Of a stretch of 59,417 nucleotides of DNA, positions 1-59,417 are shown in pieces. The stretch spans positions 1 through 59,417 of IMG/VR virus record IMGVR_UViG_3300003322_000298; one strand, written 5' to 3'. The notes under the pieces are model-generated. The model saw only the letters and a list, made by a program, of their open reading frames with translations, had not been told where the DNA came from and did no database searches. The position numbers and the translations under genes are program-made. Source of the stretch: a virus. Each line of letters opens with the position of its first letter. Positions within the stretch are counted from its first letter, which is position 1.

Positions 1-151
1 GCCTCGCTCACATACCCCCGGGGGGTGTCAACCTAGGAAAAACGGGTCTGCTTCTCGACCTGCCGCCGACCTCATTCGCGCCTTTTTTATTCGGACCGGG
101 TTTTAAACACAGTCGCCCCGTTTTTCGCGCTATTCTTGCGACAACAGCAAC
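1..151. repeat. terminal direct repeat copy 1 (identical to 59267-59417)
   Basis: Base-by-base identity of the first 151 nt with the last 151 nt of the window. Confidence 0.95.
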
Positions 152-167
152 GATTGAGGCAAGCGCC

Positions 168-686
168 ATGGCGACGACGCGCAAGAAGGCCGCGGAGGCC
201 GAACCCCAGGAGCAACCCGAGCCGAAACGAGGCCGCGGACGGCCGCCGCACCGGCCCACGGCGGCCACGCGAGAGAAGGTGTCGGTCTGCTGCCTGGCGA
301 AGATGCCCCACGAGCAGATCGCGATGGCGCTGCGCATCGACGCCGACACGCTGAAGAAGCACTACACCTACGAGCTGGCGCACGGCGCGGCCGAGAAGAA
401 GGCGGAGATCATGGGGGCGCTCATGAAGGCGGCGAAGCGCGGCAACGTCTCGGCCAGCAAGGCGCTGATGCAGTTCGACCCGGAACTCGCGCCGCCGGCC
501 GCCGAGCCCGAGAAGGTGAAGGCCGCCGCGGCTGCCCAGGCCGCTGCGCAGGAGGCCGACGCGGCGCGCGCCGCCGGCAAGGCGCCGGAGGGCAAGAAGG
601 AGCAGCAGCGCGCCGAAGCGCTGACGGCCGCTGATGGCACCGGCTGGGGTCCGCTGCTGAATCCGCCGACGTCGACTGTGCAATGA
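168..686 (+). CDS. putative terminase small subunit
   Basis: Lies directly upstream of terL and overlaps it (ATGA). Basic N-terminus KRGRGRPP plus an HTH-like segment PHEQIAMALRIDADTLKKHY. Confidence 0.65.
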   Translation: MATTRKKAAEAEPQEQPEPKRGRGRPPHRPTAATREKVSVCCLAKMPHEQIAMALRIDADTLKKHYTYELAHGAAEKKAEIMGALMKAAKRGNVSASKALMQFDPELAPPAAEPEKVKAAAAAQAAAQEADAARAAGKAPEGKKEQQRAEALTAADGTGWGPLLNPPTSTVQ

Positions 687-2440
687 ACGCGGGTGAGGCC
701 GCCGACCTGGAGGAGTTGCCACCGGTTGAACTGGCAGAGGGTCCCACGTGGGACCTGAGTTGCCCTGACTGGGTGGAGCGTCTCAAGGGCGGCCGCAGTT
801 TGGTGCCCGAGCTGCCGCTCTTCAAGGCCGAGGCTGATCGAGCCGTCGAGATCTTCGGGCGGCTTCGCCTGGCTGACGTGCCGGGCACGCCGCAGCTCAG
901 CGAGGCTGCCGGTCCATGGTTCGTCGACATCGTGCGCGCGCTCTTCGGGTCGTTCGACCCGGTGCTGCAGATGCGCATGATCCGCGAGGTGTTCAACCTC
1001 GTGCCGAAGAAGAACTCGAAAACGAGTTACGGCGCGCTGCTCATGCTGACGGCACTGCTGATGAACCGGCGGCCGAAGGCGGACTTCCTGATGACGGCCC
1101 CCGTACTGGAGACGGCCGACATGGCATTCGACCAGGCGGCCGGCGCGATTTCGCTCGATCCGGTGCTCGTGAAGCTCTTCCACGTTAAGGCGCACCTCAA
1201 GACCATCGTGCACCGCAACACCGGGGCCGAGCTGCAAATTGTCACCTTCGATCCGTCCGTGCTGACTGGGCGCAAGGTATCGGGGGGCGCGCTGATAGAC
1301 GAGCTGCACATCGTGTCCCAGCAAGGCCAGAAGGCGTCGAAGTCGATCCGCCAGCTGCGCGGCGGCATGATGCCCTTCCCCGAGGCCTTCCTCGTCTTCA
1401 TCACGACGCAGGGCGAGGACCCGCCGGCTGGCGCCATGGATGCCGAGCTGCAGGCCGCGCGTGACGTTCGCGACGGCAAGGTGCGCGGGCGCATGCTACC
1501 CGTGCTCTACGAACTGCCTATGGAGCTGCAGGCGATCCCCGAGGATGGCCGGCCGGCGCCCTGGCTGAATCCCCGGCTGTGGCCGATGGTGACGCCGAAC
1601 CTCGGCCGCAGCATCAGCATCCAGGCGCTGCGCGAGGGCCTGGCCAAAGCCAAGCAGACCGGCGAGGCAGAGGTCCGCGGCTGGGCTTCGCAGCACCTAA
1701 ACATCCAGGTCGGCGTGGGCCTTCATGCGCGCTCGTGGGCGGCGGCGCCATACTGGCAGGCGGCCGGCGTCGACTACCTGTCCGGCGGGAAGGATGGCCT
1801 GGCAAAGCTGCTGGAGCTGAGCGAGGTCGTGGTCGCCGGCATCGACGGCGGCGGCCTCGACGACTTGCTCGCGCTGGTCGTGGTCGGTCGGCACGCGAAA
1901 ACGAAGGATTGGCTCGTCTGGGCGCATGCCTGGTGCCATCGCGGCGTGCTCAAGCTGCGGCAGACGGAGGCCGAGAAGCTGCTCGGCTTCGAGTCCGACG
2001 GCGACCTGACCATCGTTGACCACTCGGGCCCCGACGTCGAGGAACTCGGCGACTACATCGAGCAATGCGAGCAGACCGGCCTCCTCGATCGCGTCGGCGT
2101 AGACCAAGCGGGGATTACCGACGTGGCCGACGAGCTGGAGCTGCGCAAGATCGCGCGCGAGCGCGTGGTCGGCATTCCTCAGGGCTGGAAGATGGTTGGC
2201 GTCATCAAGACGACGGAGCGCAACATCCACAGCCGCAAGATCAAGCACGGGCGGCAACGCCTAATGGCCTATGCGATGGGCAACGCAAAGACCGAACCGC
2301 GCGGGAATGCTGTGATAATCACAAAAGAAACGGCGGGCAAGGCTAAGATTGATCCACTTTTGGCAATGCTGGACGCATGCACGCTGATGGGTCTCGACCC
2401 GAAGCCCCGCAAGAAGCTGTATCAGATGCTGATCATCTAG
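683..2440 (+). CDS. terL: terminase large subunit
   Basis: 585 aa, with position and sequence character typical of Terminase_1/COG4626 large terminases. Ends with a rare TAG stop. Confidence 0.9.
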   Translation: MNAGEAADLEELPPVELAEGPTWDLSCPDWVERLKGGRSLVPELPLFKAEADRAVEIFGRLRLADVPGTPQLSEAAGPWFVDIVRALFGSFDPVLQMRMIREVFNLVPKKNSKTSYGALLMLTALLMNRRPKADFLMTAPVLETADMAFDQAAGAISLDPVLVKLFHVKAHLKTIVHRNTGAELQIVTFDPSVLTGRKVSGGALIDELHIVSQQGQKASKSIRQLRGGMMPFPEAFLVFITTQGEDPPAGAMDAELQAARDVRDGKVRGRMLPVLYELPMELQAIPEDGRPAPWLNPRLWPMVTPNLGRSISIQALREGLAKAKQTGEAEVRGWASQHLNIQVGVGLHARSWAAAPYWQAAGVDYLSGGKDGLAKLLELSEVVVAGIDGGGLDDLLALVVVGRHAKTKDWLVWAHAWCHRGVLKLRQTEAEKLLGFESDGDLTIVDHSGPDVEELGDYIEQCEQTGLLDRVGVDQAGITDVADELELRKIARERVVGIPQGWKMVGVIKTTERNIHSRKIKHGRQRLMAYAMGNAKTEPRGNAVIITKETAGKAKIDPLLAMLDACTLMGLDPKPRKKLYQMLII

Positions 2441-2452
2441 GAGCCCGAAGCC

Positions 2453-4462
2453 ATGACGAAGAAACGCGCCTATGCCGAGTTGGCCATCAAGGCTGCGGAG
2501 AGCAGCGATGGGAAGCGCCGGTTCACCGGCATCGCGTCGACCATCAGCACCGACCGCATGGACGATGTGGTCGTGCCCAAGGGCGCCGTCTTCAAGCTCC
2601 CGCTGCCGCTGCTTTGGCAGCACAACAGCCGCGAGCCCATCGGCTGGGTCGTGGCGGCGCGCATCAAAGATTCGCAGATCGAAGTCGATTGCGAGGTGCA
2701 CGTCGAAACCGAGCCGGGCGCGCTGAAGGATCGCCTCGATGAGGCCTGGCAGATGATGAAGGCCGGCCTGGTTCGAGGCCTGTCGATCGGCTTCAATCCG
2801 CTGGAGAGCCTTCGAATCGAGGGCACCTATGGCTACAAGTACACGTCATGGGAGTGGCTCGAACTATCCCCGGTGACGATCGCCGCCAATCAGGAGGCGA
2901 CCATCCTTTCGATCAAATCCGCCGATGAGGCTCTGCTGGCCGCGCAAGGCACAGGGCGGCGCCAGGGCGGCGGATTTGCTCTTCTCCCCGGCGTCTCGGG
3001 GGCACGGCCTGCCGCGCAGCAGCGTGGCGTTTCACTTCAAACCACCCCGAAAGGATCCGCGATGAATATCGCTGCTCAATTGAAGGCCCTGCGTGACGCC
3101 CGCGAAGCCAAGGCCGCGCGCATGCAGGAGATCATGACCAAGGCCGCCAGCGAAGGCCGTTCCACCGACTCCGACGAGGCGAAGGAATTCGACGAACTGG
3201 CACAGGACATCGAGACCGCCGCGAAGGACATCGCGCGCCTCGAAGCTCTGGAGAAGATCACCAAGGCGCAAGCCGTGCCAGCCGGCGCCGAGCGCGGCGA
3301 CCCCACCGAAGTGCGTGGCGGCACCTCGCTGGAAATCGGCCGCATTTTTAGCACGCGCCGCAACATCGAGAAGGGCACGGCCTTCACGCGCTATGCCATG
3401 GCCATTGCCCGCGGCAAGGGCTCCATCGTCGAAGCCATCAACTTCGTCGAGCAGATGACCAAGGCCGGCGGCGCCTGGGAGAACACCCCCGAGGTGTTGA
3501 CCCAGCTCAAGGCCGCCAGTGCTGCCGGCTCGACCACGGACACGACCTTCGCATCGAGCCTGGTCTATGCGCAGAACCTGTCCGATGAGTTCATCGAGCT
3601 TCTGCGTCCGATGACCATCCTCGGCAAGTTCGGTACCGGCAACATCCCGAGCCTGCGTCGCGTGCCATTCAACGTGCGCATGGCCTCGCAGACCGGCGGT
3701 GGCACCTATGGCTGGGTGGGCGAAGGCGCGCCCAAGCCCGTGGGCGAGCTGACCATCACCGACGTCACGCTGCGCTGGGCCAAGGCCGCCGGCATCATCG
3801 TGATCACTGAAGAGCTGGCGAAGTTCTCGTCGCCCACCGCCGAGGCGGTGGTGCGTCAGGACATGCTCGACGGCATGGCGGCCTTCTCTGACGTGCAGTT
3901 CATCAGCCCGCAGGTGTTCGAAGTCGCGAACGTCAGCCCGGCCTCGATCACGAACCTCGTCACCGACACGCCGGCCACCGGCACGACCGCCGACGCGTTC
4001 CGCACCGACATCGCGTCGCTGCTGAACAAGATGTGGACGGCGAATCTCGCGCCTACGTCGGGCGTGTGGATCATGTCGAACCGCATCGCGACGGCGATCT
4101 CGCTGATGCGCAACACGCTGGGCCAGAAGGAATTCCCCGACATGACGCCCATGGGCGGCATGCTGGAAGGATTCCCGGTGATCACCAGCGAATCGGTGCC
4201 CGACACCAGCGACGGCGCGATGATCGTGTTCGTCAACGCGAAGGACATCTTCTTCAGCGATGACGGCCCGGTGACGATCGACACCAGCCGCGAGGCCACG
4301 CTGCAGATGGACACCGCACCGACCGACCCGACCGTCGCCTCCACGGTGTTGATCAGCCTCTGGCAGCGCAACCTGATCGGCCTGCGTGCCGAGCGCTACA
4401 TGAACTGGAAGCGTCGTCGCTCGGCGGCTGTCCAGTACATCAGCGGCGCGAACTACCACTGA
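2453..4462 (+). CDS. HK97-type prohead serine protease fused to major capsid protein
   Basis: N-terminal ~190 aa carry S78-protease strings (LWQHNSREPIGWV, GLSIGF). A coiled-coil delta-like segment follows, then an HK97-like capsid body. An internal ATG at 3062 is preceded by AAAGGA. Confidence 0.88.
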   Translation: MTKKRAYAELAIKAAESSDGKRRFTGIASTISTDRMDDVVVPKGAVFKLPLPLLWQHNSREPIGWVVAARIKDSQIEVDCEVHVETEPGALKDRLDEAWQMMKAGLVRGLSIGFNPLESLRIEGTYGYKYTSWEWLELSPVTIAANQEATILSIKSADEALLAAQGTGRRQGGGFALLPGVSGARPAAQQRGVSLQTTPKGSAMNIAAQLKALRDAREAKAARMQEIMTKAASEGRSTDSDEAKEFDELAQDIETAAKDIARLEALEKITKAQAVPAGAERGDPTEVRGGTSLEIGRIFSTRRNIEKGTAFTRYAMAIARGKGSIVEAINFVEQMTKAGGAWENTPEVLTQLKAASAAGSTTDTTFASSLVYAQNLSDEFIELLRPMTILGKFGTGNIPSLRRVPFNVRMASQTGGGTYGWVGEGAPKPVGELTITDVTLRWAKAAGIIVITEELAKFSSPTAEAVVRQDMLDGMAAFSDVQFISPQVFEVANVSPASITNLVTDTPATGTTADAFRTDIASLLNKMWTANLAPTSGVWIMSNRIATAISLMRNTLGQKEFPDMTPMGGMLEGFPVITSESVPDTSDGAMIVFVNAKDIFFSDDGPVTIDTSREATLQMDTAPTDPTVASTVLISLWQRNLIGLRAERYMNWKRRRSAAVQYISGANYH

Positions 4463-4484
4463 GCGCTGATGCTCTGACCTGAAG

Positions 4485-4509
4485 CCGGCCCCATCACGGG
4501 GCCGGTTTT
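4485..4509 (+). terminator. rho-independent terminator after the capsid gene
   Basis: CCGGCCCC-atcac-GGGGCCGG hairpin followed by TTTT. Confidence 0.7.
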
Positions 4510-4525
4510 CCATAGGAGAACCCAC

Positions 4526-4930
4526 ATGAAGCTGATCGCGAAAGTAGGCCTGCCCTACAAGACCCGCCACCTCGTGGCCGGCGAAGTCTTCGACTGTGAC
4601 GACGAGCGCCTCGCTACCCTGCTGCTGCGCATGGGTCGCGTTGCGCCGGCCGACCAACAGCCGGCAGCAGCCGCAGCGCTGGCATCGGCCGCGCCCGCCG
4701 GCAAGAAAGCCAGGGCCGCGAAGGCCGCCGCGCCCGCCCGGGCGCCGTCGCAGCCCGTCGCCATCATGACGACAGCCTCTGGCCTCATGCCGGGCGGCAG
4801 TCAGGCGCCTGACGACGGCGACAAGAAGGAAGCGCCGGCCGACGACGAGAAGCCGGCCAGCGCATCGAGCAACCAGCCTGACGGCGACAGCACGGACTCT
4901 GCGGGTGGCGGCAGCGGGAGCAGCGAGTAA
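4526..4930 (+). CDS. hypothetical protein, Ala/Pro-rich C-terminal half
   Basis: ORF with GGAGAA 6 nt upstream of the ATG. Low-complexity tail. Confidence 0.5.
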   Translation: MKLIAKVGLPYKTRHLVAGEVFDCDDERLATLLLRMGRVAPADQQPAAAAALASAAPAGKKARAAKAAAPARAPSQPVAIMTTASGLMPGGSQAPDDGDKKEAPADDEKPASASSNQPDGDSTDSAGGGSGSSE

Positions 4931-5178
4931 TGGCTGCCGGCGAAGTCGTCGTCGAGGTGAAGCTCTCGCGCGCCGCTCTTGCACTGGCGTTGCTGCGTGG
5001 CATCATGGCCGCGCTCGTATCTGCAGAACTGTGGGCGATGGCGCTGATCTTCATCGGCTTCGCGCTGATCGTGGCCGGTGTGGCTTTGATCTATGGCCTT
5101 GGCGCAGCGCTGATCGTGGCCGGTGCTTCATGCCTGCTACTGGCTGGGTTCATCTTTCGAGGGATGACGCATGTCTAA
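4930..5178 (+). CDS. small membrane protein
   Basis: ORF coupled TAATG to the upstream gene. Two or three hydrophobic helices. Confidence 0.5.
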   Translation: MAAGEVVVEVKLSRAALALALLRGIMAALVSAELWAMALIFIGFALIVAGVALIYGLGAALIVAGASCLLLAGFIFRGMTHV

Positions 5179-6610
5179 CCTATCCGTCTTCGGCGCGCTG
5201 CGCGGCGCTCTCACGGTGAAGGAGCCGGTCGACGTTTCCCTGCAGAACCTGCATCCACCAGGGCCTGGCGGCGGCGGCTGGTGGCCCATCGTGCGCGAGT
5301 CGTTCCCCGGCGCTTGGCAGCAGAACGTCGAGATCCGTCGCGACCTAGCCCTCGCGAACTGGGCGGTCTTCTCCTGCCTCACGCGGATCTCGAACGACAT
5401 GGGCAAGATGCGGCTTCGCCTAGTCAACGAAACCGCAGACGGCACTTGGGAAGAGACGCAGAGCCCGGCCTTCTCGCCGGTGCTGCGCAAGCCGAACCGG
5501 TATCAGACGCGGCAGAAGTTCATCGAGCACTGGCTGATCTCCAAGCTGGCCCACGGCAATACCTATGTGCTGAAGGAGCGCGACAAGCGCGGCGTCGTCG
5601 TCGCCCTCTACGTGCTCGACCCGCAACGGTGCAAGCCCCTCGTCGCGCCCGACGGCTCGGTCTACTACGCGCTGTGCGATGACTGGCTCGCCGGCCTCGA
5701 TCAATCTCTGCCCGCCGTGCCGGCAAGCGAGGTGATCCACGACGTCATGTATGCGCTCTTTCACCCGCTGTGCGGGCTGCCGCCCCTCTTCGCGTGCTCG
5801 CTGGCAGCCAGTACCGGCCTCAAGGCGCAGGAGAATGCCGCGCGCTTCTTCGCGAACCAGAGCATGCCGAGTGGCATCATCACGGCGCCCGAGCAGATCG
5901 AGGACACCGTCGCGGCGCGCATCAAAGCACACTGGGAGAATGGCTACACCGGGGTGAACGCCGGCCGCGTGGCTGTGCTGGGCGACGGCATGGAATACAA
6001 GCCGCTGGCCATGAAGTTCGTCGACTCCGACATGATCAATCAGCTGAAGCTCAGCGGGCAGATGATCTGCTCGACCTTCCACGTGCCGCCGTGGAAGGTG
6101 GGCCTCGAAGCGCTGCCGTCGGGTCAGAAGGTCGGCGACATGAACCAGATTTATTACAACGACTGCCTGCAGCCGCTGATCGAGTCGATCGAGGGCCTGC
6201 TCGACGATGGCCTCGGGCTGACCGAGCCGAAGGACGGCGTTCTCATGGGCACCGAGTTCGACCTGAGCGACCTCATCAAGATGGACGAGGGCACGCAGAT
6301 CACCACGCTGAACGAGGCCGTGAAGGGCGGATGGATGAAGCCCGACGAAGCGCGCCGTCGCCGCAACCTGCGGCCGGTGGAGGGCGGCAATACGCCGTAT
6401 ATGCAGCAGCAGAACTTCGCGCTGTCCGACCTAGCGCGCCGCTCGCAGCTCGACGACCCCTTCTCTGCCGGCAAGGCCGCGCCGCCGGCTCCCGCGCCGG
6501 CACCGGCAGATCCGCCGTCGCCGGAAGACGATGGCGCAGCCAATGATGCCGCGAAGGCATTCGCCGAGGCGCTGATCGAGCGCTTGATCCAGGCGACGGC
6601 GGAGACCTGA
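5171..6610 (+). CDS. portal protein (HK97 family)
   Basis: 479 aa with N-terminal region and length typical of Phage_portal family proteins. Confidence 0.9.
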   Translation: MSNLSVFGALRGALTVKEPVDVSLQNLHPPGPGGGGWWPIVRESFPGAWQQNVEIRRDLALANWAVFSCLTRISNDMGKMRLRLVNETADGTWEETQSPAFSPVLRKPNRYQTRQKFIEHWLISKLAHGNTYVLKERDKRGVVVALYVLDPQRCKPLVAPDGSVYYALCDDWLAGLDQSLPAVPASEVIHDVMYALFHPLCGLPPLFACSLAASTGLKAQENAARFFANQSMPSGIITAPEQIEDTVAARIKAHWENGYTGVNAGRVAVLGDGMEYKPLAMKFVDSDMINQLKLSGQMICSTFHVPPWKVGLEALPSGQKVGDMNQIYYNDCLQPLIESIEGLLDDGLGLTEPKDGVLMGTEFDLSDLIKMDEGTQITTLNEAVKGGWMKPDEARRRRNLRPVEGGNTPYMQQQNFALSDLARRSQLDDPFSAGKAAPPAPAPAPADPPSPEDDGAANDAAKAFAEALIERLIQATAET

Positions 6611-6614
6611 CGTC

Positions 6615-7157
6615 ATGGCGCGCGATGGCCGAGACGGTCGGGACGGGCGAGACGGCCTCGATGGCAGGGACGCAGATCCGGAGTTCATCCGCGCGGAAAT
6701 CGCGCGCATGCTCGCCGAGCTGCCGAAGCCGCGCGACGGCCGTGACTTCGACCCAGAACTTATGGCCCGCGAGGTGCAGCGCGCCGTCGATGCCATCCCG
6801 CGGCCGAAAGACGGCGCGCCCGGTCGTGACGGCCGCGATGGTCAGAGCGTCGATCGCGAGTTCGTGCGGCGCTACCTGCAGGCCGCCGTGGCCAACATGC
6901 GCGAGGCCAAGGACGGCGAGCCCGGCCCTCAGGGTCCGCGCGGCCCCGTCGGTCCCATGCCTCGGCATCGCTGGGTCGACGAGACGAAACTGCAGTTCGA
7001 GCGGCCGGATGGCACGTGGGGAGAAGCCGTCCAGCTGAAGGGCGAGCGCGGCGAGAAGGGCGAGCGCGGGCGCGACGGCATCGGCGGGGGCGTGGTCGTG
7101 CAGCAAGGCGGCGGAACAGGATCCGGCAACAGTTACTTTCCCGGAGGGTGGGCATGA
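6615..7157 (+). CDS. collagen-like repeat protein
   Basis: Four interrupted Gly-X-Y blocks: GRDGRDGRDGLDGRD, GAPGRDGRDGQS, GEPGPQGPRGPVGPM, GERGEKGERGRDGIG. Confidence 0.75.
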   Translation: MARDGRDGRDGRDGLDGRDADPEFIRAEIARMLAELPKPRDGRDFDPELMAREVQRAVDAIPRPKDGAPGRDGRDGQSVDREFVRRYLQAAVANMREAKDGEPGPQGPRGPVGPMPRHRWVDETKLQFERPDGTWGEAVQLKGERGEKGERGRDGIGGGVVVQQGGGTGSGNSYFPGGWA

Positions 7158-7903
7158 CAACGGTCTTCGATACGATCGCCGAGGTGTATCAGGAGGTCGC
7201 CGAGGAGACGACGAACGCCGTCGACGGCGGCAGCACGGATCGCTTCCTGCTCGTCGGCACGTTCACGATTAATGCATTCGGCGGCGCGCCAAACAATACG
7301 GACGCGCGCTACCCCACGGGGCCATCGCCGGCCGGCACAGGGTTGACGAGAATCGGGGCCGAGCTTGCCTACTTCTTCGGCAACGCGAATCAATCTGTCT
7401 GGCAAGGCGTGGGGCCGACTGGCGCGAGCGCTGTCTATGCGTCATTCGACGGCGGCTTTCGGCAGGGAATTGCCGCGCTGACGCTCGAAGGCACGTCTGG
7501 CTATCACGACGCGACGACCAACACCGGAGCCGTCGAGGACGTGACGGCTGTGGCCAGCGTGACGGTGCCGAATTGCGTCGAGGGTGAACTCGTGCTGGCC
7601 TACGTCACCTCGTCGTCTATCGACGGCTTTGCGGCGCCCTTCACCCCGGTGTCGGGGACGAGCATCCTTGTGCAGGCCGATGACGACTTCGACTCGCATT
7701 GCTGGATCGGAGCCGTCGCCCTCGCAGACGGCAACGTGACCCTACAGGTCAACGCAAACAACGGCTCGGGCGGCACCAATCTGCTGTCGTGGGCTGCGCG
7801 AGGCCTTGCGATGGTGGACACTGGCGGCGGCGTCACGATCGTGGCCGGCCCGCTCGTCGACGGAGCCATGCTCAAATCCAAACTGAAAGGGCTCGTGCAA
7901 TGA
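7154..7903 (+). CDS. hypothetical virion-module protein
   Basis: ATG 7154 overlaps the upstream stop (ATGA). The upstream part of ORF 7016-7903 is an out-of-frame overlap. Confidence 0.6.
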   Translation: MTTVFDTIAEVYQEVAEETTNAVDGGSTDRFLLVGTFTINAFGGAPNNTDARYPTGPSPAGTGLTRIGAELAYFFGNANQSVWQGVGPTGASAVYASFDGGFRQGIAALTLEGTSGYHDATTNTGAVEDVTAVASVTVPNCVEGELVLAYVTSSSIDGFAAPFTPVSGTSILVQADDDFDSHCWIGAVALADGNVTLQVNANNGSGGTNLLSWAARGLAMVDTGGGVTIVAGPLVDGAMLKSKLKGLVQ

Positions 7904-8868
7904 CTCAGCACCTTGGTGACTTCCCCGTCAACGCGACGGTTCATTTCAAGTGGAGCACGAACGACGCCAATGGCGCGGCCATCACGCGCGCCACGAATGG
8001 CACGGTCTCCGTGTACATCGGCAGCAGCACGACCCAGCTCACGACGGGCGTCACCGATACCGAGGACTTCGACAGCACGACGGGCTTGCACCACTGCTCG
8101 ATCGACCTGTCGTCGAGCGGCACCTATGCCGCCGGCAGCGAATGCCAGGTTGTGCTGAGCGGCGCCACGATTGACGGTCAGACGGTGAATGCCGTGCTGG
8201 CCAGTTTCAGCATCGAGCGCAGCGGCGGCGTGCTGGCGCTGCTGAAGGGCGCAAACGGCCTTGCGCAGATCCGCACGGACATCGCGGGCGTGCAGAGCGA
8301 CACCGACAATATCCAGGGGCGTCTGCCGGCCGCTCTCGTCGGCGGCAAGATGGATGCGAACGTGGGCGCTGTCGACAACAATGCCATTACCGCGGCGTCC
8401 CTGGCAGCTGACGCCGGCACCGAGATCGCGAACGCGGTGTGGGCGAGCGGCACGCGCACGATCACCGCACTCGACGAAGACAGCACGACCCTCGACCTGG
8501 ACGCTACGATTCGCGGGGCCGTCGGCCTGGCTGCAGCGAACCTCGACACACAACTCGGCGCGATCGACACCGATGTCGGTTCCATCCTCGACGACACCGG
8601 CACGTCCGGCGTTGTGGTGGCGACTGGCAGCAAGACGGGATACCGCCTTAGCGCCACGGGCGTCGACGACATCCTCGACGAGACCGTCGAGACCGGCGCG
8701 ACGCTGCGTGAGTCGATCCGCGGTCACAACGCGGCTCTTCTCGGCAAGGCCTCTGGTCTGGAGACGACAGGCGTTGCCTTCCGCAACCTGGCCGACACGA
8801 AGGACGTGATCACGGCGACCGTCGACAGCGACGGCAACCGCTCGGCAGTGACGGTGGATCTCACCTGA
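7900..8868 (+). CDS. hypothetical virion-module protein
   Basis: ATG 7900 with ATGA coupling. Thr/Ser/Asp/Gly-rich 322 aa. Confidence 0.6.
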   Translation: MTQHLGDFPVNATVHFKWSTNDANGAAITRATNGTVSVYIGSSTTQLTTGVTDTEDFDSTTGLHHCSIDLSSSGTYAAGSECQVVLSGATIDGQTVNAVLASFSIERSGGVLALLKGANGLAQIRTDIAGVQSDTDNIQGRLPAALVGGKMDANVGAVDNNAITAASLAADAGTEIANAVWASGTRTITALDEDSTTLDLDATIRGAVGLAAANLDTQLGAIDTDVGSILDDTGTSGVVVATGSKTGYRLSATGVDDILDETVETGATLRESIRGHNAALLGKASGLETTGVAFRNLADTKDVITATVDSDGNRSAVTVDLT

Positions 8869-8877
8869 CGGGCCGCC

Positions 8878-9285
8878 ATGTTCGGGCGCGCGTATTTTGG
8901 TGGCGGCTACTTCGGGCACCGTTACTTCGGTGACGGCGGCAGCATTCCGGCGACCGGCGCCAGCGCGGCGGCCGTCTGGGCCTATGTGCTGCCGAACGGG
9001 AAGAGCGCAGGGCAGAACATCGTCGAGATCAACGCCGGTATTTCAGCGCTACTGGCCATGCCGTCTTGCCTGGAGACGAACATCGAGGGCGGCTTCACTG
9101 CTGCCGACATCCTGCGGGTTCTCGCCGCGGTTGCCGCCGGCAAGACGACAATCACGGCGGGCGGCGGTGGTGCCGCCCAGGTGCAGTTCCGCTCGATCGA
9201 TGACACGCGCGAGGTGATCGACGCGAGCATGCAGGGCAGCGAACGAATCGACCTCACAATCGACCCCGGAGAGACGCCGTCATGA
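8878..9285 (+). CDS. hypothetical protein (YFGG-repeat N-terminus)
   Basis: ORF starting MFGRAYFGGGYFGHRYFGDGG. Confidence 0.6.
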   Translation: MFGRAYFGGGYFGHRYFGDGGSIPATGASAAAVWAYVLPNGKSAGQNIVEINAGISALLAMPSCLETNIEGGFTAADILRVLAAVAAGKTTITAGGGGAAQVQFRSIDDTREVIDASMQGSERIDLTIDPGETPS

Positions 9286-10559
9286 GCACAAAGAGAATCA
9301 GCCCCATGGAGCGCCTGGCCGACAGCGTGATGGCCGCGCTTCGCGGCTTCGTCGAATCGGCCGAGCGCCGCATCATGGGCAACGTCGAAAAGCGCTTCAA
9401 GGATCTGCCGGCCCCGCGCGACGGGAAGGACGGCCGCAGCGTCGAGCCGGAAGACGTGCGGAAGATGGTCGGCGAAGTCGTGGCCGCACTGGAGCTGCGC
9501 AGTGGCGAGGACGGCCGGGAAGGCCCTCCCGGCAAGGATGCGCCACCCGTCGATCTCGACGCGCTCAAAGAGAAGGTCCTGCCCGACCTGCTCAAGGCGG
9601 CCGACGACAAGATCGCCAATGTCGTGGCTCAGCTGCCGAGCGCGGAGGAAATGAAGGGCGAACCCGGCGACAAGGGTGAAGCCGGTCCGGCCGGTCCGGC
9701 CGGAGAGTCGGTGAGCGCCGAGCAGGTCGCAGTCCAGGTGCTGCCAGGCCTGCAGGCCATGGCCAAAGAGCTGATCGAGACGGCTGTCTCGGCCATTCCC
9801 GATCCGGAGCAGCTCAAGGGTCCGCAGGGTGAGCGCGGACCGGCGGGCGAGTCCGGCGTTGCGCCGACCGTCGCCGAGGTGGCCGAAGCCGTGCTGCCCA
9901 CCGTCAAGGAGGCCGCGCTTGTCGAGGTGGCGAAGATCGAGCCGCGCGCTGGCAAGGATGCCGACCCCGCGGAGATCGTCGAGCGGCTGATGCCGGTCGT
10001 GCGCGAGCAGTTGGAAGCGCTGGTGAAGGCCATCCCGCTGGCGAGGGACGGCCGCGACGGCGCTCCCGGGCGTGACGCCGCGCAGGTCGAGGTAATGCCG
10101 GCGCTCGACGAAAAGCGGGTGTACCCGCGCAGCACCTTCGCTCAGCACAAGGGCGGCCTCTGGCGCAGCCACAAGACAACCGAGGGCATGCTCGGCTGGG
10201 ACTGCATCGTGCGCGGCGTCGACAGCCTGGATATTGAGCAGGACGCCGAAGACCCGCGGCTCTTCCGCGTCGTCTCGACGCTTTCCGATGGCACGCGCGA
10301 GGAGAAGCAGCTGCGCATCCCCGCGGTGATCGATCGCGGCGTGTTCAAGGATGGCGAGGAGTACCAGAAGGGTGACGGCGTCACATGGGCGCGGCACTAC
10401 TGGATTGCCAAGCGCGACACGAAAGCCAAACCCGACGGTGGCGACGACTGGCGCCTTGCCGTCAAGTCCGGCCGTGATGGCCGCGACGGCAAAGACGGGA
10501 AGGACGGCGAGCGCGGCCCGCGCGGCGAACCCGGCAAGATCATCGGAGGCCTGCCATGA
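9282..10559 (+). CDS. collagen-like repeat protein
   Basis: Five Gly-X-Y blocks, for example GEPGDKGEAGPAGPAGES and GRDGRDGKDGKDGERGPRGEPG. Shares a P-x-P-R-D-G-x-D-G motif with 6615-7157. Confidence 0.75.
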   Translation: MSTKRISPMERLADSVMAALRGFVESAERRIMGNVEKRFKDLPAPRDGKDGRSVEPEDVRKMVGEVVAALELRSGEDGREGPPGKDAPPVDLDALKEKVLPDLLKAADDKIANVVAQLPSAEEMKGEPGDKGEAGPAGPAGESVSAEQVAVQVLPGLQAMAKELIETAVSAIPDPEQLKGPQGERGPAGESGVAPTVAEVAEAVLPTVKEAALVEVAKIEPRAGKDADPAEIVERLMPVVREQLEALVKAIPLARDGRDGAPGRDAAQVEVMPALDEKRVYPRSTFAQHKGGLWRSHKTTEGMLGWDCIVRGVDSLDIEQDAEDPRLFRVVSTLSDGTREEKQLRIPAVIDRGVFKDGEEYQKGDGVTWARHYWIAKRDTKAKPDGGDDWRLAVKSGRDGRDGKDGKDGERGPRGEPGKIIGGLP

Positions 10560-11191
10560 TCGATTCGAACCCCATCGCGATCACGGCGCCGGAGTCGAGC
10601 GCACTGTCCTTCATCAGCCTCGACCGTCTGCGCGCGCAGTGCGAGATCGTGCCGACCGAAGAGGACAGCGACGGCGTGCAGAGTCACCCCGACGACGCGC
10701 TGATCACTGGCTACCTGGAAAGCGCGATCGAGAAGGCCGAGGATTTCACGGGCCTCGCGATCTCGCTGCGCACCTGGGAGCAGGGCCGCGACGGCTACCC
10801 CATGTGGGGACGCGCGCCCATCGAGATCCTCCGGCCACCGCTCGTGCAGTTCATTTCCTTCACGTCGTCACAGGACAGCGACGGCGAGGTCGACCCGGCC
10901 ACGTACATCGTCGACCCGTTCGGACCCGTGGCCAGGCTGCGGCCGGTGACGTGCTGGCCCATCAGCTGCAACCCGGCACCGGCCTCGATGCGGCTGCGCT
11001 TCCGCGCGGGCTACAGCAACGAAGACAGCGATGCGAAGCCGCTGCCGGGGTTGATCCGCCAGGCGCTGCTGCTCACCGTCGCCGAGTGGTACAAGAATCG
11101 CGAAAACACCGTCGAGGGAGCCGTGCAGGAGCTGCCGGCGAGCGCGATGCACCTCCTGCGGCCTCGCCGCGTTCGCCTGGGGATGGCCTGA
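10556..11191 (+). CDS. head-tail connector (gp6-like)
   Basis: Position and N-terminal pattern (ALITGYLESAIEKAEDFTG) typical of Phage_connect_1 proteins. Confidence 0.75.
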   Translation: MIDSNPIAITAPESSALSFISLDRLRAQCEIVPTEEDSDGVQSHPDDALITGYLESAIEKAEDFTGLAISLRTWEQGRDGYPMWGRAPIEILRPPLVQFISFTSSQDSDGEVDPATYIVDPFGPVARLRPVTCWPISCNPAPASMRLRFRAGYSNEDSDAKPLPGLIRQALLLTVAEWYKNRENTVEGAVQELPASAMHLLRPRRVRLGMA

Positions 11192-11192
11192 C

Positions 11193-11561
11193 ATGCGCCG
11201 CGTAAGCGCGGGCCGCCTGCGGCACTGGCTGACCTTCGAGCGCCTGACCGTCGAGAACGACAGCGACGGCGCTCAGGTCGAGGCTTGGGTTCCCGCCTTC
11301 CCGGTGGGCCACATCATGCCGGCTGAGGTGACGCCGATCAGTGGTCGCGAGTTCATCGCCGCCGCCGCGACGCAGTCCAAGGTGACGCATCGCATCAAGA
11401 TCCGCTACCGAGAGGAGTTCCTCGCTCTGGGCTTCACGATGCGCGCGCGCACGGCCCGCAGCGGCCTGGTGTTCAATATCGAAGGGGCGCTCCCCGACCC
11501 CGACAGCGGCGTGCGGTACATAACGCTGATGGCTTCGTCTGGCATCAGCCCGGGGATGTAA
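11193..11561 (+). CDS. head-tail adaptor / head closure protein
   Basis: 122 aa. RLRHWLTFE...VTHRIKIRYR pattern typical of Phage_H_T_join proteins. Confidence 0.78.
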   Translation: MRRVSAGRLRHWLTFERLTVENDSDGAQVEAWVPAFPVGHIMPAEVTPISGREFIAAAATQSKVTHRIKIRYREEFLALGFTMRARTARSGLVFNIEGALPDPDSGVRYITLMASSGISPGM

Positions 11562-12160
11562 TGATCAAGGCGCGGCAGCCCGACTTCCGCGGGCGCACGG
11601 TAGCCGTGCTCGCCAGTGGACCGAGCCTGAGGCAGGAAGACATCGAGGCCGTGCGCGAGAGCGGGTGGGTCGCGATCGTCACGAATGCGACGTTCCTGCA
11701 TGCACCGTGGGCCGACGTGCTCTTCGGCTTCGACGCGCGCTTCTGGGGGGTCTACGGGCAACGCGCGAAGCTGGAATTCAAGGGCAGGATGGTGACGCAC
11801 TCGCAGACGCTTCCCAATGCGCACAGCGTCGAGTCCACGCACGGCTGCGAGTGGTTTATGCCGGCCGGCAACTCCGGGGCGTGCGCGGCGAACTACGCAC
11901 TCGCCGGCCACCCGGAGCGCGTCATCCTGCTGGGTTGCGACGCGCAGCTCACCGGTGGCCGCGCGCACTTCTTCGGAAACCACGAGGGTGGCCTGACGAA
12001 TTGCCTTTCGATCGGCCGTTGGCCCTCTGACTTCAAACAGGTGGCAGCGAAGGCGGCGATGATGCGCATCGCCGTGATCAATGCGAGCCGCGAGACGAGG
12101 CTCGACTGTTTCCCGCGAGCAGCGCTCGAAGACTTGCTGCCGGCGAAGGTGAATGCGTGA
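11561..12160 (+). CDS. DUF115/Maf-like (sialyltransferase-fold) protein
   Basis: VAVLASGPSL nucleotide-sugar-binding-like N-terminus and AGNSGACAANYALAGHPERVILLGCD core. Confidence 0.6.
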   Translation: MIKARQPDFRGRTVAVLASGPSLRQEDIEAVRESGWVAIVTNATFLHAPWADVLFGFDARFWGVYGQRAKLEFKGRMVTHSQTLPNAHSVESTHGCEWFMPAGNSGACAANYALAGHPERVILLGCDAQLTGGRAHFFGNHEGGLTNCLSIGRWPSDFKQVAAKAAMMRIAVINASRETRLDCFPRAALEDLLPAKVNA

Positions 12161-12951
12161 AGACCATCCGCGGCGGGCGAGGCCTTGGTGACACGCTGTA
12201 TCTGCAGGCGATCGTGCGCTACCTGGTGGCCCAGCATGACGAGGTGATTCAGGCGGCGTCAGATTTCCCTGACGTGTTCCGCACCCTCGGCAGGCGGGTT
12301 CGGGTCATACCATTCACTCGCGTCGGCGTCGGCATCGTGGCGCACTACGTGGCGCGCAAAGGCATGCCTGGCACAACGCAGTTCGAGGACATGTGCCTCT
12401 CGGCCGGCATTAGAAAGCCTGTCGACCTCGTGCTCGACTGGAAAGTAATAGACGAGGAAATCGTGCGGCTCGTGAAGGCGCCCGGCAAGCCAGTGATCTG
12501 TGTGCAGCTGCCACGCGCACCGATGGGGCGTACGGATGGGTTCGGCCACGATATCCTGCCGAACTGCGACGCCATCCAGCATGCATTGGAGGCACTGGCC
12601 GGCCGAGTCACCATCGTGCAGATAGGTGCCGGCAAGCCGCTGTATAGCTTCCGCGGCGTAGTCGACATCAACCTAGCCGATCAGACGAGCGTGTCTCAAC
12701 TGCTCGACGTGGCATCGGTGGCCGATGGCTTCGTCGGGTATCCGAGCTTCATCGTGCCGCTGGCCGAGTGCTTCGACCAGCCTTCGCTGATCGTATGGTC
12801 AGCACTAGGCCTGCAGTCCCTCGACCCGTTCATCAACAGGATCGCGCCTGGCAAGGTGCTGCACAAGAAGACCAGCAGGGCAGTTATCGACACCATGTCT
12901 AGAGAGGAGATCGCAAATGCAGCTGTCGCCCAGTTTCTGCACAAAGGCTGA
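12157..12951 (+). CDS. glycosyltransferase family 9-like (heptosyltransferase fold)
   Basis: N-terminal GRGLGDTLYLQAIVRYL and C-terminal LADQTSVSQLLDVASVADGFVGYPSFIVPLAE resemble GT9 signatures. Confidence 0.55.
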   Translation: MKTIRGGRGLGDTLYLQAIVRYLVAQHDEVIQAASDFPDVFRTLGRRVRVIPFTRVGVGIVAHYVARKGMPGTTQFEDMCLSAGIRKPVDLVLDWKVIDEEIVRLVKAPGKPVICVQLPRAPMGRTDGFGHDILPNCDAIQHALEALAGRVTIVQIGAGKPLYSFRGVVDINLADQTSVSQLLDVASVADGFVGYPSFIVPLAECFDQPSLIVWSALGLQSLDPFINRIAPGKVLHKKTSRAVIDTMSREEIANAAVAQFLHKG

Positions 12952-13597
12952 GGTAGCCAAGACCTTCGCCGGCAAGCGCGTGGCCATCGTCGGCAGCGGT
13001 CCCGGCGCGCTCGACAACGAACCCGGCTTCATCGACTCGCACGACGTCGTCGTGCGCGTGAACAATTACAAGCTCAGCGAGTCAACTGGCTTTCGGTGCG
13101 ATGTGCACTATTCCTTCTATGGATCGTCGATCAAGAAGGATCGACTCGAACTGGCCGCCGACGGCGTGCGCCTGGTCATGTGCAAGTGCCCCGATGCGAA
13201 GTTCATGGAGAGCGAGTGGCATCGCAGAATGAACAAGCCGCACGGCGTGGACTTCCGCTACATCTACGCGATGCGGCGCGACTGGTGGTTTTGCCCGACA
13301 TACATCCCCAGCGCGGAGGAGTTCCAGCGGAGCTTCGACCTGCTGGCCCAGCACATCCCATCGACTGGCTTCTCTGCGATCCTCGCCGTGCGCGAGCAAC
13401 GTCCGGCCAGCATCTATCTCACAGGTTTCGACTTCTTCGCGTCGCGCGTGCACAACGTCAACGAACCGTGGCGTCCCGGCAATCCCGATGATCCGATTGG
13501 CCACGCGCCGGAGTTAGAGCGAGCATGGCTTCGCGGTCGACTTCACGAAGGCATCACGATGGATGCCCGGCTTGCTTCCATCATGAAAGGGGAATGA
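12917..13597 (+). CDS. CstII/GT42-GT29-like sialyltransferase
   Basis: KRVAIVGSGPGALDNEPGFIDSHDVVVRVNNY, PSTGFSAILAV...IYLTGFDFF and PIGHAPELE match sialyl-motif L/S-like and CstII catalytic-His contexts. This is recalled from memory. Confidence 0.65.
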   Translation: MQLSPSFCTKAEVAKTFAGKRVAIVGSGPGALDNEPGFIDSHDVVVRVNNYKLSESTGFRCDVHYSFYGSSIKKDRLELAADGVRLVMCKCPDAKFMESEWHRRMNKPHGVDFRYIYAMRRDWWFCPTYIPSAEEFQRSFDLLAQHIPSTGFSAILAVREQRPASIYLTGFDFFASRVHNVNEPWRPGNPDDPIGHAPELERAWLRGRLHEGITMDARLASIMKGE

Positions 13598-13598
13598 C

Positions 13599-14174
13599 GT
13601 GCAATTCTGGTCAGCTGAAATTGAGAAGCAGGTCGGGGCGCGAGTGCAGATGGTGCTCGAAGATCCGCAGCTGCTGAAGGCATACCAGAGATTCGGCGCC
13701 GACATTCTGCGCAGGTCGAGCGTGTTCCACGGCCTCGACAAATTCCTGCGCGACACCGGTGTGCGCGGCGAGCGATGCTTCGAGATCGGCACATGGAATG
13801 GCCTTACCGCGGTCATCCTTTCGCGCTACTTCGACGAGGTGGTGAGCGTCGACATCGCTCATAACGCCGTCAAACACGAGGTGCTCGACTACCTCGGCGT
13901 GCGCAACGTGACGTGCATCGACATCCGCGACAACAGCCACAAAGCCCAAGTCGCGAACCGCATGTACTTCGACTTCGCCTATCTCGATGGCGACCATGCC
14001 AGCGACACCGCCGACGACTGGGCGCTGACGAAGAAGGCCGGGCGCGTGCTCTTCCACGAGGTGTGGCCGCATCAGCCGCCCGTCTGGGAACTGGTCCACC
14101 AGCAGCACCCAGCAGAGGTGACGTTCAACGGCCAAGGTCTGGCGCTCTGGCAAGCCCGGGAGAAGCGTGTATGA
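13599..14174 (+). CDS. class I SAM-dependent methyltransferase
   Basis: GTG start. CFEIGTWNGLTAVIL (motif I) and FDFAYLDGDH. Confidence 0.72.
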   Translation: MQFWSAEIEKQVGARVQMVLEDPQLLKAYQRFGADILRRSSVFHGLDKFLRDTGVRGERCFEIGTWNGLTAVILSRYFDEVVSVDIAHNAVKHEVLDYLGVRNVTCIDIRDNSHKAQVANRMYFDFAYLDGDHASDTADDWALTKKAGRVLFHEVWPHQPPVWELVHQQHPAEVTFNGQGLALWQAREKRV

Positions 14175-14680
14175 GTCTCTATCGATACAAAGGCGAGCTG
14201 TTCCCCGACTACCTGAAGACGGGCAATGCATGCCAGCACATCGCCGCCACGGCCCTGCACTTCTGCAAGGGCTATGGCGTCGACGTCGGCGCGAACGAGT
14301 GGCCGCTTCCCGGCGCGATTCCCGTCGACAGCAAGCACGGCGGCGACGCAATGAACCTGCCGGGCTCGGAATTCGACTTCGTCTTCAGCAGCCATTGCCT
14401 GGAGCACTTGCCGAATCCGATCGCGGCGCTGGATCACTGGATTGCCAGCCTGCGCGATGGCGGCGTGCTGTTCCTGTATCTTCCCCACCCAGATATGACG
14501 TATTGGCGCCCGCAGAACTGCAGGAAGCATCTGCACAGCTGGCGGCCTGCCGACATGGCGCAGATCTTGAAGGATCTCGGCCTCCAGTCGGTGATTCACG
14601 GCGAGCGCGACCTCGCCTGGAGCTTCGCAGTGGTCGGTTACAAGCACGGTGGTTTCGGAGACAGCTGGGAGACGAGCTGA
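14171..14680 (+). CDS. class I SAM-dependent methyltransferase
   Basis: ATG 14171 (ATGA coupling). GVDVGAN...FDFVFSSHCLEHLPNP...LRDGGVLFLYLP. Confidence 0.72.
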   Translation: MSLYRYKGELFPDYLKTGNACQHIAATALHFCKGYGVDVGANEWPLPGAIPVDSKHGGDAMNLPGSEFDFVFSSHCLEHLPNPIAALDHWIASLRDGGVLFLYLPHPDMTYWRPQNCRKHLHSWRPADMAQILKDLGLQSVIHGERDLAWSFAVVGYKHGGFGDSWETS

Positions 14681-15327
14681 TGGACCGTTTCATTGCCAGG
14701 ATGCAGGGCGAGCGCGATGGTGACCTCGTGCTCTGCCACGAGTTCGGCGTCGCCTACCAGGCCGACATGACGCCCACGGCTGCGTATGACGACAGCTACT
14801 TCGACAAGTGCGCGGGCTACGAAGGCAGCGAGATCGCCGAGAAGATCAACGCGGGCCGCGTGGCCTTCGTGAACAAGCATATGGGCGGCAATCGCGTGCT
14901 CGACGTCGGCATCGGCTCCGGCGAGTTCATTCGCCGCCGGCCCAACACGTGGGGAACCGATGTGAACCCGCGGGCCCTGAAGTGGCTGCGAGACAACGGC
15001 CACCAGGCCGATGACTTCGATGGCTTCGCCGGCTACACGTTCTGGGACGTGATCGAGCACGTGCCGGCGCCAGAGGAGTACCTGAGGCACGTGCAGCTCG
15101 GCGCCTACGTCTTCACGTCGATCCCCATCGTGTACGGCCTGCGCGCGGTGCGGCAGTCGAAGCACTACAGACCCGGCGAGCACCTCTACTACTGGACCGA
15201 GCAGGGCTTCACCAACTGGATGCGCATGCACGGCTTCATGCTGCTGGAGACGTCGCGATTCGAGATCGACGCAGGCCGCGAGTCCATCATGTCGTTCACC
15301 TTCAAGCGCTTCGCCTGGCCGCGCTGA
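14680..15327 (+). CDS. class I SAM-dependent methyltransferase
   Basis: ATG 14680 overlaps the upstream TGA. VLDVGIGSGEF...WDVIEHVPAPEEYL. Confidence 0.72.
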   Translation: MDRFIARMQGERDGDLVLCHEFGVAYQADMTPTAAYDDSYFDKCAGYEGSEIAEKINAGRVAFVNKHMGGNRVLDVGIGSGEFIRRRPNTWGTDVNPRALKWLRDNGHQADDFDGFAGYTFWDVIEHVPAPEEYLRHVQLGAYVFTSIPIVYGLRAVRQSKHYRPGEHLYYWTEQGFTNWMRMHGFMLLETSRFEIDAGRESIMSFTFKRFAWPR

Positions 15328-15336
15328 CGCGCGACA

Positions 15337-15858
15337 ATGCCGGCCATGGCCTCTGATCTCGTCGAATTCAAGCTGAACGGCGTCGACGGCGTGCTCGACA
15401 TGCTCAAGTCTTTGCCGGCCGAGGTGGTGAGCAAGCGCGGAGGCGTCGTCAAGATAGCGCTTCGCAAGGGTGCGCGCGTGATCCTGCAGGCCGAGAAGGT
15501 CGCGCTTCAGCGCTCGATCAATGCCGGCGTGTCCGAAGAGGAAAGCACGGGGCTGCTCATGAAGAGCCTGGTCGTCACGCGCGGCAAGCCGCCGATCGGC
15601 GGCAAGGGTGAGCGCTACCTGACGCGGGTCAAGCTCAAGGCATACGACGGCCAGTCGCTGAAGAAGAAGCAGAAGCGCGGCAAGCGCGTGACGACGTTGA
15701 AAACCGCGCAGCTGATGGAATACGGCAGCGGCCACCAGGAGGCGCAGCCGTGGATCCGCCCGGCATTCAAGGCCAAGGCAGCCGAGGCGATCGCCGTCGT
15801 CGAGCGTGAGACCGTGGCAGGCATCGAGCAGGCCGTGAAGAAGCTACTCAAGACCTGA
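15337..15858 (+). CDS. HK97 gp10-like tail/neck component
   Basis: 173 aa. QPWIRPAFKAK motif and position ahead of the tail genes. Confidence 0.75.
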   Translation: MPAMASDLVEFKLNGVDGVLDMLKSLPAEVVSKRGGVVKIALRKGARVILQAEKVALQRSINAGVSEEESTGLLMKSLVVTRGKPPIGGKGERYLTRVKLKAYDGQSLKKKQKRGKRVTTLKTAQLMEYGSGHQEAQPWIRPAFKAKAAEAIAVVERETVAGIEQAVKKLLKT

Positions 15859-15869
15859 GAGGAAACAAA

Positions 15870-16247
15870 ATGCTGCCACCGGTATACCGCGACCTCAAAA
15901 ACTCGACGCGTGTCGTCGAGATTGTGGCCGACCGCATCTTTCGGCGCGGCGTGGTCGCGCTGCCGCAGAGCGGCCCCTACCTGACGTGGTTCCTCGTGAC
16001 TGGCGTACCTGAGAACACGCTGAGCGAGACGCCTGCTGTCGACAGGATGACGGTGCAGATCGACGTCTGGGCGCCCACGGACAAGCAATGCGAGGTTTTG
16101 GCGACGGCTGTGCGCGACGCACTGGAAGACAAAGCTCACATGACGGGGATGCCGATCGACGGACGCGATCCGGACACGAAACTTTGGCGGCTAGCGCTGG
16201 AGTTCGACTACTTCGTCGGCAGACCTGCGCTGGAGCCGACGAGCTAG
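15870..16247 (+). CDS. DUF3168-like tail completion/terminator protein
   Basis: 125 aa, position and N-terminal pattern. Ends with TAG. Confidence 0.7.
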   Translation: MLPPVYRDLKNSTRVVEIVADRIFRRGVVALPQSGPYLTWFLVTGVPENTLSETPAVDRMTVQIDVWAPTDKQCEVLATAVRDALEDKAHMTGMPIDGRDPDTKLWRLALEFDYFVGRPALEPTS

Positions 16248-16266
16248 CCTAGAATCGTGTCGGACC

Positions 16267-16288
16267 CGACGGGGGTGCAACCCCGTCG
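16267..16288 (+). promoter_or_regulatory. stem-loop upstream of the major tail gene
   Basis: CGACGGGG-gtgcaa-CCCCGTCG, an 8-bp stem with no T tract. Confidence 0.35.
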
Positions 16289-16375
16289 AGCCCTGACCCT
16301 TGCGACTGGCTGGAGCCGCAGTGGCTTCGATGATTGTCTCTTAACCGCCCACTGGGCACTCTAGGAGCAACCGCC

Positions 16376-16882
16376 ATGACGCAAGGCACTTTGAAAACTC
16401 AGGGATCCGAGCTGTTCGGGATCGACAACTACACGACGACCGATCCGACGCTCTTCAAGATGGCATGCCCGACGGGCATTCAGGGCCTCGGCGGCCCCGC
16501 CGACCAACTCGACGACACTTGCCTCGACAGCGCCGAACGAACCTTCAAGCGCGGCCTCGGCAACCCCGGCCAAGTGACCGTTCCCTTCAATTTCATTCCG
16601 ACGAATACGTCGCATCAGCTGATTAACGCCCTCAAGGAGGACGGCCGCCTGCTGCGCTGGATGATCGGCTTCAGCGATGGCAGCACGGCCCCGACGGTCA
16701 GTGTCGACACCGACGGCGCCGGCTCCTTCGTGGCGCCTGGCTCGCGTACCACGGCCGAATTCGATGCCTACGTCGCCGACGTAAACATCGACATCGCGAC
16801 GAACGAGATCGTTCGCGGGACGATGATCCTGCAGCGCTCCGGCTCGGTGCAGTGGCACTACAACGCTCCGCAGCCGACATGA
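16376..16882 (+). CDS. major tail tube protein
   Basis: ATG 16376 with AGGAG at 16364-16368. Size and position are typical. Confidence 0.78.
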   Translation: MTQGTLKTQGSELFGIDNYTTTDPTLFKMACPTGIQGLGGPADQLDDTCLDSAERTFKRGLGNPGQVTVPFNFIPTNTSHQLINALKEDGRLLRWMIGFSDGSTAPTVSVDTDGAGSFVAPGSRTTAEFDAYVADVNIDIATNEIVRGTMILQRSGSVQWHYNAPQPT

Positions 16883-17217
16883 GCCGCGCGCTGCTGGGGG
16901 AAGCCTCGCTCTATCGAGGCGACAAGCCGCACGAGCGCGTCATTCAATTGCCGAATGGCACGTCGGGCACCTTCTACATCCGCGATCTGCGCGAGATCGA
17001 GGTCGAGGCCTACTTCGAGAAGCAACGGGCCGGTGGCGAACAGCAGATGCTGGCCGAGATCGATCTCTGCGTCGCAGCCATCATGGAGCCGGACGGAGAG
17101 ACCCCATCTCTCGATACCGACCATGCATCTCGCTTGAAGATGGCGGTTCGCAAGCGGCTTGTGCATGCCATCCTCGAAGTGAACGGCTTCATCGACGCGG
17201 AGAAGGCGGGAAACTGA
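16879..17217 (+). CDS. tail assembly chaperone (gpG-like)
   Basis: Lies between the tail tube and tape measure genes. Ends right after a slippery heptamer. Confidence 0.8.
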   Translation: MSRALLGEASLYRGDKPHERVIQLPNGTSGTFYIRDLREIEVEAYFEKQRAGGEQQMLAEIDLCVAAIMEPDGETPSLDTDHASRLKMAVRKRLVHAILEVNGFIDAEKAGN

Positions 17218-17552
17218 TCGCCGCCCAGGGCTCGCGCTGGTTCTGGCATGTGCTAGCGCTTGGTCTGGGCGGACGCTCAATCGCGGAGTGGCAAAGCGTG
17301 ATGTCGGCCACCGAATTTCAGTCGTGGGTGGAATTCTGGAAAGCGCACCCATTCGATGATGAAGCCCGCTATCTGCGGCCTGCTGCGCGGCTCCTGCATG
17401 CGCAGATCGGCGGCAGCTTCGAGGAACATCTGCGCTGGATGCGTCGGAAGATCGATGTCGAGACGGTTGCGCCGCCAGCACCCGAAGGCGGATGGAGTCA
17501 AGCGGACCTGAACACGTTCAAGGCCCTGGGCGCCGTGATACCGCGCGCGTGA
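16879..17552 (+). CDS. tail assembly chaperone frameshift product (gpGT-like)
   Basis: 16879-17214 joined by a -1 shift to 17214-17552. The downstream frame has no convincing independent start or RBS. Confidence 0.7.
17208..17214 (+). promoter_or_regulatory. -1 programmed frameshift slippery site G_GGA_AAC
   Basis: X_XXY_YYZ in the correct register, 1 codon before the TGA. The -1 frame is open from 17214 to 17552. Confidence 0.75.
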
Positions 17553-17562
17553 AGGAGAGAGC

Positions 17563-19716
17563 ATGGCAGCCGGTTCGATCATCATCGACCTTCTCATGAA
17601 GACCGGGTCCTTCGAGACCGACACCGATCGGGCTGCGAAGGCGCTGGAGAAGTTCAATAAGAAGGCACAGGAGGTCGGCAAGACCATCGGCGTTGCCATT
17701 AGCGCGGCGGTGGTGGGCGCCGCCGCCGCCTTCGACCAACTCGTCAAGAGCGCGGCCGACTTTAAGGACCTGGAAGAGACGATCGGCGCCAGCGCGGAAG
17801 ACATCGCCTCGCTGTCGATCGCCGCCGCCACGGCCGGCGTGAGCATCGAGTCGGTGGCCGGCGCAACGATCAAGCTCACGAAGGGGCTGACCGGTGTTGA
17901 CGACGAATCCAAGGCAGCCGGCGCCGCCCTGGCGGCCCTCGGCATCAATATCGAAGAATTCAAGCGCCTGGATCCAGTTGGGCAGTATGAGGCCGTTGGC
18001 AAGGCGCTGTCCGGCTTCGCAGATGGCGCCCAGAAGACGGCTGTTGCGGTGGCACTCTTCGGCAAGACAGGCGCCGAGCAGCTACGCGTCTTCAAAGCGC
18101 TTGACGAGGCCGGCGGTCGTCAGGTGATCCTGACGCAGCAGCAGATCGAACTCGCGGACGCCTACGCCGACAAGCAAGCCAAGCAAGCCGCTACGCTTAA
18201 GGCATACGCCCAGACGATTGCCGTCGACGCGCTGCCGGCGTTCAACGATTTCACGCAGGCGCTCACCGAGGTCGTCAAGGCCTTCGCTGGCATTGACAAC
18301 GCCGGCAAGAAGCTGGCTGGCCAGAGCCAGGCCGCGGAGTTCGCGAAGACGGCGGCCGACAGCTTGGCGCTGATCGTCGACGCCGGCCAGATGGTCGTGC
18401 GCATCTTTGAGGCGATTGGAAAGTCGATCGGCGCCCGCCTGGCGCAGGTTGCGTCGTTCGCGCGCGGCGATTTCGCGGAGGCGATCCGCATCGGCAAGGA
18501 TGCAAAAGACGAAATTGATAGCCTCCTGAGCGCTGAGAGCTTCAGCCAGAAGCTGCAGAAGGTGCGAGACGCCAACAGGCTCGGCTCGCTCGGCCAAGGC
18601 TCGGCCGATCTGGCGCGGCGGGGACGCGGTCCGGCGGCGCTGCCTCAGATCGACTTCGAGGGCCCGCAGAAGGCAGCTAAGACACCGAAGGACAAGCTTA
18701 CCGACGCCGATCGCTACCTTGAGAAACTGCGCGAGTCGACGAGCAAGGCAAACGAACTGACGGCCGTCGAAACGCTGCTCGCCGACGTCCAGGCCGGGCG
18801 CTTCAAGGGCGCCAAGGCCGGCCAGTTGGAGACGGCGCTGTACTACGCCCAGCAGGTCGACGACGCCAAGAAGCTCACGGCGCAGGAAAAGGAACTCGTG
18901 CGGCAAGCCGACGAGATGGAGAAGAAAAGCAACGAGCTGCGCGATGCTGGCACCGATGTCTTCAAGAGCACGCGCACCGACGCCGAGAAGTACAGCGCCG
19001 AATTGATCCGACTCAACGGGTTGCTTTCGGCGGGCGCGATCGACTATGACACCTATGGGCGGGCTATCAAGTCGGCGGCCGAGCAGTTCGACGATGCCAC
19101 GAAGAAGCAGAAGGAGGTTCAGGCGGCCATCGACTCATCGCTGACGACGAACGCGGCAGACGCCTTCTCTGATTTCATTAGCGGCACGAAGAGCGCAAGC
19201 CAGGCTTTCAAGCAATTCGCGAACTCGGTGATCCTCGACCTAATCCGCATCGCGGCACAAGAGGCGGCCACCAAGTTGTTCGGCGACAGCAGCAAGGGCT
19301 CGGGCTCCGGCTTTGGAGCGCTGCTCGGCAAGATCTTCGGCAGTGGTGGTTCGGTCAATAGTGGGAACGGAGCCTTCCTCGGCGACTATGGCGATGCAGC
19401 GACGGGCCTCGCCACGGGCACGAACTACGTGCCGAACGATGGCTTTCGCGCCATCCTGCACAAGGGTGAGGCCGTGGTGCCGCGTGAGTACAACCCGGCG
19501 GCCGGCGGCATTGGTGGTGGCGGCGACGTACAGATCGTGACGCCGCCCGGCGTGCCAATGACGGCCCAGGTTCAGGAAGAGCAGCGCGACGGCCGCCGCC
19601 TGAAGAAGATCGTGTTGTCGACGATGGTGCAGGATGCTCAGGACGGTGGCGTCGGCATCAAGACGATCACGGGCGTGACGGGCACGAATCGCAAACTAGC
19701 GCGTCGAGGCCGCTGA
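17563..19716 (+). CDS. tape measure protein
   Basis: 717 aa, Ala-rich helical, directly after G/GT. Confidence 0.9.
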   Translation: MAAGSIIIDLLMKTGSFETDTDRAAKALEKFNKKAQEVGKTIGVAISAAVVGAAAAFDQLVKSAADFKDLEETIGASAEDIASLSIAAATAGVSIESVAGATIKLTKGLTGVDDESKAAGAALAALGINIEEFKRLDPVGQYEAVGKALSGFADGAQKTAVAVALFGKTGAEQLRVFKALDEAGGRQVILTQQQIELADAYADKQAKQAATLKAYAQTIAVDALPAFNDFTQALTEVVKAFAGIDNAGKKLAGQSQAAEFAKTAADSLALIVDAGQMVVRIFEAIGKSIGARLAQVASFARGDFAEAIRIGKDAKDEIDSLLSAESFSQKLQKVRDANRLGSLGQGSADLARRGRGPAALPQIDFEGPQKAAKTPKDKLTDADRYLEKLRESTSKANELTAVETLLADVQAGRFKGAKAGQLETALYYAQQVDDAKKLTAQEKELVRQADEMEKKSNELRDAGTDVFKSTRTDAEKYSAELIRLNGLLSAGAIDYDTYGRAIKSAAEQFDDATKKQKEVQAAIDSSLTTNAADAFSDFISGTKSASQAFKQFANSVILDLIRIAAQEAATKLFGDSSKGSGSGFGALLGKIFGSGGSVNSGNGAFLGDYGDAATGLATGTNYVPNDGFRAILHKGEAVVPREYNPAAGGIGGGGDVQIVTPPGVPMTAQVQEEQRDGRRLKKIVLSTMVQDAQDGGVGIKTITGVTGTNRKLARRGR

Positions 19717-19717
19717 C

Positions 19718-20212
19718 ATGCCGCTACCAAACCTCGTAATGCCGTCAAGCCTGCCGGCGTTCCTGATCGCCGGGCACGATTTCCAGTATCAGTCGCCATT
19801 TGCCAACATCGACATGGGTACCGGAGAATCGCGCAGGCGTCGCGTGGTGACACGACGACCGCACATCGCGAGTTGCAGCCTTCTGCTGGAACAGAGCCAA
19901 GCCGCGGACTTCCAACTCTTCTATCGCGATGGCCTGAAGAATGGCGAGCGCAGCTTCGCGGCGCGTGTGGCTCAGCAGGGCTTCGGTACCGTTTGGTACA
20001 CCGCGCAGTTCGTCGCTCCATACAACGCGACCGCGCTTCATCTGCGCCGCTGGCGCATCGACACTCAGCTGCGCCTGATAGGTGAGGCCAGCGAGACCGG
20101 GCCGACGCTTGGCGCCTTCGCGGCCAGCTCCGGCATGGAAGTGGTCGGCACGGGCGAGTTGCTACTCGTCTTGAACGTCAGCGCGTCTTCTGGCATGGAG
20201 GTGACCAGCTGA
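19718..20212 (+). CDS. minor tail protein
   Basis: First gene after the tape measure in a lambda-like order. Confidence 0.6.
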   Translation: MPLPNLVMPSSLPAFLIAGHDFQYQSPFANIDMGTGESRRRRVVTRRPHIASCSLLLEQSQAADFQLFYRDGLKNGERSFAARVAQQGFGTVWYTAQFVAPYNATALHLRRWRIDTQLRLIGEASETGPTLGAFAASSGMEVVGTGELLLVLNVSASSGMEVTS

Positions 20213-21195
20213 TGGCAGCCATTACGACTCCCGACTTGCTGCCGTGTCCGTCGGCGCTATCGCTATCGGCTTATGACATGCGCCTATCTTCTGACCCGGC
20301 GGGACGAGGTCCCGTCGAGCTGCGCGCGATCGAGCAGGACGAGCGCCAGACGCAGCAGCTGCAGTTCGTCTGTAGCCCGGCCCAGACTCAGGTCTTTCGG
20401 CAGTTCTGGACGGAAACGCTTGTCTTCGGCGGCGCGTGGTTCTCCGCGCCGGCAAGCTGGCCGGCGATCGAGGGTCTCGGCGTGGTCAAGGTCCGCCGCT
20501 TCACAAGTGCGCCCCAGTTCGCATCGCTTGGCAACGGCTTCACGCGTATTACCATCGACTGCGAGGCGCGAGGCAACACCGTGTTGCCGAACACGCCGAC
20601 GCCGCCCGAGCCGCCGGCACCGGACATCCGCATCAGGCTCGACACGCGTGCGCCCGCCGGCATGGTCTTCGGCGCAGCCTACCTGGCCGACTACGGCTCG
20701 GCCGGTACATTCGACGCGTCCACGGTTGGCTTCCAGGAGGTGGGCAGCCAGGCCGAGCTGATTGCCGGCACGCTGCCGGAGTTCCATGGTGTCTACGACG
20801 CCGACAACGGGCTGCCGACAGCATCGGCACGCAGCACGACGCATGACATCGGCACCGAGTATCGAGTCGTGGAGTTCCATATCGACGCGCTGCCGGCAGG
20901 CGTGACGGTGGCAATCGGCTGCTACACGCGAAGCCTGGGGCCAGGCGGAAACCTGGAAGACTTCCTCATGCAGTTCTCGTCGATCTCGGCCTACTGGATG
21001 TCGAACGGCCGATCGAACGGATACGGGCAGATCGAACATGACACCATCGCCTATGCGGCCGGCGATGTACTTGGCATGGTCTTTAATGGCGTGGACCAGG
21101 AGTGCGCGATCTACCTTAATGGCGTGCAGATCGAAATTCTGGACATGGCCGACAACAATGGCATTTACTTTTATGCCTCGATGAGACCCTTCTAA
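20212..21195 (+). CDS. tail protein, unknown role
   Basis: ORF coupled (TGATG) to its neighbours in the tail tip block. Confidence 0.6.
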   Translation: MAAITTPDLLPCPSALSLSAYDMRLSSDPAGRGPVELRAIEQDERQTQQLQFVCSPAQTQVFRQFWTETLVFGGAWFSAPASWPAIEGLGVVKVRRFTSAPQFASLGNGFTRITIDCEARGNTVLPNTPTPPEPPAPDIRIRLDTRAPAGMVFGAAYLADYGSAGTFDASTVGFQEVGSQAELIAGTLPEFHGVYDADNGLPTASARSTTHDIGTEYRVVEFHIDALPAGVTVAIGCYTRSLGPGGNLEDFLMQFSSISAYWMSNGRSNGYGQIEHDTIAYAAGDVLGMVFNGVDQECAIYLNGVQIEILDMADNNGIYFYASMRPF

Positions 21196-21764
21196 TGCCT
21201 GTCTACCTCGAACCGTTGAATGGGATCAGCTACAGCGAGGCCATGGCCGAGTCTGCGGTCGGCGCGCGCATCGATCGCGTCATCCTGTCCACCTTCGAGC
21301 TGTGGCACCCCGTGATGGGCGCCGCGCCGATTCGTGCCGTTGTGGACACGGAACCGCTCACCGCAACGCTGGAGGCGACGGCGCCGCGCAACCCAGGCGA
21401 GACCGTCGACTTCATTCCGTCGCAGCTGCAGATCGAATACCCCGAGGAATCGGAGAACGCCAACAGCCCGACACTGACGATTACCGTCAGCAACGTCTCG
21501 CGGCTGATCAAAGACGTGTTAGATCAGATCAGGGCCAGCACCGACCCCGAGGTGCTGTATGGAAAGTGGGAATTGATCGAGCGCATCTATGCGAGCGATG
21601 ACACCACGGCGCCCGCGAAGATGCCGCCCTTCCAGCTCACGCTGACGAAGGTTCGCACGCAGGGCGCCGTCACCACGCTCACGGCTGCCTACCGCGACAG
21701 CGCGAATACAGCTATCCCGGCGATCACATTCACGCCCGAGGCCTACCCGGGTCTGTTGTCATGA
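21195..21764 (+). CDS. DUF1833-like minor tail protein
   Basis: 189 aa. Position upstream of the NlpC/P60 gene and sequence character. Confidence 0.6.
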   Translation: MPVYLEPLNGISYSEAMAESAVGARIDRVILSTFELWHPVMGAAPIRAVVDTEPLTATLEATAPRNPGETVDFIPSQLQIEYPEESENANSPTLTITVSNVSRLIKDVLDQIRASTDPEVLYGKWELIERIYASDDTTAPAKMPPFQLTLTKVRTQGAVTTLTAAYRDSANTAIPAITFTPEAYPGLLS

Positions 21765-22186
21765 AGCACTGGGCGCTCAAGCACATAGGCAGCGACTATT
21801 TCCAAGTCGGCACATGCCGCGGCCTGGTGCAGATCTGCTGCCATGAGCGCTTCGGCGATGAACTTCCATGGATGAGCGACGAGGGCCAGATCAGGAAGGC
21901 GGCGAAGCAAGGCGGATGGAAGCGTGTACGCGGCTCCGATCCCATCGCTGTCTGCGCTGCGGACGACATCGCCGTGATGATCGATCAGCGCGGTTTCCGT
22001 CATGTGGGCTTCGTGGTCGACGACGGCGCAGGCAGCCTTGGTCTACTGCATGCATTCGGCACACCGGAGAAGGGCGGCTCTGTAGTATTCGATCCGTGGC
22101 CAGAGGCAAAAGCCCGCGGCCTTCACAACTTCGAGTTTTGGCGCCATGCAACACGTTTCAGTCACGCATATTCGCCAGCCGTTTAA
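21761..22186 (+). CDS. NlpC/P60-family tail protein (gpK-like)
   Basis: Conserved Cys early (QVGTCRGLV) and His later (FRHVGFVV), in gpK position. Confidence 0.72.
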   Translation: MKHWALKHIGSDYFQVGTCRGLVQICCHERFGDELPWMSDEGQIRKAAKQGGWKRVRGSDPIAVCAADDIAVMIDQRGFRHVGFVVDDGAGSLGLLHAFGTPEKGGSVVFDPWPEAKARGLHNFEFWRHATRFSHAYSPAV

Positions 22187-24842
22187 CGTCGAGGTCTCGA
22201 AGACATCGGCACAGGCTGGGTGCACGCTGCAGGAGTTGGCGCCGCGCGGGCATGTCATCTGCCGCGTCAACGGAGGCCCGGGGTTCGTCTCGCGCAAGCA
22301 ATGGGCCTACGACACGCGCCCCGGCGACATCGTCGAGTTCATCGAGTATCCGGCCGACGCTGACGAATACGGCGGCATCATTCAGATTGCAGTCGCCACA
22401 GTCGTGGCCGTCTATACCGGCAATTACGAACTCATCGCGCTTGCGTTCGCGAGCGTGTTTGCCTCGGTCATCAATGAGCCAGACGTGAACACGCCGCAGG
22501 AGCAGGCTGCGCAGTTCGCTGGCGCCAACGGCCTGCAGGGCAATGCCGCCCGCTTGTATGACCCCGTGCCGAAGCTGGTGGGGCGCCGCAAGTTCTTCCC
22601 GCCCTATGCGGCCCAGCCATATCAAGAGTTCAACGAGAGCAATGAGCAGTTTCTGTTCGCGCTCTTTGCTGTCACGAATGGTCGACTCGATGTCGAGCGC
22701 ACGCTGATCGACGACACCGACATCACGCATTTCCAGGACGTGCTGACAATCAACTATCTGCAGCCAGGTGATGCACCGACGCTCGTTCTACCCAACGTCA
22801 TCAATTCTCTGGAAGTCGGTTCGCAAGAGTTCCTGACGGGGACCATTGTCGGCCCCTTCGTCGCATGCGGCGCCGGCTTCACGGTGAAACAGCTGGGCAT
22901 CGACATCGTGGCGCCGCGCGGCCTCGGCACGGCCGACAGCGACGGCAACGTGAGCGGCCTGGAGGTGTCGCTGCGCATTGACATCGCAGAGGTGAATGCC
23001 TTCGGAACGCGCATCACACCCTTCTCAATTCTGCAGACGGAGACCTTCACGCGCGCCAGCCGTGAGGTGCAGCGCATATCCTTCAAATACGACATCGACC
23101 CGCCGCGTCGCATCCAGGTGCGCATTACCCGCATGGACGTGAAGAGCACGAACATCAGGGTTTTGAACGACCTGGTTTGGGCTGGCATGCGCGCCTATCT
23201 GAATGAGCCGGCGCCACTAAATCCGAACGTGACTCACCTGGAGGTGGTCATGCGCAGTAGCAAGCAATTGAGCGGGGTCTCGCAGAACCGCATTGGCATC
23301 GTGGGCACTGGTCACGTCGCAGAGGTGCTTTCCGATGGCACGCGCGGCTCCGAGCGTGCCTCTCGCAACCCAGCCGAGATCCTCGCCGATCTCTGGCTCT
23401 CGCCGACTTGGGGTGAGGGACTGCCAATCGACCGCGTGGACATGGCGACGCTATACCAGATGAAGGTGCTCTGCGACGCCCGTCAGGACCGCTTCGATTA
23501 CGTCTTCGAAAGCGCGCAGGATGCTGACTCCGCTGCTCAACTCATTGCCGGCTCCTTCCGGGCACGCGCCTTCCGGCGTGGCGGCGTTCGCACGCTGTGG
23601 CGCGACCAGAAAACGCCGCTTCCTCGGTCCGCTTTCCACACGCGCAACACGCGGCCAGGATCGATGGTAGATGAGGAGTTGCTGCCGCAAGACCGCATGC
23701 CAGATGGCTACATCATCGAGTTCATGGATGGTCGGTCGTGGAACTACGGCGCGCCCATCGAGTGCCCGGCACCTGGTGTCGATGTCATGCAGGACCCGCA
23801 GCGCGTGCGCATCGAAGGCGTGACCGGGCGCATCCACGCGACGCGCGAGGGTCTATACATGGCAGCCCGCCTGGCCTACCGTCGCCGCACGGTGGGATGC
23901 GTCACCGAAATGCAGGGCGTGCTGTCGACATGTGGAACCGCAGTGCGCTGGCAAACCGAGCACATGCGCTACTGGAAGGCCGGTGACGTGGTGGACTGGG
24001 ATGCCGACGCGCTGCTCATGACGCTCAGCGAGCCAGTTGACTGGAGCCAGGGAACGAAACAGATCGTGCTACAGCTCGACGACAACACACTGACCGAACC
24101 CATCGGCGTAACGCCGGGGCCGCTGACGACGCAGGTCGTGCTGGCCGAGGACCCAGGCTTCACGCCATTGACCGATGACGGCTACCGCGACCGCACGCAG
24201 TACCTGCTCGGCGCGCCAGGAGTCGAAGAGCTGATCGCGAAAATCACCAACGTGAACGATGGCGGCATCGAGCAGGGCGCGCAGCTGTACGAGATCGGCG
24301 CCTTTGTCGACGACGACCGGGTGCACGACGCTGACCTATCACTCTTGCCTGCACCAGGCGAGATCCAAGACCCAGTCGACCCAGGGGAAGACACGGGCGG
24401 TGGCGGCACGCTTCCGGTCGTCTATTTGCCAGATCGGGTGATCGACAAGCATCTGAGAAGTGACTTCACGACAGAGGTCTCGGTGTGGTTCACATTGGGC
24501 GGAAACGGAGTGCTTACCACCTCTGGCAATGCGCCAGGTCCGACGCCAAGCACGGCGAACCAATGGCTATACGTGTCGCCTGTTGACACCACGATTACCA
24601 ATCAGTTCGAGGTCATGGTTACGAGGCTTTCCGGCTCGATCGACGCTGGTGACCTGGACCCTGTCTCTTCTGCGCTCGACACATGGCTGTCGCTCGACGC
24701 TGACAGGACTTGGAGCATTACCACCACCGATGACCACAAGGACATTCAACTGCAGGTCCAGATTCGGGAAATAGCGACGGGACTGGTGCAGGTGAGCGCG
24801 TTCTTCAGTTTGTCCGTCACGCTAATCACGGCAGGCGGCTGA
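22146..24842 (+). CDS. host-specificity/tail tip protein (gpI-gpJ-like)
   Basis: 898 aa. N-terminal gpI-like segment (VNGG...GDIVEFIEYP), then a J-like body. Confidence 0.82.
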   Translation: MQHVSVTHIRQPFNVEVSKTSAQAGCTLQELAPRGHVICRVNGGPGFVSRKQWAYDTRPGDIVEFIEYPADADEYGGIIQIAVATVVAVYTGNYELIALAFASVFASVINEPDVNTPQEQAAQFAGANGLQGNAARLYDPVPKLVGRRKFFPPYAAQPYQEFNESNEQFLFALFAVTNGRLDVERTLIDDTDITHFQDVLTINYLQPGDAPTLVLPNVINSLEVGSQEFLTGTIVGPFVACGAGFTVKQLGIDIVAPRGLGTADSDGNVSGLEVSLRIDIAEVNAFGTRITPFSILQTETFTRASREVQRISFKYDIDPPRRIQVRITRMDVKSTNIRVLNDLVWAGMRAYLNEPAPLNPNVTHLEVVMRSSKQLSGVSQNRIGIVGTGHVAEVLSDGTRGSERASRNPAEILADLWLSPTWGEGLPIDRVDMATLYQMKVLCDARQDRFDYVFESAQDADSAAQLIAGSFRARAFRRGGVRTLWRDQKTPLPRSAFHTRNTRPGSMVDEELLPQDRMPDGYIIEFMDGRSWNYGAPIECPAPGVDVMQDPQRVRIEGVTGRIHATREGLYMAARLAYRRRTVGCVTEMQGVLSTCGTAVRWQTEHMRYWKAGDVVDWDADALLMTLSEPVDWSQGTKQIVLQLDDNTLTEPIGVTPGPLTTQVVLAEDPGFTPLTDDGYRDRTQYLLGAPGVEELIAKITNVNDGGIEQGAQLYEIGAFVDDDRVHDADLSLLPAPGEIQDPVDPGEDTGGGGTLPVVYLPDRVIDKHLRSDFTTEVSVWFTLGGNGVLTTSGNAPGPTPSTANQWLYVSPVDTTITNQFEVMVTRLSGSIDAGDLDPVSSALDTWLSLDADRTWSITTTDDHKDIQLQVQIREIATGLVQVSAFFSLSVTLITAGG

Positions 24843-24881
24843 CGGCACACACCCGACAAGGAAGAAAAGGATCTGTCTGTC

Positions 24882-25706
24882 ATGGATCTCACAACCTACT
24901 CACGCCAAGCATTCGGCGAAATGATGCAGGGCACCGCACTTACTTTGCCTTCGTCATGGTGGGTCGGCCTGGCTACGTTGGACACTGACGGTAACCCAGA
25001 GGAGCCGGTGGACAGCGACTACCAGCGTCAGGAGGTCGCGCGCTCGCTCACGGCCTGGGCGGGCACGCAGGGACCTGGAACGGTTCTCGCGAGCACTGGT
25101 ATCACGCACAAGACCAGCAACAACGCCGAGATAAATTTCGGCCCGTCTGCCTTCGCGTGGGCGCCAACCCATGTCGTGATCTTCGACGACGAGGTGGGCG
25201 GCAATTGCTGGTTCTCGATCGAGATCGCCGGCCTCAATGTCGACAGCGAGATGCCGGTGAGTTTCGCGGCAGGCACGTTAGAGATCGTTTTTGGTCTTTC
25301 CAGCGGAACGAGCGACTACTTGTCAAACAAGCTGATTGACCTGGTTTTCCGCGCCCAGGGCTATACGTGGCCGGCTACCGTGTATGCCGCCTACACCACA
25401 ACGATGCCGACCAACTCAGTGGCCGGTACTGAGCCCAGCATCGGGACGGGTTATGCGAGAACAGCACTGGCCTCCACGACAGGCGTCTTTTCGTTGACCG
25501 ATGGCGTCGTCAGCAATATCGCCGAAGTCGCCTTCAATCCTCCGTTGCTCGATCAGGGTAATGTGGTGGGCCAGATGCTAATGGATGATTCGGGTGTCGC
25601 TAACGTCCTCTTCTTCGGCCCGCTCACCGGCTATCCATACACAGTGCAGGGAGGAGGTGCATCGCCACGCTATCCGGCTGGCCAGCTACAGTTTTTCTTC
25701 GCCTGA
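24882..25706 (+). CDS. hypothetical tail-associated protein with two homologous halves
   Basis: The ORF follows the J-like gene. N- and C-terminal halves share a pattern ending ...NF/FN...VV..D..G..LFF. Confidence 0.6.
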   Translation: MDLTTYSRQAFGEMMQGTALTLPSSWWVGLATLDTDGNPEEPVDSDYQRQEVARSLTAWAGTQGPGTVLASTGITHKTSNNAEINFGPSAFAWAPTHVVIFDDEVGGNCWFSIEIAGLNVDSEMPVSFAAGTLEIVFGLSSGTSDYLSNKLIDLVFRAQGYTWPATVYAAYTTTMPTNSVAGTEPSIGTGYARTALASTTGVFSLTDGVVSNIAEVAFNPPLLDQGNVVGQMLMDDSGVANVLFFGPLTGYPYTVQGGGASPRYPAGQLQFFFA

Positions 25707-25733
25707 AAAGGCATCAACCGCGAAAGGCAGGTC

Positions 25734-25940
25734 ATGTCAAACGCAGTCATCTGGGTTCTCGTGATTCTCGGCATCCTCGTCGGCATCGCCATCTGGTCGA
25801 AGCGCGGCGACAAGTCGCGGCAGGAGCCGCCACCCGAGCCGGCCCCGTCGCCCGAGCCGACGGCACCCGTCATCCATCCAGAAGGCGGTCCGCCCGAGCC
25901 TGACCCCGGCGGCGGCCCACCTCCCGGCACGCCGCCGTGA
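25734..25940 (+). CDS. small membrane protein with Pro-rich tail
   Basis: One N-terminal TM helix followed by PEPAPSPEPTAP...GGGPPPGTPP. Confidence 0.5.
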   Translation: MSNAVIWVLVILGILVGIAIWSKRGDKSRQEPPPEPAPSPEPTAPVIHPEGGPPEPDPGGGPPPGTPP

Positions 25941-26302
25941 GACACCGCATCACGGCACTCGTGCTGCTGGTGGCCGGCATGATGTCGAGCTATGCCTACT
26001 ATCACGCAGACCCGGAGAATCAGGCGCTCGTGTGGAACCTCAGCACGAACGCGCTGTGCCTGCTCCTCTTGGCCTTCATCGCAGCCGTCTATGCCAGCTG
26101 GGAAGTAGTGGCCGTCTGCGCAGTTATCGGCGGCTTCAAGGCCGCCGTCGTCGCCTGCAGCACGTGGTTCTACTTCGCGCCGTGGCCTGTCGTGCCTGGA
26201 AAGCCGCTGTGTTCGCAGCGACTTGACATGCCTTTAGGCGTGGTGGGACTGATAATTGGCGCGCTTCTCGTCATCGAACTCGCAGGAGGCAAAAACCAAT
26301 GA
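25937..26302 (+). CDS. multi-pass membrane protein
   Basis: GTG start overlapping the upstream stop. About four hydrophobic helices. Confidence 0.55.
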   Translation: MRHRITALVLLVAGMMSSYAYYHADPENQALVWNLSTNALCLLLLAFIAAVYASWEVVAVCAVIGGFKAAVVACSTWFYFAPWPVVPGKPLCSQRLDMPLGVVGLIIGALLVIELAGGKNQ

Positions 26303-26703
26303 GCGACATCACCACCAGTGCCGCCGTATGCGCCACGACAGGCGCGGTTGCCGCGCCATTCTGTGCAGCTTTCGGTTTCGACGTGACCCTGCTGATCGGC
26401 GGCCTGGTAGGCGGCTTGATCGGCTGCATCATTGCTCAAACGTTGCTGCCGGACAAATCCGACCTCTCCTTTCGGCGTCTTCTTGGGATCATGATCGGAT
26501 CCGTCCTACTCGCGGCGATCGTCACGCTTCTAATCTCGCCGTGGGCGATCAAGAAGCTAGACCTCGCCGATGTGGCTCCGGGTGCTGTTCGCCTTGCTCT
26601 CGGGGCACTCATCGGAGCATTTGCCCAGCCGATCGCGATCAAGCTCGGGCAAGTCGTGACCTCATGGATCGATCGCGTCAGCGAGAAAAAGGAGTCGACA
26701 TGA
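26299..26703 (+). CDS. putative holin
   Basis: 134 aa with three hydrophobic segments, in the lysis region. Confidence 0.5.
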   Translation: MSDITTSAAVCATTGAVAAPFCAAFGFDVTLLIGGLVGGLIGCIIAQTLLPDKSDLSFRRLLGIMIGSVLLAAIVTLLISPWAIKKLDLADVAPGAVRLALGALIGAFAQPIAIKLGQVVTSWIDRVSEKKEST

Positions 26704-27068
26704 TCGTTCTGGACTATATGAACGCCATGGCTTGCGCGGTGCTACTAGTGCTGGTGTGGCCAGTAGCGAACGCCATGCACAACCGCGGCTTCTGGCTGCA
26801 GCGGATCGGGCTCTGGCTCATCGCCTTCTCGCTCGGCCTCCAGGTATGTGCCCCCTTCTTCGACTTCATCCCAGACGCGACGCCTCTCGGCTCGGTCTTT
26901 ATGACGATCCTCGCTGTCGTCGCCGTACGCCACCGGCACCAGGTCATGGCCGTCGTGAGGCTTGCCGTCGGTGAGATCGCCGCAGATTCGGAGCATCCCA
27001 TGAGGCGCGTCGAAGACCTTCAAACTTCCCAGTTGATGGCCGTCCGTGGCCGAGGAGCCCAGCAATGA
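26700..27068 (+). CDS. membrane protein
   Basis: ATG 26700 (ATGA coupling). Three hydrophobic helices. Confidence 0.55.
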   Translation: MIVLDYMNAMACAVLLVLVWPVANAMHNRGFWLQRIGLWLIAFSLGLQVCAPFFDFIPDATPLGSVFMTILAVVAVRHRHQVMAVVRLAVGEIAADSEHPMRRVEDLQTSQLMAVRGRGAQQ

Positions 27069-28849
27069 TCCGTCGCTTCCTGACCGCGGCCGTCCTGGCC
27101 GCGTCTTCGCTTTTGGCTCACGCGCAGACCGCCGTCGTCACCGACTATGAGGTGCGCGGCTTCCAGCTCATGCGCGGCACGTCGAACGTCGGCGCAGTTC
27201 AGCCGACGCTTGCCGCCTGCAAGGCGCTGATTGCACCCGACGCAGTCGAGCGCAAGGCATCGAGCCTCTACAAGTGCCGGCAGGAGACGGTTTATACGGC
27301 CACCTTCAATCCCGCGCCGCCGTGCCCTGTCGCCCCGGCACCGACCGTCGCCACCGTCCAGTGTGCATCGCCGCTCGTCGGCAGCTGGCAGCAGACCACA
27401 ACGGTGCAGATCGGCGCCTACCCGGCTTGCGTGCGCACGACCAGCGTCTCGCCGACGGCACCGCCGGCCGGCGCCTGCACGCAACCCGCGCCGGCCCCGG
27501 AATGGACGCGCGTCGCCGTCGAAGGCGGCTCGTTCACCGTGCCGGCGAACTCGGTAGTCCGCTACGGCTCGGGGGCGACGTTCGTGCAGCGCGTCTTCAG
27601 CGGCACTGCGACATGCTCGAACACGGCTTTCGCCGCCGACCCGACGCCGAACGTGGCCAAGGCCTGCGATCTCTACACTGGCACGGGCAGCCCGACGACA
27701 CCCTCACCGCCGCTCAGTGGACCGACTGCTCTCTTTTTCAGCGCCGCCGGCAGCAACAGCAATCCTGGCACCGAGGCGCTGCCGAAGCGAGACCTCAGCG
27801 GCATCAACGTGAACGCGCTCGCCGCGGGGACGCTGAGCTTCCGCGGCGGCGACGAGTTCATCTTCTCGTCGACGATCCGCCTCATGAATCCCAACGTGAG
27901 CGCGGCGAACCCGCTGGTCTTCACGAGCTACGGCACCGGCCAGGCCACGCTGAGGTGGACGGGTCCTGCGACGGGCGCGGCCTTCGAATGGGGCGAGTGG
28001 GAGGACATCCGGCTGTGGGCTGGCTACACCTTCCGCAATCTGCGTTTCGACGGCACGAACGGCGCCACGCGCTGGGGCATGTGGCTGCGCGGCGTGACCG
28101 ATGCCCTCCTCTTTGAGGGCAACACCTTCACCGGCTTTCAGATCGCGCTGAACGCACAGGGCGGTCAGGGCGTGAGCGGCATCACGGTGAGGGGTAACAC
28201 GATCGAGCGCAACAGCGATATGGGCATGCTGGGCTCGTTCTCGAATTCGCTGATCGAGGGCAACACGATCCGCGCGAACAACTTCAGCGGCAGCGGCTTC
28301 AGCCACGGCACCTACTTCTCGAACTTCACGAACCTGACGATCCGCAACAACACCTACGATCGCAACAGCGTCGCCGACGGCATCTGCAAGGGCGGCAACA
28401 TGACCTTCCACGGTCAGGTGACCGGCCTGACGATCGAAGGGAACACGATCGTGCAGGACCGCGGTGAGCCCGGCTGCTGGCTGATGTCGATCACGCAGGG
28501 CTATGCCAGTGCCGAGTGGTTCCGTGATGTCAAGGTGACCGGCAATCGGCTGATCAACGGCGGCAATTCAGCGATCGTCGCGCAGAGCGCGCCGGGCATC
28601 GTGATCTATGGGAACGTCGTCATCAATCGCAACCCGACGGCGCAGACGGCGATCACCGTCGGCAACACCGACTATCAGAACGGTGACGTGCCCGACGCCG
28701 ACGCCGTCGTGCGAAACAACATTGTGTGCCAGGGCGAGGGCGCCAGCGGTGCCGCCGTCAACGTCTCGCGCTCGCCGGGAAGCGTTGCCACGGGCAACGT
28801 GGTGCGTACCGGCGTCGATGCAACCACGGGCGTTTGCGCCCTGCAGTGA
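27065..28849 (+). CDS. secreted right-handed beta-helix (pectate-lyase-fold) protein
   Basis: Signal peptide MIRRFLTAAVLAASSLLAHA-QT. Repeated GNT(F/I)xxN PbH1-like coils from about residue 340 to 560. Confidence 0.8.
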   Translation: MIRRFLTAAVLAASSLLAHAQTAVVTDYEVRGFQLMRGTSNVGAVQPTLAACKALIAPDAVERKASSLYKCRQETVYTATFNPAPPCPVAPAPTVATVQCASPLVGSWQQTTTVQIGAYPACVRTTSVSPTAPPAGACTQPAPAPEWTRVAVEGGSFTVPANSVVRYGSGATFVQRVFSGTATCSNTAFAADPTPNVAKACDLYTGTGSPTTPSPPLSGPTALFFSAAGSNSNPGTEALPKRDLSGINVNALAAGTLSFRGGDEFIFSSTIRLMNPNVSAANPLVFTSYGTGQATLRWTGPATGAAFEWGEWEDIRLWAGYTFRNLRFDGTNGATRWGMWLRGVTDALLFEGNTFTGFQIALNAQGGQGVSGITVRGNTIERNSDMGMLGSFSNSLIEGNTIRANNFSGSGFSHGTYFSNFTNLTIRNNTYDRNSVADGICKGGNMTFHGQVTGLTIEGNTIVQDRGEPGCWLMSITQGYASAEWFRDVKVTGNRLINGGNSAIVAQSAPGIVIYGNVVINRNPTAQTAITVGNTDYQNGDVPDADAVVRNNIVCQGEGASGAAVNVSRSPGSVATGNVVRTGVDATTGVCALQ

Positions 28850-28861
28850 AAGGGGAACGCG

Positions 28862-29374
28862 ATGATCACGCTGCCTTGCACGCCGAAGACCTTCCTGGAA
28901 GAGGCCATCATCCCGGCGATGGCCCTGCTCCCCAAGACGCTGGACAGCGACCGCTCGCGCGTGATGCTGATGGCCATTGGCCTGCAGGAGTCCGGGCTGC
29001 GCGTGCGCTGGCAGATCATCGACCCCGTTGTGCCTGAGACGAAGGGGCCGGCGCGCGGCCTCCTGCAGTTCGAACGTGGAGGCGGGGTGCGCGGGGTGAT
29101 GCGGCACCCGGCTACGATGCACCTCGCCTCCGACGTTTGTCGCGCCCGCGAGGTGCCGTTCGAAGAGCGTGTCGTGTGGGTTGCGCTGGAGCGAGACGAC
29201 ATCCTTGCAGCCGCGCTAGGTCGGCTATATCTGCTGACCGATCCGCAGCCCCTGCCGGCGCTCGGCGACGTGCAAGCCGCCTGGGAGTGCTACAAACGCA
29301 ACTGGAAGCCGGGTAAGCCTCACCCCGAGGCGTGGCCGCAGAACTACGCGAACGCCTTCGCGGCACTCGCATGA
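28862..29374 (+). CDS. SLT-type lytic transglycosylase (endolysin)
   Basis: AIGLQESGL catalytic-Glu context and GLLQF, upstream of the spanins. Confidence 0.72.
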   Translation: MITLPCTPKTFLEEAIIPAMALLPKTLDSDRSRVMLMAIGLQESGLRVRWQIIDPVVPETKGPARGLLQFERGGGVRGVMRHPATMHLASDVCRAREVPFEERVVWVALERDDILAAALGRLYLLTDPQPLPALGDVQAAWECYKRNWKPGKPHPEAWPQNYANAFAALA

Positions 29375-29940
29375 TCCCGAACCCGCTGGTCGCCGTCGGC
29401 CTCAAAGCCTGGCTGTGGGCATCGCTGGCCGCTCTGGTGGCCATGGCCGTGGTGATCGGCGCCCAGCGCTTGCAGGTCGGCGCGCTACGCGTGGAACTCG
29501 CTGGAGAGCGTCAGGGGCGCGCCGCCGACAAGGCAGCAGCTGCCACAGCCTGGGGGAAGGAAAGCGAGCGCATCCGCGCCGAGGAAGCCGCGGGACGCAA
29601 GGTGCTACAGGAGAAACTCGATGAAGAGCGCGCAAAATCTCAGGCGGCACGTGCTGATGCCGCCATTGCTGACGCTGCTGCTGGCAAGCTGCAGCAACGT
29701 GTCGCCTCCCTTGTTGCCGCCGCCCGTGAAGCAGCGCGAAATCCCGCCCCTGCCGCAAGCGGCCCGCCAGCCGAAGACGCCGCCGGAATGCTTGCCGACG
29801 TGCTCGGCCAGTGCGTCACGCGAGTTCGACTCCTGGCTACCGTCGCCGACGAGCGCGGCATCGCAGGGGCTACCTGCGTCGGGGCCTACGAGGCGCTAAC
29901 CCCGGCGCATGCCGAGCCAGCCAAAAGCAGCGGCGACTGA
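29371..29940 (+). CDS. i-spanin (Rz-like)
   Basis: ATG 29371 (ATGA coupling). N-terminal TM helix, then an Ala/Arg/Glu coiled coil. Confidence 0.8.
   Translation: MIPNPLVAVGLKAWLWASLAALVAMAVVIGAQRLQVGALRVELAGERQGRAADKAAAATAWGKESERIRAEEAAGRKVLQEKLDEERAKSQAARADAAIADAAAGKLQQRVASLVAAAREAARNPAPAASGPPAEDAAGMLADVLGQCVTRVRLLATVADERGIAGATCVGAYEALTPAHAEPAKSSGD
29621..29899 (+). CDS. o-spanin (Rz1-like lipoprotein) embedded in the i-spanin gene
   Basis: +1-frame ORF inside Rz. Lipobox LLLASC. Pro-rich mature part. Confidence 0.8.
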   Translation: MKSAQNLRRHVLMPPLLTLLLASCSNVSPPLLPPPVKQREIPPLPQAARQPKTPPECLPTCSASASREFDSWLPSPTSAASQGLPASGPTRR

Positions 29941-29954
29941 CGCAGATGAGGGCC

Positions 29955-30770
29955 TCAGAGGCCCGCCAGTGGCGACCAGGCCGGGTGATGATTCGCCCGC
30001 CGCCAGAGCATGGCCTCGTCGCCGCGCATCAGCATGAGGTGCGCGACAACATCGTCCGTCGGGCACATGGCACCCGCCCAGCTGCCAGCGTAGTAGGCGA
30101 TCGGGTGGAGGCAGAGCGCGCAGAGGATGCGCACGGGCTGGCCGGGCACGCTCTTCAGCACGACCGTAGGCCGCAGCTTGCGGAAGACGTAGGTCAGGCC
30201 GGAACGCTTCGATGTCTCCAGGAACATGCCGGTCAGGAGGTATTTCTTGAATGCGTGGTGGCGAAGCAATGTACCGAGCAGGTCAATGGCCTTGCTCTCC
30301 TGCTCGATGCCCCAGGCCTCACTGCAGCCCATTGTCTTGAGGTCGTGCGTGAAGTGGTGAATCTCTGGATCAAGCGCATAGCGGATGCGGCCGTCGGCCA
30401 TCTGCACGACGGTGACGCGGCAGCGCTTGTGCGTGCTGTGCCAGGAATTTCGCACCGTGAAGTCGACCGGCTCTTCTGGCTTGTGGCCGATGGCGGAGAG
30501 CGCCGCGTATGGATGGCGGGGCTCCATCACGAGCTGCTCGTCACTGAGTGGCATCGGGATGCCCGACCAGTCGTCACGTTCGGCGGCGATCGTCTTGAGC
30601 TTCTCGCGTAGCGGCGCGTGCGTGTCAAGACGCCGTAGGAGTTCAACCCCCCGCGCTTGGTGCGACGCTGACAGCGCGAACTGATTCTGCCTTGATGCGG
30701 CGCGTTCCCGGGCGCGGGCCGCGTCGCGGCGCTGTTGCCGGCTGGGCTTCGTCTTCTTGCTCTTGGGCAT
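29955..30770 (-). CDS. hypothetical protein
   Basis: Start chosen at MPKSKKTKPS. Would overlap the upstream gene by 128 nt, so the start is uncertain. Confidence 0.55.
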   Translation of the reverse strand: MPKSKKTKPSRQQRRDAARARERAASRQNQFALSASHQARGVELLRRLDTHAPLREKLKTIAAERDDWSGIPMPLSDEQLVMEPRHPYAALSAIGHKPEEPVDFTVRNSWHSTHKRCRVTVVQMADGRIRYALDPEIHHFTHDLKTMGCSEAWGIEQESKAIDLLGTLLRHHAFKKYLLTGMFLETSKRSGLTYVFRKLRPTVVLKSVPGQPVRILCALCLHPIAYYAGSWAGAMCPTDDVVAHLMLMRGDEAMLWRRANHHPAWSPLAGL

Positions 30771-31047
30771 GGCTTGTCTCTTGTGGTGCTGGGGTGGGAT
30801 CGAAGTCGGCGATGATGTATTCGCAGACGTTCTCGTCGAAGTCGAGGGCGCGCGTGAAGACCTTCTCGCCGTCCTTCTCTCCCTGGACCAGCAGGGCATA
30901 GCCTCTGCGGATCATGTCGCGCACGATGCGCGCAGCGCGGATGCGCTCGGCCGGGTTGCTCGGGTCGAACGAGAGCTTCGTGTCGCCGTGGCCGACGTTC
31001 AAGATGCCGACGGTTCCCCGCGGGCCGTCTCCGTTGCTGATGCTCAT
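30643..31047 (-). CDS. hypothetical protein
   Basis: Start MSISNGDGPRG overlaps the upstream stop (ATGA on the - strand). Confidence 0.55.
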   Translation of the reverse strand: MSISNGDGPRGTVGILNVGHGDTKLSFDPSNPAERIRAARIVRDMIRRGYALLVQGEKDGEKVFTRALDFDENVCEYIIADFDPTPAPQETSHAQEQEDEAQPATAPRRGPRPGTRRIKAESVRAVSVAPSAGG

Positions 31048-31430
31048 GGCTTGGGCTCCATGTCGATGACATCGGTTGAAGGTGGCGCCGGCTTTTTCGT
31101 CGCGCGCCCGCCAGTCCACGCGTCGACGGCGGCGGCCTTCTCGGCGGCCCAGCGGTTCGTGTGGCCGTTGACCGGCTGCGGCCTGGCCTTGGGCTCATAG
31201 ATGTCCGACCAGCCGTTGCGCGCGCTCTGGTCGATCTGCGCATTGATGGCCTGCGGCGAGTGGCCAGCCTGGCGCATCTCTTCGAGGCGCTTCAGCATGC
31301 GCTGTCGAGCCCTGGGCGTGAACGGCGCGCGTGCCGCCTTCTTCTTGTCGAGGCGTACCTCGACGAAGGCTTCCCAGGCGTCGCGGTCGATCCAGTCCGG
31401 GAGGTCGTCGAACATCGGCGCTTGTGTCAT
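31044..31430 (-). CDS. hypothetical protein
   Basis: Start MTQAPMFDDLPDW overlaps the upstream stop. Confidence 0.6.
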   Translation of the reverse strand: MTQAPMFDDLPDWIDRDAWEAFVEVRLDKKKAARAPFTPRARQRMLKRLEEMRQAGHSPQAINAQIDQSARNGWSDIYEPKARPQPVNGHTNRWAAEKAAAVDAWTGGRATKKPAPPSTDVIDMEPKP

Positions 31431-31822
31431 CGCTTCTTCCCCTCGATCATCACGAGCAGCTGGTCGACGTGCCGGCGATAGGTCGTCATGCCTTTCCAGA
31501 TCGTGGCCTGCTCCACGCTGAGCCCCAGGCGAAACCGGGCGTCGAGATCCCTCACGAGTTCGACGAGAGGCTCGAAAGCTGCAGCCCGTCGATCCCGCTC
31601 GACCATCTCGGAAAACTGTTGCTTGCGCAGCTTCTCGCGCGACAGGAAGGCCCGGCGCTCGGCCTCGGCCTTTTCGGCCTTCCGCTTCTCGATGCTCGGC
31701 GGGTGGTGCGTGCCGCAGTAGTGGTGGCCGTCGTGCTCGAAGCGGCCGGCATTCTGGCATCGGTAGCCGTTCATGCCGCGCGCGTGGAAGATGCGCTCTT
31801 CGCAGCGGGGGAGAGTGCTCAT
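31427..31822 (-). CDS. hypothetical Cys/His-containing protein
   Basis: First gene of the leftward cluster. C-x13-C...HHYCGTHH. Confidence 0.6.
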   Translation of the reverse strand: MSTLPRCEERIFHARGMNGYRCQNAGRFEHDGHHYCGTHHPPSIEKRKAEKAEAERRAFLSREKLRKQQFSEMVERDRRAAAFEPLVELVRDLDARFRLGLSVEQATIWKGMTTYRRHVDQLLVMIEGKKR

Positions 31823-32238
31823 TGGTGCTCGCTTTCTTGGAATAGGAGGTCCAAGGGTGAAAGGCAGTGAGCCTCTTCACTCCTCGCCCGGGGATGTTCT
31901 GTGATGGTGGCCGGCGCTGATCTCCGGCTTCGATCTCATGCCGGAACGTCTCCGGTCGAGCGGACGATCGCGGCGCCAGTAGATATCCGCTCTTTCTGGT
32001 CTGCCGTGCGCATCAGCCTGCGCTTTCACCATCACACAACACCCGCCCAGCGTACCCAGGGGGCGACGATTCCTTCGGCGGCGCCCTGTCACCATGCGGG
32101 CTCTACTCGCCTTGTCCGGTCCCTCGTCGACAGGCCGGGCGGCGCACTCCGATGGGCACATCGAGGGCCGGTGTTTCTGAGCGGCGGCCCATGCAGGCCC
32201 ACTCCTGACGCGACTCATGCGGTCGGCCCAAAAGCAAA

Positions 32239-32363
32239 ACCCCCGGAACGCTTAGGTGGGGCATGGCCCTTGGCATGGGCAGACGACGACACGGGCAAGA
32301 GGGCAACAGGAACCCTGTACGTGTTGACGCCTACGCATGCCCCACCTAAACATTCGCGGGGGT
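32239..32363. other. long-range helix (candidate structured RNA or DNA element)
   Basis: TTAGGTGGGGCATG (32252-32265) is perfectly complementary to CATGCCCCACCTAA (32336-32349). An outer ACCCCC/GGGGGT pairing flanks it. Confidence 0.4.
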
Positions 32364-32470
32364 CGCGTACCTGATGAATCTTGCCGTGTCGAGTTGCCAC
32401 ACCCGACGCGGCGGAGTCTAAGGGCAATCGGCGGTCCCGCGCAAGAGGGGTGCAGTTCATGGCACCGGAA

Positions 32471-32515
32471 TGTAGTAGCAAAAAGTGCTTGTTGTCTACT
32501 ACAGTGCTGTAGTAC
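32471..32515 (+). promoter_or_regulatory. TGTAGTA motif cluster (putative operator/promoter)
   Basis: TGTAGTAG-N17-CTACTACA inverted repeat plus TGTAGTAC, about 40 nt upstream of the first rightward gene. Confidence 0.4.
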
Positions 32516-32555
32516 ATTCGCGCCGACCGAACCAAGAATCTAGGAGAGCAACGGA

Positions 32556-32873
32556 ATGGACACACGCGAGTTCATCGACATGCAGAAGAAGCTCAAAGAG
32601 AAGGGGCCCGACGACGGCGGCCCGGCTTTCCCGGCGACCTGGAGGAACAACACCAGCAAGACATATCAGGTCGGCGACGAGCTTGTGCAGCCCGGCGCCG
32701 AGGTGGTCTGTCTCGGCATCAGCGTCCGCGACTATTTCGCTGCTCAGGCGCTGGCCGCCATGATCGGCCACGAGAGCAAGGAAGGTTCGAACCGTGGGGA
32801 GAAAAGCGCGACGACGCTTCCAGCTTTCGCCTACGAGTACGCCGATGCCATGCTGAAAGCGAGGAAGCAGTGA
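32556..32873 (+). CDS. hypothetical protein
   Basis: ORF with AGGAGAG upstream. GGPAFP...SVRDYFAAQALAAM, common in phage proteins. Confidence 0.65.
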   Translation: MDTREFIDMQKKLKEKGPDDGGPAFPATWRNNTSKTYQVGDELVQPGAEVVCLGISVRDYFAAQALAAMIGHESKEGSNRGEKSATTLPAFAYEYADAMLKARKQ

Positions 32874-33109
32874 TGCATCGCCACGACTACAAACGCACAT
32901 CGACAGGCATCGTGATCGGCGGCCACTATGTGCGCAAGCCGCCGGCACCCACGCGCGACGCCGAGGTCATCCAGCGCTCGCTGCTCGATGGGCCCAGGCC
33001 GAGCGTGCATCTCATACTCGATTGGTGGGATCGCTGGTCGCTGCACGTTGTCGGCGGGATCATGGTCGCCGGCTTCGTGATCGGTCTCGTGCTGAAGGCA
33101 TGCGCATGA
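32870..33109 (+). CDS. small membrane protein
   Basis: ATGA coupling. C-terminal TM helix. Confidence 0.55.
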   Translation: MMHRHDYKRTSTGIVIGGHYVRKPPAPTRDAEVIQRSLLDGPRPSVHLILDWWDRWSLHVVGGIMVAGFVIGLVLKACA

Positions 33110-33303
33110 TCGCCGTCGGCCTGGGGCTGCTCGCCGTGGCATTCGTGCTATGCCTGATCGGTGACGCGCCGCTGACTGTCAGCGCATTGCCGGGGCTGGC
33201 CGACGCCGTGACGCAGGCCGCGTCCTACCTCGCGGCCGGCGGCGCGCTTCTCGTGCTCGTCGGCTTCATCATCAAGCTGGCTCACCTCGTGATCGACTTC
33301 TAG
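33106..33303 (+). CDS. small membrane protein
   Basis: ATGA coupling. Two TM helices. Ends with TAG. Confidence 0.55.
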   Translation: MIAVGLGLLAVAFVLCLIGDAPLTVSALPGLADAVTQAASYLAAGGALLVLVGFIIKLAHLVIDF

Positions 33304-33432
33304 GTGACCATCGTGCAGCCTCTGCGCGCAGGGGCGCTGCTCCTTCTGATCTTGGCGGGCGCCATGCTCGCCGCCCACTTTCTCAGCCATGACGAACAAA
33401 GAAGCGCCACCACCACTCGCACGGGACGATGA
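33304..33432 (+). CDS. possible small TM peptide (or TAG read-through extension)
   Basis: GTG immediately after the TAG, in the same frame. Encodes LRAGALLLLILAGAMLAAHFL with high GC3. Confidence 0.3.
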   Translation: MTIVQPLRAGALLLLILAGAMLAAHFLSHDEQRSATTTRTGR

Positions 33433-34258
33433 CGACGACGCGCCGAAATGGCACGCCGACAGCGGCAAGCGTGGCCGCGCCTTCTTGCGCGAGCCCGTGC
33501 CGGAGCACATGGTTTCAATCCTCGTTCGGCAGACGGCCGAGCAAAAGGAGGAGATCGAGAAGGATCGCCGCAAGGGCATTCGTTGCGAAATCTGCAAAGG
33601 CTGGCATCACGAATACGCGGTGCACCTGAGCTATGTCGGGCACGCCGCTGCGACAGCGCTTCTCCTCGAAGCCGATCTGGATTGGACGTGGGAGCCCGTC
33701 GCGTGGACGCCGGACGGCTTGCCTCGCTTCGACGCGACCGGCGGCCTGTGGATCTGGCTGCACGTTGGCGGCTTCAAGCGCCTGGGCTATGGCAACGCAC
33801 AGGGCAAGGCAAAGGGCATCCCCGGCGATCGAGAGAAAGAGGTCATCGGCGATGCGATCCGGAATGCTGCGATGCGCTTCGGCTTGGCTCTCCAGCTGTG
33901 GAGCAAGGAAGACCTTGACCTGTCGAGCGATGAAGACGAAGAAGAGGCGGCTGAGCAGCGTCGCCGCCAGGCTGCAGCCGGGGAGGGCAGCCAAGAGACC
34001 GCGCCGCCGGCTGCGTCGAAGCCTGCTCAGCCTGCCGCGAAGACAAGCCAACCGGCTGCTGCCGGCGAGGCCACAGTGAGGAGTGCGCGGCCCTACCCGC
34101 AGGCGGATTTCGAACGCAACTTCAAGGCTTGGAGCGAAGCGCTCCTCGCCGGCACGAAGACGATCGACGAGACGCTCGCGATGATCCGCAAACGCGGCAT
34201 CCTGAGCGCGGAACAAGAGAAGAGGCTTCGCGATGTCGTGAAGCCCGCCAACACCTGA
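33389..34258 (+). CDS. Rad52-like single-strand annealing protein
   Basis: VIGDAIRNAAMRFGLALQLWSK motif, followed by a YqaJ exonuclease gene. Confidence 0.68.
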   Translation: MTNKEAPPPLARDDDDDAPKWHADSGKRGRAFLREPVPEHMVSILVRQTAEQKEEIEKDRRKGIRCEICKGWHHEYAVHLSYVGHAAATALLLEADLDWTWEPVAWTPDGLPRFDATGGLWIWLHVGGFKRLGYGNAQGKAKGIPGDREKEVIGDAIRNAAMRFGLALQLWSKEDLDLSSDEDEEEAAEQRRRQAAAGEGSQETAPPAASKPAQPAAKTSQPAAAGEATVRSARPYPQADFERNFKAWSEALLAGTKTIDETLAMIRKRGILSAEQEKRLRDVVKPANT

Positions 34259-34267
34259 GACCACTGC

Positions 34268-35929
34268 ATGCAAACCGACCTCGCCCTATTCCTTCAGCTG
34301 CCCATCGTCACGCATGACGTGGAGATCGGCAGCGCCGAGTGGCTGCAGCATCGCGTCAGCCTGTTCAACGCCAGCGACGCGCCCGCCATGGCGGGGGTGA
34401 GCCCGTACAAGAAGCGCAGCGAGCTGGTGCGCGAGATCGCGACAGGCGTCGTTCGGGAACCCGATGACTTCCGCGAAGCCCTGTTCGCAAGCGGCCACCG
34501 CGCAGAGGAATTGGCGCGCCCCGTGGCCGAGGGGGTGATCGGCGAAGACCTCTATCAGATGGTTCTCTCGCGCGGTCGCCTCGGTGCCTCGCTGGACGGC
34601 CAGACCTTCGATGGCAAGACCGGGTGGGAGCACAAGATCCTGAACGAGACGATCCGGCAAGCTATCCCGGATTGCGGCGACGCCATCTGCGAATCGCCTG
34701 TCGAATTGCCCGAGGTCTATGCTGTGCAGTGCGAGCAGCAAATCATCGTCGGCGGCCTCGACCGCGTGCTGTTTTCGGCCACGCGATGGAACGCGCGCGA
34801 AGAGTTGATCGAGCAGCGACATTGCTGGTACTACCCGAACCCCGAGCGCGCGCAGCGCATCCTTCTCGGCTGGGCGCAGCTGTTTCAGGACGCCATCGCG
34901 TGGCAGCCAACCGAAGCCGTCGAAGAGCCCAAGAAGGGCACGACACGCGCAACGCTTCCGGCTCTCGTCGTGCAAGTCGAGGGGAAGGTCGTCGAGAGCA
35001 ATTTCGGTCCGTATCGAGACGCCGCCCTGGCGTTCATCGACTCGATCAATACGCGGCTGGACACCGACGACGACTTCGGCCAGGCCATGGCAGATGCCGA
35101 ATTCTGTCGCGCGATCGAAAAGAAACTCGCCGCGCTCGAAGAAAACGTGATCAGCCAGGCTGCCAGCGTGAACGAGCTGATCGACGGCATGCGCCAGATT
35201 CGCGAGCAGAGCAGGCAGAAGGCCCTCAGCCTTGAGAAGAAAATTGAGACCCGCAAGCGCGAGCGCAAAGAGGAGATCGCCGCTGATGCGCAGCAAAAGC
35301 TCGACCGGCATATCCTCGCGCTGAATGCCGGTTTGCCGGACCCCTGGGTGCAGCCGCGTCGCGGCCAGTGGGGCGACGCCATGAAAAACAAGCGCAGCCT
35401 CGCCACATGTCAGGAAGCCGTCGACGTGATGCTCGCCGACATGAAGGTGCGCGCCAGCGAAGAGGCGGCCACCCTGGCGACGAATGCGAAGGTGGTGGAA
35501 GAGGAGTGCGAGGGGAACTGGTTGCTCTTCGTTGACTTCGAGCGCCAAGGCCTCAAGCCCACCGAGGATTTCCGCGCGCTGGCGTTGATGCGTCACAGCC
35601 AGGCGAAGGACCGCGATGCGAAGGACAAGAAGCTCAAGGAGGATGCGCAGGCAGCAGCAGCGCCGGCACCTGGCGCTGCTGTCTTCGCCAGCATCGCGCA
35701 CGCTACGCCGCGTGCCGCCCGCACGATGCCGCCGCTCAGCACGAAGGACGTATGCGCGCTGCTCGGATTCGAGGTATCCGTCGGCTTCCTGACGCAGCTC
35801 GGCATGCACGAGTGCGCGCGTCCCGATGGCAAGAAGACCGGCACATATTGGCCCGGCGAAAACTTCCCGCTGCTTTGCGCCAAGCTCGCCGAGCACCTGC
35901 AGAAGATCGTCAGCAACTACGGCAAGTGA
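34268..35929 (+). CDS. YqaJ-type exonuclease with long C-terminal extension
   Basis: GSAEWLQHRVSLFNASDAPAMAGVSPYKKRSEL N-terminal signature. Confidence 0.78.
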   Translation: MQTDLALFLQLPIVTHDVEIGSAEWLQHRVSLFNASDAPAMAGVSPYKKRSELVREIATGVVREPDDFREALFASGHRAEELARPVAEGVIGEDLYQMVLSRGRLGASLDGQTFDGKTGWEHKILNETIRQAIPDCGDAICESPVELPEVYAVQCEQQIIVGGLDRVLFSATRWNAREELIEQRHCWYYPNPERAQRILLGWAQLFQDAIAWQPTEAVEEPKKGTTRATLPALVVQVEGKVVESNFGPYRDAALAFIDSINTRLDTDDDFGQAMADAEFCRAIEKKLAALEENVISQAASVNELIDGMRQIREQSRQKALSLEKKIETRKRERKEEIAADAQQKLDRHILALNAGLPDPWVQPRRGQWGDAMKNKRSLATCQEAVDVMLADMKVRASEEAATLATNAKVVEEECEGNWLLFVDFERQGLKPTEDFRALALMRHSQAKDRDAKDKKLKEDAQAAAAPAPGAAVFASIAHATPRAARTMPPLSTKDVCALLGFEVSVGFLTQLGMHECARPDGKKTGTYWPGENFPLLCAKLAEHLQKIVSNYGK

Positions 35930-35937
35930 GGCGAGCC

Positions 35938-36390
35938 ATGGACTTCGGATTCACGAACAATGTCGGCATCTTCGACGCGGTGCGCGCCTGGCGTGATGCG
36001 GCCATCGCAGACGGCTGGCAGGTGCAGCCAACCTACCCAGCGCCTGACCCTGTTCCAGGCCCCGAGTTCGGCCCCAATGCCTATCGAGGAGAGGCCATGG
36101 AGCGGGCCTGCACGCTGAGGCGCGCAGGATATACCGTGCATGTGATCACCCGGACCAACGTCGGCAAATGGAAGTTCGAAGCCAAGCTGAGCGCGTGGTG
36201 CCCAGACGGCATGGCGATCGGCCTACCGCGCGAATACGATCTCGCCGCCATCGTATCGGCCGTGCGTCGCTGCAACTACTGCAAGCGCGAAAACGTGGAT
36301 ACGGAACGCGTGGGATTCGCTGGTCGCTACTGTGCGACTTGCCTGCCGACGGTGCGCAAACGCGTGGAATACCCGGGGTGGGACAGGTGA
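35938..36390 (+). CDS. hypothetical protein
   Basis: ORF in frame with track ORF 35752-36390. The ATG lies 8 nt after the upstream stop. Confidence 0.6.
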   Translation: MDFGFTNNVGIFDAVRAWRDAAIADGWQVQPTYPAPDPVPGPEFGPNAYRGEAMERACTLRRAGYTVHVITRTNVGKWKFEAKLSAWCPDGMAIGLPREYDLAAIVSAVRRCNYCKRENVDTERVGFAGRYCATCLPTVRKRVEYPGWDR

Positions 36391-36779
36391 AGCGCTTCAT
36401 CGTCTGCGGCGGTCGCGACTACTTCGACTGGATCGCCGTGTTCCACGCCCTGAACCGTCTCGATGCGAGGTTCTCGCGCGTCGAAGGCGAGGGCGACGAT
36501 CGCGTGCGCGTGCCGGGCATCGCCGCGATCATCCAGGGTGGTGCTGAGGGTGCCGACTGGTGCGCTCGCGACTGGGCCGAGACCTATGGCGTGGAGTGCA
36601 TCACTTTCGCGGCCGACTGGGATCGTCTCGGCAAGGCTGCCGGGCCGACGCGGAACGAGAAGATGCTGCGCGAGGCCCGCGCTCACGGCCTGGTGGCCTT
36701 CCCGGGTGGCCGCGGGACGTTCGACATGGTGGCTCGCGCCAGGCATGCCGGCCTGATGGTCTGGGAGCCAGAGAAGTGA
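36387..36779 (+). CDS. DUF2493 (SLOG-fold) protein
   Basis: GTGA coupling. FIVCGGRDY...IIQGGAEGADW...AGPTRNEKML...FPGGRGT. Confidence 0.7.
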   Translation: MKRFIVCGGRDYFDWIAVFHALNRLDARFSRVEGEGDDRVRVPGIAAIIQGGAEGADWCARDWAETYGVECITFAADWDRLGKAAGPTRNEKMLREARAHGLVAFPGGRGTFDMVARARHAGLMVWEPEK

Positions 36780-37252
36780 AGCGAGGCAAGCCATTGCAGC
36801 GCAAGCCGTTCAAGCGGCCAGAGCTGCCGCCGCGCGTAAATACGGTGCACGTTCCGCGCAGCGAGCCGGCACGCGCCACGCTGCGCGCGCCCACTCGCTT
36901 CACCGAGCCCATCCTGAAGGCGGTGCGCGTCGAGAGCGAGCCCTATCGCAAGCTGGTGGCCTCGCTGCCGTGCTGGCGCTGCGGCATCCACGGATACACC
37001 CAGGCATGCCATGGCGACTATGACAAGGGCATGCAGCTGAAGACCTGCGACCTGACGTGTTGGCCGGGCTGCGGGCCTCACGACGGCATCGAGGGCTGTC
37101 ACGAGTTCGTGGGCCGACGCATGCCGCGCCAAGAGCGCCGGTCATTCGAAGCGCGGGCAGCGGCAGACACGCAGGCGACGCTCATCGCGCTCGCCGGCAA
37201 TGACAAGAAGGTGCGGCGCGTGCTCGTCGCCGTTGGGCTGGTGAAGGGCTGA
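36776..37252 (+). CDS. Cys/His-rich phage protein (DUF1364/NinG-like)
   Basis: GTGA coupling. LPCWRCG...TQACHGDYDKG...CH pattern. Confidence 0.55.
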   Translation: MKRGKPLQRKPFKRPELPPRVNTVHVPRSEPARATLRAPTRFTEPILKAVRVESEPYRKLVASLPCWRCGIHGYTQACHGDYDKGMQLKTCDLTCWPGCGPHDGIEGCHEFVGRRMPRQERRSFEARAAADTQATLIALAGNDKKVRRVLVAVGLVKG

Positions 37253-37261
37253 AGGCAAGCC

Positions 37262-37708
37262 GTGGCGTCTAACCGTTTCGAGCGCAACTTCGTTATTCGC
37301 AATGCGGACAACGCTCGGGCGCTCTGGAACTTCATCAAAGAAAACGCTGCGGCCATGATCGAGCAGGGGCGCTTCATCGCTGTCCGCGTGTACGAATGGA
37401 AGCCTCAAGCAACCGATGCACAGCGCGCCCTGATCTGGATCATCAATCAGCAGATGGAAGAAAAGGCCTGGATCAAAGCAAAGCGCTACGAAGCGGACAT
37501 CTGGCACGAGCAATTCAAGCGCGAGTTTTTGCCCGACGAAACGAGAAAGGGGGTTAAGAAGTGGCTGGTTTTGCCTAACGGTGAACGCAGCCTTCACATG
37601 AGCACAGAAGATCTAGACCGTGAAGAGAAGTCGACCTACATCGATCAGTGCATTGCCTACGCCGCGAGCATCGGCGTCGAAATCGTGATCGAGGATCGGC
37701 ACCACTGA
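37262..37708 (+). CDS. NinB-like recombination protein
   Basis: 148 aa. TDAQRALIWIINQQMEE pattern and size. Confidence 0.55.
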   Translation: MASNRFERNFVIRNADNARALWNFIKENAAAMIEQGRFIAVRVYEWKPQATDAQRALIWIINQQMEEKAWIKAKRYEADIWHEQFKREFLPDETRKGVKKWLVLPNGERSLHMSTEDLDREEKSTYIDQCIAYAASIGVEIVIEDRHH

Positions 37709-37729
37709 AACAAGCAACTGCATGGGACC

Positions 37730-38626
37730 ATGATGACCTTTCAACTTCCCTCACCCACCGAAGTCAAGATGAGCCTGACGGCTCGCGTCGAGAAGCACGG
37801 CGACGGCGACGTGCCGGCCGTGTCGCTGTCGTTCCACTACGCTGGACCGAATACGATCCTCGACATGATCGACAAGACCCTGCGGCCGGCGATCTACGAG
37901 CGCGCCGACACGAATGACATTCCCGGCGTGGAGGCCACCACGCCCAAGCTGCGCACGCGCTCCTTCGACAAGATCAAGTTGCGCAACAGCTGGGAGGAAA
38001 TGTGCATCCTCGTCGAGCACGGCATCGGCGACACGCCGGACAGCATCACCAGCGTGAAGGCTGGTGACTGCAAGGTGCACAACTTCCGCGATCTCGACCC
38101 GCACGACGGCGGCATGGTGGACTTCACGTTCACCGTCAGCACGAACGACGTGAGCGAGAAGGATGTCGGCATTCTCTGGGCGAAGAACGGCCAGCGTGTG
38201 CGCCTGACCCTGACGGAGGCCGATGAGACCACGAAGAAGAAGAAGGCCGAGCAGAAGGCAGCCGTGATCGACGGCACCGTCGGCCACCCAGGCGCCAAGA
38301 AGGGCAAGGCCGCCGACAAGGCGAAGGAACCCGAGGCCGGAGATCTCTTCGCGGCACAGCACGGCGACAACAAGGAAGAAGGCAAGGCCGACGAGCCCGC
38401 GATCAACCCAGGCCCCGGTGTGCCAGATCCGTCGCCGATGGCCGAGAAGATCCGCCAGCAGGCCGCCAAGCCGGCAGCGAAGAAACCGGCCGCCAAGGCG
38501 CCTGCGAAGAAGGTCGCCGCCAAGAAGGCCCCGGCGGCGCCCGCGAAGAAGGCGGCGAACTTCAAGCCGCACCCGAAGCCGTCGGCGAAGACCGCATCCA
38601 AGAAGGCGGCGCCGAAGAAGCGCTGA
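37730..38626 (+). CDS. hypothetical protein with histone-H1-like AKKPAAKA tail
   Basis: Globular ~190 aa, then a Lys/Ala/Pro repeat tail. Confidence 0.7.
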   Translation: MMTFQLPSPTEVKMSLTARVEKHGDGDVPAVSLSFHYAGPNTILDMIDKTLRPAIYERADTNDIPGVEATTPKLRTRSFDKIKLRNSWEEMCILVEHGIGDTPDSITSVKAGDCKVHNFRDLDPHDGGMVDFTFTVSTNDVSEKDVGILWAKNGQRVRLTLTEADETTKKKKAEQKAAVIDGTVGHPGAKKGKAADKAKEPEAGDLFAAQHGDNKEEGKADEPAINPGPGVPDPSPMAEKIRQQAAKPAAKKPAAKAPAKKVAAKKAPAAPAKKAANFKPHPKPSAKTASKKAAPKKR

Positions 38627-38692
38627 GCACGCGAAGTACGCGACGCGCGTCGCGCCGCACCTGAGACACCACAGAGCAACAAGGAACGAACC

Positions 38693-39001
38693 ATGAGCAC
38701 AAACGCCCGCGGCATGACGATCCCCTCAGCCGAGATCGTCTACCGCATCCCCGAGACCTTTCTGACGCCCGACAGCAGCCGCATCCATTCGATCGGCTAT
38801 GACGCGAGCCGTCAGCTGCTGGTGATTCGCTTCAAGACGAGCGAGCACCGCGTTGCCTACGGCTATCCGGAGTTCAGCGCCGAGCAGTGGCGTGAAATGC
38901 AGGCCGCCGACTCCTGGGGCTCCTACTTCGAGCGCAACATCCGCAAGGCCTGGGAAGGCCGGTTCATCTATTTGCCTGGCCTGCGGGACCACGAGCAATG
39001 A
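38693..39001 (+). CDS. KTSC-domain protein
   Basis: IHSIGYDASRQLLVIRFK...YGYPEFSAEQWREMQAADSWGSYF. Confidence 0.7.
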   Translation: MSTNARGMTIPSAEIVYRIPETFLTPDSSRIHSIGYDASRQLLVIRFKTSEHRVAYGYPEFSAEQWREMQAADSWGSYFERNIRKAWEGRFIYLPGLRDHEQ

Positions 39002-39237
39002 GCGCGTCTTTCCAGGCGAAGTACCCACGCATCGGCGCCGTGCAGGACAACCGGCCGAGGTTCGCGGCTCGTCCTCTCGCCAAGAGGCCGCAGTGTTGCG
39101 TCTGCGGCAAGCCGTCTGACGCGACCGTGTCGATCGAGGTCGACTGGTTCCGCGGAAACGACGAACTCGCGCACACCTGCTGGGGTCATAGGAACGATCT
39201 TCAGGGCATCACCAAGCCATGGACGAAGCCAAGATGA
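38998..39237 (+). CDS. hypothetical protein
   Basis: ORF with ATGA coupling. Confidence 0.55.
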   Translation: MSASFQAKYPRIGAVQDNRPRFAARPLAKRPQCCVCGKPSDATVSIEVDWFRGNDELAHTCWGHRNDLQGITKPWTKPR

Positions 39238-39344
39238 GCGCCTTCACCATTTGGAGGGTGGGGGAGCGGCAGCTAGGCGGCTCCGACGCTCTCATGGCAG
39301 AGCTGAATGTCGCCCGCGACGAGGCGAGAAAGGAGCGAGCATGA
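39234..39344 (+). CDS. small hypothetical protein (36 aa)
   Basis: ATGA coupling at both ends fills the gap between the neighbouring genes. Confidence 0.4.
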   Translation: MSAFTIWRVGERQLGGSDALMAELNVARDEARKERA

Positions 39345-40237
39345 GCGAGAAGACCGAAATTTCCTGGACCGATGCGACCTTCAATCCCTGGTGGGGATGT
39401 CAGAAGGTGAGCCAGGCCTGCGACAACTGCTATGCGGAACGCGACGCGCATCGCTTCGCACCGGGCCGCGTGCTGTGGGGCATCGACAGCGAACGCCGGG
39501 AGTTCGGCGACAAGCACTGGAACGAGCCGCTTCGCTGGGCACGCACGATGCCGGCAAAGCTCGGCCGCCGTCCTCGCGTCTTCTGCTCGTCGATGGCCGA
39601 CGTGTTCGACAACAAGGCCCCTGAAGGCGCGCGCGATCGGTTGTGGAAGCTGATCGAGGCGACGCCCGAGCTTGACTGGCTTCTGCTGACAAAGCGCGTC
39701 GGGAACGTCGATGCCATGATCCCTTGCAGGTGGCGGGCCGGCCTGCCTTCAAACGTCTGGCTCGGCATCACCGTCGTGAATCAGGAAGAGTTCGATCGCG
39801 ATATCGTCAAGCTGCTGCACATCCGCGCCCGCATCAAGTTCCTCAGCATGGAGCCGCTGCTCGGCCTGGTGCGCATCAACGTGGCGCGCGTAGGCTACAA
39901 GAGCGGCCTTATCGGGGTCGATGAGCGATGCGACCATGTGGACCCGCTGCGAATTTTCGACGGCATCGACTGGGTCATCGTCGGCGGCGAGAGTGGGCCG
40001 AAGGCCAGGCCGATGTACATCGACTGGGTGCGGTCTCTGCGAGATCAGTGCGCGAGCGCTGGCGTTCCTTTCCACATGAAGCAATGGGGGGAATGGTCGG
40101 CGCCCGGTGTGAGTTGGAATGATGCTAAACCGGAAGACGCCGTCGAAGACAAACTCGCGATCTTCAAGGTCGGCAAGAAGGCCGCGGGCCGCGTGCTCGA
40201 CGGCGTGACTCACGACGCTTTCCCGGTACCGCGATGA
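39341..40237 (+). CDS. phage Gp37/Gp68 (DUF5131) family protein
   Basis: TEISWTDATFNPWWGCQKVSQACDNCYAE N-terminal signature. Confidence 0.85.
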   Translation: MSEKTEISWTDATFNPWWGCQKVSQACDNCYAERDAHRFAPGRVLWGIDSERREFGDKHWNEPLRWARTMPAKLGRRPRVFCSSMADVFDNKAPEGARDRLWKLIEATPELDWLLLTKRVGNVDAMIPCRWRAGLPSNVWLGITVVNQEEFDRDIVKLLHIRARIKFLSMEPLLGLVRINVARVGYKSGLIGVDERCDHVDPLRIFDGIDWVIVGGESGPKARPMYIDWVRSLRDQCASAGVPFHMKQWGEWSAPGVSWNDAKPEDAVEDKLAIFKVGKKAAGRVLDGVTHDAFPVPR

Positions 40238-40803
40238 TCGAGCGCCCGATCCTCTTCTCGGCACCCATGGTTCGCGCACTGTTGTCCGGCACGAAGACGC
40301 AGACGCGGCGCGTCGTGAAGAATCCGCCGTCGATCTGGACGATTCACAGCATCCAAGAGCAACGCTGTCCCTATGGCCAGGCTGGCGATCGGCTGTGGGT
40401 AAGGGAGACATGGGCGAAATGGGGTCGCGACGATCAATGCGGCGAGGGCCCGTCGCAGACGCACGAGCCGATCTATCGCGCCGATAGTTATCCATGGGAC
40501 TGGGGAGACAAATGGCGCCCGAGCATCTATATGCCACGCTGGGCAAGCCGCATCACGCTGGAGATCATCGCCGTGCGCGTTGAGCGCCTGCAGGACATCA
40601 GTAGCGCCGACGCGATCGCCGAGGGCATCGAGCCCTGCGCCAGTGGAGGCGAGTGGCGCAACTACCTCGACAGCGCACCAAACCGAGACGCCCTGACTCC
40701 GCGCGTCAGCTACCGCTCTCTCTGGGAGTCCATCAACGGTCCAGGCTCCTGGGCCGCGAACCCCTGGGTATGGGTGGTCGAGTTCAAAAGGATGGCGCCG
40801 TGA
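40234..40803 (+). CDS. conserved phage protein
   Basis: PILFSAPMVRALLSGTKTQTRR N-terminus, common in phage proteins. Confidence 0.68.
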   Translation: MIERPILFSAPMVRALLSGTKTQTRRVVKNPPSIWTIHSIQEQRCPYGQAGDRLWVRETWAKWGRDDQCGEGPSQTHEPIYRADSYPWDWGDKWRPSIYMPRWASRITLEIIAVRVERLQDISSADAIAEGIEPCASGGEWRNYLDSAPNRDALTPRVSYRSLWESINGPGSWAANPWVWVVEFKRMAP

Positions 40804-40967
40804 AGATCAAGATCCGTCTCCACCGCGTGCGCCGCCTCCCCTTCTCACATCAGTGTCGTGCCGGGCACTATGCTTGCCGCATTGCCAGGAAGGGCAACCG
40901 TCCGGCCATCTGGGCCCGCATGGCGCGGCGAGCCCTACAGGCTTTCCTGAGCGCGCCGAGGAGCTAA
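40800..40967 (+). CDS. possible small basic protein
   Basis: GTGA coupling, 55 aa. Weak call. Confidence 0.3.
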   Translation: MKIKIRLHRVRRLPFSHQCRAGHYACRIARKGNRPAIWARMARRALQAFLSAPRS

Positions 40968-40969
40968 TC

Positions 40970-41569
40970 ATGCCTCTGAGCCTCGACTCCGTGAAGGAGA
41001 TACACACGCGTCTGATCGCCCGCTATGGCCAGGACTTCATGCGCCAGTGGGAAGGGATCGACCCGAAGCTCGTGCAAGCCGACTGGGCTCAGAGCCTGGG
41101 CGGCATCACCGATGACGCAATCTTCTTCGCGCTCGACCACCTGCCAGAGCGCGTGCCGAACGCCAGCGTCTTTCGCAAGCTGTGCATGCAATACAACGGC
41201 AGCGGCTCGAAGGAGCCGAAACGTTTGAGTGCGCCGAAGGTGGTCGCAAATCCTCGGGTGGTCGAGCGCGAAATCGGCAAAATGCTTGCCGCTCAACGCA
41301 GGGGCTTCAAGGCAGGCCGTTTCGACTGGGCCAAAGAACTGAAGCGCCGCGCGGCGCAGGGCGAGGACGTTCCTTCTAAGCACCTCGACATGGCAAAAGA
41401 CGCGCTTAAGGTCGAGATCATCCCGACTCCCGTGCCTATCGTCATGGCGACGATTGCCGATCATCTGCTGCCGCCTGGCATGCGAAAGGAAAGTCATGTC
41501 CCACCTCCGGCGCCGCCCGCGCCCCGTACACGTGAACGTAGTCCAAAGAGCAATCGAGGGCGCGAGTAA
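40970..41569 (+). CDS. hypothetical protein
   Basis: ATG 40970, in frame with track ORF 40853-41569. Confidence 0.6.
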   Translation: MPLSLDSVKEIHTRLIARYGQDFMRQWEGIDPKLVQADWAQSLGGITDDAIFFALDHLPERVPNASVFRKLCMQYNGSGSKEPKRLSAPKVVANPRVVEREIGKMLAAQRRGFKAGRFDWAKELKRRAAQGEDVPSKHLDMAKDALKVEIIPTPVPIVMATIADHLLPPGMRKESHVPPPAPPAPRTRERSPKSNRGRE

Positions 41570-41999
41570 GCTGAGCCAGGCGGAGCAGGACGCTCACATC
41601 CGCACATCTCGCGATGCCTTCGACGCCTTCCGCCGCGCTGAGAACCCCGAAGCGAATTGGCGAGCCCTGGCCGACGCGTTCAACCTGGCCGAGCACATGA
41701 GCGCGCAGGGCCTGTGCAGCGACGAGGCGAGCAAGACAAGCATCCGCCAGGCACAGAGCGCGCTGGGTGCCGTCCTTCATCGCTTCGAGCACCTCGGCAC
41801 CTGGACGCTCAAGGCTCACGAAATGCTCGACATGGAGGAGGGCCTGCTGCGCTTTCGTATCCAGGTCCGTCACTGCAGCCAACGTGAGTTCCGCACCGCC
41901 ATCGACCGCGTGCGCGAGATCACGAGCCAAGCGCTTGCCGGCAACGCACCGAAGGGCGTGGAGGTCATCGAGCCGCCGCGGGCGAAAAAAAGCGCTTGA
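41496..41999 (+). CDS. hypothetical protein
   Basis: ATG with GGAAAG upstream. Overlaps the previous CDS by 74 nt. Confidence 0.5.
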   Translation: MSHLRRRPRPVHVNVVQRAIEGASKLSQAEQDAHIRTSRDAFDAFRRAENPEANWRALADAFNLAEHMSAQGLCSDEASKTSIRQAQSALGAVLHRFEHLGTWTLKAHEMLDMEEGLLRFRIQVRHCSQREFRTAIDRVREITSQALAGNAPKGVEVIEPPRAKKSA

Positions 42000-42023
42000 C
42001 GCTTTACCGGACTGCTGTAGTAA
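41996..42023 (+). promoter_or_regulatory. TTGACG plus TGTAGTAA motif (putative promoter)
   Basis: TTGACG-N14-TGTAGTAA, in an AT-richer gap upstream of 42056. Confidence 0.35.
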
Positions 42024-42055
42024 GATTCCGCGCCATATCCCGCAAAGGACAAGCA

Positions 42056-42223
42056 ATGCAGAAAGACAAGCAACCCAAACGAGCGCTGACGTGCAAGCAC
42101 TGCGGACACGTCTGGGTATCGCGCATCGACACCCGCCCCATGAAGTGTCCGAACGCGAAGTGCCAAGCCTTTGACTGGGACAAGCGGCCGGCCTCGCCGA
42201 AGGTCATCAAGGGCAAGCGCTGA
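42056..42223 (+). CDS. zinc-ribbon protein
   Basis: CKHCGH...CPNAKC. 55 aa. Confidence 0.55.
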   Translation: MQKDKQPKRALTCKHCGHVWVSRIDTRPMKCPNAKCQAFDWDKRPASPKVIKGKR

Positions 42224-42376
42224 AGTTTACCGGGCGGGGAGCCCGAGCGGGGTGATGATCTCGGCTGTCTCCTGGGATGCCCGCGCTGCACTGGACTTTC
42301 GACAGGCAGTCTCCCCGCCCACCTACAACATGGCAAGAGCGCGACGCGCCGGCCGCATCTGAGACAGGAGCAGACC

Positions 42377-42619
42377 ATGGGCCTCAGGAGCTGGATTGCA
42401 GCCTTCATGCTGCGCTGGCAAAGCGACGAGAGCGAGAGCCGGCCGAACCGTGTGCCGCGCGTGCATCGTCACCGTGTCTTCCGTGACATGGTAGTCGAGC
42501 CAGATCAGCCGTGGCCACGCGGCTTCGCTGGCGTCAGCATGCAGCCCGACCGCCGCCAGGGCCCGCGAACGCTTCCTGTGGAGCAGCATGATCGGATGAA
42601 GGAGGACGGCCAGCCATGA
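42377..42619 (+). CDS. hypothetical protein
   Basis: ORF with AGGAG 7 nt upstream. Confidence 0.45.
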   Translation: MGLRSWIAAFMLRWQSDESESRPNRVPRVHRHRVFRDMVVEPDQPWPRGFAGVSMQPDRRQGPRTLPVEQHDRMKEDGQP

Positions 42620-42888
42620 ACGAACTACCTGCCGAACTCGTAGAGTTGATCTGCGAGTTCCTCGACGCGAGTCTGATGAGCGACGACCGCAAGACTTGGA
42701 CGCGTGAGACTCGCCTTGCGGAGGAACTCGGTTTCGACGGCATGGACATCGCCGACCTCTGCCTCTGGCTCGAAGACCAATTCGATTTCGATTTCGACTT
42801 CGACGACGTCAAGAAGGCGGCCACGCTTGGCGGCCTCGCAGACCTCCTCGCCGCCAAGAAGAACGCGCAGAATTCCACCAGCGCGTGA
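42616..42888 (+). CDS. acyl-carrier-protein-like protein lacking the Ser attachment site
   Basis: LAEELGFDGMDIADLCLWLEDQF matches the ACP helix II context, with DGM in place of DSL. Confidence 0.62.
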   Translation: MNELPAELVELICEFLDASLMSDDRKTWTRETRLAEELGFDGMDIADLCLWLEDQFDFDFDFDDVKKAATLGGLADLLAAKKNAQNSTSA

Positions 42889-42916
42889 CGTGCGCGCACA
42901 ACCCCTAGGAGCAACC

Positions 42917-43672
42917 ATGATGAGAAGCCGTGCCGCGCGATACACCGCGCTGATCCTGTGCAGTCTGGCGGTGGGCGCCGCCCTGGCGAACAACACGCCG
43001 CCGCCTGCCACCACGAGCCCTCCGCAGGCCGTAAGCACGTCGACGAGCGGCGCCGCTGCCGTCAGCGGTGCGCGCAGCGATGCGACGGGCGGCAACGCAT
43101 CGGCGATCAGCGGGCCATCGACGAGTTCGGCTGCCGGCGGCACGTCGACCAGCACCAGCACGAGCGGTGACTCCAAGGCCATCCAGGGGCAGGGCCAGAC
43201 GCTCAGCGATCAGAGCCAAACCGACTCGCGGATGTACGTGCTGCCCGGCCCGGTCTGGACGCCGCCCATGGCGCGCGTCGAATGCCCGACGCCGACGATC
43301 GCGAATCGGTCCTACTCCCTCGGCTGGGGCGCCGTGAGCATGGCCAGGGGCGACACGTCGACCGACGACTGCGTGCTGATCACGATGATGAATGCCTACA
43401 TCGACGCCTGCCAGTACGACCGCGCGCAGCAGGTACGCGACGGCCTGGTCGCCAAGCGGCTGCCAGACTTCAAGCCGAAGGCCGTCGAGTTCGTCGACCT
43501 GATGAAGAAGGAGTGCGACGCGCTGAAGGCGCCGCCGCCGGCACCACCTGTCGAGGTGCGCTACGTCACGGTGACGCCGCCGGCCGCCACGCCGGCACCG
43601 CCCGAGGCCGTGAAGCCGCTCGCGGTCGAGCGAAAGAAGTTGCGCCAGGTCTGCCCAGCTCCGAAGAAGTGA
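42917..43672 (+). CDS. secreted Ser/Thr/Ala-rich protein
   Basis: GGAG upstream. Signal peptide MMRSRAARYTALILCSLAVGAALA. Low-complexity S/T region, then a Cys-containing domain. Confidence 0.65.
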   Translation: MMRSRAARYTALILCSLAVGAALANNTPPPATTSPPQAVSTSTSGAAAVSGARSDATGGNASAISGPSTSSAAGGTSTSTSTSGDSKAIQGQGQTLSDQSQTDSRMYVLPGPVWTPPMARVECPTPTIANRSYSLGWGAVSMARGDTSTDDCVLITMMNAYIDACQYDRAQQVRDGLVAKRLPDFKPKAVEFVDLMKKECDALKAPPPAPPVEVRYVTVTPPAATPAPPEAVKPLAVERKKLRQVCPAPKK

Positions 43673-43679
43673 GCCTCTG

Positions 43680-44081
43680 ATGCGACTCGATCTGGACGCC
43701 CTCAAGGCCGAAGCCTCGCGCATGACCTATGAGCGTGCGCGCGCCGAGGCGATGGGCTTCAGGTTCGAAGACATCGACGTGAAGCGCGCGCACGGCGTTG
43801 GTGTTCAATTGACCGGCACGCTGATTTGCGTGTGCGGTAGGCGCGAGCGGTTTTCGGAGGGCTTTGTTTTCGACGATGGCCGAGTGCACGTTTGGGACAT
43901 GATGAGGTACCTGCTTGAGCGCATGAACATCGCGCGCGCCATGGGGCGGGCTGGTGCCTTCACGCGTGAGCACTTGCTGCAGGATGGCTACACACCCGAG
44001 CAGGTCGACGAGATCGAGAGCAAGGGCCGGCGCTTCGACCAGGAGTGCCGAGAGAGACTCTGGAGCAGCGATGTCAGGTGA
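43680..44081 (+). CDS. hypothetical protein
   Basis: ORF. Confidence 0.58.
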   Translation: MRLDLDALKAEASRMTYERARAEAMGFRFEDIDVKRAHGVGVQLTGTLICVCGRRERFSEGFVFDDGRVHVWDMMRYLLERMNIARAMGRAGAFTREHLLQDGYTPEQVDEIESKGRRFDQECRERLWSSDVR

Positions 44082-44334
44082 AGTGGTCGTATGCAGTGCA
44101 GGCTGCAAGCGCAGCGTAGAGCTGCCACAGGACGGCACCACGCCGCCCGGCTGGGAGCAGCTGCAGATCACCAATCGCTGGCGCTGCATGCAGTGCTATC
44201 GCGAACTCGACGCGGGGAACAGCATGCAGGGAACACAGTCCGCCTTCACGCCCGACCCACTGCCGGCCGACTCGATCGGCGCGCTGAAGAAGCTGCCAGA
44301 CGCGCCGCCGCTTCATGAAAAGGTGAAGCCGTGA
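44071..44334 (+). CDS. hypothetical Cys-rich protein
   Basis: ATG 44071. CSAGC...CMQC. Confidence 0.52.
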   Translation: MSGEVVVCSAGCKRSVELPQDGTTPPGWEQLQITNRWRCMQCYRELDAGNSMQGTQSAFTPDPLPADSIGALKKLPDAPPLHEKVKP

Positions 44335-44840
44335 ACGTCGACGACATCAGGCGAGAGGCGAGGATCAGTGATTGCGGGCGATTCCGCTACTTCCTGCGCA
44401 GATCTTGGCCGGAGATTTCGCCATTCGGCGCACAGCGCCTCGTCGTGATCATGCTCAATCCGAGCACGGCCGATCACCAAGTCGACGATCCGACGGTGCG
44501 CAAGATGATGTCCTTCGCGATGCGCGAGGGGTTCCGCGAGGTGACGATCGTTAACCTCTTCGCCTACCGCTCGTCATCGCCAGGCGTGCTGAAGGCTCAC
44601 GGCTTCCCGGTCGGCGTCGAGACAGACGCCTTCATCACGGCCGCCGTCAGGATGTCAGACGCAGTCCTCTGCGCCTGGGGCGCGCATGCCGAAGGCCTGG
44701 CTCGCGTCGACGAGGTGCGAGCGATCTTGCGCCGCTACCCAATGCTGCCGATCTTCTGTTTGGGCAGGACTAAGGCGGGGGAGCCTCGCCATCCGCTCTA
44801 TCTGTCGAATGGCACACCTTTCGAGGTCTTTAAGCCGTGA
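44331..44840 (+). CDS. DUF1643 family protein
   Basis: RYFLRRSW...VVIMLNPSTAD...DPTVRK...IVNLFAYR...PRHPLY. Confidence 0.8.
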   Translation: MNVDDIRREARISDCGRFRYFLRRSWPEISPFGAQRLVVIMLNPSTADHQVDDPTVRKMMSFAMREGFREVTIVNLFAYRSSSPGVLKAHGFPVGVETDAFITAAVRMSDAVLCAWGAHAEGLARVDEVRAILRRYPMLPIFCLGRTKAGEPRHPLYLSNGTPFEVFKP

Positions 44841-44842
44841 AC

Positions 44843-44995
44843 ATGAGCGCTTTCTTTCTCGGAGCCGCATGCATGATTCTTCTCGGAATGCTTTCGCAGA
44901 TGCGCCGGCAGACTGCCGCGCAGGAACGGATTGCGGACGCACTCGAAGGCCTGCAGGATCACGCGGACTTCGAGACCAGCGCGCCCAAGGAATGA
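44843..44995 (+). CDS. small membrane protein (50 aa)
   Basis: Fills the gap. One TM helix. Confidence 0.4.
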   Translation: MSAFFLGAACMILLGMLSQMRRQTAAQERIADALEGLQDHADFETSAPKE

Positions 44996-44996
44996 C

Positions 44997-45515
44997 ATGC
45001 AGCTGATCGGCATCGACATCGGCATGAAGGGCGCCATCGCGGCGATCAATGGCGAAACCGAGAGGCCATTTCCGGTCGTCTACGACATGCCCATCGTCGA
45101 GGACGATCTAGGGAAGCGCGTTGATGCGCGCGCCCTGGTGAAGCTGCTCAAGATCATCACGGCGCAGGACAGCGAGGCGCATGTGCTGATCGAGAACATC
45201 ATCGCCAGGCCGGGCGGCAACAGGCCGGGACAGGAACGCCACGGCAACACCATCCAATCACAGGGCTCCATGATGCGCCAGCGCGGCGCGATCGAGGCCA
45301 TTGTCGACTGCCTGGGCTTCCCGCTCTACAAAGTCGATCCGCAGGCCTGGAAACGCCGATATGGGCTCATCGGCAAGCAGAAGGAAGACAGCCGCCAGAC
45401 GGCGCTTCGCATCTTTCATGGCGACCCGATCACGCTTTTTCTGGCACGAAAGAAAGACGACGGGCGCGCGGAGGCACTTCTGCTCGCACGTCATCTTTTG
45501 GGGATGGATCGATGA
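44997..45515 (+). CDS. RuvC-like Holliday junction resolvase
   Basis: LIGIDIGMKGAIA, VLIENI, DDGRAEALLLA acidic catalytic contexts. Confidence 0.82.
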   Translation: MQLIGIDIGMKGAIAAINGETERPFPVVYDMPIVEDDLGKRVDARALVKLLKIITAQDSEAHVLIENIIARPGGNRPGQERHGNTIQSQGSMMRQRGAIEAIVDCLGFPLYKVDPQAWKRRYGLIGKQKEDSRQTALRIFHGDPITLFLARKKDDGRAEALLLARHLLGMDR

Positions 45516-45688
45516 ACGCTTTTATCTTCATTGCCGGCATGTTCTTCGCTCTCTCGGCTTTGACGCACTTATGGCAGCTTGGCTCGGGGGAAAGCGGTGA
45601 ATCGCCGCACACGATTGCACTTGCAGTGGTGTTGGAGGTGCTCCTCGCCGGCTGGGCGGCACATCTTGTGGCGAGCGCCGTCAAATGA
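45512..45688 (+). CDS. small membrane protein (58 aa)
   Basis: ATGA coupling at both ends. Two TM helices. Confidence 0.45.
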   Translation: MNAFIFIAGMFFALSALTHLWQLGSGESGESPHTIALAVVLEVLLAGWAAHLVASAVK

Positions 45689-45861
45689 AATGCTCGCGCT
45701 GTGGTCGCACGATCACCCACGTGGGAGGCGAAGTGCGGATGCGCGACGAGGTACTGCTCTTCGGACCGAAGTGCGCAAAGCTTGCCGGCCTAATGGCCAT
45801 GCGCAAACCGCCGCCTCAGCCGAAGCCAGTCGACGCGGCCCAGCTGCCCCTCGGCATCTGA
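45685..45861 (+). CDS. small Cys-containing protein (58 aa)
   Basis: ATGA coupling. MKCSRCGR... Confidence 0.42.
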   Translation: MKCSRCGRTITHVGGEVRMRDEVLLFGPKCAKLAGLMAMRKPPPQPKPVDAAQLPLGI

Positions 45862-45882
45862 CGTGGGCCGCTACGATGCGGC

Positions 45883-46110
45883 ATGCCTACCCTCAGAGAC
45901 GGCCGCCAGGTCGACAGCGCATCCCCCGAATGGGCCCGCGAGTGCCTGGCCCGCTGGGTGCTCTCAATGCCGCTGCAGAAGCGCCGCGAGTGGCTCGCCG
46001 ACTTCGAGTTGAAGAACAAGGAGGGAGGGCAAGAGTTGCGCCAACTCATGGTAGACCTGCACGCTGACAAGAAACGTCAGCGAGTGACGCAAAGCGTCGG
46101 AGGAACCTGA
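45883..46110 (+). CDS. hypothetical protein
   Basis: ORF. Confidence 0.5.
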   Translation: MPTLRDGRQVDSASPEWARECLARWVLSMPLQKRREWLADFELKNKEGGQELRQLMVDLHADKKRQRVTQSVGGT

Positions 46111-46170
46111 CGAGATTGGTCGCTTTCCGTTGCGCGTGTGCCGAAAACATACCCTTTTGGGCCTGGCACA

Positions 46171-46189
46171 ACTACTGCAATGTAGTAGT
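46171..46189 (+). promoter_or_regulatory. ACTACT-N7-AGTAGT palindrome containing TGTAGTAG
   Basis: Lies in the gap upstream of 46216. Same heptamer as at 32471 and 42016. Confidence 0.35.
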
Positions 46190-46215
46190 CATCGCAACCC
46201 GAAGGAGACCGCAAG

Positions 46216-46443
46216 ATGAACACCTACACCGCGCAAGTGACATGGCAGTTCAACAATGCGCATCGCAACGCACCGGAGACCTCAATGACCACCAGCCTCA
46301 AGATCGCCGCGCTTCGCGCAAGGATGGTCGCCCGCACGAGCGCACGCCGTGCCGTCGAGATACTCATCGCTGCCGGCGTCGCCTTCGAGCAAGCCGTGCA
46401 CTTCGTGCTCAACGCGCTGCGCGCCGGCCGCGCCAACGCCTGA
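46216..46443 (+). CDS. hypothetical protein
   Basis: GAAGGAGA 7 nt upstream. Confidence 0.55.
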   Translation: MNTYTAQVTWQFNNAHRNAPETSMTTSLKIAALRARMVARTSARRAVEILIAAGVAFEQAVHFVLNALRAGRANA

Positions 46444-46466
46444 CCTGCAACCACCGAGACCAAGCC

Positions 46467-46625
46467 ATGCAAACCCCAAAGTTCCCGTACTACCTCCCGC
46501 CGCACCGCACGGCGCTGATCAACAAGCTGGGCCACGAGCGCATCGCCGCTCTGCGCGAGCAGCGCGCCAAGGGCCACGCCGAGCGCGTGCTTCAGAGCCT
46601 CATGGCAAACCGCAAGGCAGCCTGA
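46467..46625 (+). CDS. small hypothetical protein
   Basis: In-frame ATG of track ORF 46116-46625. Confidence 0.42.
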   Translation: MQTPKFPYYLPPHRTALINKLGHERIAALREQRAKGHAERVLQSLMANRKAA

Positions 46626-46626
46626 C

Positions 46627-47094
46627 ATGAGCACGACGAAGCAATGCCGCGCCTGCGCTGGGTCATTCACTCCCTCAGCGCATCAGCTGAGCAAGAGTGA
46701 CTGGATCTGCCGCGACTGCGACAGCGCCCGCCACAGGGAATGGGAGGCGCGCCGCAAGGCCGAAGGTCGCCCAGTGCAGCACACGCGGATGCCGCGCGAG
46801 TACCACCAAGCATATGAGGCCGTCTATACGCGGCGGCCAGAGGTCAAACAGCGCCGCGCTGCGCAGATGCGCGGGTACGCCACAGCGCACGGAACGGCGG
46901 AGCACCACAAGGCCCGCCGCAAAGTTCGCACTGAGATCGAGGCAGGGCGGATGCACCGCAAGGCCTGTGAGGTGTGCGGCGAACTGAAGACGCATGCTCA
47001 CCACGACGACTACAGCAAGCCTCTGGACGTGCGTTGGCTGTGTCCGAAGCATCACCGGGAGCATCACGCCAAGGCTACCGGGAGCGCGGCATGA
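46627..47094 (+). CDS. zinc-finger / HNH-like phage protein
   Basis: CRAC...CRDC at the N-terminus. CEVCG...HAHHDDYSKPLDVRWLCPKHHREHH at the C-terminus. Confidence 0.62.
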   Translation: MSTTKQCRACAGSFTPSAHQLSKSDWICRDCDSARHREWEARRKAEGRPVQHTRMPREYHQAYEAVYTRRPEVKQRRAAQMRGYATAHGTAEHHKARRKVRTEIEAGRMHRKACEVCGELKTHAHHDDYSKPLDVRWLCPKHHREHHAKATGSAA

Positions 47095-47122
47095 AGACCA
47101 AGCTCAGCTCGAAGGCTGGCAA

Positions 47123-47353
47123 ATGATGAAGACCATCGGCAGAGCAGTGCTTCGCGCGGCGCTGCTCGTCTTCCTCGGCGGCTCCGTCGGCGCCCTCTTC
47201 ATGGTCGACGGCAAGGTCGACACGGCCATCGAATGGTTCGGCCTGGCCTGGGCGGTCTCGGCGCTAGTCTTCTGCGTGGCCGCGCCGCTTGTCATTCGCG
47301 AACTGCCCGAGACGAAGAGATTCGCCCTCTGGGTGCTTGGAGACGATCAATGA
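47123..47353 (+). CDS. membrane protein
   Basis: Two TM helices. Confidence 0.5.
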   Translation: MMKTIGRAVLRAALLVFLGGSVGALFMVDGKVDTAIEWFGLAWAVSALVFCVAAPLVIRELPETKRFALWVLGDDQ

Positions 47354-47613
47354 ATCACACGCCTGGGACTCTGTACTTTCGTGGGCCTAGCAGGCCTCGG
47401 CCCGACACGCCGGAGGGCGGCGACTATGCCCTCATTGATCAAGACGGCAAGATCATCGCCGAGGTTTTCGCGCGTGTCGGCTATGGCGTCGAGGGGATGA
47501 GGAACGCACGCGAGAACGCGCGGCGCATGGTGGCCCTCTGGAATACCTTCCAGCGCTTGTCGATCGAAGATATCGAGGTGCTGCTGCACGCCCAGGAGGC
47601 CAGCCATGGGTGA
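47350..47613 (+). CDS. hypothetical protein
   Basis: ATGA coupling. Confidence 0.55.
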   Translation: MNHTPGTLYFRGPSRPRPDTPEGGDYALIDQDGKIIAEVFARVGYGVEGMRNARENARRMVALWNTFQRLSIEDIEVLLHAQEASHG

Positions 47614-47731
47614 ATACTTCCAGTGGACCACCGACGTGATTGGCATCCTCGGCTTGATCGCGCTGAGCTTCATCGTGTGGGGCTTCACCGAGCTGCAGCG
47701 CCGCATCAAAGCTCGAAAGGAATCATCGTGA
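47606..47731 (+). CDS. small membrane peptide (41 aa)
   Basis: Fills the gap. One TM helix. Confidence 0.33.
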   Translation: MGEYFQWTTDVIGILGLIALSFIVWGFTELQRRIKARKESS

Positions 47732-47961
47732 CGGCAAAGATCATCGCGCCCGGCGAGAGTCAGGCCTACGCAATGGTGCGGCGCCTGGTGAACCAATTGA
47801 ACATCGCGCGCATTCGCCTGGACGATCTTGCCGGCAAGTACCCCGACGAATGGCTGCGCATCGACCGCGACATCATCCAAATTGACGCCATGCTCGAAGA
47901 GGCGGGGAAAGCACTGGAAGACCGCGAGAAGTTCTACATGCCGAGAAGGGAACAGCCGTGA
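47728..47961 (+). CDS. hypothetical protein
   Basis: GTGA coupling. Confidence 0.48.
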   Translation: MTAKIIAPGESQAYAMVRRLVNQLNIARIRLDDLAGKYPDEWLRIDRDIIQIDAMLEEAGKALEDREKFYMPRREQP

Positions 47962-48362
47962 CGACATTTAAGGCGCCGCCGCCGGCCGACCTTGGGCTCA
48001 ATTGGGTGCAGGAGGTTGCAGAAGACGTTCCTCGCGCCGTGGTGATCTGCGTCAAGGTCGGCCGCGTCGCGCCGACCATCGATCCAGACGCGAGCTTCGG
48101 CGAACAGGGGTGGCTGCTCCACCTTCGCACATTGAACGTGCGCGGCAAGCGCCTCGTGACGCTTTGCGAGACGGTTTGCGGCGGCAACTACACGCTACTT
48201 CTTGCTGTGCTGCGCGCAGTCCAGCTCGGCATCGAGGGCGAGACCTGGCTTCGCATGCTGATCGACAGAGCGGAGCCGATTCAAGAGGCTGCAGGCCGCG
48301 AAATCGTCGATCAGATCAGGCATCAACTCCCTGGCTTTGCCCGCCAGGCTGTCGCAGAATGA
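47958..48362 (+). CDS. hypothetical protein
   Basis: GTG start overlapping the upstream stop. Confidence 0.55.
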   Translation: MTTFKAPPPADLGLNWVQEVAEDVPRAVVICVKVGRVAPTIDPDASFGEQGWLLHLRTLNVRGKRLVTLCETVCGGNYTLLLAVLRAVQLGIEGETWLRMLIDRAEPIQEAAGREIVDQIRHQLPGFARQAVAE

Positions 48363-48529
48363 AGCCACTACAGGAATCGAGTTCCGTGAGGTGTCTTGAG
48401 ATTCTCGCCGTCGTGCTGGCTGTGCTACTCCTACTGGTCTCGTCGTTCGCCTTTGGCGTGCTTTACGAGTCGTCCAGGCCTATCGAGAAGCCGGCGCCAC
48501 GACAAACCAAGCCCAGCAAATGGGCGTGA
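48359..48529 (+). CDS. small membrane protein
   Basis: ATGA coupling. One TM helix. Confidence 0.45.
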   Translation: MKPLQESSSVRCLEILAVVLAVLLLLVSSFAFGVLYESSRPIEKPAPRQTKPSKWA

Positions 48530-48538
48530 GGAGATCGC

Positions 48539-48793
48539 ATGCAGATCGACCCATCAATCGCCCACCTCGTGAATGAGGATTGGGAGCCGACATACCCCCT
48601 CGAAACGGAGCAGCTAAGCGCGAGAGCCATCATGCGCGCACATGAGCGTGAAAGGCTCGGCCGTTCGCGCAGCGCGCGCTTCGAAGCAGCATGGCGCAAA
48701 GCGCTCAATTCAGATGCGTTTGTGATCATGCTCGTGGCGATCATCATGGGCGCCGCTTCACTGGCCGGTTATCTCTTGGCGCACATCAAATGA
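48539..48793 (+). CDS. hypothetical protein with C-terminal TM helix
   Basis: ORF. Confidence 0.5.
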   Translation: MQIDPSIAHLVNEDWEPTYPLETEQLSARAIMRAHERERLGRSRSARFEAAWRKALNSDAFVIMLVAIIMGAASLAGYLLAHIK

Positions 48794-48933
48794 ACAAACC
48801 ATTCAAAAGCGATCGACACGCCGCTCTCGATGCGGTATTTCCTAGCAAGCCGCGCCGCATCGCGCCGGCTCCTATTCGCACCCGGCCGACACTATGGGTG
48901 CGTTTTCTTCGAATGCTCGGCCGCGCGAATTAA
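48790..48933 (+). CDS. small hypothetical protein
   Basis: ATGA coupling. Confidence 0.38.
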   Translation: MNKPFKSDRHAALDAVFPSKPRRIAPAPIRTRPTLWVRFLRMLGRAN

Positions 48934-48988
48934 TAGCTATGCCCCGCCGCCCGCTGAGCGGCTTACGAAGCAACTGACGAGGAATGAG

Positions 48989-49240
48989 ATGAACAAGCAT
49001 GGCGGGATCGGTGTTCGAGCGATCGATGGGGACCTGACCGTCTGCGCATCGGCCGATGGCACCGGCGCGAACTACGACACCCTCTGCGGAAACTCGCTGA
49101 GCGACAGCGAGATGACGTACTACCCGATCCGGGACAGCGAACGAATTACCTGCCCGCGGTGTTACGGGGTGTGGCTGGCCGCACGCGGATTCAAGGCTTC
49201 GAACTTTGCCAACGCTGCGAAGACTGGAGAACAATCATGA
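48989..49240 (+). CDS. hypothetical Cys-containing protein
   Basis: GAGGAATGAG upstream. Confidence 0.5.
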   Translation: MNKHGGIGVRAIDGDLTVCASADGTGANYDTLCGNSLSDSEMTYYPIRDSERITCPRCYGVWLAARGFKASNFANAAKTGEQS

Positions 49241-49923
49241 CCCACTACACCCCCGGCTGGCCACCCCTCGCCCTCCTCCTGAACGACAGTCCCCCGACAT
49301 CGAAGGCAGAGAAGGTGGAGGTGAAGCGTCGCACTCCTGAGCAAGAGGAGGCGGATCGGAAGAAGGACGTGCCGTTCGCCGACTGCGGCAACGAGGGCTG
49401 CGGCTGGCGCGGCCCGCTTTCCGAGACGTGCAGGCTTGGCAGTATCGGTCCCCTGTGCCCGAGATGCCGCGAAGTTGCAGAGCCCGACGCCCCACCCTCC
49501 AAGCCAGCCACGCAGGCCGGGGAGTGGATGGACTGCCACGAGGGGATGCCAGATCTTGCGCCGGGTACCTATGAATGGCGAAACAAGATCAGCCACGTCA
49601 CTTGTGCGCCTGGCGCATGCAGCCTGCGGCAGATCATCAACAGTGATTTCGAACGCTGGCAATACCGCCTCCTCACTCCCGCCCAGGAGGCGGGGAAGAT
49701 GGATCCTGTCTATTGGCTGAGTCGCAGACACGGTGTTGTCGTCCGTCGTCGCGTTGGCGGCGGCTTCGAGATGTGGCACCCGAACGATCCTCGCTGGACG
49801 CTGTCCAGCGATCCTGACATGCCTGTGCACGACGCGTCGGTGTATGAGCCCATCTACACCGGAGACACTCGCATCGCTGGCTGGGATTTGGACAGCCAAG
49901 GGAACCCGAGGGGTGGTGCATGA
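49237..49923 (+). CDS. hypothetical protein
   Basis: ATGA coupling. Cys cluster CGNEGCGW...CPRC. Confidence 0.6.
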   Translation: MTHYTPGWPPLALLLNDSPPTSKAEKVEVKRRTPEQEEADRKKDVPFADCGNEGCGWRGPLSETCRLGSIGPLCPRCREVAEPDAPPSKPATQAGEWMDCHEGMPDLAPGTYEWRNKISHVTCAPGACSLRQIINSDFERWQYRLLTPAQEAGKMDPVYWLSRRHGVVVRRRVGGGFEMWHPNDPRWTLSSDPDMPVHDASVYEPIYTGDTRIAGWDLDSQGNPRGGA

Positions 49924-50174
49924 GCACGAAGCACACGCACTGGGGCGTCGAGTACCTGACCAACTCTTCCGGCCGGCGCAGGGTTTGGCGCCTTGCACTC
50001 TCGTCGATCCGCCGCGCAAAGCACACTGCCATGCAGATCGCGCTCGATGACTTCATCGGGGCTGACAACACCGGCGCACGCTGGGGCCAATGGCACGCCA
50101 TGCGCGACGCGGGCCAGATCCGCGCCGTGAAGCTGACGATCACGAAGACCCAAGGAGAAGACCATGCAAAGTGA
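49920..50174 (+). CDS. hypothetical protein (paralog family A, intact copy)
   Basis: ORF. A near-identical partial copy lies at 51780-52029. Confidence 0.6.
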   Translation: MSTKHTHWGVEYLTNSSGRRRVWRLALSSIRRAKHTAMQIALDDFIGADNTGARWGQWHAMRDAGQIRAVKLTITKTQGEDHAK

Positions 50175-50346
50175 AGCGCCCGACTACTGGAACCACTCGG
50201 TGAAGTTCTGCCTCTTCTGCAACAAGGAAGGCCACCTCACGAACGAGTGCTGGTCAACGCACGCCATCAACACGCCTGCGCAGAAGGAACTGGCACGCCT
50301 CGCTTACCTCGCCTCGCCATCCCCCCAGCCCGCAGAGAAGGCAGAG
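49928..50346 (+). repeat. direct repeat copy 1 (partner 51782-52201)
   Basis: 50036-50346 is near-identical to 51891-52201 (311 nt, about 3 mismatches by eye). The 5' part is identical, then a divergent patch follows. Confidence 0.9.
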
Positions 50347-51042
50347 CCGGTGGGGGAGGTTGTCGAACTCAGCAACGGCGAAAAACACCTGCGCTGGGCA
50401 ACGATGAAATTCCCCCCTGTCGGCACCAAGCTTTACGCCGCACCCCTGCCCACGGCTCCAGAGGGGGCGGAGGCCGCATTCCGCGCCACCGATCAGGTGC
50501 TCGACCTGCTGGTCGCATCCGGAAACATCACCCGCGAGAAAGCCTTTCAGTGCCGCGACATCTGGAAGCAGTTCTTCGCCTACCCCGCCGCACCCCGCCA
50601 AGCAGCGCAGGAGGGGCTACACCCTACAACCGCAGACCTCGTGCGCCGATTTGCAGAAGCGCTTGCGGACAAGCTGCGCGCCGCCGAACAGAAGTACGGC
50701 TACAGCGATGGTTGGGCGTCACCGGACTGGATGGATGAATGCCGCCAGCATTTGTTGGAGCATGTCAAAAAGGGCGACCCGCGCGACGTTGCTGCCTACT
50801 GCGCATTCCTTTGGCATCACGGAGCCTCGACCACCCCCTCACCAGCCGCCCAAGCGCCAGGCGGGGAGCAGGAACTGATCGAGCAGTTCCGCGCGAAGCT
50901 CCAGACTGTGTGCAACGAGGCTGCTCAAAACGTCGGCAAGGCCATTCCAATCCCGAAGGAAATCGCTGCCGAGTGGCGAGCCTTTGCACGCGGGGAGCCT
51001 TCGGTGTTTGATCTTCTTTTCGAGAAAGACGATTCGGCATGA
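50164..51042 (+). CDS. CCHC zinc-knuckle protein (paralog family B, copy 1)
   Basis: C-LF-C-NKEG-H-LTNE-C at residues 16-29. Confidence 0.68.
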   Translation: MQSEAPDYWNHSVKFCLFCNKEGHLTNECWSTHAINTPAQKELARLAYLASPSPQPAEKAEPVGEVVELSNGEKHLRWATMKFPPVGTKLYAAPLPTAPEGAEAAFRATDQVLDLLVASGNITREKAFQCRDIWKQFFAYPAAPRQAAQEGLHPTTADLVRRFAEALADKLRAAEQKYGYSDGWASPDWMDECRQHLLEHVKKGDPRDVAAYCAFLWHHGASTTPSPAAQAPGGEQELIEQFRAKLQTVCNEAAQNVGKAIPIPKEIAAEWRAFARGEPSVFDLLFEKDDSA

Positions 51043-51236
51043 ACGCTATCGAACACAAGCTGCTGCAACCGATGAAGCCAATGGGCTTCACACCGACTTG
51101 CAGCGACCTCGAGCACGAGTGCCCTGACGTTCCGGACAAAGTGGCTTGCTACCTCTACGAACCACAGCGCGGCATGTGCCCGTACCTGCGAACCCCTCCC
51201 AAGACCCCCGCAGCCACCGAGGGGGAAACGCCGTGA
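51039..51236 (+). CDS. hypothetical Cys-rich protein
   Basis: ATGA coupling. Confidence 0.5.
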   Translation: MNAIEHKLLQPMKPMGFTPTCSDLEHECPDVPDKVACYLYEPQRGMCPYLRTPPKTPAATEGETP

Positions 51237-51442
51237 GCAGGCCACGCGGCGGCAAACGCTACTTCGAGGCACAGGGGCGGTCTGCGAAGTCCAAGGGCCT
51301 TGCGATTAGCTGGGGGCGCGTCGAACGCCTGTCATGGCCGGAGTGGGCGCGCCAAGCCTGGGCGCGCGGCTGGATCAACCAGGGGCCTCTGTACGCCACC
51401 ATCACTCGCGCTGCTGCCTCCCTTGCAAAGGAAGCACCATGA
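51233..51442 (+). CDS. hypothetical protein
   Basis: GTGA coupling. Confidence 0.48.
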   Translation: MSRPRGGKRYFEAQGRSAKSKGLAISWGRVERLSWPEWARQAWARGWINQGPLYATITRAAASLAKEAP

Positions 51443-51783
51443 CCCTCTTGACCGAAGAAAAAAAGGAAGAAATCTACAACGCATGGCGCGATGCTGGCGA
51501 CGATGAGAGCTATGGCGACCTCATGGACCGCGTTCAGCAAGCCGTCCTTGCCGAGGTGGCAGGGAAGTGGAAGCTGGTGCCGGTGGAGCCGACCCAGGAG
51601 ATGTGCCAAGCTGCAGTCGAGACCCCGGGCATGGTCGCCTTCTCCGGTGATGCACAGATGACCCGTATGCGCCAGCATCAAGAGCATTGGGCAACGCCAT
51701 ACCCGGGTGAAGGCACGGTGCTGGAACAAGTCTGGCGCGCCATGCTCGCTGCCGCTCCTTCTCTTCCTGAGGTGGGAGAATGA
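51439..51783 (+). CDS. hypothetical protein (paralog family E, copy 1)
   Basis: Shares AVLAEVAGK..LVPVEPT.EM and MLAAAPSLPEVGE with 53198-53470. Confidence 0.6.
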   Translation: MTLLTEEKKEEIYNAWRDAGDDESYGDLMDRVQQAVLAEVAGKWKLVPVEPTQEMCQAAVETPGMVAFSGDAQMTRMRQHQEHWATPYPGEGTVLEQVWRAMLAAAPSLPEVGE

Positions 51784-52029
51784 AGCACACGCACTGGGGC
51801 GTCGAGTACCTGACCAACTCGTCAGGCCGGCGCTGGGTTTGCGCACCTTGCACTCGGGTCGATTCGCCGCACGAAGTTCGAAGCCATGCTGATCGCGCTC
51901 GATGACTTCATCGGGGCTGACAACACCGGCGCACGCTGGGACCAATGGCACGCCATGCGCGACGCGGGCCAGATCCGCGCCGTGAAGCTGACGATCACGA
52001 AGACCCAAGGAGAAGACCATGCAAAGTGA
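51780..52029 (+). pseudogene. frameshifted paralog of 49920-50174
   Basis: N-terminal 18 aa match copy 1. One extra base near 51840 shifts the frame (stop at 51903-51905). The C-terminal 47 aa are conserved in the +1 frame. Confidence 0.5.
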
Positions 52030-52201
52030 AGCGCCCGACTACTGGAACCACTCGGTGAAGTTCTGCCTCTTCTGCAACAAGGAAGGCCACCTCACGAACG
52101 AGTGCTGGTCAACGCACGCCATCAACACGCCTGCGCAGAAGGAACTGGCGCGCCTCGCTTACCTCGCCTCGCCATCCTCCCAGCCCGCAGAGAAGGCAGA
52201 G
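51782..52201 (+). repeat. direct repeat copy 2 (partner 49928-50346)
   Basis: See copy 1. The offset changes from 1854 to 1855 across the divergent patch. Confidence 0.9.
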
Positions 52202-52645
52202 GCGGTCGCAGTCATCGGAAGCGGCTTCCAATTGCTGTGGACGGGCCCCGCGTCATTCGCAGAGCACGCGCGCAAACACGGCCTCAAAGTTGGCTCGCTG
52301 CTCTACGCCGCACCCCTGACCACGGCTCCAGAGGAATGGCGCGAAGAGGCATGCAAGCTCGTGGTCGATCTGTATCGAGACACACAGAAGCTGAGCGGCT
52401 CGCAGAACGCCGCCGAACGACTGCTGGAGCTGCTCGCCACCCCATCACCAGCCGCCCAAGCGCCAGCCAGTGAGCAGGAGGCGAATGAATGCGAGTCCTG
52501 TTTGGGCACAGGGCGCACCGACGACCCTGAAGAGTGCCCATGCTGTGGCATGGCCGGTTGTCGTTCGATCGACTGTCCCGATTGTTCCGGCACTGGTCAC
52601 ACCCCTCCCAAGGCCCCCTCAGCCACCGAGGGAGAAGCGCCGTGA
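52019..52645 (+). CDS. CCHC zinc-knuckle protein with DnaJ-type CxxCxGxG fingers (family B, copy 2)
   Basis: The same N-terminal ~60 aa as 50164. C-terminal CESCLGTG...CPCCG...CPDCSGTG. Confidence 0.68.
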   Translation: MQSEAPDYWNHSVKFCLFCNKEGHLTNECWSTHAINTPAQKELARLAYLASPSSQPAEKAEAVAVIGSGFQLLWTGPASFAEHARKHGLKVGSLLYAAPLTTAPEEWREEACKLVVDLYRDTQKLSGSQNAAERLLELLATPSPAAQAPASEQEANECESCLGTGRTDDPEECPCCGMAGCRSIDCPDCSGTGHTPPKAPSATEGEAP

Positions 52646-52857
52646 GCGAGAAGGCGCCCATCAGCGATGCCGTTCGGATCATCTGCCGCGCGCATTTCGA
52701 CGAAGAAAACTCTGGATGCTCACGGTGCCCCATTCGTTCCGCTTGTCACTCAAGCCCAACCATGAACGTCACCTATGACGGGCTCAATGAATGGCGCATC
52801 CGGATGAATGAGGCTGCCGAAGCCCATCTAGCCACCCCCACTAAGAAATCCCCATGA
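52642..52857 (+). CDS. hypothetical Cys-containing protein
   Basis: GTGA coupling. Confidence 0.48.
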   Translation: MSEKAPISDAVRIICRAHFDEENSGCSRCPIRSACHSSPTMNVTYDGLNEWRIRMNEAAEAHLATPTKKSP

Positions 52858-53201
52858 CCACAGACCGCGAACTTTTGGAGAAGGCTGCGAAGGCGGCGGG
52901 GATTGAGCACGAAGGAGAGGCTGGCGACTGGCTTGCAGGCCGCGGTAATCTCGCGCTGCTCATAAAGGGGACGCAGAAAGTCTGGAACCCCCTCACCGAC
53001 GACGGCGATGCGCTGCGGTTGGCGGTGAAGTTGGGGTTCAGCCTGAGTATCGGTACTGCTGGCTGCATGGTGCGCTATGAGCGGCCCCCAGGCGACTTGT
53101 GGATTGAGGAACGCCGAACGGGCACAGATCAGGACATTCCCGCCGCCACTCGCCGAGCCATCGTCCGCGCTGCCGCCTCCATTGCAAAGGAAGAAGCATG
53201 A
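52854..53201 (+). CDS. hypothetical protein
   Basis: ATGA coupling. WNPLTDDGDALRLAVKLG, common in small phage proteins. Confidence 0.58.
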   Translation: MTTDRELLEKAAKAAGIEHEGEAGDWLAGRGNLALLIKGTQKVWNPLTDDGDALRLAVKLGFSLSIGTAGCMVRYERPPGDLWIEERRTGTDQDIPAATRRAIVRAAASIAKEEA

Positions 53202-53470
53202 GCCTATTGACCGAAGAAAAAATCAACACGCTCATCAGCCAGAGCGAGGTCTACCAGTACCACCCCGGCGCGATCTTGGAATTCGCCCGCGCCATCGAGA
53301 AAGCCGTCCTTGCCGAGGTGGCAGGGAAGGGGTATCGGCTGGTGCCGGTGGAGCCGACGCGCGAGATGATCGATGCCTACTTGGCTGCCGATGTCCGATT
53401 CCCCTCAGCACGCAGCGATTGGGCCGCCATGCTCGCTGCCGCTCCTTCTCTTCCTGAGGTGGGCGAATGA
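53198..53470 (+). CDS. hypothetical protein (paralog family E, copy 2)
   Basis: See 51439-51783. Confidence 0.6.
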   Translation: MSLLTEEKINTLISQSEVYQYHPGAILEFARAIEKAVLAEVAGKGYRLVPVEPTREMIDAYLAADVRFPSARSDWAAMLAAAPSLPEVGE

Positions 53471-53733
53471 GCGCCCGCTACGCAAAGGCCGGCTCTGTCT
53501 ACGTCTGCGGCGCCTGCGGCAAGAAGTCGAAAGACCTCTACGGAGAGGGTGGCGGATGGGACGAGTCCTGCATGCTCAATGCCGTGCTGTGCAACGAGGT
53601 GACGGGTGAGGTGATCGAGGGCACGCGTCGGCCGCTGAAGCCCATGCCGACATTCGAGGAAATCCTCGCGACGCCAATCGATCCTGAGCTGCTGGAATGC
53701 GCACAGGAACTCTTGCGAAAGGCCAAGCAATGA
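53467..53733 (+). CDS. hypothetical protein
   Basis: ATGA coupling. CGACGK motif. Confidence 0.52.
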   Translation: MSARYAKAGSVYVCGACGKKSKDLYGEGGGWDESCMLNAVLCNEVTGEVIEGTRRPLKPMPTFEEILATPIDPELLECAQELLRKAKQ

Positions 53734-54122
53734 CCGCCCCCCACCTGCCGGTTGTGGCGTGGCGCTACGAATTCTGCCTAGACGAAAAGCCGGTAGAAGC
53801 GATTGTCCTGGATGAGCGGATTCCCGCGCGCACCGCGACCGAGCAGCCCCTCGTCCGCCAGTCAGACGCCTTAGCCGCTATCTCTGCGGTTAGGGAGGAG
53901 GTGGAGGCGCTTCGGAAGGATGCGGAGAGGTGGCGCTTTTGCGCTGAGGGGCACATGTTTCCAGAGTTCTGCGGCCACGATACCGGATCGCCCACCGGCC
54001 AAAGCTGGTACATGCCAACCTCGCCGATCAGGAAGCCGCCAATCTTTCAGACGCCAGGAGAAGCTGCCGACGAGTACATGCAGTTCGTCGCAGCTCGCGC
54101 CATCCGGTCGGGTGGGAGGTGA
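53730..54122 (+). CDS. hypothetical protein
   Basis: ATGA coupling. Confidence 0.52.
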   Translation: MTAPHLPVVAWRYEFCLDEKPVEAIVLDERIPARTATEQPLVRQSDALAAISAVREEVEALRKDAERWRFCAEGHMFPEFCGHDTGSPTGQSWYMPTSPIRKPPIFQTPGEAADEYMQFVAARAIRSGGR

Positions 54123-54123
54123 G

Positions 54124-54849
54124 GTGAATGAGCTGGCACTTTTCGCTGGCGCTGGAGGCGGCCTACTCGCCGGCAAGCTCCTTGGATGGCGACCCGTCTG
54201 CGCCGTGGAGCTCAATCCCTACCGCATCAGACGACTCATGCAGCGACAAACTGAGGGGCACCTTCCACCGTTCCCAGTTTGGGACGATGTCTGCACCTTC
54301 GACGGACGCCCATGGCGCGGCATTGTTGACGTCGTTTCGGGAGGCTTTCCGTGCACCGACATCAGCAGCGCCGGCAAGAAGGCGGGCATCGAGGGTGAAG
54401 CCTCTGGCCTTTGGGTGGAGATGGCCAGGATCATTCGCGAGGTTCGACCCCGCATCGTCTTCGTGGAGAACGCGGCAGCACTCGTTCATCGAGGACTCGA
54501 GCGAGTTCTCGGAGACCTGGCCAGCATGGGGTTTGATGCTCGCTGGGGAGTGCTTGGATCTGACGACGTGGGCGCCGACCACGGCCGCGCGCGGATCTGG
54601 ATCCTGGCCTACCCCGTGCCACGGCTCCAGCCATTGGGGCGGAACGTTTCAAGAGGTCGGTGGCAGCGGCAACAAGTTGCGCAACACGCCGACCGGGAAG
54701 CTCTATGTGAACCCGGATTTTTGGGAAAGCCTGATGGGATGGCCGATCGGATGGAGCGGAACCGCGCCATTGGAGACGGCCAGGACCCGCGAGTGGCTGC
54801 GGCAGCTTTCCGCGCCCTCGCTGCCGGCTTCATCGATCCTCGAGGCTGA
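54124..54849 (+). CDS. DNA (cytosine-5)-methyltransferase
   Basis: LFAGAGGG (motif I), GGFPCTDIS (IV), FVENAAAL (VI), GADHGRARIWILA (VIII), C-terminal RNRAIGDGQDPRV (motif X-like). GTG start; an alternative GTG lies at 54112. Confidence 0.72.
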   Translation: MNELALFAGAGGGLLAGKLLGWRPVCAVELNPYRIRRLMQRQTEGHLPPFPVWDDVCTFDGRPWRGIVDVVSGGFPCTDISSAGKKAGIEGEASGLWVEMARIIREVRPRIVFVENAAALVHRGLERVLGDLASMGFDARWGVLGSDDVGADHGRARIWILAYPVPRLQPLGRNVSRGRWQRQQVAQHADREALCEPGFLGKPDGMADRMERNRAIGDGQDPRVAAAAFRALAAGFIDPRG

Positions 54850-54880
54850 AACATGCCCATTACCCAGGCCGCGCAGATGA
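54128..54880 (+). CDS. 250-codon ORF in the +1 frame, fully overlapping the methyltransferase
   Basis: ATG lies 8 nt after GGAGG. Contains SGSWPTP and NPDFWESLMGWPIGWSGTAPLET. See findings. Confidence 0.4.
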   Translation: MSWHFSLALEAAYSPASSLDGDPSAPWSSIPTASDDSCSDKLRGTFHRSQFGTMSAPSTDAHGAALLTSFREAFRAPTSAAPARRRASRVKPLAFGWRWPGSFARFDPASSSWRTRQHSFIEDSSEFSETWPAWGLMLAGECLDLTTWAPTTAARGSGSWPTPCHGSSHWGGTFQEVGGSGNKLRNTPTGKLYVNPDFWESLMGWPIGWSGTAPLETARTREWLRQLSAPSLPASSILEAETCPLPRPRR

Positions 54881-54896
54881 GCGTGAGAGGTGGGGC

Positions 54897-55094
54897 ATGA
54901 GTGCGCTTCTCGATCAGCTGCTCGAAGACGTGCTGCGCAGGATCTCGCAGTCATTCAGCATACCGTCGATTGCATCGGCCACCATCGAGCCGCACTTCGA
55001 GGCCCGCGAGTCCGACCTGATCCGAGGCGCCGACAGCATGCTCGACTTCGCTGTACGCGAGAAAACCAACCAAAAGAAAGGAGGCGCGCCATGA
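54897..55094 (+). CDS. hypothetical protein
   Basis: GAGGTGG upstream. Confidence 0.5.
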   Translation: MSALLDQLLEDVLRRISQSFSIPSIASATIEPHFEARESDLIRGADSMLDFAVREKTNQKKGGAP

Positions 55095-55172
55095 AGTAGC
55101 TGCCACAAGCCCCGTGATCGCGGTCCCGAGAGCTGCGAGACATTCATCAACACAGCAGAAGGACTGCAAACC

Positions 55173-55538
55173 ATGTATGCACGAAACAAGGAAACGATTG
55201 TCGACCGCCGCGAAATGCTCCGAGTCAAGGTCAAGAGCCTGGCCGAAGAGGCCCGCATCATCCGCCGCGAGGAGGTCCGCACATGGGGCGCCCTCAGGCA
55301 GGAGCTGCAGCACCACCGCACACGCGATGTGCGCTGCGCCGCGCGGGCAGCCCATCTTGCGCTGGGCTTCCTGAAGGGTCGCACGCTGACCCAGATGGAA
55401 GCCAGGCGCTGGCAGGGCATGCACCCGGCCATGGCGAAGGCCATGGATGAAGCGCTATTCGCGGAGGTCGGCCGCCTGCTCAAGAAGTACGGGCCGGCCG
55501 GCTTCACGATCCCGGTCGAGGTAAAGAAAGCGGCCTAA
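55173..55538 (+). CDS. hypothetical protein
   Basis: ORF. Confidence 0.55.
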   Translation: MYARNKETIVDRREMLRVKVKSLAEEARIIRREEVRTWGALRQELQHHRTRDVRCAARAAHLALGFLKGRTLTQMEARRWQGMHPAMAKAMDEALFAEVGRLLKKYGPAGFTIPVEVKKAA

Positions 55539-55547
55539 GGCCGTGGC

Positions 55548-55622
55548 GCGCCCTTAGCTCAAAGGTAGAGCGACGGTCTCTAAAGCCGAGGGTTCAGGGT
55601 TCGATCCCCTGAGGGCGCACCA
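55548..55622 (+). tRNA. tRNA with CUA anticodon (amber suppressor-type)
   Basis: Full cloverleaf read by hand. Anticodon loop C-U-CUA-A-A with the anticodon at 55580-55582. TTCGATC T loop, A73, encoded CCA. Confidence 0.85.
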
Positions 55623-55640
55623 TCAACGAGAGGCTACACA

Positions 55641-55949
55641 ATGGGCTGGACACCACTCTCAGCGCCGCTTGACCTGCTGAGGGCTGGCCTGATCTCACAC
55701 AACGAGGCAAGAGCCATGGGCCTGACAGCGCCGACCATCGTCCCCCGCCCGCCCGCGCGAAGGCATGGCACCATCGAGTGCGATGGCTGCGGCGCGCCTG
55801 TTCACCCTCACGAGCACGCCTGCAGCTACTGCACCCGCATCCCGGATCTCGGTGGATGCATCGATCCGATAGTCGAACGCATGGGGTGGATCAATATCAC
55901 GACATTAAACGATCCGGAGCCGGTATTTTTAAAGGAAACGCGCAAATGA
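55641..55949 (+). CDS. hypothetical Cys-containing protein
   Basis: ORF. CDGCG...CSYC. Confidence 0.55.
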   Translation: MGWTPLSAPLDLLRAGLISHNEARAMGLTAPTIVPRPPARRHGTIECDGCGAPVHPHEHACSYCTRIPDLGGCIDPIVERMGWINITTLNDPEPVFLKETRK

Positions 55950-56254
55950 AGCGCTTCGCACCTGGCGACGTCTGCATGATCAGCTACGGCGGTTCATACG
56001 ATGGCATGGTCGTTGTTCTGCGCGAGCAGTCACCGCATGCTCATAGGATCTGGCGCATTGAAGGCAAAGTGCCCAACAAGAATCTGCGGAACAAGCTCGT
56101 GGAGCCGGCGCTTCACGAAAGAATGCTGATACTCCTGCGCGAAGACCCCGGCGTCGACGAGATCAACCTCGTACGGATGGCACGCAGCGGCAGCAAGGTG
56201 GCCGCCGACGCGCTGGCAATGCGTCGCACGCAAGCCCTGCAATCCAGGCTATGA
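55946..56254 (+). CDS. hypothetical protein
   Basis: ATGA coupling. Confidence 0.55.
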   Translation: MKRFAPGDVCMISYGGSYDGMVVVLREQSPHAHRIWRIEGKVPNKNLRNKLVEPALHERMLILLREDPGVDEINLVRMARSGSKVAADALAMRRTQALQSRL

Positions 56255-56694
56255 AATTCGCAAGATTCCCATCGCTTGAACTCTCCTGGTTGCCAATCAG
56301 CGAGCGCAAGGGCCTGCCGACACCGGCCATCCTGTTCCATCACGACCCGCAATGCAGCGGTTGTTACCTCGCGCGCGGTGAACCATGGGATCAGCTGGAG
56401 CACTGCGGAGAACGCGACGTGCTGATGATCTCAACCGCCCATGGAGCGCGTCCATCTACCATCGCTCACGAGTTCAGGCATATGCAGCAGCGTTACGTCA
56501 CCGCGTTGCCGCGCATCGGCTTTAGCCCGGCCCTTGACTTTGGCGACACGCTTGAGGCTTGGGAAAGAGCAGTCAAGGTGTTCTACCGGAGGCCATGGGA
56601 ACTCGATGCTCTGCGCTTCGAGAGCCGCCTCGCGCCAGACGATACGAACGAGCACGCCATGCGCATCACCGTACACGCGAGAGGCTGGCGATGA
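56251..56694 (+). CDS. small HExxH-motif protein (putative metallopeptidase-like)
   Basis: STIAHEFRHMQQ. Confidence 0.58.
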   Translation: MKFARFPSLELSWLPISERKGLPTPAILFHHDPQCSGCYLARGEPWDQLEHCGERDVLMISTAHGARPSTIAHEFRHMQQRYVTALPRIGFSPALDFGDTLEAWERAVKVFYRRPWELDALRFESRLAPDDTNEHAMRITVHARGWR

Positions 56695-56990
56695 CGATGT
56701 TCACACTCATCCGCAGGAAGCCCATGAAGGGCCGCGCCAAGCAACGCGACGCCAACGCACGCGCCCTGCTGGTCTTCGAGGCCATCGCGCGAGGCTCCCG
56801 CTACGTCCCGACAGCGCAGCGCTTCGAGATCAGCATCGGCCGAGTGGGCCAGTGCTTCTACAAGGTGGCGCGCATGACGGCGCTGCACGAGCGCTGCAAG
56901 TTCCCTGATCTGGCCGAGGTCAGGGCCGATCCTGACCGCTGGGTGAGCCTGGCCGCCGAGGCCGCCAGGGCCAGAGGGTGGTTCGAATGA
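56691..56990 (+). CDS. putative HTH DNA-binding protein
   Basis: ATGA coupling. TAQRFEISIGRVGQCFYKV is helix-turn-helix-like. Confidence 0.52.
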   Translation: MTMFTLIRRKPMKGRAKQRDANARALLVFEAIARGSRYVPTAQRFEISIGRVGQCFYKVARMTALHERCKFPDLAEVRADPDRWVSLAAEAARARGWFE

Positions 56991-57034
56991 GGGTTCATCC
57001 TACGTGCGGCCGAGCAACAATCCGACGCCAGGCC

Positions 57035-57064
57035 TTGCGCATCATTGCGAAATTTGCGGATAAT
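57035..57064 (+). promoter_or_regulatory. sigma70-like promoter candidate
   Basis: TTGCGC-N18-GATAAT in an AT-richer stretch. Confidence 0.35.
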
Positions 57065-57197
57065 GCCGCCACTGAACGCAACCGAACCCACACCCCGCCG
57101 GCCAGCGCGTTGACCGGCGGAGCCTGCCGCAGACAAGGCCCGATCTCGCAAGGATCGACCCCAGGGTATGAAGTAAGCGCCGGATGCGATCAACGAG

Positions 57198-57230
57198 AGC
57201 CCGCCCCGCAAGGTGGGCTTTCGCCTTTAT
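57198..57230 (+). terminator. terminator-like hairpin
   Basis: AGCCCGCC-ccgcaa-GGTGGGCT followed by TTCGCCTTTAT. Confidence 0.4.
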
Positions 57231-57313
57231 GGCGTCGTAAAATCCAAGCGGGATGCCTGGCAGGTTTCCCATTGCAATGCTTGTCTCAGGTGCGGCTGCT
57301 CGCTGCATCCTTC

Positions 57314-57342
57314 GCCCCGGGGCTTCGGCCTCGGGGCTCTTT
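57314..57342 (+). terminator. terminator-like hairpin with UUCG loop
   Basis: GCCCCGGGGC-ttcg-GCCTCGGGGC (one G.U pair) followed by TCTTT. Confidence 0.45.
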
Positions 57343-57399
57343 AGAGGCAGGCAGCCCAGAATCACAACAGCAGGCCGGAAGGCCCGGCCACCTGAGACC

Positions 57400-57825
57400 A
57401 TGAGCGACACCCAAGACATGGCGGCCCAGATTGCCGCCGACATCGACCCCATGAGCGAAGGCGTGATCTTCATCGTCATGCCCACGCTCATGTCCAACGA
57501 GACCGCGTTCGAAATGCGCAACAGTTTGCGCGAGAAGATGCCGAACCGCGAGTTCGCGATCCTCCCGCCAGGCGCCAAGGTCATCGACAGCGCCACGCCC
57601 AGCAGGCTTGAACAAGAGCTTCGGCAGCTGCGCGGTGATGTGCACGAGCTGGCCGAAGTCGTGTCCGAGATTGCTAGCGCCTCCCGCGACACGATCGCCG
57701 CCCTGCAGACGTTACTCACGGAATTGGCCGCCGATCCGGATCCCGAAGGCGACGAGCCCGGCATCGACCTCGATGGCCAGGTCGGCGGCAAGCCGCGCGA
57801 AGCGGGCACGAGCCTGGACGGCTGA
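57400..57825 (+). CDS. hypothetical acidic protein
   Basis: In-frame ATG of track ORF 57253-57825. Weak RBS. Confidence 0.52.
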   Translation: MSDTQDMAAQIAADIDPMSEGVIFIVMPTLMSNETAFEMRNSLREKMPNREFAILPPGAKVIDSATPSRLEQELRQLRGDVHELAEVVSEIASASRDTIAALQTLLTELAADPDPEGDEPGIDLDGQVGGKPREAGTSLDG

Positions 57826-57826
57826 C

Positions 57827-58120
57827 ATGCTGACCGAGCCCGAAGTCAAGAAGCCCGGCCTCATCGTGTTCTCAAGCCGGCAGCGCATGCGCAAGGCGCT
57901 GATCGCGCACGGCATGCGCTGGGGCTGCAAGCTCGTGCCGGGGAAGGACGACGTCGTCGCCGCCACGGGCCGCACGTGGCATTACCGGCTCATCCGCAAC
58001 CCGCAGGAGGCCGACGCCGCCACCAAGGGCCAGAGATTCGCCGAGATCGCGCTCGACGCGCGCGGCGCGCGGCCCGACTTGGCCACATTGGCGCTTCTAC
58101 GGCTGGCGCTGGCGCGATGA
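57827..58120 (+). CDS. hypothetical protein
   Basis: The ATG follows 1 nt after the upstream stop. Confidence 0.55.
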   Translation: MLTEPEVKKPGLIVFSSRQRMRKALIAHGMRWGCKLVPGKDDVVAATGRTWHYRLIRNPQEADAATKGQRFAEIALDARGARPDLATLALLRLALAR

Positions 58121-58524
58121 AAAAGCAGCCCCGCATCCAAAGCCTGAAGCCGGTGATCGGCATGCTCAAGATTGGGCCGGCTGTCATGGAGTCCCTTCCA
58201 CAAGATCCAACGAGTTGGCGCGCCAACAAGACGAGCAGCACGCAGCGCGGTTACGGCTACCGCTGGAAGCTGGCCCGCGATGCCTACCTGAAGGCTCACC
58301 CAATCTGCGTCATGTGCGAAGAAAAGGGCCTGATCGTCGCGGCGAACGTGGTCGACCACCGGATTGCCCACCGCGGCGATCAGCGACTCTTCTGGGACCG
58401 CCTGAACTGGCAGAGCCTATGCAAGCCACATCACGACAGCCACGCCCAGAAGCGCGATCGCGAGGCGGCGAAAGGCGCATGGCTCTACAGCATTCCGGCT
58501 CCACCTGAGGATGACCCATCGTGA
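58117..58524 (+). CDS. HNH endonuclease (terminase-associated type)
   Basis: CVMCEEKG...VDHRIAHRGD...LCKPHHDSH. Lies near the genome end, upstream of terS. Confidence 0.85.
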   Translation: MKKQPRIQSLKPVIGMLKIGPAVMESLPQDPTSWRANKTSSTQRGYGYRWKLARDAYLKAHPICVMCEEKGLIVAANVVDHRIAHRGDQRLFWDRLNWQSLCKPHHDSHAQKRDREAAKGAWLYSIPAPPEDDPS

Positions 58525-58979
58525 CGATCTGCATCCACACTGGCAAGGCCTGCCGCTGCCAGCCTCAGGAAGGCGTTCTCTGCGAGTTCGGCCCGCAGCC
58601 GCCCTACATCAACGGGCCGACGAAGCTACCGCAGCCCATCAAGCTCTCGCAGAACATACGCCTTTGGGACGAGGCCGCGCTGCACAAGCTCTGGGCCGAG
58701 GCATTCGAGGCTGGCCGCAGCGTGCGCCAAGCCATGCACGCCCCCAGGGACGCGCGCAAGATCCGCGAACCTTCGAGCATCGGTTGCCCTGGTCTGCAAG
58801 TGCCAGCGGAGCCCATTCCAGCGTGCACATCATGGCTGCGTCACGACTGCCCGCCTCCAACGGTCGAGGTCGTCTCACCTGACCCCGCCATGCGCGCCTA
58901 CCGCGAAGGCGACAAGATCGTGCTGCACAGGGATGACCACACCCAGCCTCCCACCGACTGGACTACCCAGACCCGCTAG
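58521..58979 (+). CDS. hypothetical protein
   Basis: GTGA coupling. Ends TAG GGC TAA. Confidence 0.55.
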   Translation: MTICIHTGKACRCQPQEGVLCEFGPQPPYINGPTKLPQPIKLSQNIRLWDEAALHKLWAEAFEAGRSVRQAMHAPRDARKIREPSSIGCPGLQVPAEPIPACTSWLRHDCPPPTVEVVSPDPAMRAYREGDKIVLHRDDHTQPPTDWTTQTR

Positions 58980-58997
58980 GGCTAACATCCACGCCAC

Positions 58998-59073
58998 GCC
59001 CTCATAGCTCAGCTGGTAGAGCAGCCGCCTTGTAAGCGGCAGGTCCGAGGTTCGAGCCCTCGTGTCGGCACCA
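58998..59073 (+). tRNA. tRNA-Thr(UGU)-like
   Basis: Canonical D, anticodon (GCCGC-CTTGTAA-GCGGC) and T arms, with CCA. The acceptor stem has C.C (4:69) and U.U (5:68) mismatches. Confidence 0.6.
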
Positions 59074-59078
59074 CACAT

Positions 59079-59154
59079 AGCGGGATAGCTCAGATGGAAG
59101 AGCACCTGGCCCATACCCCGGCCGTCGAGGATTCGAGCGCCTCTCCCGCTTCCA
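59079..59154 (+). tRNA. degenerate tRNA-like element with CAU anticodon
   Basis: Perfect 7-bp acceptor stem and D arm. Defects are C33 instead of U33, a U.C mismatch in the anticodon stem and A.G at 53:61. Confidence 0.4.
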
Positions 59155-59191
59155 CCTCCTCACCCCCACACCTCCGTGAAGCGCGTCGCCC

Positions 59192-59218
59192 CCCTGCCAG
59201 GCATGAGACCTGGCAGGG
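59192..59218 (+). other. 10-bp hairpin downstream of the tRNA cluster
   Basis: CCCTGCCAGG-catgaga-CCTGGCAGGG. No T tract. Confidence 0.35.
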
Positions 59219-59266
59219 TAGGAGCCCTGACATAGAGGCGCACTCGCAATACAGCGCCTACGTGAG

Positions 59267-59417
59267 GCCTCGCTCACATACCCCCGGGGGGTGTCAACCT
59301 AGGAAAAACGGGTCTGCTTCTCGACCTGCCGCCGACCTCATTCGCGCCTTTTTTATTCGGACCGGGTTTTAAACACAGTCGCCCCGTTTTTCGCGCTATT
59401 CTTGCGACAACAGCAAC
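59267..59417. repeat. terminal direct repeat copy 2 (identical to 1-151)
   Basis: Base-by-base identity with 1-151. Confidence 0.95.

Follow-up and report, generated by a model that had tools for sequence, protein, structure and literature searches.

Predicted genes for the transfer of sugars and methyl groups amid the structural genes of a phage raise the question of what their products modify: the phage particle, the envelope of the host or the phage DNA. Six such genes are located at 11561-15327 (+ strand) in the DNA of IMG/VR virus record IMGVR_UViG_3300003322_000298. The window, i.e., the whole 59,417 nucleotides of this stretch, represents a complete circular assembly as judged from the 151-bp direct repeat at its ends. 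Tentatively, and by analogy, the cassette is taken here to attach a small methylated sugar chain to the phage particle.

Organization of the locus

The cassette consists of g1 (11561-12160, 199 aa), g2 (12157-12951, 264 aa), g3 (12917-13597, 226 aa), g4 (13599-14174, 191 aa), g5 (14171-14680, 169 aa) and g6 (14680-15327, 215 aa), the stops and starts of which overlap or abut. It is located between the genes for head closure Hc1 (11193-11561, PHROG 25) and the Neck1/tail-completion protein of HK97 gp10 type (15337-15858, PHROG 5), which are in turn flanked by those for head-tail adaptor Ad1 (10556-11191, PHROG 442/40) upstream and the tail terminator (15870-16247, PHROG 78) downstream, all on the + strand. 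Neck1 and the tail terminator are homologous to the products of orf14 and orf15 of Pseudomonas phage D3. The designation head-tail adaptor, which a preliminary description had given to 11193-11561, has to be shifted to 10556-11191. In order, the junctions read TAATG, GTGA, a 35-bp overlap, a 1-bp gap, ATGA and TGATG, followed by a 9-bp gap between g6 and Neck1. Among the mechanically listed ORFs, g5 and g6 have no entries of their own; g5 lies within the frame of ORF 13913-14680 and g6 forms the distal portion of ORF 14167-15327. The genes are regarded as real, given a GC3 of 0.77-0.85 in g1-g4 and the strong homologues of g1 (best E 5e-54), g2 (1e-110) and g3 (1e-114).

No sigma-70-like site was detected in 9000-18000, and the sole + strand terminator-like match in this interval is a weak 3-GC-pair stem within g3, the total of terminator-like matches being lower than expected from shuffling. 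Neither a credible terminator nor a promoter-like site was found for the cassette. Junctions and signal scan agree with the earlier statement that the six genes are coupled, with neither terminator nor gap towards the structural genes. None of the cassette proteins contains a hydrophobic segment (highest 19-residue Kyte-Doolittle mean, 1.36).

Predicted functions of the six proteins

The anchor gene of the cassette is g1, which is predicted from its sequence to encode a soluble glycosyltransferase of sialyltransferase fold (MptE-like/DUF115, CstII/Maf superfamily). It matches PHROG 4603 (E 7e-36), and its family profile matches CstII (E 0.003) as well as Maf 5mu5 (E 0.047, confined to residues 13-42) and is linked to the g3 family (hhalign, probability 93%, E 2.5e-7); these matches bear out the DUF115/Maf-like fold proposed in the preliminary description. 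Against PF01973, g1 itself scores 14 bits and thereby remains under the threshold of 34.6 bits, which is exceeded by its relative P0245 (41.5 bits); of nine further fusion relatives, six were below the cut-off, and P0257, P0304 and P0366 gave no match. G20, S22, N42, D58, G125, H136 and N174 are invariant. Proteins of the g1 family are fused to or adjoin GT2, TOD1/MUCI70-like and sulfotransferase domains, all of them glycan-pathway partners, and one variant island holds a gene for a carbohydrate-type sulfotransferase. A multidomain Maf protein was rejected as an identity for g1, since Maf enzymes surround their MAF_flag10 core with substrate-binding domains (~600 aa in all) whereas g1 is a single domain of 199 aa. 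Its sequence similarity to CstII and Maf is marginal (E 0.003-0.05). Maf enzymes glycosylate flagellin, a protein, in the cytoplasm.

For g2, a compact GT-B glycosyltransferase of GT9 (heptosyltransferase) type is predicted from a structural model. The protein has no match in Pfam (including PF01075), PHROG or NCBIfam, yet its AlphaFold2 model (pLDDT 95.3) is closest in the PDB to TibC (Foldseek E 6.5e-9) and WaaF (1psw, 9.4e-9), followed by 3tov and WaaC, at TM-scores of 0.5-0.67; the best 26 matches (E 6.5e-9 to 6e-7) are all to TibC, WaaF (1psw), 3tov (GT9) or WaaC. The GT9-like character noted earlier is thus upheld by a GT-B fold nearest to GT9 members. In common with GT9 heptosyltransferases, g2 retains the N-terminal Gly-Asp motif (GLGD, with G9, G11 and D12 invariant); further invariant polar residues are R120, D127 and E204. 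GT9 enzymes are larger, however (320-390 aa versus 264 aa), the N-terminal domain of g2 being reduced. TibC, a protein O-heptosyltransferase, shows that the GT9 fold can glycosylate proteins using host ADP-heptose.

The product of g3 is predicted from sequence and model to be a GT29-like enzyme of sialyltransferase fold (GT-A variant 2) in which sequences similar to sialylmotifs L, S and VS occur. PF00777 is matched by g3 below the 23-bit cut-off (18.7 bits, E 0.0012). Of its close relatives, 30 were scanned and 19 matched this family (E <= 0.01, best 3.9e-6), no other family being recurrent; viral GT29-like proteins likewise match g3. The best PDB profile match, ST3Gal-I, covers the motif-L region (g3 residues 11-75 aligned to ST3Gal-I 93-160), where the sequence reads KRVAIVGSGPGALDNEPGFIDSHDVVVRVNN as compared to sialylmotif L (VGNSG...G..ID.HD.V.R.N), with residues invariant or near-invariant in the family. 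All 30 relatives share the stretches IPSTGFSA...YLTGFDFF and H196-APEL-E201 without change; their resemblance to sialylmotifs S (PSTG...GF) and VS (H-x4-E) was judged by eye, none of the computed alignments to GT29 members extending over the VS region. Invariant residues of g3 are S27, G28, P29, G30, D40, R47, N49, P148, T150, G151, G170, D172, F173, H196 and E201. In Foldseek, the AlphaFold2 model (pLDDT 86) matches almost exclusively sialyltransferases (CstII, CstI, ST6GalNAc2, ST8Sia3, ST3Gal1, ST6Gal1); at E <= 1e-3, all PDB matches but one (27 of 28, TM 0.42-0.53) belong to GT42 or GT29 sialyltransferases, the exception being cell-division regulator SteA (9hmz_G). Of the CstII-like sialyltransferase proposed before, the fold can be retained, while the sequence is nearer to GT29; the GxGPS nucleotide-binding start and an SG...GxD core are common to CstII, g1 and g3. 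By description, g3 may be likened to bacterial GT29-like homologues (Petit et al. 2018, PMC5811610), which possess sialylmotifs, are devoid of a transmembrane domain and, like g3 as judged by eye, lack cysteines where the conserved disulfide pair would be expected; g3 differs in being shorter (226 aa) and in its location within phage structural operons. Plant GT29 enzyme RCKT1 is a CMP-Kdo transferase, demonstrating that GT29 enzymes are able to use CMP-Kdo (PMC11288761).

Three class I SAM methyltransferases had been assigned to the remaining genes. Two of them, g5 and g6, are solidly identified as such from their sequences, both exceeding the cut-off of 27 bits for PF13489 (g5, Methyltransf_23/11, E 1.4e-13, 51.3 bits; g6, E 6.8e-12, 45.9 bits). 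The assignment is weaker for g4, a probable Methyltransf_24-like member whose match to PF13578 (E 2.6e-4, 22.3 bits) is under the cut-off of 26.3 bits and whose orthologues in the truncated relative L003 likewise match Methyltransf_24 weakly. A search for relatives of g4, g5 and g6 yielded none that were specific and informative. Additionally, g6 matches PHROG 6564 (E 6.3e-50).

Distribution and conservation of the cassette

Dozens of contigs from uncultured phages, and one Pseudoduganella prophage, show the gene order of the cassette as well. Its core, i.e., g1, the GT9-like gene and g6 as third member of a conserved triad, is present in the Pseudomonas phages D3 (orf7, orf12, orf13) and PAJU2 (ORF010-012), in the head-completion/tail-completion region of an HK97-type siphovirus as is the six-gene cassette. 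PMG1 and PP9W2 are further D3-like carriers. Identities amount to 41% (D3 orf7) and 35% (PAJU2 ORF010) for g1 and about 35-37% for g6 (D3 orf13, 36%; PAJU2 ORF012, 37%), and g2 aligns with the D3 orf12/PAJU2 ORF011 family (hhalign, probability 97.7%, E 1.5e-12). PAJU2 additionally has a protease-capsid fusion in common with the window phage (44% identity). Both phages differ from the window in lacking g3 (GT29-like), g4 and g5, and in D3 the g1 homologue precedes the adaptor, so that connector genes split the triad. The cassette is a larger version of the unstudied three-gene cassette of D3 and PAJU2, for which a literature search retrieved no functional study of the core genes. The view that this gene content was new to Gram-negative siphoviruses was overstated, several recent D3-like GenBank records already annotating core genes as sialyltransferase, GT9/GT-B or methyltransferase. 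No match to g2 or g3 was obtained by tblastn against 50,697 GenBank phage records.

Among phages with a 50-60% identical Neck1, some have Hc1 directly abutting Neck1 (6-14 bp), which identifies the cassette as an optional insertion, as had been supposed; others carry a 1.9-kb three-gene version or otherwise composed cassettes at the same junction. Copy number and order of g4 differ between related islands. The head-tail junction cassette recurs in the protease-capsid fusion group and is also found in D3 and an ENA contig, both with separate protease and capsid genes. Among phages with a common tail module, it tracks head type (19/20 versus 5/12; Fisher p 0.0016, phylogeny uncorrected). Sequence conservation of the cassette enzymes exceeds that of the structural proteins next to them, median identities in complete loci being 64% for g3, 67% for g5 (highest of the island) and 61% for g6 versus 51% for Hc1, 53% for Neck1 and 50% for the major tail protein.

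Possible role in modification of the phage particle

From the arrangement of the genes, the folds and family ties of their products, and their variable occurrence and conservation, we tentatively favour an optional late glycan-building unit that would be co-transcribed with the head-completion and tail-completion genes. The three soluble glycosyltransferases would assemble a short oligosaccharide on a particle protein, more likely of the head module than of the tail; operon context and analogy are the grounds for placing the acceptor in the virion. Donors may be of ADP-heptose type for g2 and CMP-activated ulosonic acids (Kdo or nonulosonic acid) from host pools for g1 and g3, and the three SAM methyltransferases would methylate or cap the glycan, with the sugar rather than a protein as presumed target. 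Use of host nucleotide-sugar pools fits with the absence of nucleotide-sugar synthesis genes, which had been noted before and was reproduced with Pfam for the 28 larger ORFs that follow the tape-measure gene (19.7-59 kb) and for head-region ORF 7151-7900. The sugar need not be sialic-acid-like: g1 and g3 could employ host CMP-Kdo and g2 ADP-heptose. A nonulosonic sugar is not established because the fold also uses CMP-Kdo and g1 homologues were found in P1 of E. coli. Strain K-12 of E. coli is not known to make such acids.

As candidate acceptors, two collagen-like proteins and a Ser/Thr-rich protein had been put forward. They do exist, with G-X-Y runs of 4-8 triplets in 6615-7157 and 9282-10559 and 21.7% Ser+Thr in the protein of 7900-8868. 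The collagen-like proteins are not established as targets, however, since D3, which carries the core cassette, gave no tblastn match to the collagen-like query in the stretch searched. PAJU2 ORF010, the g1 homologue, was labelled 'structural protein' by its depositors; this was counted for virion association, yet might mean that g1 is part of the particle and not an enzyme. Unrelated genes are commonly inserted at head-tail module boundaries, and the position of the cassette alone is therefore weak evidence.

Against a virion acceptor speaks that LPS/LOS cores are the typical substrates of GT9-like and sialyltransferase-fold enzymes. The cassette might thus modify an envelope glycan of the host (LPS inner/outer core, O-antigen, capsule or flagellin) instead of the virion, and could thereby mask receptors on lysing cells and debris or serve conversion. 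LPS core enzymes (WaaC, WaaF, WaaG) are among the structural neighbours of g2, CstII and similar sialyltransferase-fold enzymes act on LOS, and D3 is a known serotype-converting phage, though by genes outside the cassette. Moreover, in a truncated relative (L003/L165, ENA contig_7154) the head genes and g1-g5 are directly followed by a same-strand, O-antigen-like cluster with a Wzx-type flippase; tail genes are absent after this cluster, and the contig looks like a prophage remnant, which lessens its weight. We consider a host glycan unlikely, as the cassette is translationally coupled inside late structural genes with no promoter or terminator of its own, its proteins have no membrane segments, a GtrA/B-type or flippase partner was not found among the ORFs of the window that were scanned, and the head-tail junction position is kept across lineages, away from the integrase/attachment site. 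In addition, LPS newly made minutes before lysis would presumably hardly reach the surface. A lysogenic-conversion moron of gtrABC type was rejected on account of the missing promoter/terminator and hydrophobic segment and the location between Hc1 and Neck1.

Alternatively, g1 may be mainly a structural or neck protein of the particle whose retained sialyltransferase-like fold may serve in glycan binding, with sugar transfer minor or absent and the methyltransferases acting directly on virion proteins (e.g., at Lys, Gln or Arg). In the first 13 kb of PAJU2, only capsid and major tail proteins share the label of ORF010, half of the island consists of methyltransferases, and a phage may need methylated tail proteins to be infective, although in mycobacteria a host enzyme performs the methylation (PMC13445384). 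This is rendered improbable by the invariant, active-site-like residues of g1 (S22, N42, D58, H136, N174), g2 (D12, R120, D127, E204) and g3 (H196, E201), by the fusion of the g1 family to bona fide glycosyltransferase domains, and by relatives devoid of the whole cassette, which make it dispensable for particle building. Hypermodification of phage DNA by base glycosylation and methylation before packaging, with which expression near packaging would be compatible, appears hardly credible. Phage glycosyltransferases do place diverse glycans on 5hmC DNA, but sialyltransferase and GT9 folds are absent among the DNA glycosyltransferases of that study (bioRxiv 10.1101/2023.12.21.572611). The methyltransferases are of Methyltransf_23/24 small-molecule types rather than DNA methylase families, and no domain of a cytosine-C5 methyltransferase, TET/5mYOX, dCMP/dUMP hydroxymethylase or kinase was detected in the 28 larger downstream ORFs and ORF 7151-7900.

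Comparison with known viral glycosylation systems

Modification of the phage particle by a virus-encoded cassette would have counterparts elsewhere. In chlorovirus PBCV-1, protein A064R combines two rhamnosyltransferase domains with a methyltransferase domain for capsid glycosylation. Cytoplasmic glycosyltransferases and a methyltransferase encoded by the virus are common to both systems, the methyltransferase of PBCV-1 capping the capsid glycan; PBCV-1, a giant virus of eukaryotes, differs in its N-linked glycans and in the folds of its enzymes, which are unrelated. As described in PMC11600133 (citing Freeman 2023), cluster O mycobacteriophages modify capsid and tail tube proteins by an O-methyltransferase and three glycosyltransferases. 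According to PMC11256854 and PMC11600133, actinobacteriophages (Che8, cluster O) resemble the window in that tandem glycosyltransferases adjoin an O-methyltransferase, and differ in their mycobacterial hosts and in that sialyltransferase-fold or GT9-like enzymes are not reported there. In that system, capsid and tail tube subunits are decorated and the decoration is optional for particle assembly, whereas for the present cassette glycosylation is a prediction. The glycosylation genes of Che8-type phages are located near the right genome end, unlike the cassette at the head-tail junction.

Genome organization

An exact 151-bp direct repeat is present at both ends of the window (1-151 and 59267-59417), which is therefore considered a circularly complete phage assembly. 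The genes for the small (168) and large (683) terminase are followed by those for a protease-capsid fusion protein (2453-4462), the portal (5171-6610), head-associated proteins, two of which contain short collagen-like runs, the adaptor Ad1 (10556-11191) and the head closure protein Hc1 (11193-11561). The island of six plus-strand genes (g1-g6, 11561-15327) then precedes the genes for Neck1/HK97-gp10 (15337), tail terminator (15870), major tail protein (16334) and tape measure (17563). Neighbouring stop and start codons of g1-g6 overlap or abut, and neither a sigma-70-like site nor a credible plus-strand terminator was detected in 9000-18000. The GC content of 12001-14000 (g2-g4), 0.60-0.62, is lower than that of the immediately preceding head genes (0.68) and similar to that of the tail and early regions (0.60-0.65), so that a foreign origin of the island cannot be read from its base composition.

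Prohead protease and major capsid protein form a single 669-aa fusion encoded upstream of the portal gene (2453-6610), an unusual gene order common to Pseudomonas phage PAJU2. The two collagen-like proteins (6615-7157 and 9282-10559) match C-terminal parts of PHROGs annotated as portal protein (phrog_2271, positions 561-613 and 615-857; phrog_1289), and in other phages the portal protein seems to include these modules as a fusion. Further genes code for a right-handed beta-helix protein resembling tailspikes or depolymerases (27065-28849), a YAcAr/SLOG-family protein (36168-36779), a DUF5131 protein of the phage Gp37/Gp68 family (39251-40237) and a DUF1643 protein (44331-44840). No integrase domain was detected among the ORFs of the window scanned.

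Predicted proteins of the island

The g1 product (11561-12160) belongs to PHROG 4603 (E 7e-36); a profile of 45 relatives matches CstII (E 0.003) and Maf (E 0.047), the g1 and g3 families match each other with a probability of 93 %, and relatives of g1 reach the MptE-like/DUF115 model. No family match was obtained for g2 (12157-12951), but its confident model (pLDDT 95) has the GT9 enzymes TibC, WaaF and WaaC as nearest structural neighbours. A GT29-type motif (KRVAIVGSGPG...IDSHDVVVRVNN) and two segments resembling further GT29 motifs by eye (PSTG...TGFDFF and H196-x4-E201) are present in g3 (12917-13597), 19 of 30 g3 relatives match PF00777, and the significant PDB matches of the g3 model are almost all sialyltransferases. 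Clear Methyltransf_23 proteins are encoded by g5 (14171-14680) and g6 (14680-15327), with a weaker Methyltransf_24 call for g4 (13599-14174). Judged from these family, profile and model matches, the motif-based assignments of the preliminary description were essentially right for the six proteins, except that g3, regarded there as CstII-like, is GT29-like instead. PDB searches with single sequences yielded only noise for g1-g3 and only generic small-molecule methyltransferases for g4-g6, an NCBIfam search of the island proteins returned nothing useful, and hydrophobic segments were found in none of the six. Bacterial GT29-like sequences without known function have already been reported (PMC5811610).

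Related cassettes in known phages

Homologues of g1 and g6 occur in the Pseudomonas phages D3, PMG1, PP9W2 and PAJU2; phage P1 possesses a g1 homologue only. In D3, orf7 (g1-like) follows the capsid gene, and orf12 together with orf13 (g6-like) locates between head closure and HK97-gp10, i.e., in the slot of the island. PAJU2, which has the most similar capsid protein among cultured phages (44 % identity), harbours adaptor, ORF010 (g1), ORF011 and ORF012 (g6) consecutively. The g2 family is homologous to that of D3 orf12 and PAJU2 ORF011 (hhalign 97.7 %, E 1.5e-12). From these homologies, the island is read as an expanded D3-type triad (g1, GT9-like enzyme and g6), supplemented with a GT29-like enzyme and two more methyltransferases.

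PAJU2 ORF010 was labelled "structural protein" by its depositors (AP009624.1, 7780-8349), a label otherwise given in the first 13 kb of this genome only to the capsid fusion and the major tail protein. In the P1-like phage RCS47 (4959-7517), the g1 homologue occupies the PmgO position of the late "pmg" operon, which also comprises genes for PmgP, a metallophosphoesterase and an annotated glycosyltransferase. The latter is related to neither g2 nor g3, and P1 PmgQ, a "glycosyltransferase" by annotation, was rejected as a counterpart since it is unrelated to g2, the D3 orf12 family and g3. The full-text literature searched contained no paper on the function of D3 orf7, orf12 and orf13, PmgO or PAJU2 ORF010.

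Optional insertion at the Hc1-Neck1 junction

Comparison phages were retrieved with an alignment-based Neck1 query (Neck1 identity of 50-60 %). Four states of the Hc1-Neck1 junction were observed among them: empty (gap of 6-14 bp), the 1.9-kb triad, cassettes of 3-4.5 kb combining g1 with other enzymes including Methyltransf_11 and a GT8-like protein, and the full island. The cassette is therefore optional and modular, and its earlier description as an insertion agrees with this synteny of empty, triad, variant and full junctions. The most constant member is g1, which is present in all non-empty states and lies upstream of head closure in several relatives. Among these phages, which have the tail module in common, g1 was found in 19 of 20 that possess the head type of the window and in 5 of 12 that possess a different one (p 0.0016, uncorrected), which hints at a head-linked role of the cassette. 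Sequence conservation is higher in the island enzymes than in the structural proteins on either side. In an unrelated HK97-like contig, the connector genes are immediately followed by a g1-family gene containing a fused GT2 domain.

The gene immediately preceding the island is of the 9282 type in several relatives, instead of head closure. One variant island encodes a carbohydrate sulfotransferase of the Sulfotransfer_2 type (locus L041, 3200-3787), another Methyltransf_11, a GT8-like protein and four unassigned ORFs (locus L090, 5009-9004); most extra ORFs of variant islands lack a Pfam match.

Abundance and distribution

Relatives of g1 form 2,566 clusters at 50 % identity, those of g2 and g3 at least 246 and more than 1,100 clusters, respectively, at 90 % identity. 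The g2 and g3 relatives are nearly all metagenomic, many residing on contigs of 30-60 kb, and tblastn of both against 50,697 GenBank phage records gave no match. At the nucleotide level, a blastn search of GenBank phages with the region was likewise negative. In every context examined, the g3 family is located within phage structural operons. The 80 viral contigs retrieved via g3 maintain the order g1-g2-g3-(g4/g5)-g6, with g4/g5 varying in number and order, and usually have Hc1 upstream and Neck1 downstream where the contig reaches far enough. An identical six-gene layout was found on an NCBI contig (L005). A g3 scan of the genome collection yielded a single named host, Pseudoduganella, the prophage of which harbours g1-g2-g3-g4-g6 between head and tail genes.

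Proposed role of the cassette

Genomic context and analogy suggest, as a best but tentative reading short of an even chance, that the cassette decorates a particle protein with a short methylated glycan. Action on a host glycan is a less likely alternative, for which one locus on a bacterial contig speaks (L003/L165; ENA ERZ25039524 contig_7154, 576596-606957): capsid, portal, Hc1 and g1-g5 run straight into an O-antigen-like cluster of same-strand genes for GT4 enzymes, UDP-GlcNAc 2-epimerase and UDP-ManNAc dehydrogenase, further comprising a Wzx-like flippase and WbpB/D/E-like genes, followed by housekeeping genes, and walking downstream revealed no tail genes. Since this cluster is of host type and tail genes are absent, the locus probably represents the remains of a prophage next to a host gene cluster; on the same grounds, an initial reading of the sugar-synthesis genes as phage-encoded members of an extended island was rejected.

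In the case of particle decoration, the cassette would be expressed late and the methylated glycan would be built on a particle protein with sugars taken from host sugar-nucleotide pools. Neither E. coli K-12 (P1 host) nor P. aeruginosa PAO1 (a D3 host) is known to make nonulosonic acids. The plant GT29 enzyme RCKT1 employs CMP-Kdo as donor (PMC11288761). For both reasons the donor need not be sialic-acid-like. Most Gram-negative cells provide both CMP-Kdo and ADP-heptose through synthesis of the LPS core. Use of these host donors would agree with the finding that none of the window ORFs scanned is a sugar-synthesis gene, an absence noted already in the preliminary description. That Gram-negative phages commonly glycosylate their heads by such synthesis-free cassettes, drawing on host CMP-Kdo (g1, g3) and ADP-heptose (g2) for a methyl-capped glycan similar to the inner core of LPS, is considered improbable. 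Were this so, the GT29-like enzymes hitherto taken for rare "bacterial" counterparts of eukaryotic sialyltransferases might for the most part be carried by phages, in line with the number of g3 clusters and their location in structural operons.

Virion glycosylation has been demonstrated in mycobacteriophages and protects their particles against antibodies. Capsid and tail tube proteins are the substrates of the O-methyltransferase plus glycosyltransferase cassette of cluster O mycobacteriophages (PMC11600133), which serves as the precedent. The literature searched described no comparable system for phages of Gram-negative bacteria, in which the island would by analogy represent a similar virion glycosylation cassette with different enzyme folds. 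The cassette is abundant, as seen from the numbers of g1 and g3 clusters and from its occurrence in D3, PAJU2 and, with g1 only, P1. Particle decoration would have consequences for the immunogenicity, stability and adsorption of the phage and possibly for its escape from host defences; D3 and PAJU2 on P. aeruginosa offer tractable model systems, and an answer would assign a function to those GT29-like enzymes of bacteria and phages from which eukaryotic sialyltransferases have been discussed to descend.

With respect to acceptors, the collagen-like proteins are unlikely to serve universally, because D3 has the core cassette, yet the D3 stretch searched by tblastn contained no match to the collagen-like query. 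A candidate acceptor or decoration protein is encoded just 3' of the capsid gene (4526-4930). This small protein combines a folded N-terminus (phrog_2616) with a long Ala/Pro/Ser/Asp-rich, probably disordered tail, and a small gene occupies the same position in D3 (orf6.5) and PAJU2 (ORF004).

Follow-up and report, generated by a model that had tools for sequence, protein, structure and literature searches.

The window analyzed here comprises 59,417 nt of a tailed phage (IMGVR_UViG_3300003322_000298:1-59417). On its plus strand, an ATG-initiated ORF at 12917–13597 encodes a soluble, 226-amino acid GT29-like (sialyltransferase-fold) glycosyltransferase. This is exactly the product quoted in an earlier, sequence-only reading of this DNA, and all three strings given there are present. 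A Shine-Dalgarno sequence, GAGGAG, lies at 12904–12909, before the start codon, and the choice of this ATG is supported because homologs share the same N terminus. No hydrophobic stretch of membrane-span length was found in the 226 residues.

The gene is one of a tight series on the plus strand. Upstream, the head closure (Hc1) gene (11193–11561; Phage_HCP, E = 1.5e-20) ends in a stop codon that overlaps the start of ORF199 (TAATG). ORF199 (11561–12160; phrog_4603, E = 7e-36) is a DUF115/MptE-like protein of the phage D3 orf7/P1 PmgO family. It is followed by ORF264 (12157–12951), a GT-B, GT9-type heptosyltransferase-like protein that overlaps the GT29-like gene by 35 nt. Downstream lie MT1 (13599–14174), class I SAM methyltransferase-like from a match to Methyltransf_24 (E = 2.6e-4) that is below cut-off, and whose start may instead be 13650, as called in locus L084; MT2 (14171–14680), a SAM methyltransferase (Methyltransf_23, E = 1.4e-13; also Methyltransf_11 and Methyltransf_12); and MT3 (14680–15327), a SAM methyltransferase homologous to phage D3 orf13 (Methyltransf_23, E = 6.8e-12; phrog_6564, E = 6e-50). 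Neck1/tail-completion and tail-terminator genes (15337–16247; phrog_5, phrog_78, Tail_completion_gp17) form the downstream flank.

Conservation of the cassette in late operons

The cassette genes abut or overlap and are translationally coupled within the late head-tail operon; neither a promoter-like site nor a plus-strand terminator of any credibility was found in the cassette region. The assignment of the GT29-like gene to the late genes, made from the sequence alone, is borne out by this position in a tightly coupled structural operon. That reading had also covered ORF199, and both genes are indeed present, but it missed the wider, conserved cassette of six genes. The arrangement resembles that of phage virion-glycosylation cassettes, in that the glycosyltransferase genes lie inside a structural operon and are transcribed together with it.

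We compared 81 loci, comprising 80 IMG/VR contigs and one Pseudoduganella prophage. The GT29-like gene is found beside ORF199, ORF264 and up to three SAM methyltransferases, in an order that is constant across the 81 loci. ORF264 lies immediately upstream in 79, the remaining two being cut at a contig end, and ORF199 is present in 72, MT3 in 68, MT1 in 64 and MT2 in 57. Whatever the phage lineage, the cassette sits at the head-tail junction. The tail type of its carriers varies, and so, slightly, does its place in the neck region, so that the cassette moves as a unit. Accessory genes within it are nearly absent, the exceptions being a sulfotransferase-like ORF in locus L036 and an extra methyltransferase in L072. 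In L082, the cassette adjoins a polysaccharide-type gene cluster. The Pseudoduganella prophage, from a genome scan with narrow peptide patterns, provides the sole named host and the evidence for a Gram-negative one. It lies in Pseudoduganella sp. UC29_106, at about 1.207–1.224 Mb of NZ_CP171977.1.

Neither a DNA-level search with the 5.8-kb region nor a tblastn search with the GT29-like protein returned a match or a relative among 50,697 phage records; hence cultured phages do not carry the cassette as such. Our literature search found no paper describing it.

Fold and sialylmotifs of the GT29-like protein

The AlphaFold2 (AF2) model of the protein has a pLDDT of 90.2 and a pTM of 0.89. In a Foldseek search of the PDB, ranks 1–35 are exclusively GT29 and GT42 sialyltransferases (E = 3.8e-6 to 4.3e-4), with TM-scores to the solved structures of about 0.5. 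Structure comparison, which the sequence-only reading had proposed as a means of exposing an unrelated fold, instead identifies the protein as one of GT-A variant 2 (sialyltransferase) fold. Matches in BFVD are viral GT29 proteins and the sialyltransferases of herpes and pox viruses.

Detection by sequence depends on the breadth of the profile. Single-sequence searches of the PDB with this protein or with ORF199 gave only noise, and a profile of the close family (A1; 33 close homologs) gave a weak match to ST3Gal-I (E = 0.14). Significance was reached only with a broader profile (A4) of 39 family members with identity down to 23%, which matches porcine ST3Gal-I over the entire catalytic domain (E = 5.7e-14), followed by ST6GalNAc2 (2e-8), CstII as the best GT42 entry (5.4e-8), ST6Gal1 (1e-7) and ST8SiaIII (4e-4). 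The A1 profile also retrieves proteins that score above the Pfam GT29 cut-off (84, 77 and 70 bits versus 23). The protein itself scores 18.7 bits against PF00777, under the 23-bit gathering threshold. Among its close homologs, 22 of the 33 match this model at E ≤ 0.01, and scores rise to 42.7 bits in the close relative P0296 (model positions 44–267 of 272) and to 62–84 bits in distant relatives. PF00777 is the only Pfam model matched by the family. The resemblance to sialyltransferases is far beyond chance.

Four segments of the protein align with the sialylmotifs. The motif L-like segment (residues 20–50, KRVAIVGSGPGALDNEPGFIDSHDVVVRVNN; 12974–13066, plus strand, as for all segments below), a predicted nucleotide-sugar binding region, aligns with “CAVVGNSGNL...IDSHDFVLRMN” of ST3Gal-I and with “KKVIIAGNGPSL...FDVFRCNQ” of CstII. 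In the A4 alignment, R47 never varies and conservation reaches 90% or more at G26, N49 and D62; V22 takes the place of the eukaryotic motif L cysteine. The motif S-like segment, located by alignment (residues 148–174, PSTGFSAILAV...IYLTGFDFF; 13358–13438), aligns with “PSTGILSVIFSLHICDEVDLYGF” of ST3Gal-I and with “ITSGVYMCAVA...IYLSGIDFY” of CstII, such that P148-S-T-G151...G170-F-D pairs with PSTGILS...LYGF of the porcine enzyme. Neither G151 nor G170 varies in A4, and the eukaryotic motif S cysteine is missing, with P163/A164 at its position in our reading of the profile alignment.

The motif III-like position, H179-N180 (13451–13462), aligns through H179 with a histidine of “HHYWE” in ST3Gal-I. 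This residue is histidine in 36 of 37 close and 29 of 50 distant relatives, often as “HY”, a pair limited to the more distant ones, so that the motif here reads H-N-V-N versus H-Y-x-E. In the ORF199 family, the counterpart of H179 by alignment is H136, which is invariant there. The motif VS-like segment, H196-x4-E201 (13502–13519), contains the predicted catalytic base, H196. H196-A-P-E-L-E201 aligns with “VHDGDFE” of ST3Gal-I, and H196 with His188 of CstII. The conservation of this histidine, part of the PIGH string, had been set as a check on the original proposal, and it proved invariant in the 33 close homologs. By position, it is histidine in 33 of 34 close and 34 of 42 distant representatives, and in the 39-sequence A4 alignment, which extends down to 23% identity, only three other columns are likewise invariant. 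E201 is glutamate in 33 of 34 close and 24 of 40 distant relatives.

The three pairings with CstII put forward in the sequence-only reading (GSGPG/VRVNN with GNGPS/FRCNQ, PSTGFSA/IYLTGFDFF with ITSGVYM/IYLSGIDFY, and IGH196 with IGH188, which holds the catalytic histidine) are all reproduced by alignment, and the likeness it saw to eukaryotic motifs L and S holds, as both align with ST3Gal-I. The CstII sequence was checked against PDB chains prior to use. An hhalign comparison with this single sequence reproduces the motif pairings at a probability of only 12%, and the alignment ends before the histidine. The proposed label, CstII/GT29-like, is right as to sialyltransferase fold and motifs, but the family lies closer to GT29 than to CstII and GT42 (5.7e-14 versus 5.4e-8).

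The conserved residues also bear on whether the protein is a glycosyltransferase at all. It could keep the fold but serve as a nucleotide-binding, kinase-like or assembly factor, as do the DUF115/MptE-fold HPPK MptE and the cell-division regulator SteA. SteA and archaeal HPPK do appear in the fold search, at ranks 36–50, and the P1 homolog of ORF199 is annotated with no more than a “putative morphogenetic function”. However, the E-values of the sialyltransferases are 2–4 orders of magnitude better than those of SteA and HPPK. Sialylmotifs L, S and VS are kept, as is a motif III-like His, with strong conservation of the catalytic His, the Glu and the PSTG phosphate/cytidine-binding turn, and the gene is closely coupled to those of another glycosyltransferase and of methyltransferases. 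We consider a role of this kind extremely unlikely.

A glycosyltransferase assignment leaves the question of family. Like CstII and CstI (GT42), the protein is a soluble enzyme of bacterial type and has the same fold, with the GxGPS loop, RxN, the TSG/STG turn, GxDF and the catalytic His all aligned. The phosphate-binding lid residues of CstII, Tyr156 and Tyr162, are not conserved: Tyr156 corresponds to F174 in an ungapped reading, and the segment around Tyr162 has no counterpart in the profile, where it falls in an insert. A GT29-type motif III His is present instead of the lid tyrosines, and the lid is shorter, with 22 rather than 32 residues from the DF(F/Y) motif to the His. With the eukaryotic GT29 enzymes (ST3Gal-I, 2WML/2WNB; ST6GalNAc2, 6APJ; ST8SiaIII, 5BO6; ST6Gal1), the protein shares the GT-A variant 2 fold and GT29-type motifs (PSTG, IDSHD-V-RVN and H-x4-E): “IDSHDVVVRVN” compares with “IDSHDFVLRMN” in ST3Gal-I, in which motif S also begins PSTG and motif VS is likewise H-x4-E. 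It differs from them in its low identity (about 14–16%, at a TM-score of about 0.5), in lacking a type II anchor, stem and conserved disulfide, and in its smaller domain (226 amino acids). In addition, a conserved stretch peculiar to its close family, which includes a CKCP...H...C cluster, separates motif L from motif S, and its donor may be other than sialic acid.

A set of 23 chromosomal bacterial sequences has been described as GT29-like, in a paper that nowhere mentions phages (Petit et al., 2018; PMC5811610), and this clade has neither a membrane anchor nor the motif L and S cysteines (PMC5811610). The phage protein is likewise soluble and anchorless, keeps motifs L, S and VS and a motif III-like His without the L/S disulfide cysteines, and belongs at the base of GT29 in a proteobacterial setting. 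Eukaryotic subfamilies can be excluded; GT29 in the broad sense cannot, because the absence of anchor and cysteines also defines the bacterial clade. The protein is best described as a divergent GT29-type enzyme, which fits the “bacterial GT29-like” clade. Unlike that set, its family resides in phage morphogenesis operons beside a GT9-like gene and methyltransferases, and the protein itself scores under the Pfam GT29 cut-off.

Partner enzymes and related phages

ORF199 (199 amino acids) contains the two strings, VAVLASGPSL and AGNSGACAANYALAGHPERVILLGCD, from which the sequence-only reading had deduced a two-part architecture in common with the GT29-like protein. Profile-profile alignment (hhalign) recovers this shared architecture over 146 columns (92% probability, E = 5.8e-7). 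To call the two proteins paralogous, as was done, captures a remote superfamily kinship but overstates it: identity is about 17%, and ORF199 belongs to a separate family that is often present without the GT29-like gene, occurring alone in about 14 of 34 loci that lack it. ORF199 scores 14 bits against PF01973 (cut-off 34.6), a model recorded on 5 of its 41 homologs, and its profile has no significant match in the PDB, with CstII at E of about 0.15. Homologs occur in 68 cultured-phage records; a literature search for the function of the P1 homolog, PmgO, returned no description.

The AF2 model of ORF264 (pLDDT 94.5) has as its best Foldseek matches the TibC protein heptosyltransferase (2.4e-9), WaaF (1PSW; 9e-9), the GT9 entry 3TOV and WaaC, and one homolog has been named ADP-heptose:LPS heptosyltransferase by JGI. 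No match was found in Pfam, PHROG or NCBIfam, and a PDB sequence search gave nothing significant. At 264 amino acids, ORF264 is about 60–120 residues shorter than WaaC, WaaF or TibC. Its predicted fold is nearest to the ADP-heptose-dependent transferases, and we call it GT9-like on the basis of that modeled fold.

The methyltransferases could modify protein instead of sugar. Comparison of the cassette with a library of defense systems gave only weak, generic methyltransferase similarity. A further role, in which the cassette hypermodifies phage DNA with sugars and the methyltransferases prepare the base, has a precedent in phage glycosyltransferases that attach Kdo and mono- or di-heptose to 5hmC from E. 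coli metabolite pools, with a GT-B enzyme involved (bioRxiv 10.1101/2023.12.21.572611); these are the same two sugar classes that we suggest below for the cassette. Such DNA-glycan clusters are defined by an adjacent C5-cytosine methyltransferase together with a TET-like 5mYOX or ThyS-like enzyme (bioRxiv 10.1101/2023.12.21.572611). The cassette methyltransferases, however, are of the Methyltransf_23/11/12/24 types and not DNA methylases, and no match to DNA_methylase, Tet_JBP or thymidylate synthase was found in the 20 non-structural ORFs of at least 197 amino acids that were scanned. The top 50 fold matches of ORF264 are GT9, WaaG and other GT-B enzymes, with T4 β-glucosyltransferase not among them, and the operon that houses the cassette is one for morphogenesis, away from the replication module. 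Modification of DNA is, in our judgment, very unlikely.

Pseudomonas phage D3 carries part of the same gene set. Its orf7 is an ORF199 homolog (41% identity, E = 3e-34; the D3 system extends to PAJU2, and P1 has PmgO), its orf13 is an MT3 homolog (36% identity, E = 8e-35), and orf12 occupies the position of ORF264, with a weak collinear similarity that is suggestive only (hhalign E = 1.4e-3, 18% probability). These three genes map to the head-neck region, as in our phage. Unlike our phage, D3 lacks a GT29-like gene as well as MT1 and MT2, and the adaptor and Hc1 genes come between its genes of this set. The distribution is nested, from ORF199 alone (many loci, and PmgO of P1), through D3 (orf7, the orf12 that weakly resembles ORF264, and orf13), to the cassette in which the GT29-like gene and MT1/MT2 are added.

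A second comparison is with mycobacteriophages, in which glycosyltransferases of the structural operon are linked, in published work, to virion glycosylation. There too, glycosyltransferase genes, with methyltransferases in some, lie among structural genes, and capsid or tail proteins are the expected acceptors. The present system, for which virion glycosylation is proposed, differs in that the host appears to be Gram-negative and the enzymes are GT29-like, GT9-like and DUF115-like, none being of a conventional UDP/GDP-sugar GT-A or GT-B family.

Proposed donor, acceptor and role

CMP-Kdo and ADP-heptose are precursors of the LPS inner core and are made by every Gram-negative host. A scan of the 20 larger non-structural ORFs of the phage found no sugar-nucleotide or CMP-sugar pathway genes, so that the cassette must use host pools. 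Considering the locus as a whole, we modestly favor a reading in which a soluble GT29-type enzyme, encoded in a late cassette, would act with host CMP-ulosonic acid and ADP-heptose to build a glycan on the virion.

Homology strongly suggests that the donor of the GT29-like enzyme belongs to the CMP-activated ulosonic sugars. Within that class, CMP-Kdo is a tentative candidate. Transfer of Kdo from CMP-Kdo has been proposed for GT29-like proteins of plants (PMC11288761; PMC5811610), and for the phage enzyme CMP-Kdo is at least as plausible as CMP-sialic acid, the “sialyl” label and the di-sialylation raised in the sequence-only reading being putative. In the mechanism that we propose, motifs L, S and III of the enzyme would hold a CMP-activated 2-keto-3-deoxy (ulosonic) sugar, whose transfer would proceed with inversion and with H196 of H-x4-E as general base. 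The most economical donors would be the host inner-core precursors, CMP-Kdo and ADP-heptose, and a host CMP-nonulosonic acid would be the alternative to the former. The most likely product would be a short, acidic, methylated glycan, placed on a virion protein in the cytoplasm during assembly. ORF199 may act first, an order hinted at by the nested distribution.

A virion protein is a moderately likely acceptor, although late expression is by itself no proof. One candidate, a collagen-repeat protein (9282–10559), was rejected: its gene lies upstream of the cassette in 37 of 49 loci, yet none of 34 independent loci that carry the protein has the GT29-like gene, so that the association reflects shared phage lineage and not function. 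Our search of the literature for nonulosonic-acid or heptose glycosylation of phage virions found no report.

The cassette could instead act on the host envelope. On this account, which we regard as unlikely, the cassette remodels a host glycoconjugate (LPS inner core, O-antigen, capsule or flagellin) and not the virion, the GT9-like and GT29-like enzymes adding heptose and ulosonic acid to lipid-linked or protein acceptors, with a benefit from receptor masking (superinfection exclusion) or from preventing progeny adsorption to debris. The similarity of ORF264 to the LPS heptosyltransferases WaaF and WaaC (TM-scores of 0.60–0.66, above TibC) points this way, as do the lipooligosaccharide substrate of CstII, the polysaccharide-type cluster that adjoins the cassette in L082, and a β-helix tailspike-like protein in the phage, which implies that surface glycans matter to it; bacterial GT29-like genes have also been discussed in relation to LPS ulosonic acids (PMC5811610). 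However, the cassette lacks both a promoter and a terminator and is translationally coupled to neck genes. Unlike classical conversion morons, it would be silent in the lysogen, and expression would come mere minutes before lysis, with scant time to export modified LPS. Furthermore, all of its proteins are soluble and without a membrane-association signal, and its position at the head-tail junction is constant in different phage lineages.

Beyond the virion reading that we favor for this locus, we advance a wider proposal only tentatively, and rate it as possible but doubtful. The cassette would represent an undescribed, widespread virion-glycosylation system of phages of Gram-negative hosts, in which a mobile late cassette builds a methylated, acidic, core-like glycan from ADP-heptose and CMP-Kdo on a capsid, neck or tail protein.

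If true, this would extend virion glycosylation from mycobacteriophages to phages of Gram-negative hosts, with virion sugars that are unusual, acidic and methylated and come from the LPS-core precursor pool, and it would bear on phage stability, immune recognition, adsorption and the pharmacology of phage therapy. The GT29-like proteins of bacteria and phages, which branch at the base of the sialyltransferases of animals, are to our knowledge uncharacterized as to donor, acceptor and function. The present protein, soluble, highly conserved, only 226 amino acids long and with a high-confidence model, should offer an easy entry to the biochemistry of the clade, and, if the wider proposal holds, would be the first characterized prokaryotic-type GT29, a protein-directed transferase of Kdo (or nonulosonic acid). 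Soluble transferases of CMP-ulosonic acids are sought-after tools for glycoengineering. Finally, the nested distribution offers a testable function for genes of the D3 orf7/P1 PmgO type, and that family, “putative morphogenetic” ever since the annotation of P1, would gain a function.

Fold and predicted active site

The sequence-only reading had likened a 226-residue phage product to CstII. This product is encoded by an ATG ORF at 12917–13597 (+) of a complete phage-like contig (59,417 bp, GC ∼64%), and all three strings quoted from it are present in the translation, as is a second set in the 199-residue product of ORF 11561–12160 (ORF199, +). The start codon, with a GAGGAG Shine-Dalgarno sequence 7 nt upstream within the 3′ end of the preceding gene, is backed by homologs sharing the same N terminus.

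Alone, the protein gives a sub-threshold match to Pfam Glyco_transf_29 (PF00777; E = 0.0012, 18.7 bits, cut-off 23 bits), no match in PHROG or NCBIfam, and noise only against PDB sequences. More than 1,100 homologs are present in a collection of 5.8 billion proteins; the best 120 are ∼220 aa and 62%–77% identical, several with a recorded PF00777 match. In an alignment of 33 close homologs, 22 match PF00777 at E ≤ 0.01. The profile of this alignment, searched exhaustively with HMMER against 1.84 billion representatives, retrieves 1,327 proteins at E ≤ 1e-3. Distant matches, aligning over three or four stretches, clear the Pfam GT29 cut-off (P0347, 84 bits; P0398, 77; P0360, 70; P0387, 62), and the close relative P0296 covers PF00777 model positions 44–267 of 272 (42.7 bits).

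The AlphaFold2 model built on the 33 homologs (pLDDT 90.2, pTM 0.89) has a single soft region, residues 171–190, between the GFDFF motif and H196, which on our reading may be the counterpart of the CstII mobile lid. Structure comparison places the protein in the sialyltransferase fold: Foldseek ranks 1–35 in the PDB are exclusively sialyltransferases (E 3.8e-6 to 4.3e-4, TM ∼0.5), from both GT29 (ST6GalNAc2, ST8SiaIII, ST3Gal-I, ST6Gal1) and GT42 (CstII, CstI), followed by the MptE/DUF115-type proteins SteA and archaeal HPPK. Among viral models, GT29 proteins of an uncultured Caudovirales phage and a choanoflagellate mimivirid are matched, as are herpesvirus and poxvirus sialyltransferases. 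A profile of 39 sequences reaching down to 23% identity matches the solved structures of porcine ST3Gal-I (GT29; E 5.7e-14, profile 20–215 against chain 95–291), ST6GalNAc2 (GT29; 2e-8), CstII (GT42; 5.4e-8), ST6Gal1 (GT29; 1e-7), and ST8SiaIII (GT29; 4e-4). The fold search and these profile matches bear out the core of the earlier interpretation, a sialyltransferase-like protein, and we hold the fold and family placement with high confidence.

Only R47, G151, G170, and H196 are invariant in the 39-sequence alignment, H196 being the histidine of the PIGH string for which conservation had been proposed as a check. Among the best 150 representatives aligned to the family HMM and split into close and distant members, position 196 is His in 33/34 close and 34/42 distant sequences, position 201 is Glu in 33/34 and 24/40, and position 179 is His in 36/37 and 29/50, often as HY. 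When the 39-sequence profile is aligned with the structures, the H196…E201 column falls on VHDGDFE of ST3Gal-I (sialylmotif VS) and IGHSKN of CstII, H179 on HHYWE of motif III, PSTG on PSTG of motif S, and IDSHDVVVRVN on IDSHDFVLRMN of motif L. The CstII histidine aligned to H196 is residue 188 (sequence confirmed against PDB chains); His188 and the GT29 motif-VS histidine are the established catalytic bases in those structures. With motifs L, S, and VS retained and the motif III histidine conserved, it is very improbable that the protein is a non-catalytic relative of this fold.

Between motifs L and S, the close family also conserves C89-K90-C91-P92, W101-H102, and C126 (residues 89–126, 13181–13294). 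The cysteines are lost in distant relatives, and the cluster may bind a metal or form an acceptor-binding element peculiar to this family.

No membrane-spanning hydrophobic segment was found in the protein, and by our reading V22 and P163/A164 occupy the positions of the eukaryotic GT29 L/S disulfide cysteines. Exactly this combination characterizes 23 “bacterial GT29” sequences, lacking an anchor and L/S cysteines, at the base of the family (Petit et al., 2018; PMC5811610), a paper that nowhere mentions phages. The protein thus appears to be a divergent bacterial-type GT29-like enzyme, nearer GT29 than GT42, with its predicted catalytic apparatus intact.

The cassette at the head-tail junction

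ORF199 matches phrog_4603, labeled “alpha-2,3-sialyltransferase” (E 7e-36), and weakly MptE-like PF01973, which is on record for 5 of 41 ORF199 homologs. Profile-profile comparison aligns it with the GT29-like family over 146 columns (92% probability, E 5.8e-7, ∼17% identity), pairing GSGPG/ASGPS, VRVNN/IVTNAT, PSTGFSA/NSGACA, and TGFDFF/LLGCD, and H179 with the invariant H136 of ORF199; BLASTP sees the N-terminal glycine loop only. These sequence comparisons point to members of one superfamily, not recent paralogs. The pair had been called paralogous; neither that term nor di-sialylation by two enzymes is established.

ORF199, ORF264 (12157–12951, +), and the GT29-like gene lie in that order between head closure gene Hc1 (11193–11561) and the genes for Neck1, tail terminator, and major tail protein (15337–16882), with three SAM methyltransferase genes, MT1 (13599–14174), MT2 (14171–14680), and MT3 (14680–15327), 3′ of the GT29-like gene. 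ORF264 has no family match whatever; its model (pLDDT 94.5) adopts a GT-B fold, with protein O-heptosyltransferase TibC as best match (2.4e-9), then the LPS heptosyltransferases WaaF and WaaC, and JGI names one homolog ADP-heptose:LPS heptosyltransferase.

Across 81 loci retrieved by the GT29-like profile (80 IMG/VR contigs and one Pseudoduganella sp. chromosome), the order ORF199-ORF264-GT29-like-methyltransferases is kept throughout. ORF264 is present in 79 (the other two are truncated at the contig end), ORF199 in 72, MT3 in 68, MT1 in 64, and MT2 in 57, and the structural genes on either side differ or have diverged far more. The cassette lies upstream of the head-completion gene in L085, a locus with a lambda-type tail tube, and downstream of it in L086, which has GTA-like tail genes; it therefore moves as a unit, yet always at the head-tail junction.

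Accessory genes inside the cassette are few: L036 has a sulfotransferase-like ORF (3200–3787), and L072 has one more methyltransferase. Among distant relatives (P0370, P0296, P0399), the GT29-like domain is fused to Methyltransf_23, Sulfotransfer_2, and MptE-like domains; these fusions echo the composition of the cassette and, with the L036 ORF, suggest that methylating or sulfating the transferred sugar is a recurring theme.

In locus L082 (12685–20666; ENA ERZ25039524 contig_7154, 610 kb), the genes directly after the cassette are not tail genes but encode GT4-family glycosyltransferases, a UDP-GlcNAc 2-epimerase, a UDP-sugar dehydrogenase, and an amidotransferase pair of the GATase/HisF-like type. 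Either a larger glycan cluster or the boundary between a prophage and a host polysaccharide locus may lie here. A Gp80 (podophage GP4 fiber I) domain is found near the portal in L082 and in a 274-residue protein downstream of the central tail fiber gene in the window (24882–25706). The window's major capsid protein is a 669-residue Peptidase_S78 (prohead-protease)–Phage_capsid fusion upstream of the portal gene (2453–4462, 5171–6610), which departs from the usual order of HK97-like head modules.

Expression, donors, and acceptor

No sigma-70-like site was found in 9000–17500, and the sole plus-strand terminator-like match there is weak, inside the GT29-like gene and below chance expectation. 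The genes abut or overlap (Hc1/ORF199, TAATG; ORF199/ORF264, 4 nt; ORF264/GT29-like, 35 nt; GT29-like/MT1, 1-nt gap). This arrangement argues that the cassette is part of the late operon and not an autonomous moron. Remodeling of the host envelope would fit the LPS-type relatives of the cassette enzymes, but is unlikely given obligatory late co-expression and soluble proteins. A virion protein may instead be the acceptor, which we propose tentatively. The 594-residue product of 27065–28849, a right-handed β-helix (Pfam Beta_helix, E 1.3e-11), is probably a tailspike or depolymerase, implying that the phage recognizes host surface polysaccharide.

Among the 20 larger non-structural ORFs, Pfam searches revealed no NeuA/NeuB/KdsB-type, cytidylyltransferase, C5-DNA-methylase, TET, or ThyS-like gene, so sugar donors would be drawn from the host. 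The sole named host among the loci, Pseudoduganella, is a Gram-negative betaproteobacterium. ADP-heptose and CMP-Kdo are made by every LPS-producing cell. Plant GT29-like proteins are proposed CMP-Kdo transferases of rhamnogalacturonan II (PMC11288761, PMC5811610). On these two grounds we infer that CMP-Kdo would be at least equal to nonulosonic acid as donor; CMP-ulosonic-acid transferase activity itself is likely. Phage glycosyltransferases can also place Kdo and heptose on 5hmC (bioRxiv 10.1101/2023.12.21.572611), which would suit DNA glycan hypermodification; the defining C5-methyltransferase/5mYOX partners are absent from the same 20 ORFs, making this very unlikely. As for a role in defense, a defense-system library gave nothing beyond weak, generic methyltransferase similarity. 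The non-structural half of the genome also encodes DUF5131 (39251–40237, E 1e-85) and DUF1643 (44331–44840, E 1.5e-35) proteins.

Nested distribution and phage D3

The 425-residue product of 9282–10559 combines short collagen-like GXY stretches with a C-terminal domain that is conserved, matches PHROGs labeled “portal” as well as “tail fiber,” and may be a head fiber or decoration protein; its type is common among related phages, both those that have the cassette and those that lack it. It lies just 5′ of the cassette in 37 of 49 loci. An independent sample of 34 loci with this protein ruled it out as a specific cassette partner, with the GT29-like gene in 0/34 and, by our count, an ORF199-like gene alone in ∼14/34.

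Glycosyltransferases within mycobacteriophage structural operons are already in the literature, as are the fold and bacterial sequences of GT29-like type (PMC5811610), and a few phage proteins are auto-annotated as GT29 in databases. The searchable literature yielded no description of three further points: the exclusive placement of the family within a conserved cassette that combines GT9-like, GT29-like, and DUF115-like enzymes with methyltransferases where head and tail genes meet in many uncultured phages; the relationship of this cassette to the D3/P1 “morphogenetic” genes; and the absence of the GT29-like gene from deposited phage genomes. That gene has no homolog in cultured-phage records, none of the 50,697 deposited phage genomes carrying it. 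ORF199 homologs occur in 68 cultured-phage records, including Pseudomonas D3 (orf7), PAJU2, P1 (PmgO), P7 (HdmB), and Caulobacter and Brevundimonas phages.

The cultured phage D3 (L160, NC_002484.2, 5951–9143) has the system in reduced form, as an intermediate state. Here orf7 (homologous to ORF199; 41% identity, E 3e-34) follows the major head protein, and orf12 and orf13 lie between Hc1 and a gp10-like gene. The 275-residue orf12 occupies the ORF264 position and resembles ORF264 weakly but collinearly (hhalign E 1.4e-3, 18% probability); the methyltransferase orf13 is homologous to MT3 (36% identity, E 8e-35), and D3 has no GT29-like gene. In the 34-locus sample, the distribution is nested: ORF199 alone, then a core of ORF199, ORF264, the GT29-like gene, and MT3, then the full cassette. 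Together with D3, a tractable model for the cassette system, this distribution suggests, but does not show, that ORF199 would act first and that the GT29-like enzyme would extend a pre-existing modification.

Follow-up and report, generated by a model that had tools for sequence, protein, structure and literature searches.

The virus genome analysed here (IMG/VR record IMGVR_UViG_3300003322_000298; 59,417 nucleotides, hereafter the window) encodes a canonical tRNA with a CUA anticodon directly downstream of a gene for a 121-residue protein, which we call X. Members of the X family were found next to stop-codon-reading tRNAs in phage loci of diverse origin, and the stop codon of X avoids the codon that is read by the adjoining tRNA. 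Our main reading, to which we assign a probability of roughly 0.6, is that X and the amber-suppressor-type tRNA form a two-part cassette, probably mediating read-through in phages that use the standard genetic code. The genome (59.4 kb, 64% GC) is siphovirus-like, and the relevant features are collected in Table 1.

Table 1. Features of the window bearing on the CUA tRNA, its upstream partner and the TAG-terminated genes.
Feature	Position	Strand	Basis
Large terminase (TerL) gene, ends TAG	683..2440	+	gene calls
Tail-terminator-like gene, ends TAG; read-through adds 38 codons with a non-coding score	15870..16247	+	
65-aa gene, ends TAG; read-through adds 42 codons with a non-coding score	33106..33303	+	
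Gene X, 121 aa, ends TAA, upstream partner of the CUA tRNA	55173..55538	+	high coding score
GGCC-TAA-GGCC hairpin, X stop codon in the loop, abuts the tRNA	55531..55543	+	sequence
Canonical 75-nt tRNA gene, anticodon CUA (reads UAG)	55548..55622	+	ARAGORN; Rfam; own covariance model; sequence
Anticodon CTA inside the 7-nt loop CTCTAAA (C32, U33, A37, A38)	55580..55582	+	sequence; ARAGORN; Rfam alignment
152-aa gene, ends TAG, with TAA as a back-up stop after a single intervening codon	58521..58979	+	

Structure and isotype of the CUA tRNA

The sequence-only reading had described the element as a real, well-formed tRNA, and the analysis bears this out. The match to Rfam model RF00005 (55548-55619) scored 65.7 bits (E = 4.5e-12; gathering score 29) and ran over the full length of the model (positions 1-71 of 71), the pair at 27:43 being the only non-standard one in the alignment; our own covariance model gave 84.7 bits. 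ARAGORN called a tRNA at 55548-55622 (+) with cta at position 33, which puts the CUA at 55580-55582 as read earlier, and the alignment to the Rfam model agrees with this placement. The arms, too, were confirmed as first drawn: acceptor stem GCGCCCT/AGGGCGC, D arm GCTC-AAAGGTA-GAGC, anticodon arm ACGGT-CTCTAAA-GCCGA (with A.A at 27:43 and U.G at 31:39), T arm CAGGG-TTCGATC-CCCTG and, between the last two, a variable loop of 5 nt. The first acceptor pair is G1-C72, and the gene closes with A73 and an encoded CCA. The element thus has a 7-bp acceptor stem, a 4-bp D stem with G18G19, U33, a purine at position 37 and a TTCGAnC T loop, and the free energy of the cloverleaf (−29.7 kcal/mol) is close to the minimum (−30.3 kcal/mol). 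The anticodon occupies the canonical positions 34-36, which assigns the tRNA to the amber suppressor class with decoding of UAG as the predicted activity.

The label 'tRNA-Pyl' given by ARAGORN merely reflects the CUA anticodon. The architecture of pylT comprises a 6-bp anticodon stem, a 3-nt variable loop and a small D loop lacking G18G19; pylT also lacks a TTCGA T loop and is accompanied by pyl genes. The canonical GG D loop, 5-nt variable loop and TTCGATC T loop rule out this identity, and no pyl-related Pfam match was present among the non-structural proteins scanned. Two further ARAGORN predictions, an 89-nt tRNA-Arg (49632-49720, −) and a tRNA-Gly (56163-56251, −), had no Rfam support even at E = 5 and are probable false positives.

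The tRNA is separated by 9 nt from the X stop and by 18 nt from the ATG of the next ORF (55641). The hairpin that carries the X stop codon was flagged by a terminator scan, on the opposite strand, and may be a candidate processing or spacing element.

The amino acid carried by the tRNA is, as had been stated before, not predictable, because the nearest tRNAs span several isotypes when the anticodon is masked: Met-CAU (83%), other CUA tRNAs (74-79%), Lys (77%), Trp (77%) and Arg-UCU (76%). The short variable arm (5 nt) excludes the Leu, Ser and Tyr types. Two of the resemblances pointed out earlier hold: the acceptor stem is Arg(UCU)-like, being identical to that of E. coli argU, and the anticodon arm is Trp-like, differing from that of the mycobacteriophage Phlei tRNA-Trp(CCA) at positions 35 and 43 only. 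The combination of A73 and G1-C72 lies outside the bacterial Gln and Trp identity sets. E. coli su7 (supU) is an amber suppressor tRNA-Trp with C35U that is charged mainly with Gln. Similarly, the loop CUCUAAA of the window tRNA is that of Trp (CUCCAAA) carrying C35U, and the anticodon stem is Trp-like; the two tRNAs differ in the acceptor stem (that of argU in the window), in the discriminator base (A73, not G73) and in the first pair (G1-C72, not A1-U72). These differences make charging by GlnRS or TrpRS doubtful.

The tRNA might be an accidental suppressor, that is, a phage-borne Trp-, Lys- or Met-like sense tRNA which recently acquired CUA by mutation or sequencing error and is tolerated without a selected function, because the phage seldom uses TAG as a stop and infection lasts only a short time. 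The anticodon arm is indeed one or two substitutions away from a tRNA-Trp(CCA) arm and contains the A.A mismatch at 27:43, the tRNA is known from a single genome without close relatives, and incidental suppressor tRNAs are on record for isolates such as phiKp24 (PMC8386662). However, the CUA tRNA is the best-scoring tRNA of the window (in Rfam, Thr-UGU reached 62.0 bits and a Met-like tRNA 39.7 bits), and the combination of the gene with a stop-reading tRNA turns up repeatedly, in dozens of contigs that are unrelated, with three stop anticodons and at fixed spacing, a pairing that independent accidents would not yield. We consider an accidental origin very unlikely.

Genetic code and TAG-terminated genes

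The phage uses the standard code. In line with the earlier view that the genome is not recoded, the large ORFs are free of TAG interruptions and the structural and replication genes are all open. Our own calls of about 97 genes ended in TGA (86), TAA (7) or TAG (4), making TAG the rarest stop, and returned the same list of only four TAG-terminated genes as the sequence-only reading (2438, 16245, 33301 and 58977). On the coding strand, the TerL/capsid gene junction is the only place where a TAG is flanked by coding sequence before and after it. A comparison of the ORFs between 35.9 and 59 kb with Pfam yielded no release-factor or aminoacyl-tRNA synthetase genes; such genes are an optional feature of stop-codon-recoded phages.

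The genome could be at the start of stop-codon recoding or retain traces of it, in the sense that a rare TAG and an acquired suppressor precede the appearance of in-frame TAG in late genes. A published recoding model for gut phages includes standard-code relatives with acquired suppressor tRNAs (bioRxiv 10.1101/2021.08.26.457843), and both the rarity of TAG and the position of the tRNA, which precedes the packaging and structural genes by a few kb, are compatible with it. That model starts from low-GC genomes, however, whereas the window has 64% GC. None of its genes contains an in-frame TAG, and the scan of the non-structural genes brought up neither a release factor nor a synthetase. Moreover, in the loci that contain X, taken as a group, treating the cognate stop as a sense codon extended ORF coverage no further than treating the other stop in that way, and UGA- and UAA-reading forms of the cassette exist as well. 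Recoding, incipient or past, is thus an improbable explanation.

The sequence-only reading had also suggested that the tRNA tunes read-through of specific phage genes. The ends of the TAG-terminated genes speak against this. Read-through of three of them would add 1, 38 and 42 codons, the two longer extensions being non-coding by their codon-usage scores. The fourth is TerL, whose frame continues past the TAG into the protease-major capsid gene (2453-4462) without meeting another stop, so that a terminase-capsid fusion could in principle be programmed. However, the TAG overlaps the ribosome-binding site of the capsid gene (tAGGAG), and relatives without a suppressor tRNA in the flanks examined share the in-frame junction, mostly with a TGA stop (5 of 21 TGA cases and 1 of 4 TAG cases). 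We therefore judge the continuity of the frame to be incidental and reject the fusion as a selected feature. The cassette, in addition, moves among unrelated genomes without a conserved neighbour. Programmed read-through of particular phage genes is accordingly given very little weight, less than any other alternative.

Two other roles had been put forward. The idea that the tRNA counters tRNA-depleting defences is not supported, since by inference a reader of stop codons would be no substitute for a depleted sense tRNA. Perturbed termination is a possible role, and is taken up below.

Protein X

X is predicted to be all-helical and basic, and the family is marked by an invariant DRREMLRxK...LAxEAxIIR motif and a C-terminal Ala-Ala. 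An AlphaFold2 model consists of three long helices (mean pLDDT 88.7). A word-index search retrieved 193 homologues, with E-values down to 5e-35, and an HMM search extended the family to 3,131 cluster representatives (clusters defined at 50% identity), all unannotated. Searches of X against Pfam, PHROGs, NCBIfam, PADLOC and PDB sequences returned no match, and 25 aligned members of the family had no PHROG match at E = 0.001 or better. Foldseek gave nothing significant in the PDB, and its matches in BFVD were all to phage proteins without characterisation; longer homologues of X offered no functional clue.

Linkage of X to stop-reading tRNAs

The sequence-only reading had overlooked the conserved pairing of the tRNA with the ORF just upstream. 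The association was quantified in loci retrieved through protein X alone (n = 125 after removal of duplicates), where near X means no more than 400 nt before the gene or 100 nt after it. Of the 125 loci, 82 had a tRNA or tRNA-like element of the stop type near X (UCA in 53, CUA in 25 and UUA in 4), and 7 had only sense tRNAs near X. Elsewhere in these loci sense tRNAs outnumbered stop-type ones by 94 to 23 (p = 2e-27). The bias was also apparent with ARAGORN alone, which called 20 stop-type and 14 odd-loop against 22 sense tRNAs near X, and 7 stop-type and 9 odd-loop against 127 sense tRNAs away from it (near versus away, p = 1.5e-9). About a third of the X loci have no nearby stop-type element, and some, not all, of these are short contigs. 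The spacing is stereotyped: in 14 loci, including the window, the tRNA follows X at a distance of 6-9 nt, and tRNAs upstream of X are mostly 89-127 nt away. The pair in the window conforms to the cassette in having both genes on the same strand, a 9-nt spacer, a stop anticodon and a non-cognate X stop (TAA). No third conserved gene was found among the proteins neighbouring X.

Many of the UCA-type partners are non-canonical, being about 70 nt long, without a normal D arm and with an 8-nt CUUUCAAU loop; non-canonical partners have low covariance-model scores, and the decoding ability of those of the UCA type is uncertain. These properties, together with the stereotyped spacing and the stop-codon hairpin that abuts the tRNA, would fit an element that acts in cis or structurally, either as RNase P/RNase Z punctuation for the X mRNA or as a ligand or decoy for X. 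Yet a pure processing signal does not need to be restricted to the three anticodons complementary to stop codons, nor would it push the stop of X away from the cognate codon, and the copy in the window is fully canonical (U33, A37, G18G19, TTCGA T loop, encoded CCA). A cis-acting or structural role is in our estimate unlikely.

Stop codons of X and of the surrounding genes

Beside CUA tRNAs, the X gene ends in TAG once, in TGA 15 times and in TAA 9 times; beside UCA elements it ends in TAG 22 times, in TGA 8 times and in TAA 22 times. The stop of X hence avoids the codon read by the adjoining tRNA (Fisher p = 2e-5; 1.7e-4 after collapse of X at 70% identity). Such a dependence on the anticodon of the neighbour is, judged from sequence, a sign of real suppression. 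The ends of ORFs throughout the loci go weakly in the same direction: TAG makes up 10% of them where the tRNA is of the CUA type and 18-19% in the remaining loci (chi-square p = 0.019). Genome-wide depletion of the cognate stop is only marginally significant. Apparent recoding of TAG in two high-GC contigs (L125 and L140, two CUA tRNAs) was dismissed, as the 'in-frame TAGs' fell in antisense-like frames with nonsense translations.

Comparison with known systems

Homologues of X occur in the cultured Stenotrophomonas phages DLP5, DLP3 and Summit. In DLP5 an annotated tRNA-Sup-CTA lies 7 nt downstream of the gene for the hypothetical protein DLP05_071, and on account of this position DLP5 is regarded as carrying the same cassette. 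DLP3 and Summit, which carry X, are regarded as having the pair as well. The Sup-CTA of DLP3/DLP5 is not orthologous to the window tRNA, their acceptor stems and discriminator bases being different. The Sup(CTA) of DLP3/DLP5 has been listed without comment (PMC7326821), as has an incidental Sup-TTA in the standard-code Klebsiella phage isolate phiKp24 (PMC8386662). All are standard-code phages with a stop-reading tRNA that lacks an assigned purpose; the papers present the tRNA without analysis, and X is annotated as a hypothetical protein. Suppressor tRNAs of standard-code phages have in this way been listed and then ignored, and those of phages in general have so far been discussed almost only as recoding tools of low-GC gut phages.

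The suppressors of recoded phages (crAss-like, Lak, phAss-1 and others; TAG as Gln) resemble the window tRNA in being phage-borne with a CUA anticodon. The arm CGGU-(C/G)UCUAAA-(G/A)CCG, which resembles tRNA-Trp arms, is common to the window, the phAss-1 tRNA-Sup-CTA and the tRNA(cta) of Sinorhizobium phage Phosso. The acceptor ends differ, being G1-C72/A73 in the window and Gln-like U1-A72/G73 in phAss-1 and several IMG/VR examples. Unlike recoded phages, the window combines its high GC content with the absence of in-frame TAG and, in the non-structural genes scanned, of release-factor and synthetase genes. A partner like X has not been reported for the suppressor tRNAs of recoded phages and was absent from the flanks examined of 21 IMG/VR contigs with similar CUA tRNAs (0 of 21), so X is not required by every phage suppressor tRNA.

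T4 Cef is a 71-aa phage protein needed to process the phage tRNA cluster (PMC8076793). It is like X in being a small phage protein tied to phage tRNAs, a resemblance of role only, and offers a precedent for a possible function of X. X is longer, is linked specifically to stop-codon-reading tRNAs and, provided that Cef is represented in PHROGs, has no detectable similarity to it, given that no PHROG match was obtained.

The tRNA taken alone is of a known kind. No description of its pairing with X was found in the literature, for which coverage was incomplete, suggesting that the pairing of X with suppressor tRNAs is apparently undescribed. What appears to be new is that a very large family of phage proteins, lacking annotation and comprising more than 3,000 clusters, is physically tied to UAG-, UGA- and UAA-reading tRNAs in many standard-code environmental phages, including high-GC ones.

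Proposed mechanism

According to the two-part cassette reading, X and the tRNA would be co-transcribed, as both lie on the + strand, 9 nt apart and with 18 nt to the next gene, and the tRNA would be cut out by host tRNA-processing enzymes. A host aminoacyl-tRNA synthetase would then charge the tRNA, most probably with Gln, Lys or Trp to judge from E. coli cases, and in the infected cell the charged tRNA would compete with release factor 1 for UAG codons. The phage would be largely insulated from its own suppressor, with TAG at the end of only 4 of about 97 genes, one of them backed by TAA, and TAA at the end of X. The target would more likely be translation termination in general, in host or competitor genes, than one particular phage gene, since the cassette occurs on unrelated backbones, has no other conserved neighbour and comes with UAG, UGA and UAA readers. 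Because the partner tRNAs share only a stop-codon anticodon, X may act on suppression itself by antagonising termination, by aiding maturation or use of the tRNA, or by limiting the damage of read-through.

A stronger form of the cassette reading can be offered tentatively, and we consider it possible but doubtful. X and the tRNA would constitute a mobile, self-contained nonsense-suppression cassette with which standard-code phages rewrite termination in the infected cell. X would be its protein cofactor, perhaps antagonising a release factor or serving as a dedicated factor for maturation or delivery, and the non-canonical 70-nt CUUUCAAU-loop partners would be a new class of UGA-reading or four-base-decoding tRNA-like RNAs.

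The tie to stop-reading tRNAs and the adaptation of the X stop to its partner suggest that read-through, deliberate and assisted by a protein, is a strategy widespread among phages, and the cultured carriers DLP3, DLP5 and Summit make the cassette testable. X may also serve as an annotation marker for suppressor tRNAs that are missed by standard predictors, and the tRNAs, together with a possibly suppression-enhancing protein, are possible parts for genetic-code engineering.

Relatives of the phage and occurrence of the tRNA

Megablast against phage isolates gave nothing relevant. The best capsid match had 44% identity, and the best TerL identities were at most 60% in IMG/VR and at most 64% in GTDB genomes (at most 59% over the full length). 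None of 114 related loci contained a CUA tRNA. Exact-pattern scans for the anticodon arm gave 0 matches in viral, genome and metagenome collections; a looser pattern retrieved 21 unrelated viral contigs, which share no proteins with the window. Relative to relatives of similar GC content, TAG stops tended to be fewer in the window (4 of 88 versus 94 of 923; p = 0.09, a trend only). TAG is unevenly distributed between the strands of the window (113 occurrences on + and 367 on −), an asymmetry that probably reflects codon structure.

The amber tRNA of the window

The sequence-only reading had folded a tRNA with an amber-reading CUA anticodon by hand, and each arm it described was found in the sequence. 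ARAGORN called the tRNA at the same position with the anticodon cta, the Rfam tRNA model matched it end to end with the top tRNA score in the window (65.7 bits; gathering score 29), and the energy of the cloverleaf equals that of the minimum-free-energy fold. There can be hardly any doubt that the element is a real CUA tRNA. The label 'tRNA-Pyl' given by ARAGORN mirrors the anticodon only, because the D, variable and T loops are ordinary. Two further tRNA genes, for Thr(UGU) and with a CAU (Met-like) anticodon, lie near the right genome end (see table); the latter has a non-standard pair in the anticodon stem and another in the T stem, and was absent from the whole-window Rfam output at the gathering threshold. 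Two 89-nt ARAGORN calls on the minus strand, 'tRNA-Arg(cct)' (49632-49720) and 'tRNA-Gly(gcc)' (56163-56251), fall within plus-strand coding sequence without an Rfam match even at E = 5 and are probable false positives.

Features of the window phage (positions in the record)
Feature	Position	Strand	Basis or remark
Small terminase (TerS)	168-686		PHROG match
Large terminase (TerL)	683-2440	+	PHROG match
Prohead protease-major capsid fusion	2453-4462	+	PHROG match
Portal	5171-6610		PHROG match
Tail terminator	15870-16247	+	PHROG match
Major tail protein	16334-16882		PHROG match
Tape measure	17563-19716		PHROG match
RecT-like annealing protein and RecE-like exonuclease	33389-35929
DUF5131 gene	39341-40237
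DUF1643 gene	44445-44840
C5 cytosine DNA methylase	53920-54849
Protein X	55173-55538	+	121 aa
CUA tRNA	55548-55622	+	65.7 bits
HNH-like motif ORF	58117-58524		motif by eye, no family match; 1.5 kb upstream of terminase across genome ends
Thr(UGU) tRNA	58998-59073	+	62.0 bits; two acceptor-stem mismatches
CAU (Met-like) tRNA	59079-59154	+	39.7 bits; A1-U72, U73

A conserved protein accompanies stop-type tRNAs

Only 9 nt separate the tRNA from the end of an upstream gene, here called X, which has 193 homologues in a large protein database. The three homologue contexts examined first were on unrelated contigs; X was followed by an opal (UCA) tRNA after 9 nt, by an amber (CUA) tRNA after 8 nt and by a tRNA-sized gap, respectively. 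X loci were then retrieved with only the protein as query (59 in IMG/VR, 80 in metagenomes) and searched with ARAGORN and a general tRNA covariance model built for this analysis, 'near X' being defined as no more than 400 nt upstream or 100 nt downstream. Near X, 82/125 non-duplicate loci had a tRNA or tRNA-like element whose anticodon is complementary to a stop codon (stop-type) (UCA 53, CUA 25, UUA 4); sense tRNAs only were found in 7, and no tRNA in 36, several of which are short contigs. Elsewhere in the same loci, which served as an internal control, sense tRNAs prevailed (94 versus 23 stop-type; p = 2e-27). With ARAGORN only, the contrast was 20 stop-type and 14 odd-loop versus 22 sense tRNAs near X, against 7 and 9 versus 127 elsewhere (p = 1.5e-9). 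In 14 loci, that of the window among them, the element lies 6-9 nt 3' of the X stop; in the others it is mostly 89-127 nt 5' of the X start, and in a few it overlaps the 3' end of X. No other neighbouring protein is conserved in the X loci, which leaves X and the tRNA as the unit, in varied phage backbones.

Among isolates, Stenotrophomonas phage DLP5 has the hypothetical protein DLP05_071 followed after 7 nt by an annotated tRNA-Sup-CTA, and X is also present in Stenotrophomonas phages DLP3 and Summit; Sup(CTA) is listed for DLP3 and DLP5 without comment in the DLP3 paper (PMC7326821). X was not found in the flanks examined of 21 IMG/VR contigs whose CUA tRNAs are similar; it marks a particular setting of phage suppressor tRNAs rather than all of them. 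We put the probability that the window tRNA belongs to the conserved cassette at about 0.9; the most fitting description is that of a standard-code phage with a cassette of X and a suppressor tRNA, of which the element is the tRNA half.

In gut phages with recoded stop codons, suppressor tRNAs are familiar, and the window tRNA alone is a further example. They also occur in standard-code relatives of such phages, which was interpreted as a stage on the way to recoding (bioRxiv 10.1101/2021.08.26.457843), and in single isolates with their purpose unexplained (PMC8386662). A literature search of incomplete coverage gave no description of such tRNAs being paired with a conserved protein, of a set that reads all three stop codons, or of a partner gene with an adapted stop.

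Many of the elements adjoining X are recurrent tRNA-like RNAs of ~70 nt (L150:1332-1402, L155, L158, L164, L183, L218, L271 and ~30 more loci). Their 7-bp acceptor stem co-varies, the T arm is normal and CCA is usually encoded; an ordinary D arm is lacking, and the anticodon stem is extended and bears the nearly invariant 8-nt loop CUUUCAAU, which contains UCA. ARAGORN missed most of these RNAs or labelled them 'Glu ttc' or 'ttca'; opal suppression and four-base decoding are possible functions.

Stop codons and suppression

The stop codon of X depends on the anticodon of its partner. With CUA partners X ends in TAG, TGA and TAA in 1, 15 and 9 loci, and with UCA partners in 22, 8 and 22 (Fisher p = 2e-5 for the TAG and TGA columns; p = 1.7e-4 after collapsing X at 70% identity). 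X of the window ends in TAA. Other long ORFs in X loci show a weak shift in the same direction, with 10% TAG stops beside CUA elements versus 18-19% in the others (chi-square p = 0.019; per-locus test p = 0.08). We take the dependence of the X stop on its partner as a sign that the tRNAs do suppress; suppression of UAG by the window tRNA during infection is rather probable.

No sign of recoding was seen in the X loci. Three IMG/VR contigs of ~62% GC have apparent in-frame TAGs, but these sit in antisense-like frames and recoding is therefore unsupported; L125 (672-1059) and L140 (11745-12132) each carry two CUA tRNAs ~300 nt apart, one of the pair with a Gln-like U1-A72/G73 acceptor end, and L144 (302-378) carries one.

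In the window, gene calling by codon usage gave 97 genes, ending in TGA (86), TAA (7) and TAG (4), the last being the same four genes noted before. The earlier view that the genome is not recoded holds: on the coding strand, a TAG has coding-like sequence on both sides only at the terminase/capsid junction. This TAG overlaps the ribosome-binding site of the capsid gene (tAGGAG), and the junction is in frame and stop-free in 6/25 relatives without a suppressor tRNA in the flanks examined; it does not look selected. Read-through of the other three would add 38, 42 and 1 codons, the longer two scoring below the 5th percentile of real genes in codon usage and the last being followed by TAA. The window has fewer TAG stops than its relatives with a similar GC content (4/88 versus 94/923), though not significantly so (p = 0.09).

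Amino acid identity of the tRNA

The acceptor stem is identical to that of E. coli argU; the anticodon arm differs at two positions from Phlei tRNA-Trp(CCA) and is common to other phage CUA tRNAs (phAss-1 Sup-CTA, Phosso). At 85% identity, a CAU tRNA from Tunturiibacter phage Tunturi_5 comes closest as a single tRNA, and with the anticodon masked the nearest are Met, Lys, Trp, Arg and other suppressor tRNAs (74-83%). By the identity rules U35 favours GlnRS or LysRS, and the discriminator A73 is compatible with Lys, not with bacterial Gln or Trp. The dependence of GlnRS on U35 is strong (PMC11122139). The amino acid therefore stays unpredictable from sequence, as had been stated. The sequence-only reading stands as to the CUA tRNA, the standard code and the amino acid; its interpretation as a whole is partly supported.

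Protein X

At E = 1e-3 or better the X family comprises 3,131 cluster representatives (50% identity), and at 1e-10 it has 1,935; its members have an invariant N-terminal helix (DRREMLRxK..LAxEAxIIR) and further invariant residues (His, Arg and Gly). The AlphaFold2 model, a confident one (pLDDT 88.7), has three long helices. Foldseek gave no significant hit in the PDB, and its BFVD hits were all uncharacterised phage proteins; no sequence match came from Pfam, PHROGs, NCBIfam, PADLOC or the PDB, and longer homologues contain no known domain.

The partner tRNAs vary in acceptor stem and discriminator base and share the stop-codon anticodon, from which we infer that X would not serve a single pair of synthetase and tRNA but would act on suppression or termination in general, or on the maturation of the tRNA. 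A precedent, of role only, is the 71-aa protein Cef of T4, which is required for processing of the T4 tRNA cluster (PMC8076793). X as a functional cofactor is a tentative proposal, and its role is the weakest link of the explanation. In most members the two residues before the stop are Ala-Ala or Val-Ala (last two columns of the family alignment), resembling the C-terminal degron of ssrA-tagged proteins; X may therefore be a short-lived ClpXP substrate, and read-through of its stop would hide this end.

The phage genome and its host

The window is a phage genome of 59,417 bp and 64% GC. No close relatives were found in phage isolates, IMG/VR, GTDB genomes or the metagenome collection; a CUA tRNA occurs in 0/114 related loci, and scans of viral, genome and metagenome collections for the exact anticodon-arm pattern gave no matches. 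By TerL, the phage is distantly related to prophages of Burkholderiales, Acetobacteraceae, Lysobacter and Rhizobiales, so the host is probably a high-GC proteobacterium. The non-structural genes scanned included no translation genes such as a release factor or synthetase. Prohead protease and major capsid protein are fused in a single 669-aa ORF, and the gene order (TerS, TerL, protease-capsid, two small genes, portal) is unusual in that the portal lies downstream of the capsid. A segmental duplication of ~1.8 kb (49922-51800 versus 51776-53470; 85-95% identity in blocks) has given paralogous pairs of small early genes, one of which (50164-51042 and 52019-52645) has an N-terminal CCHC-like motif in both members.
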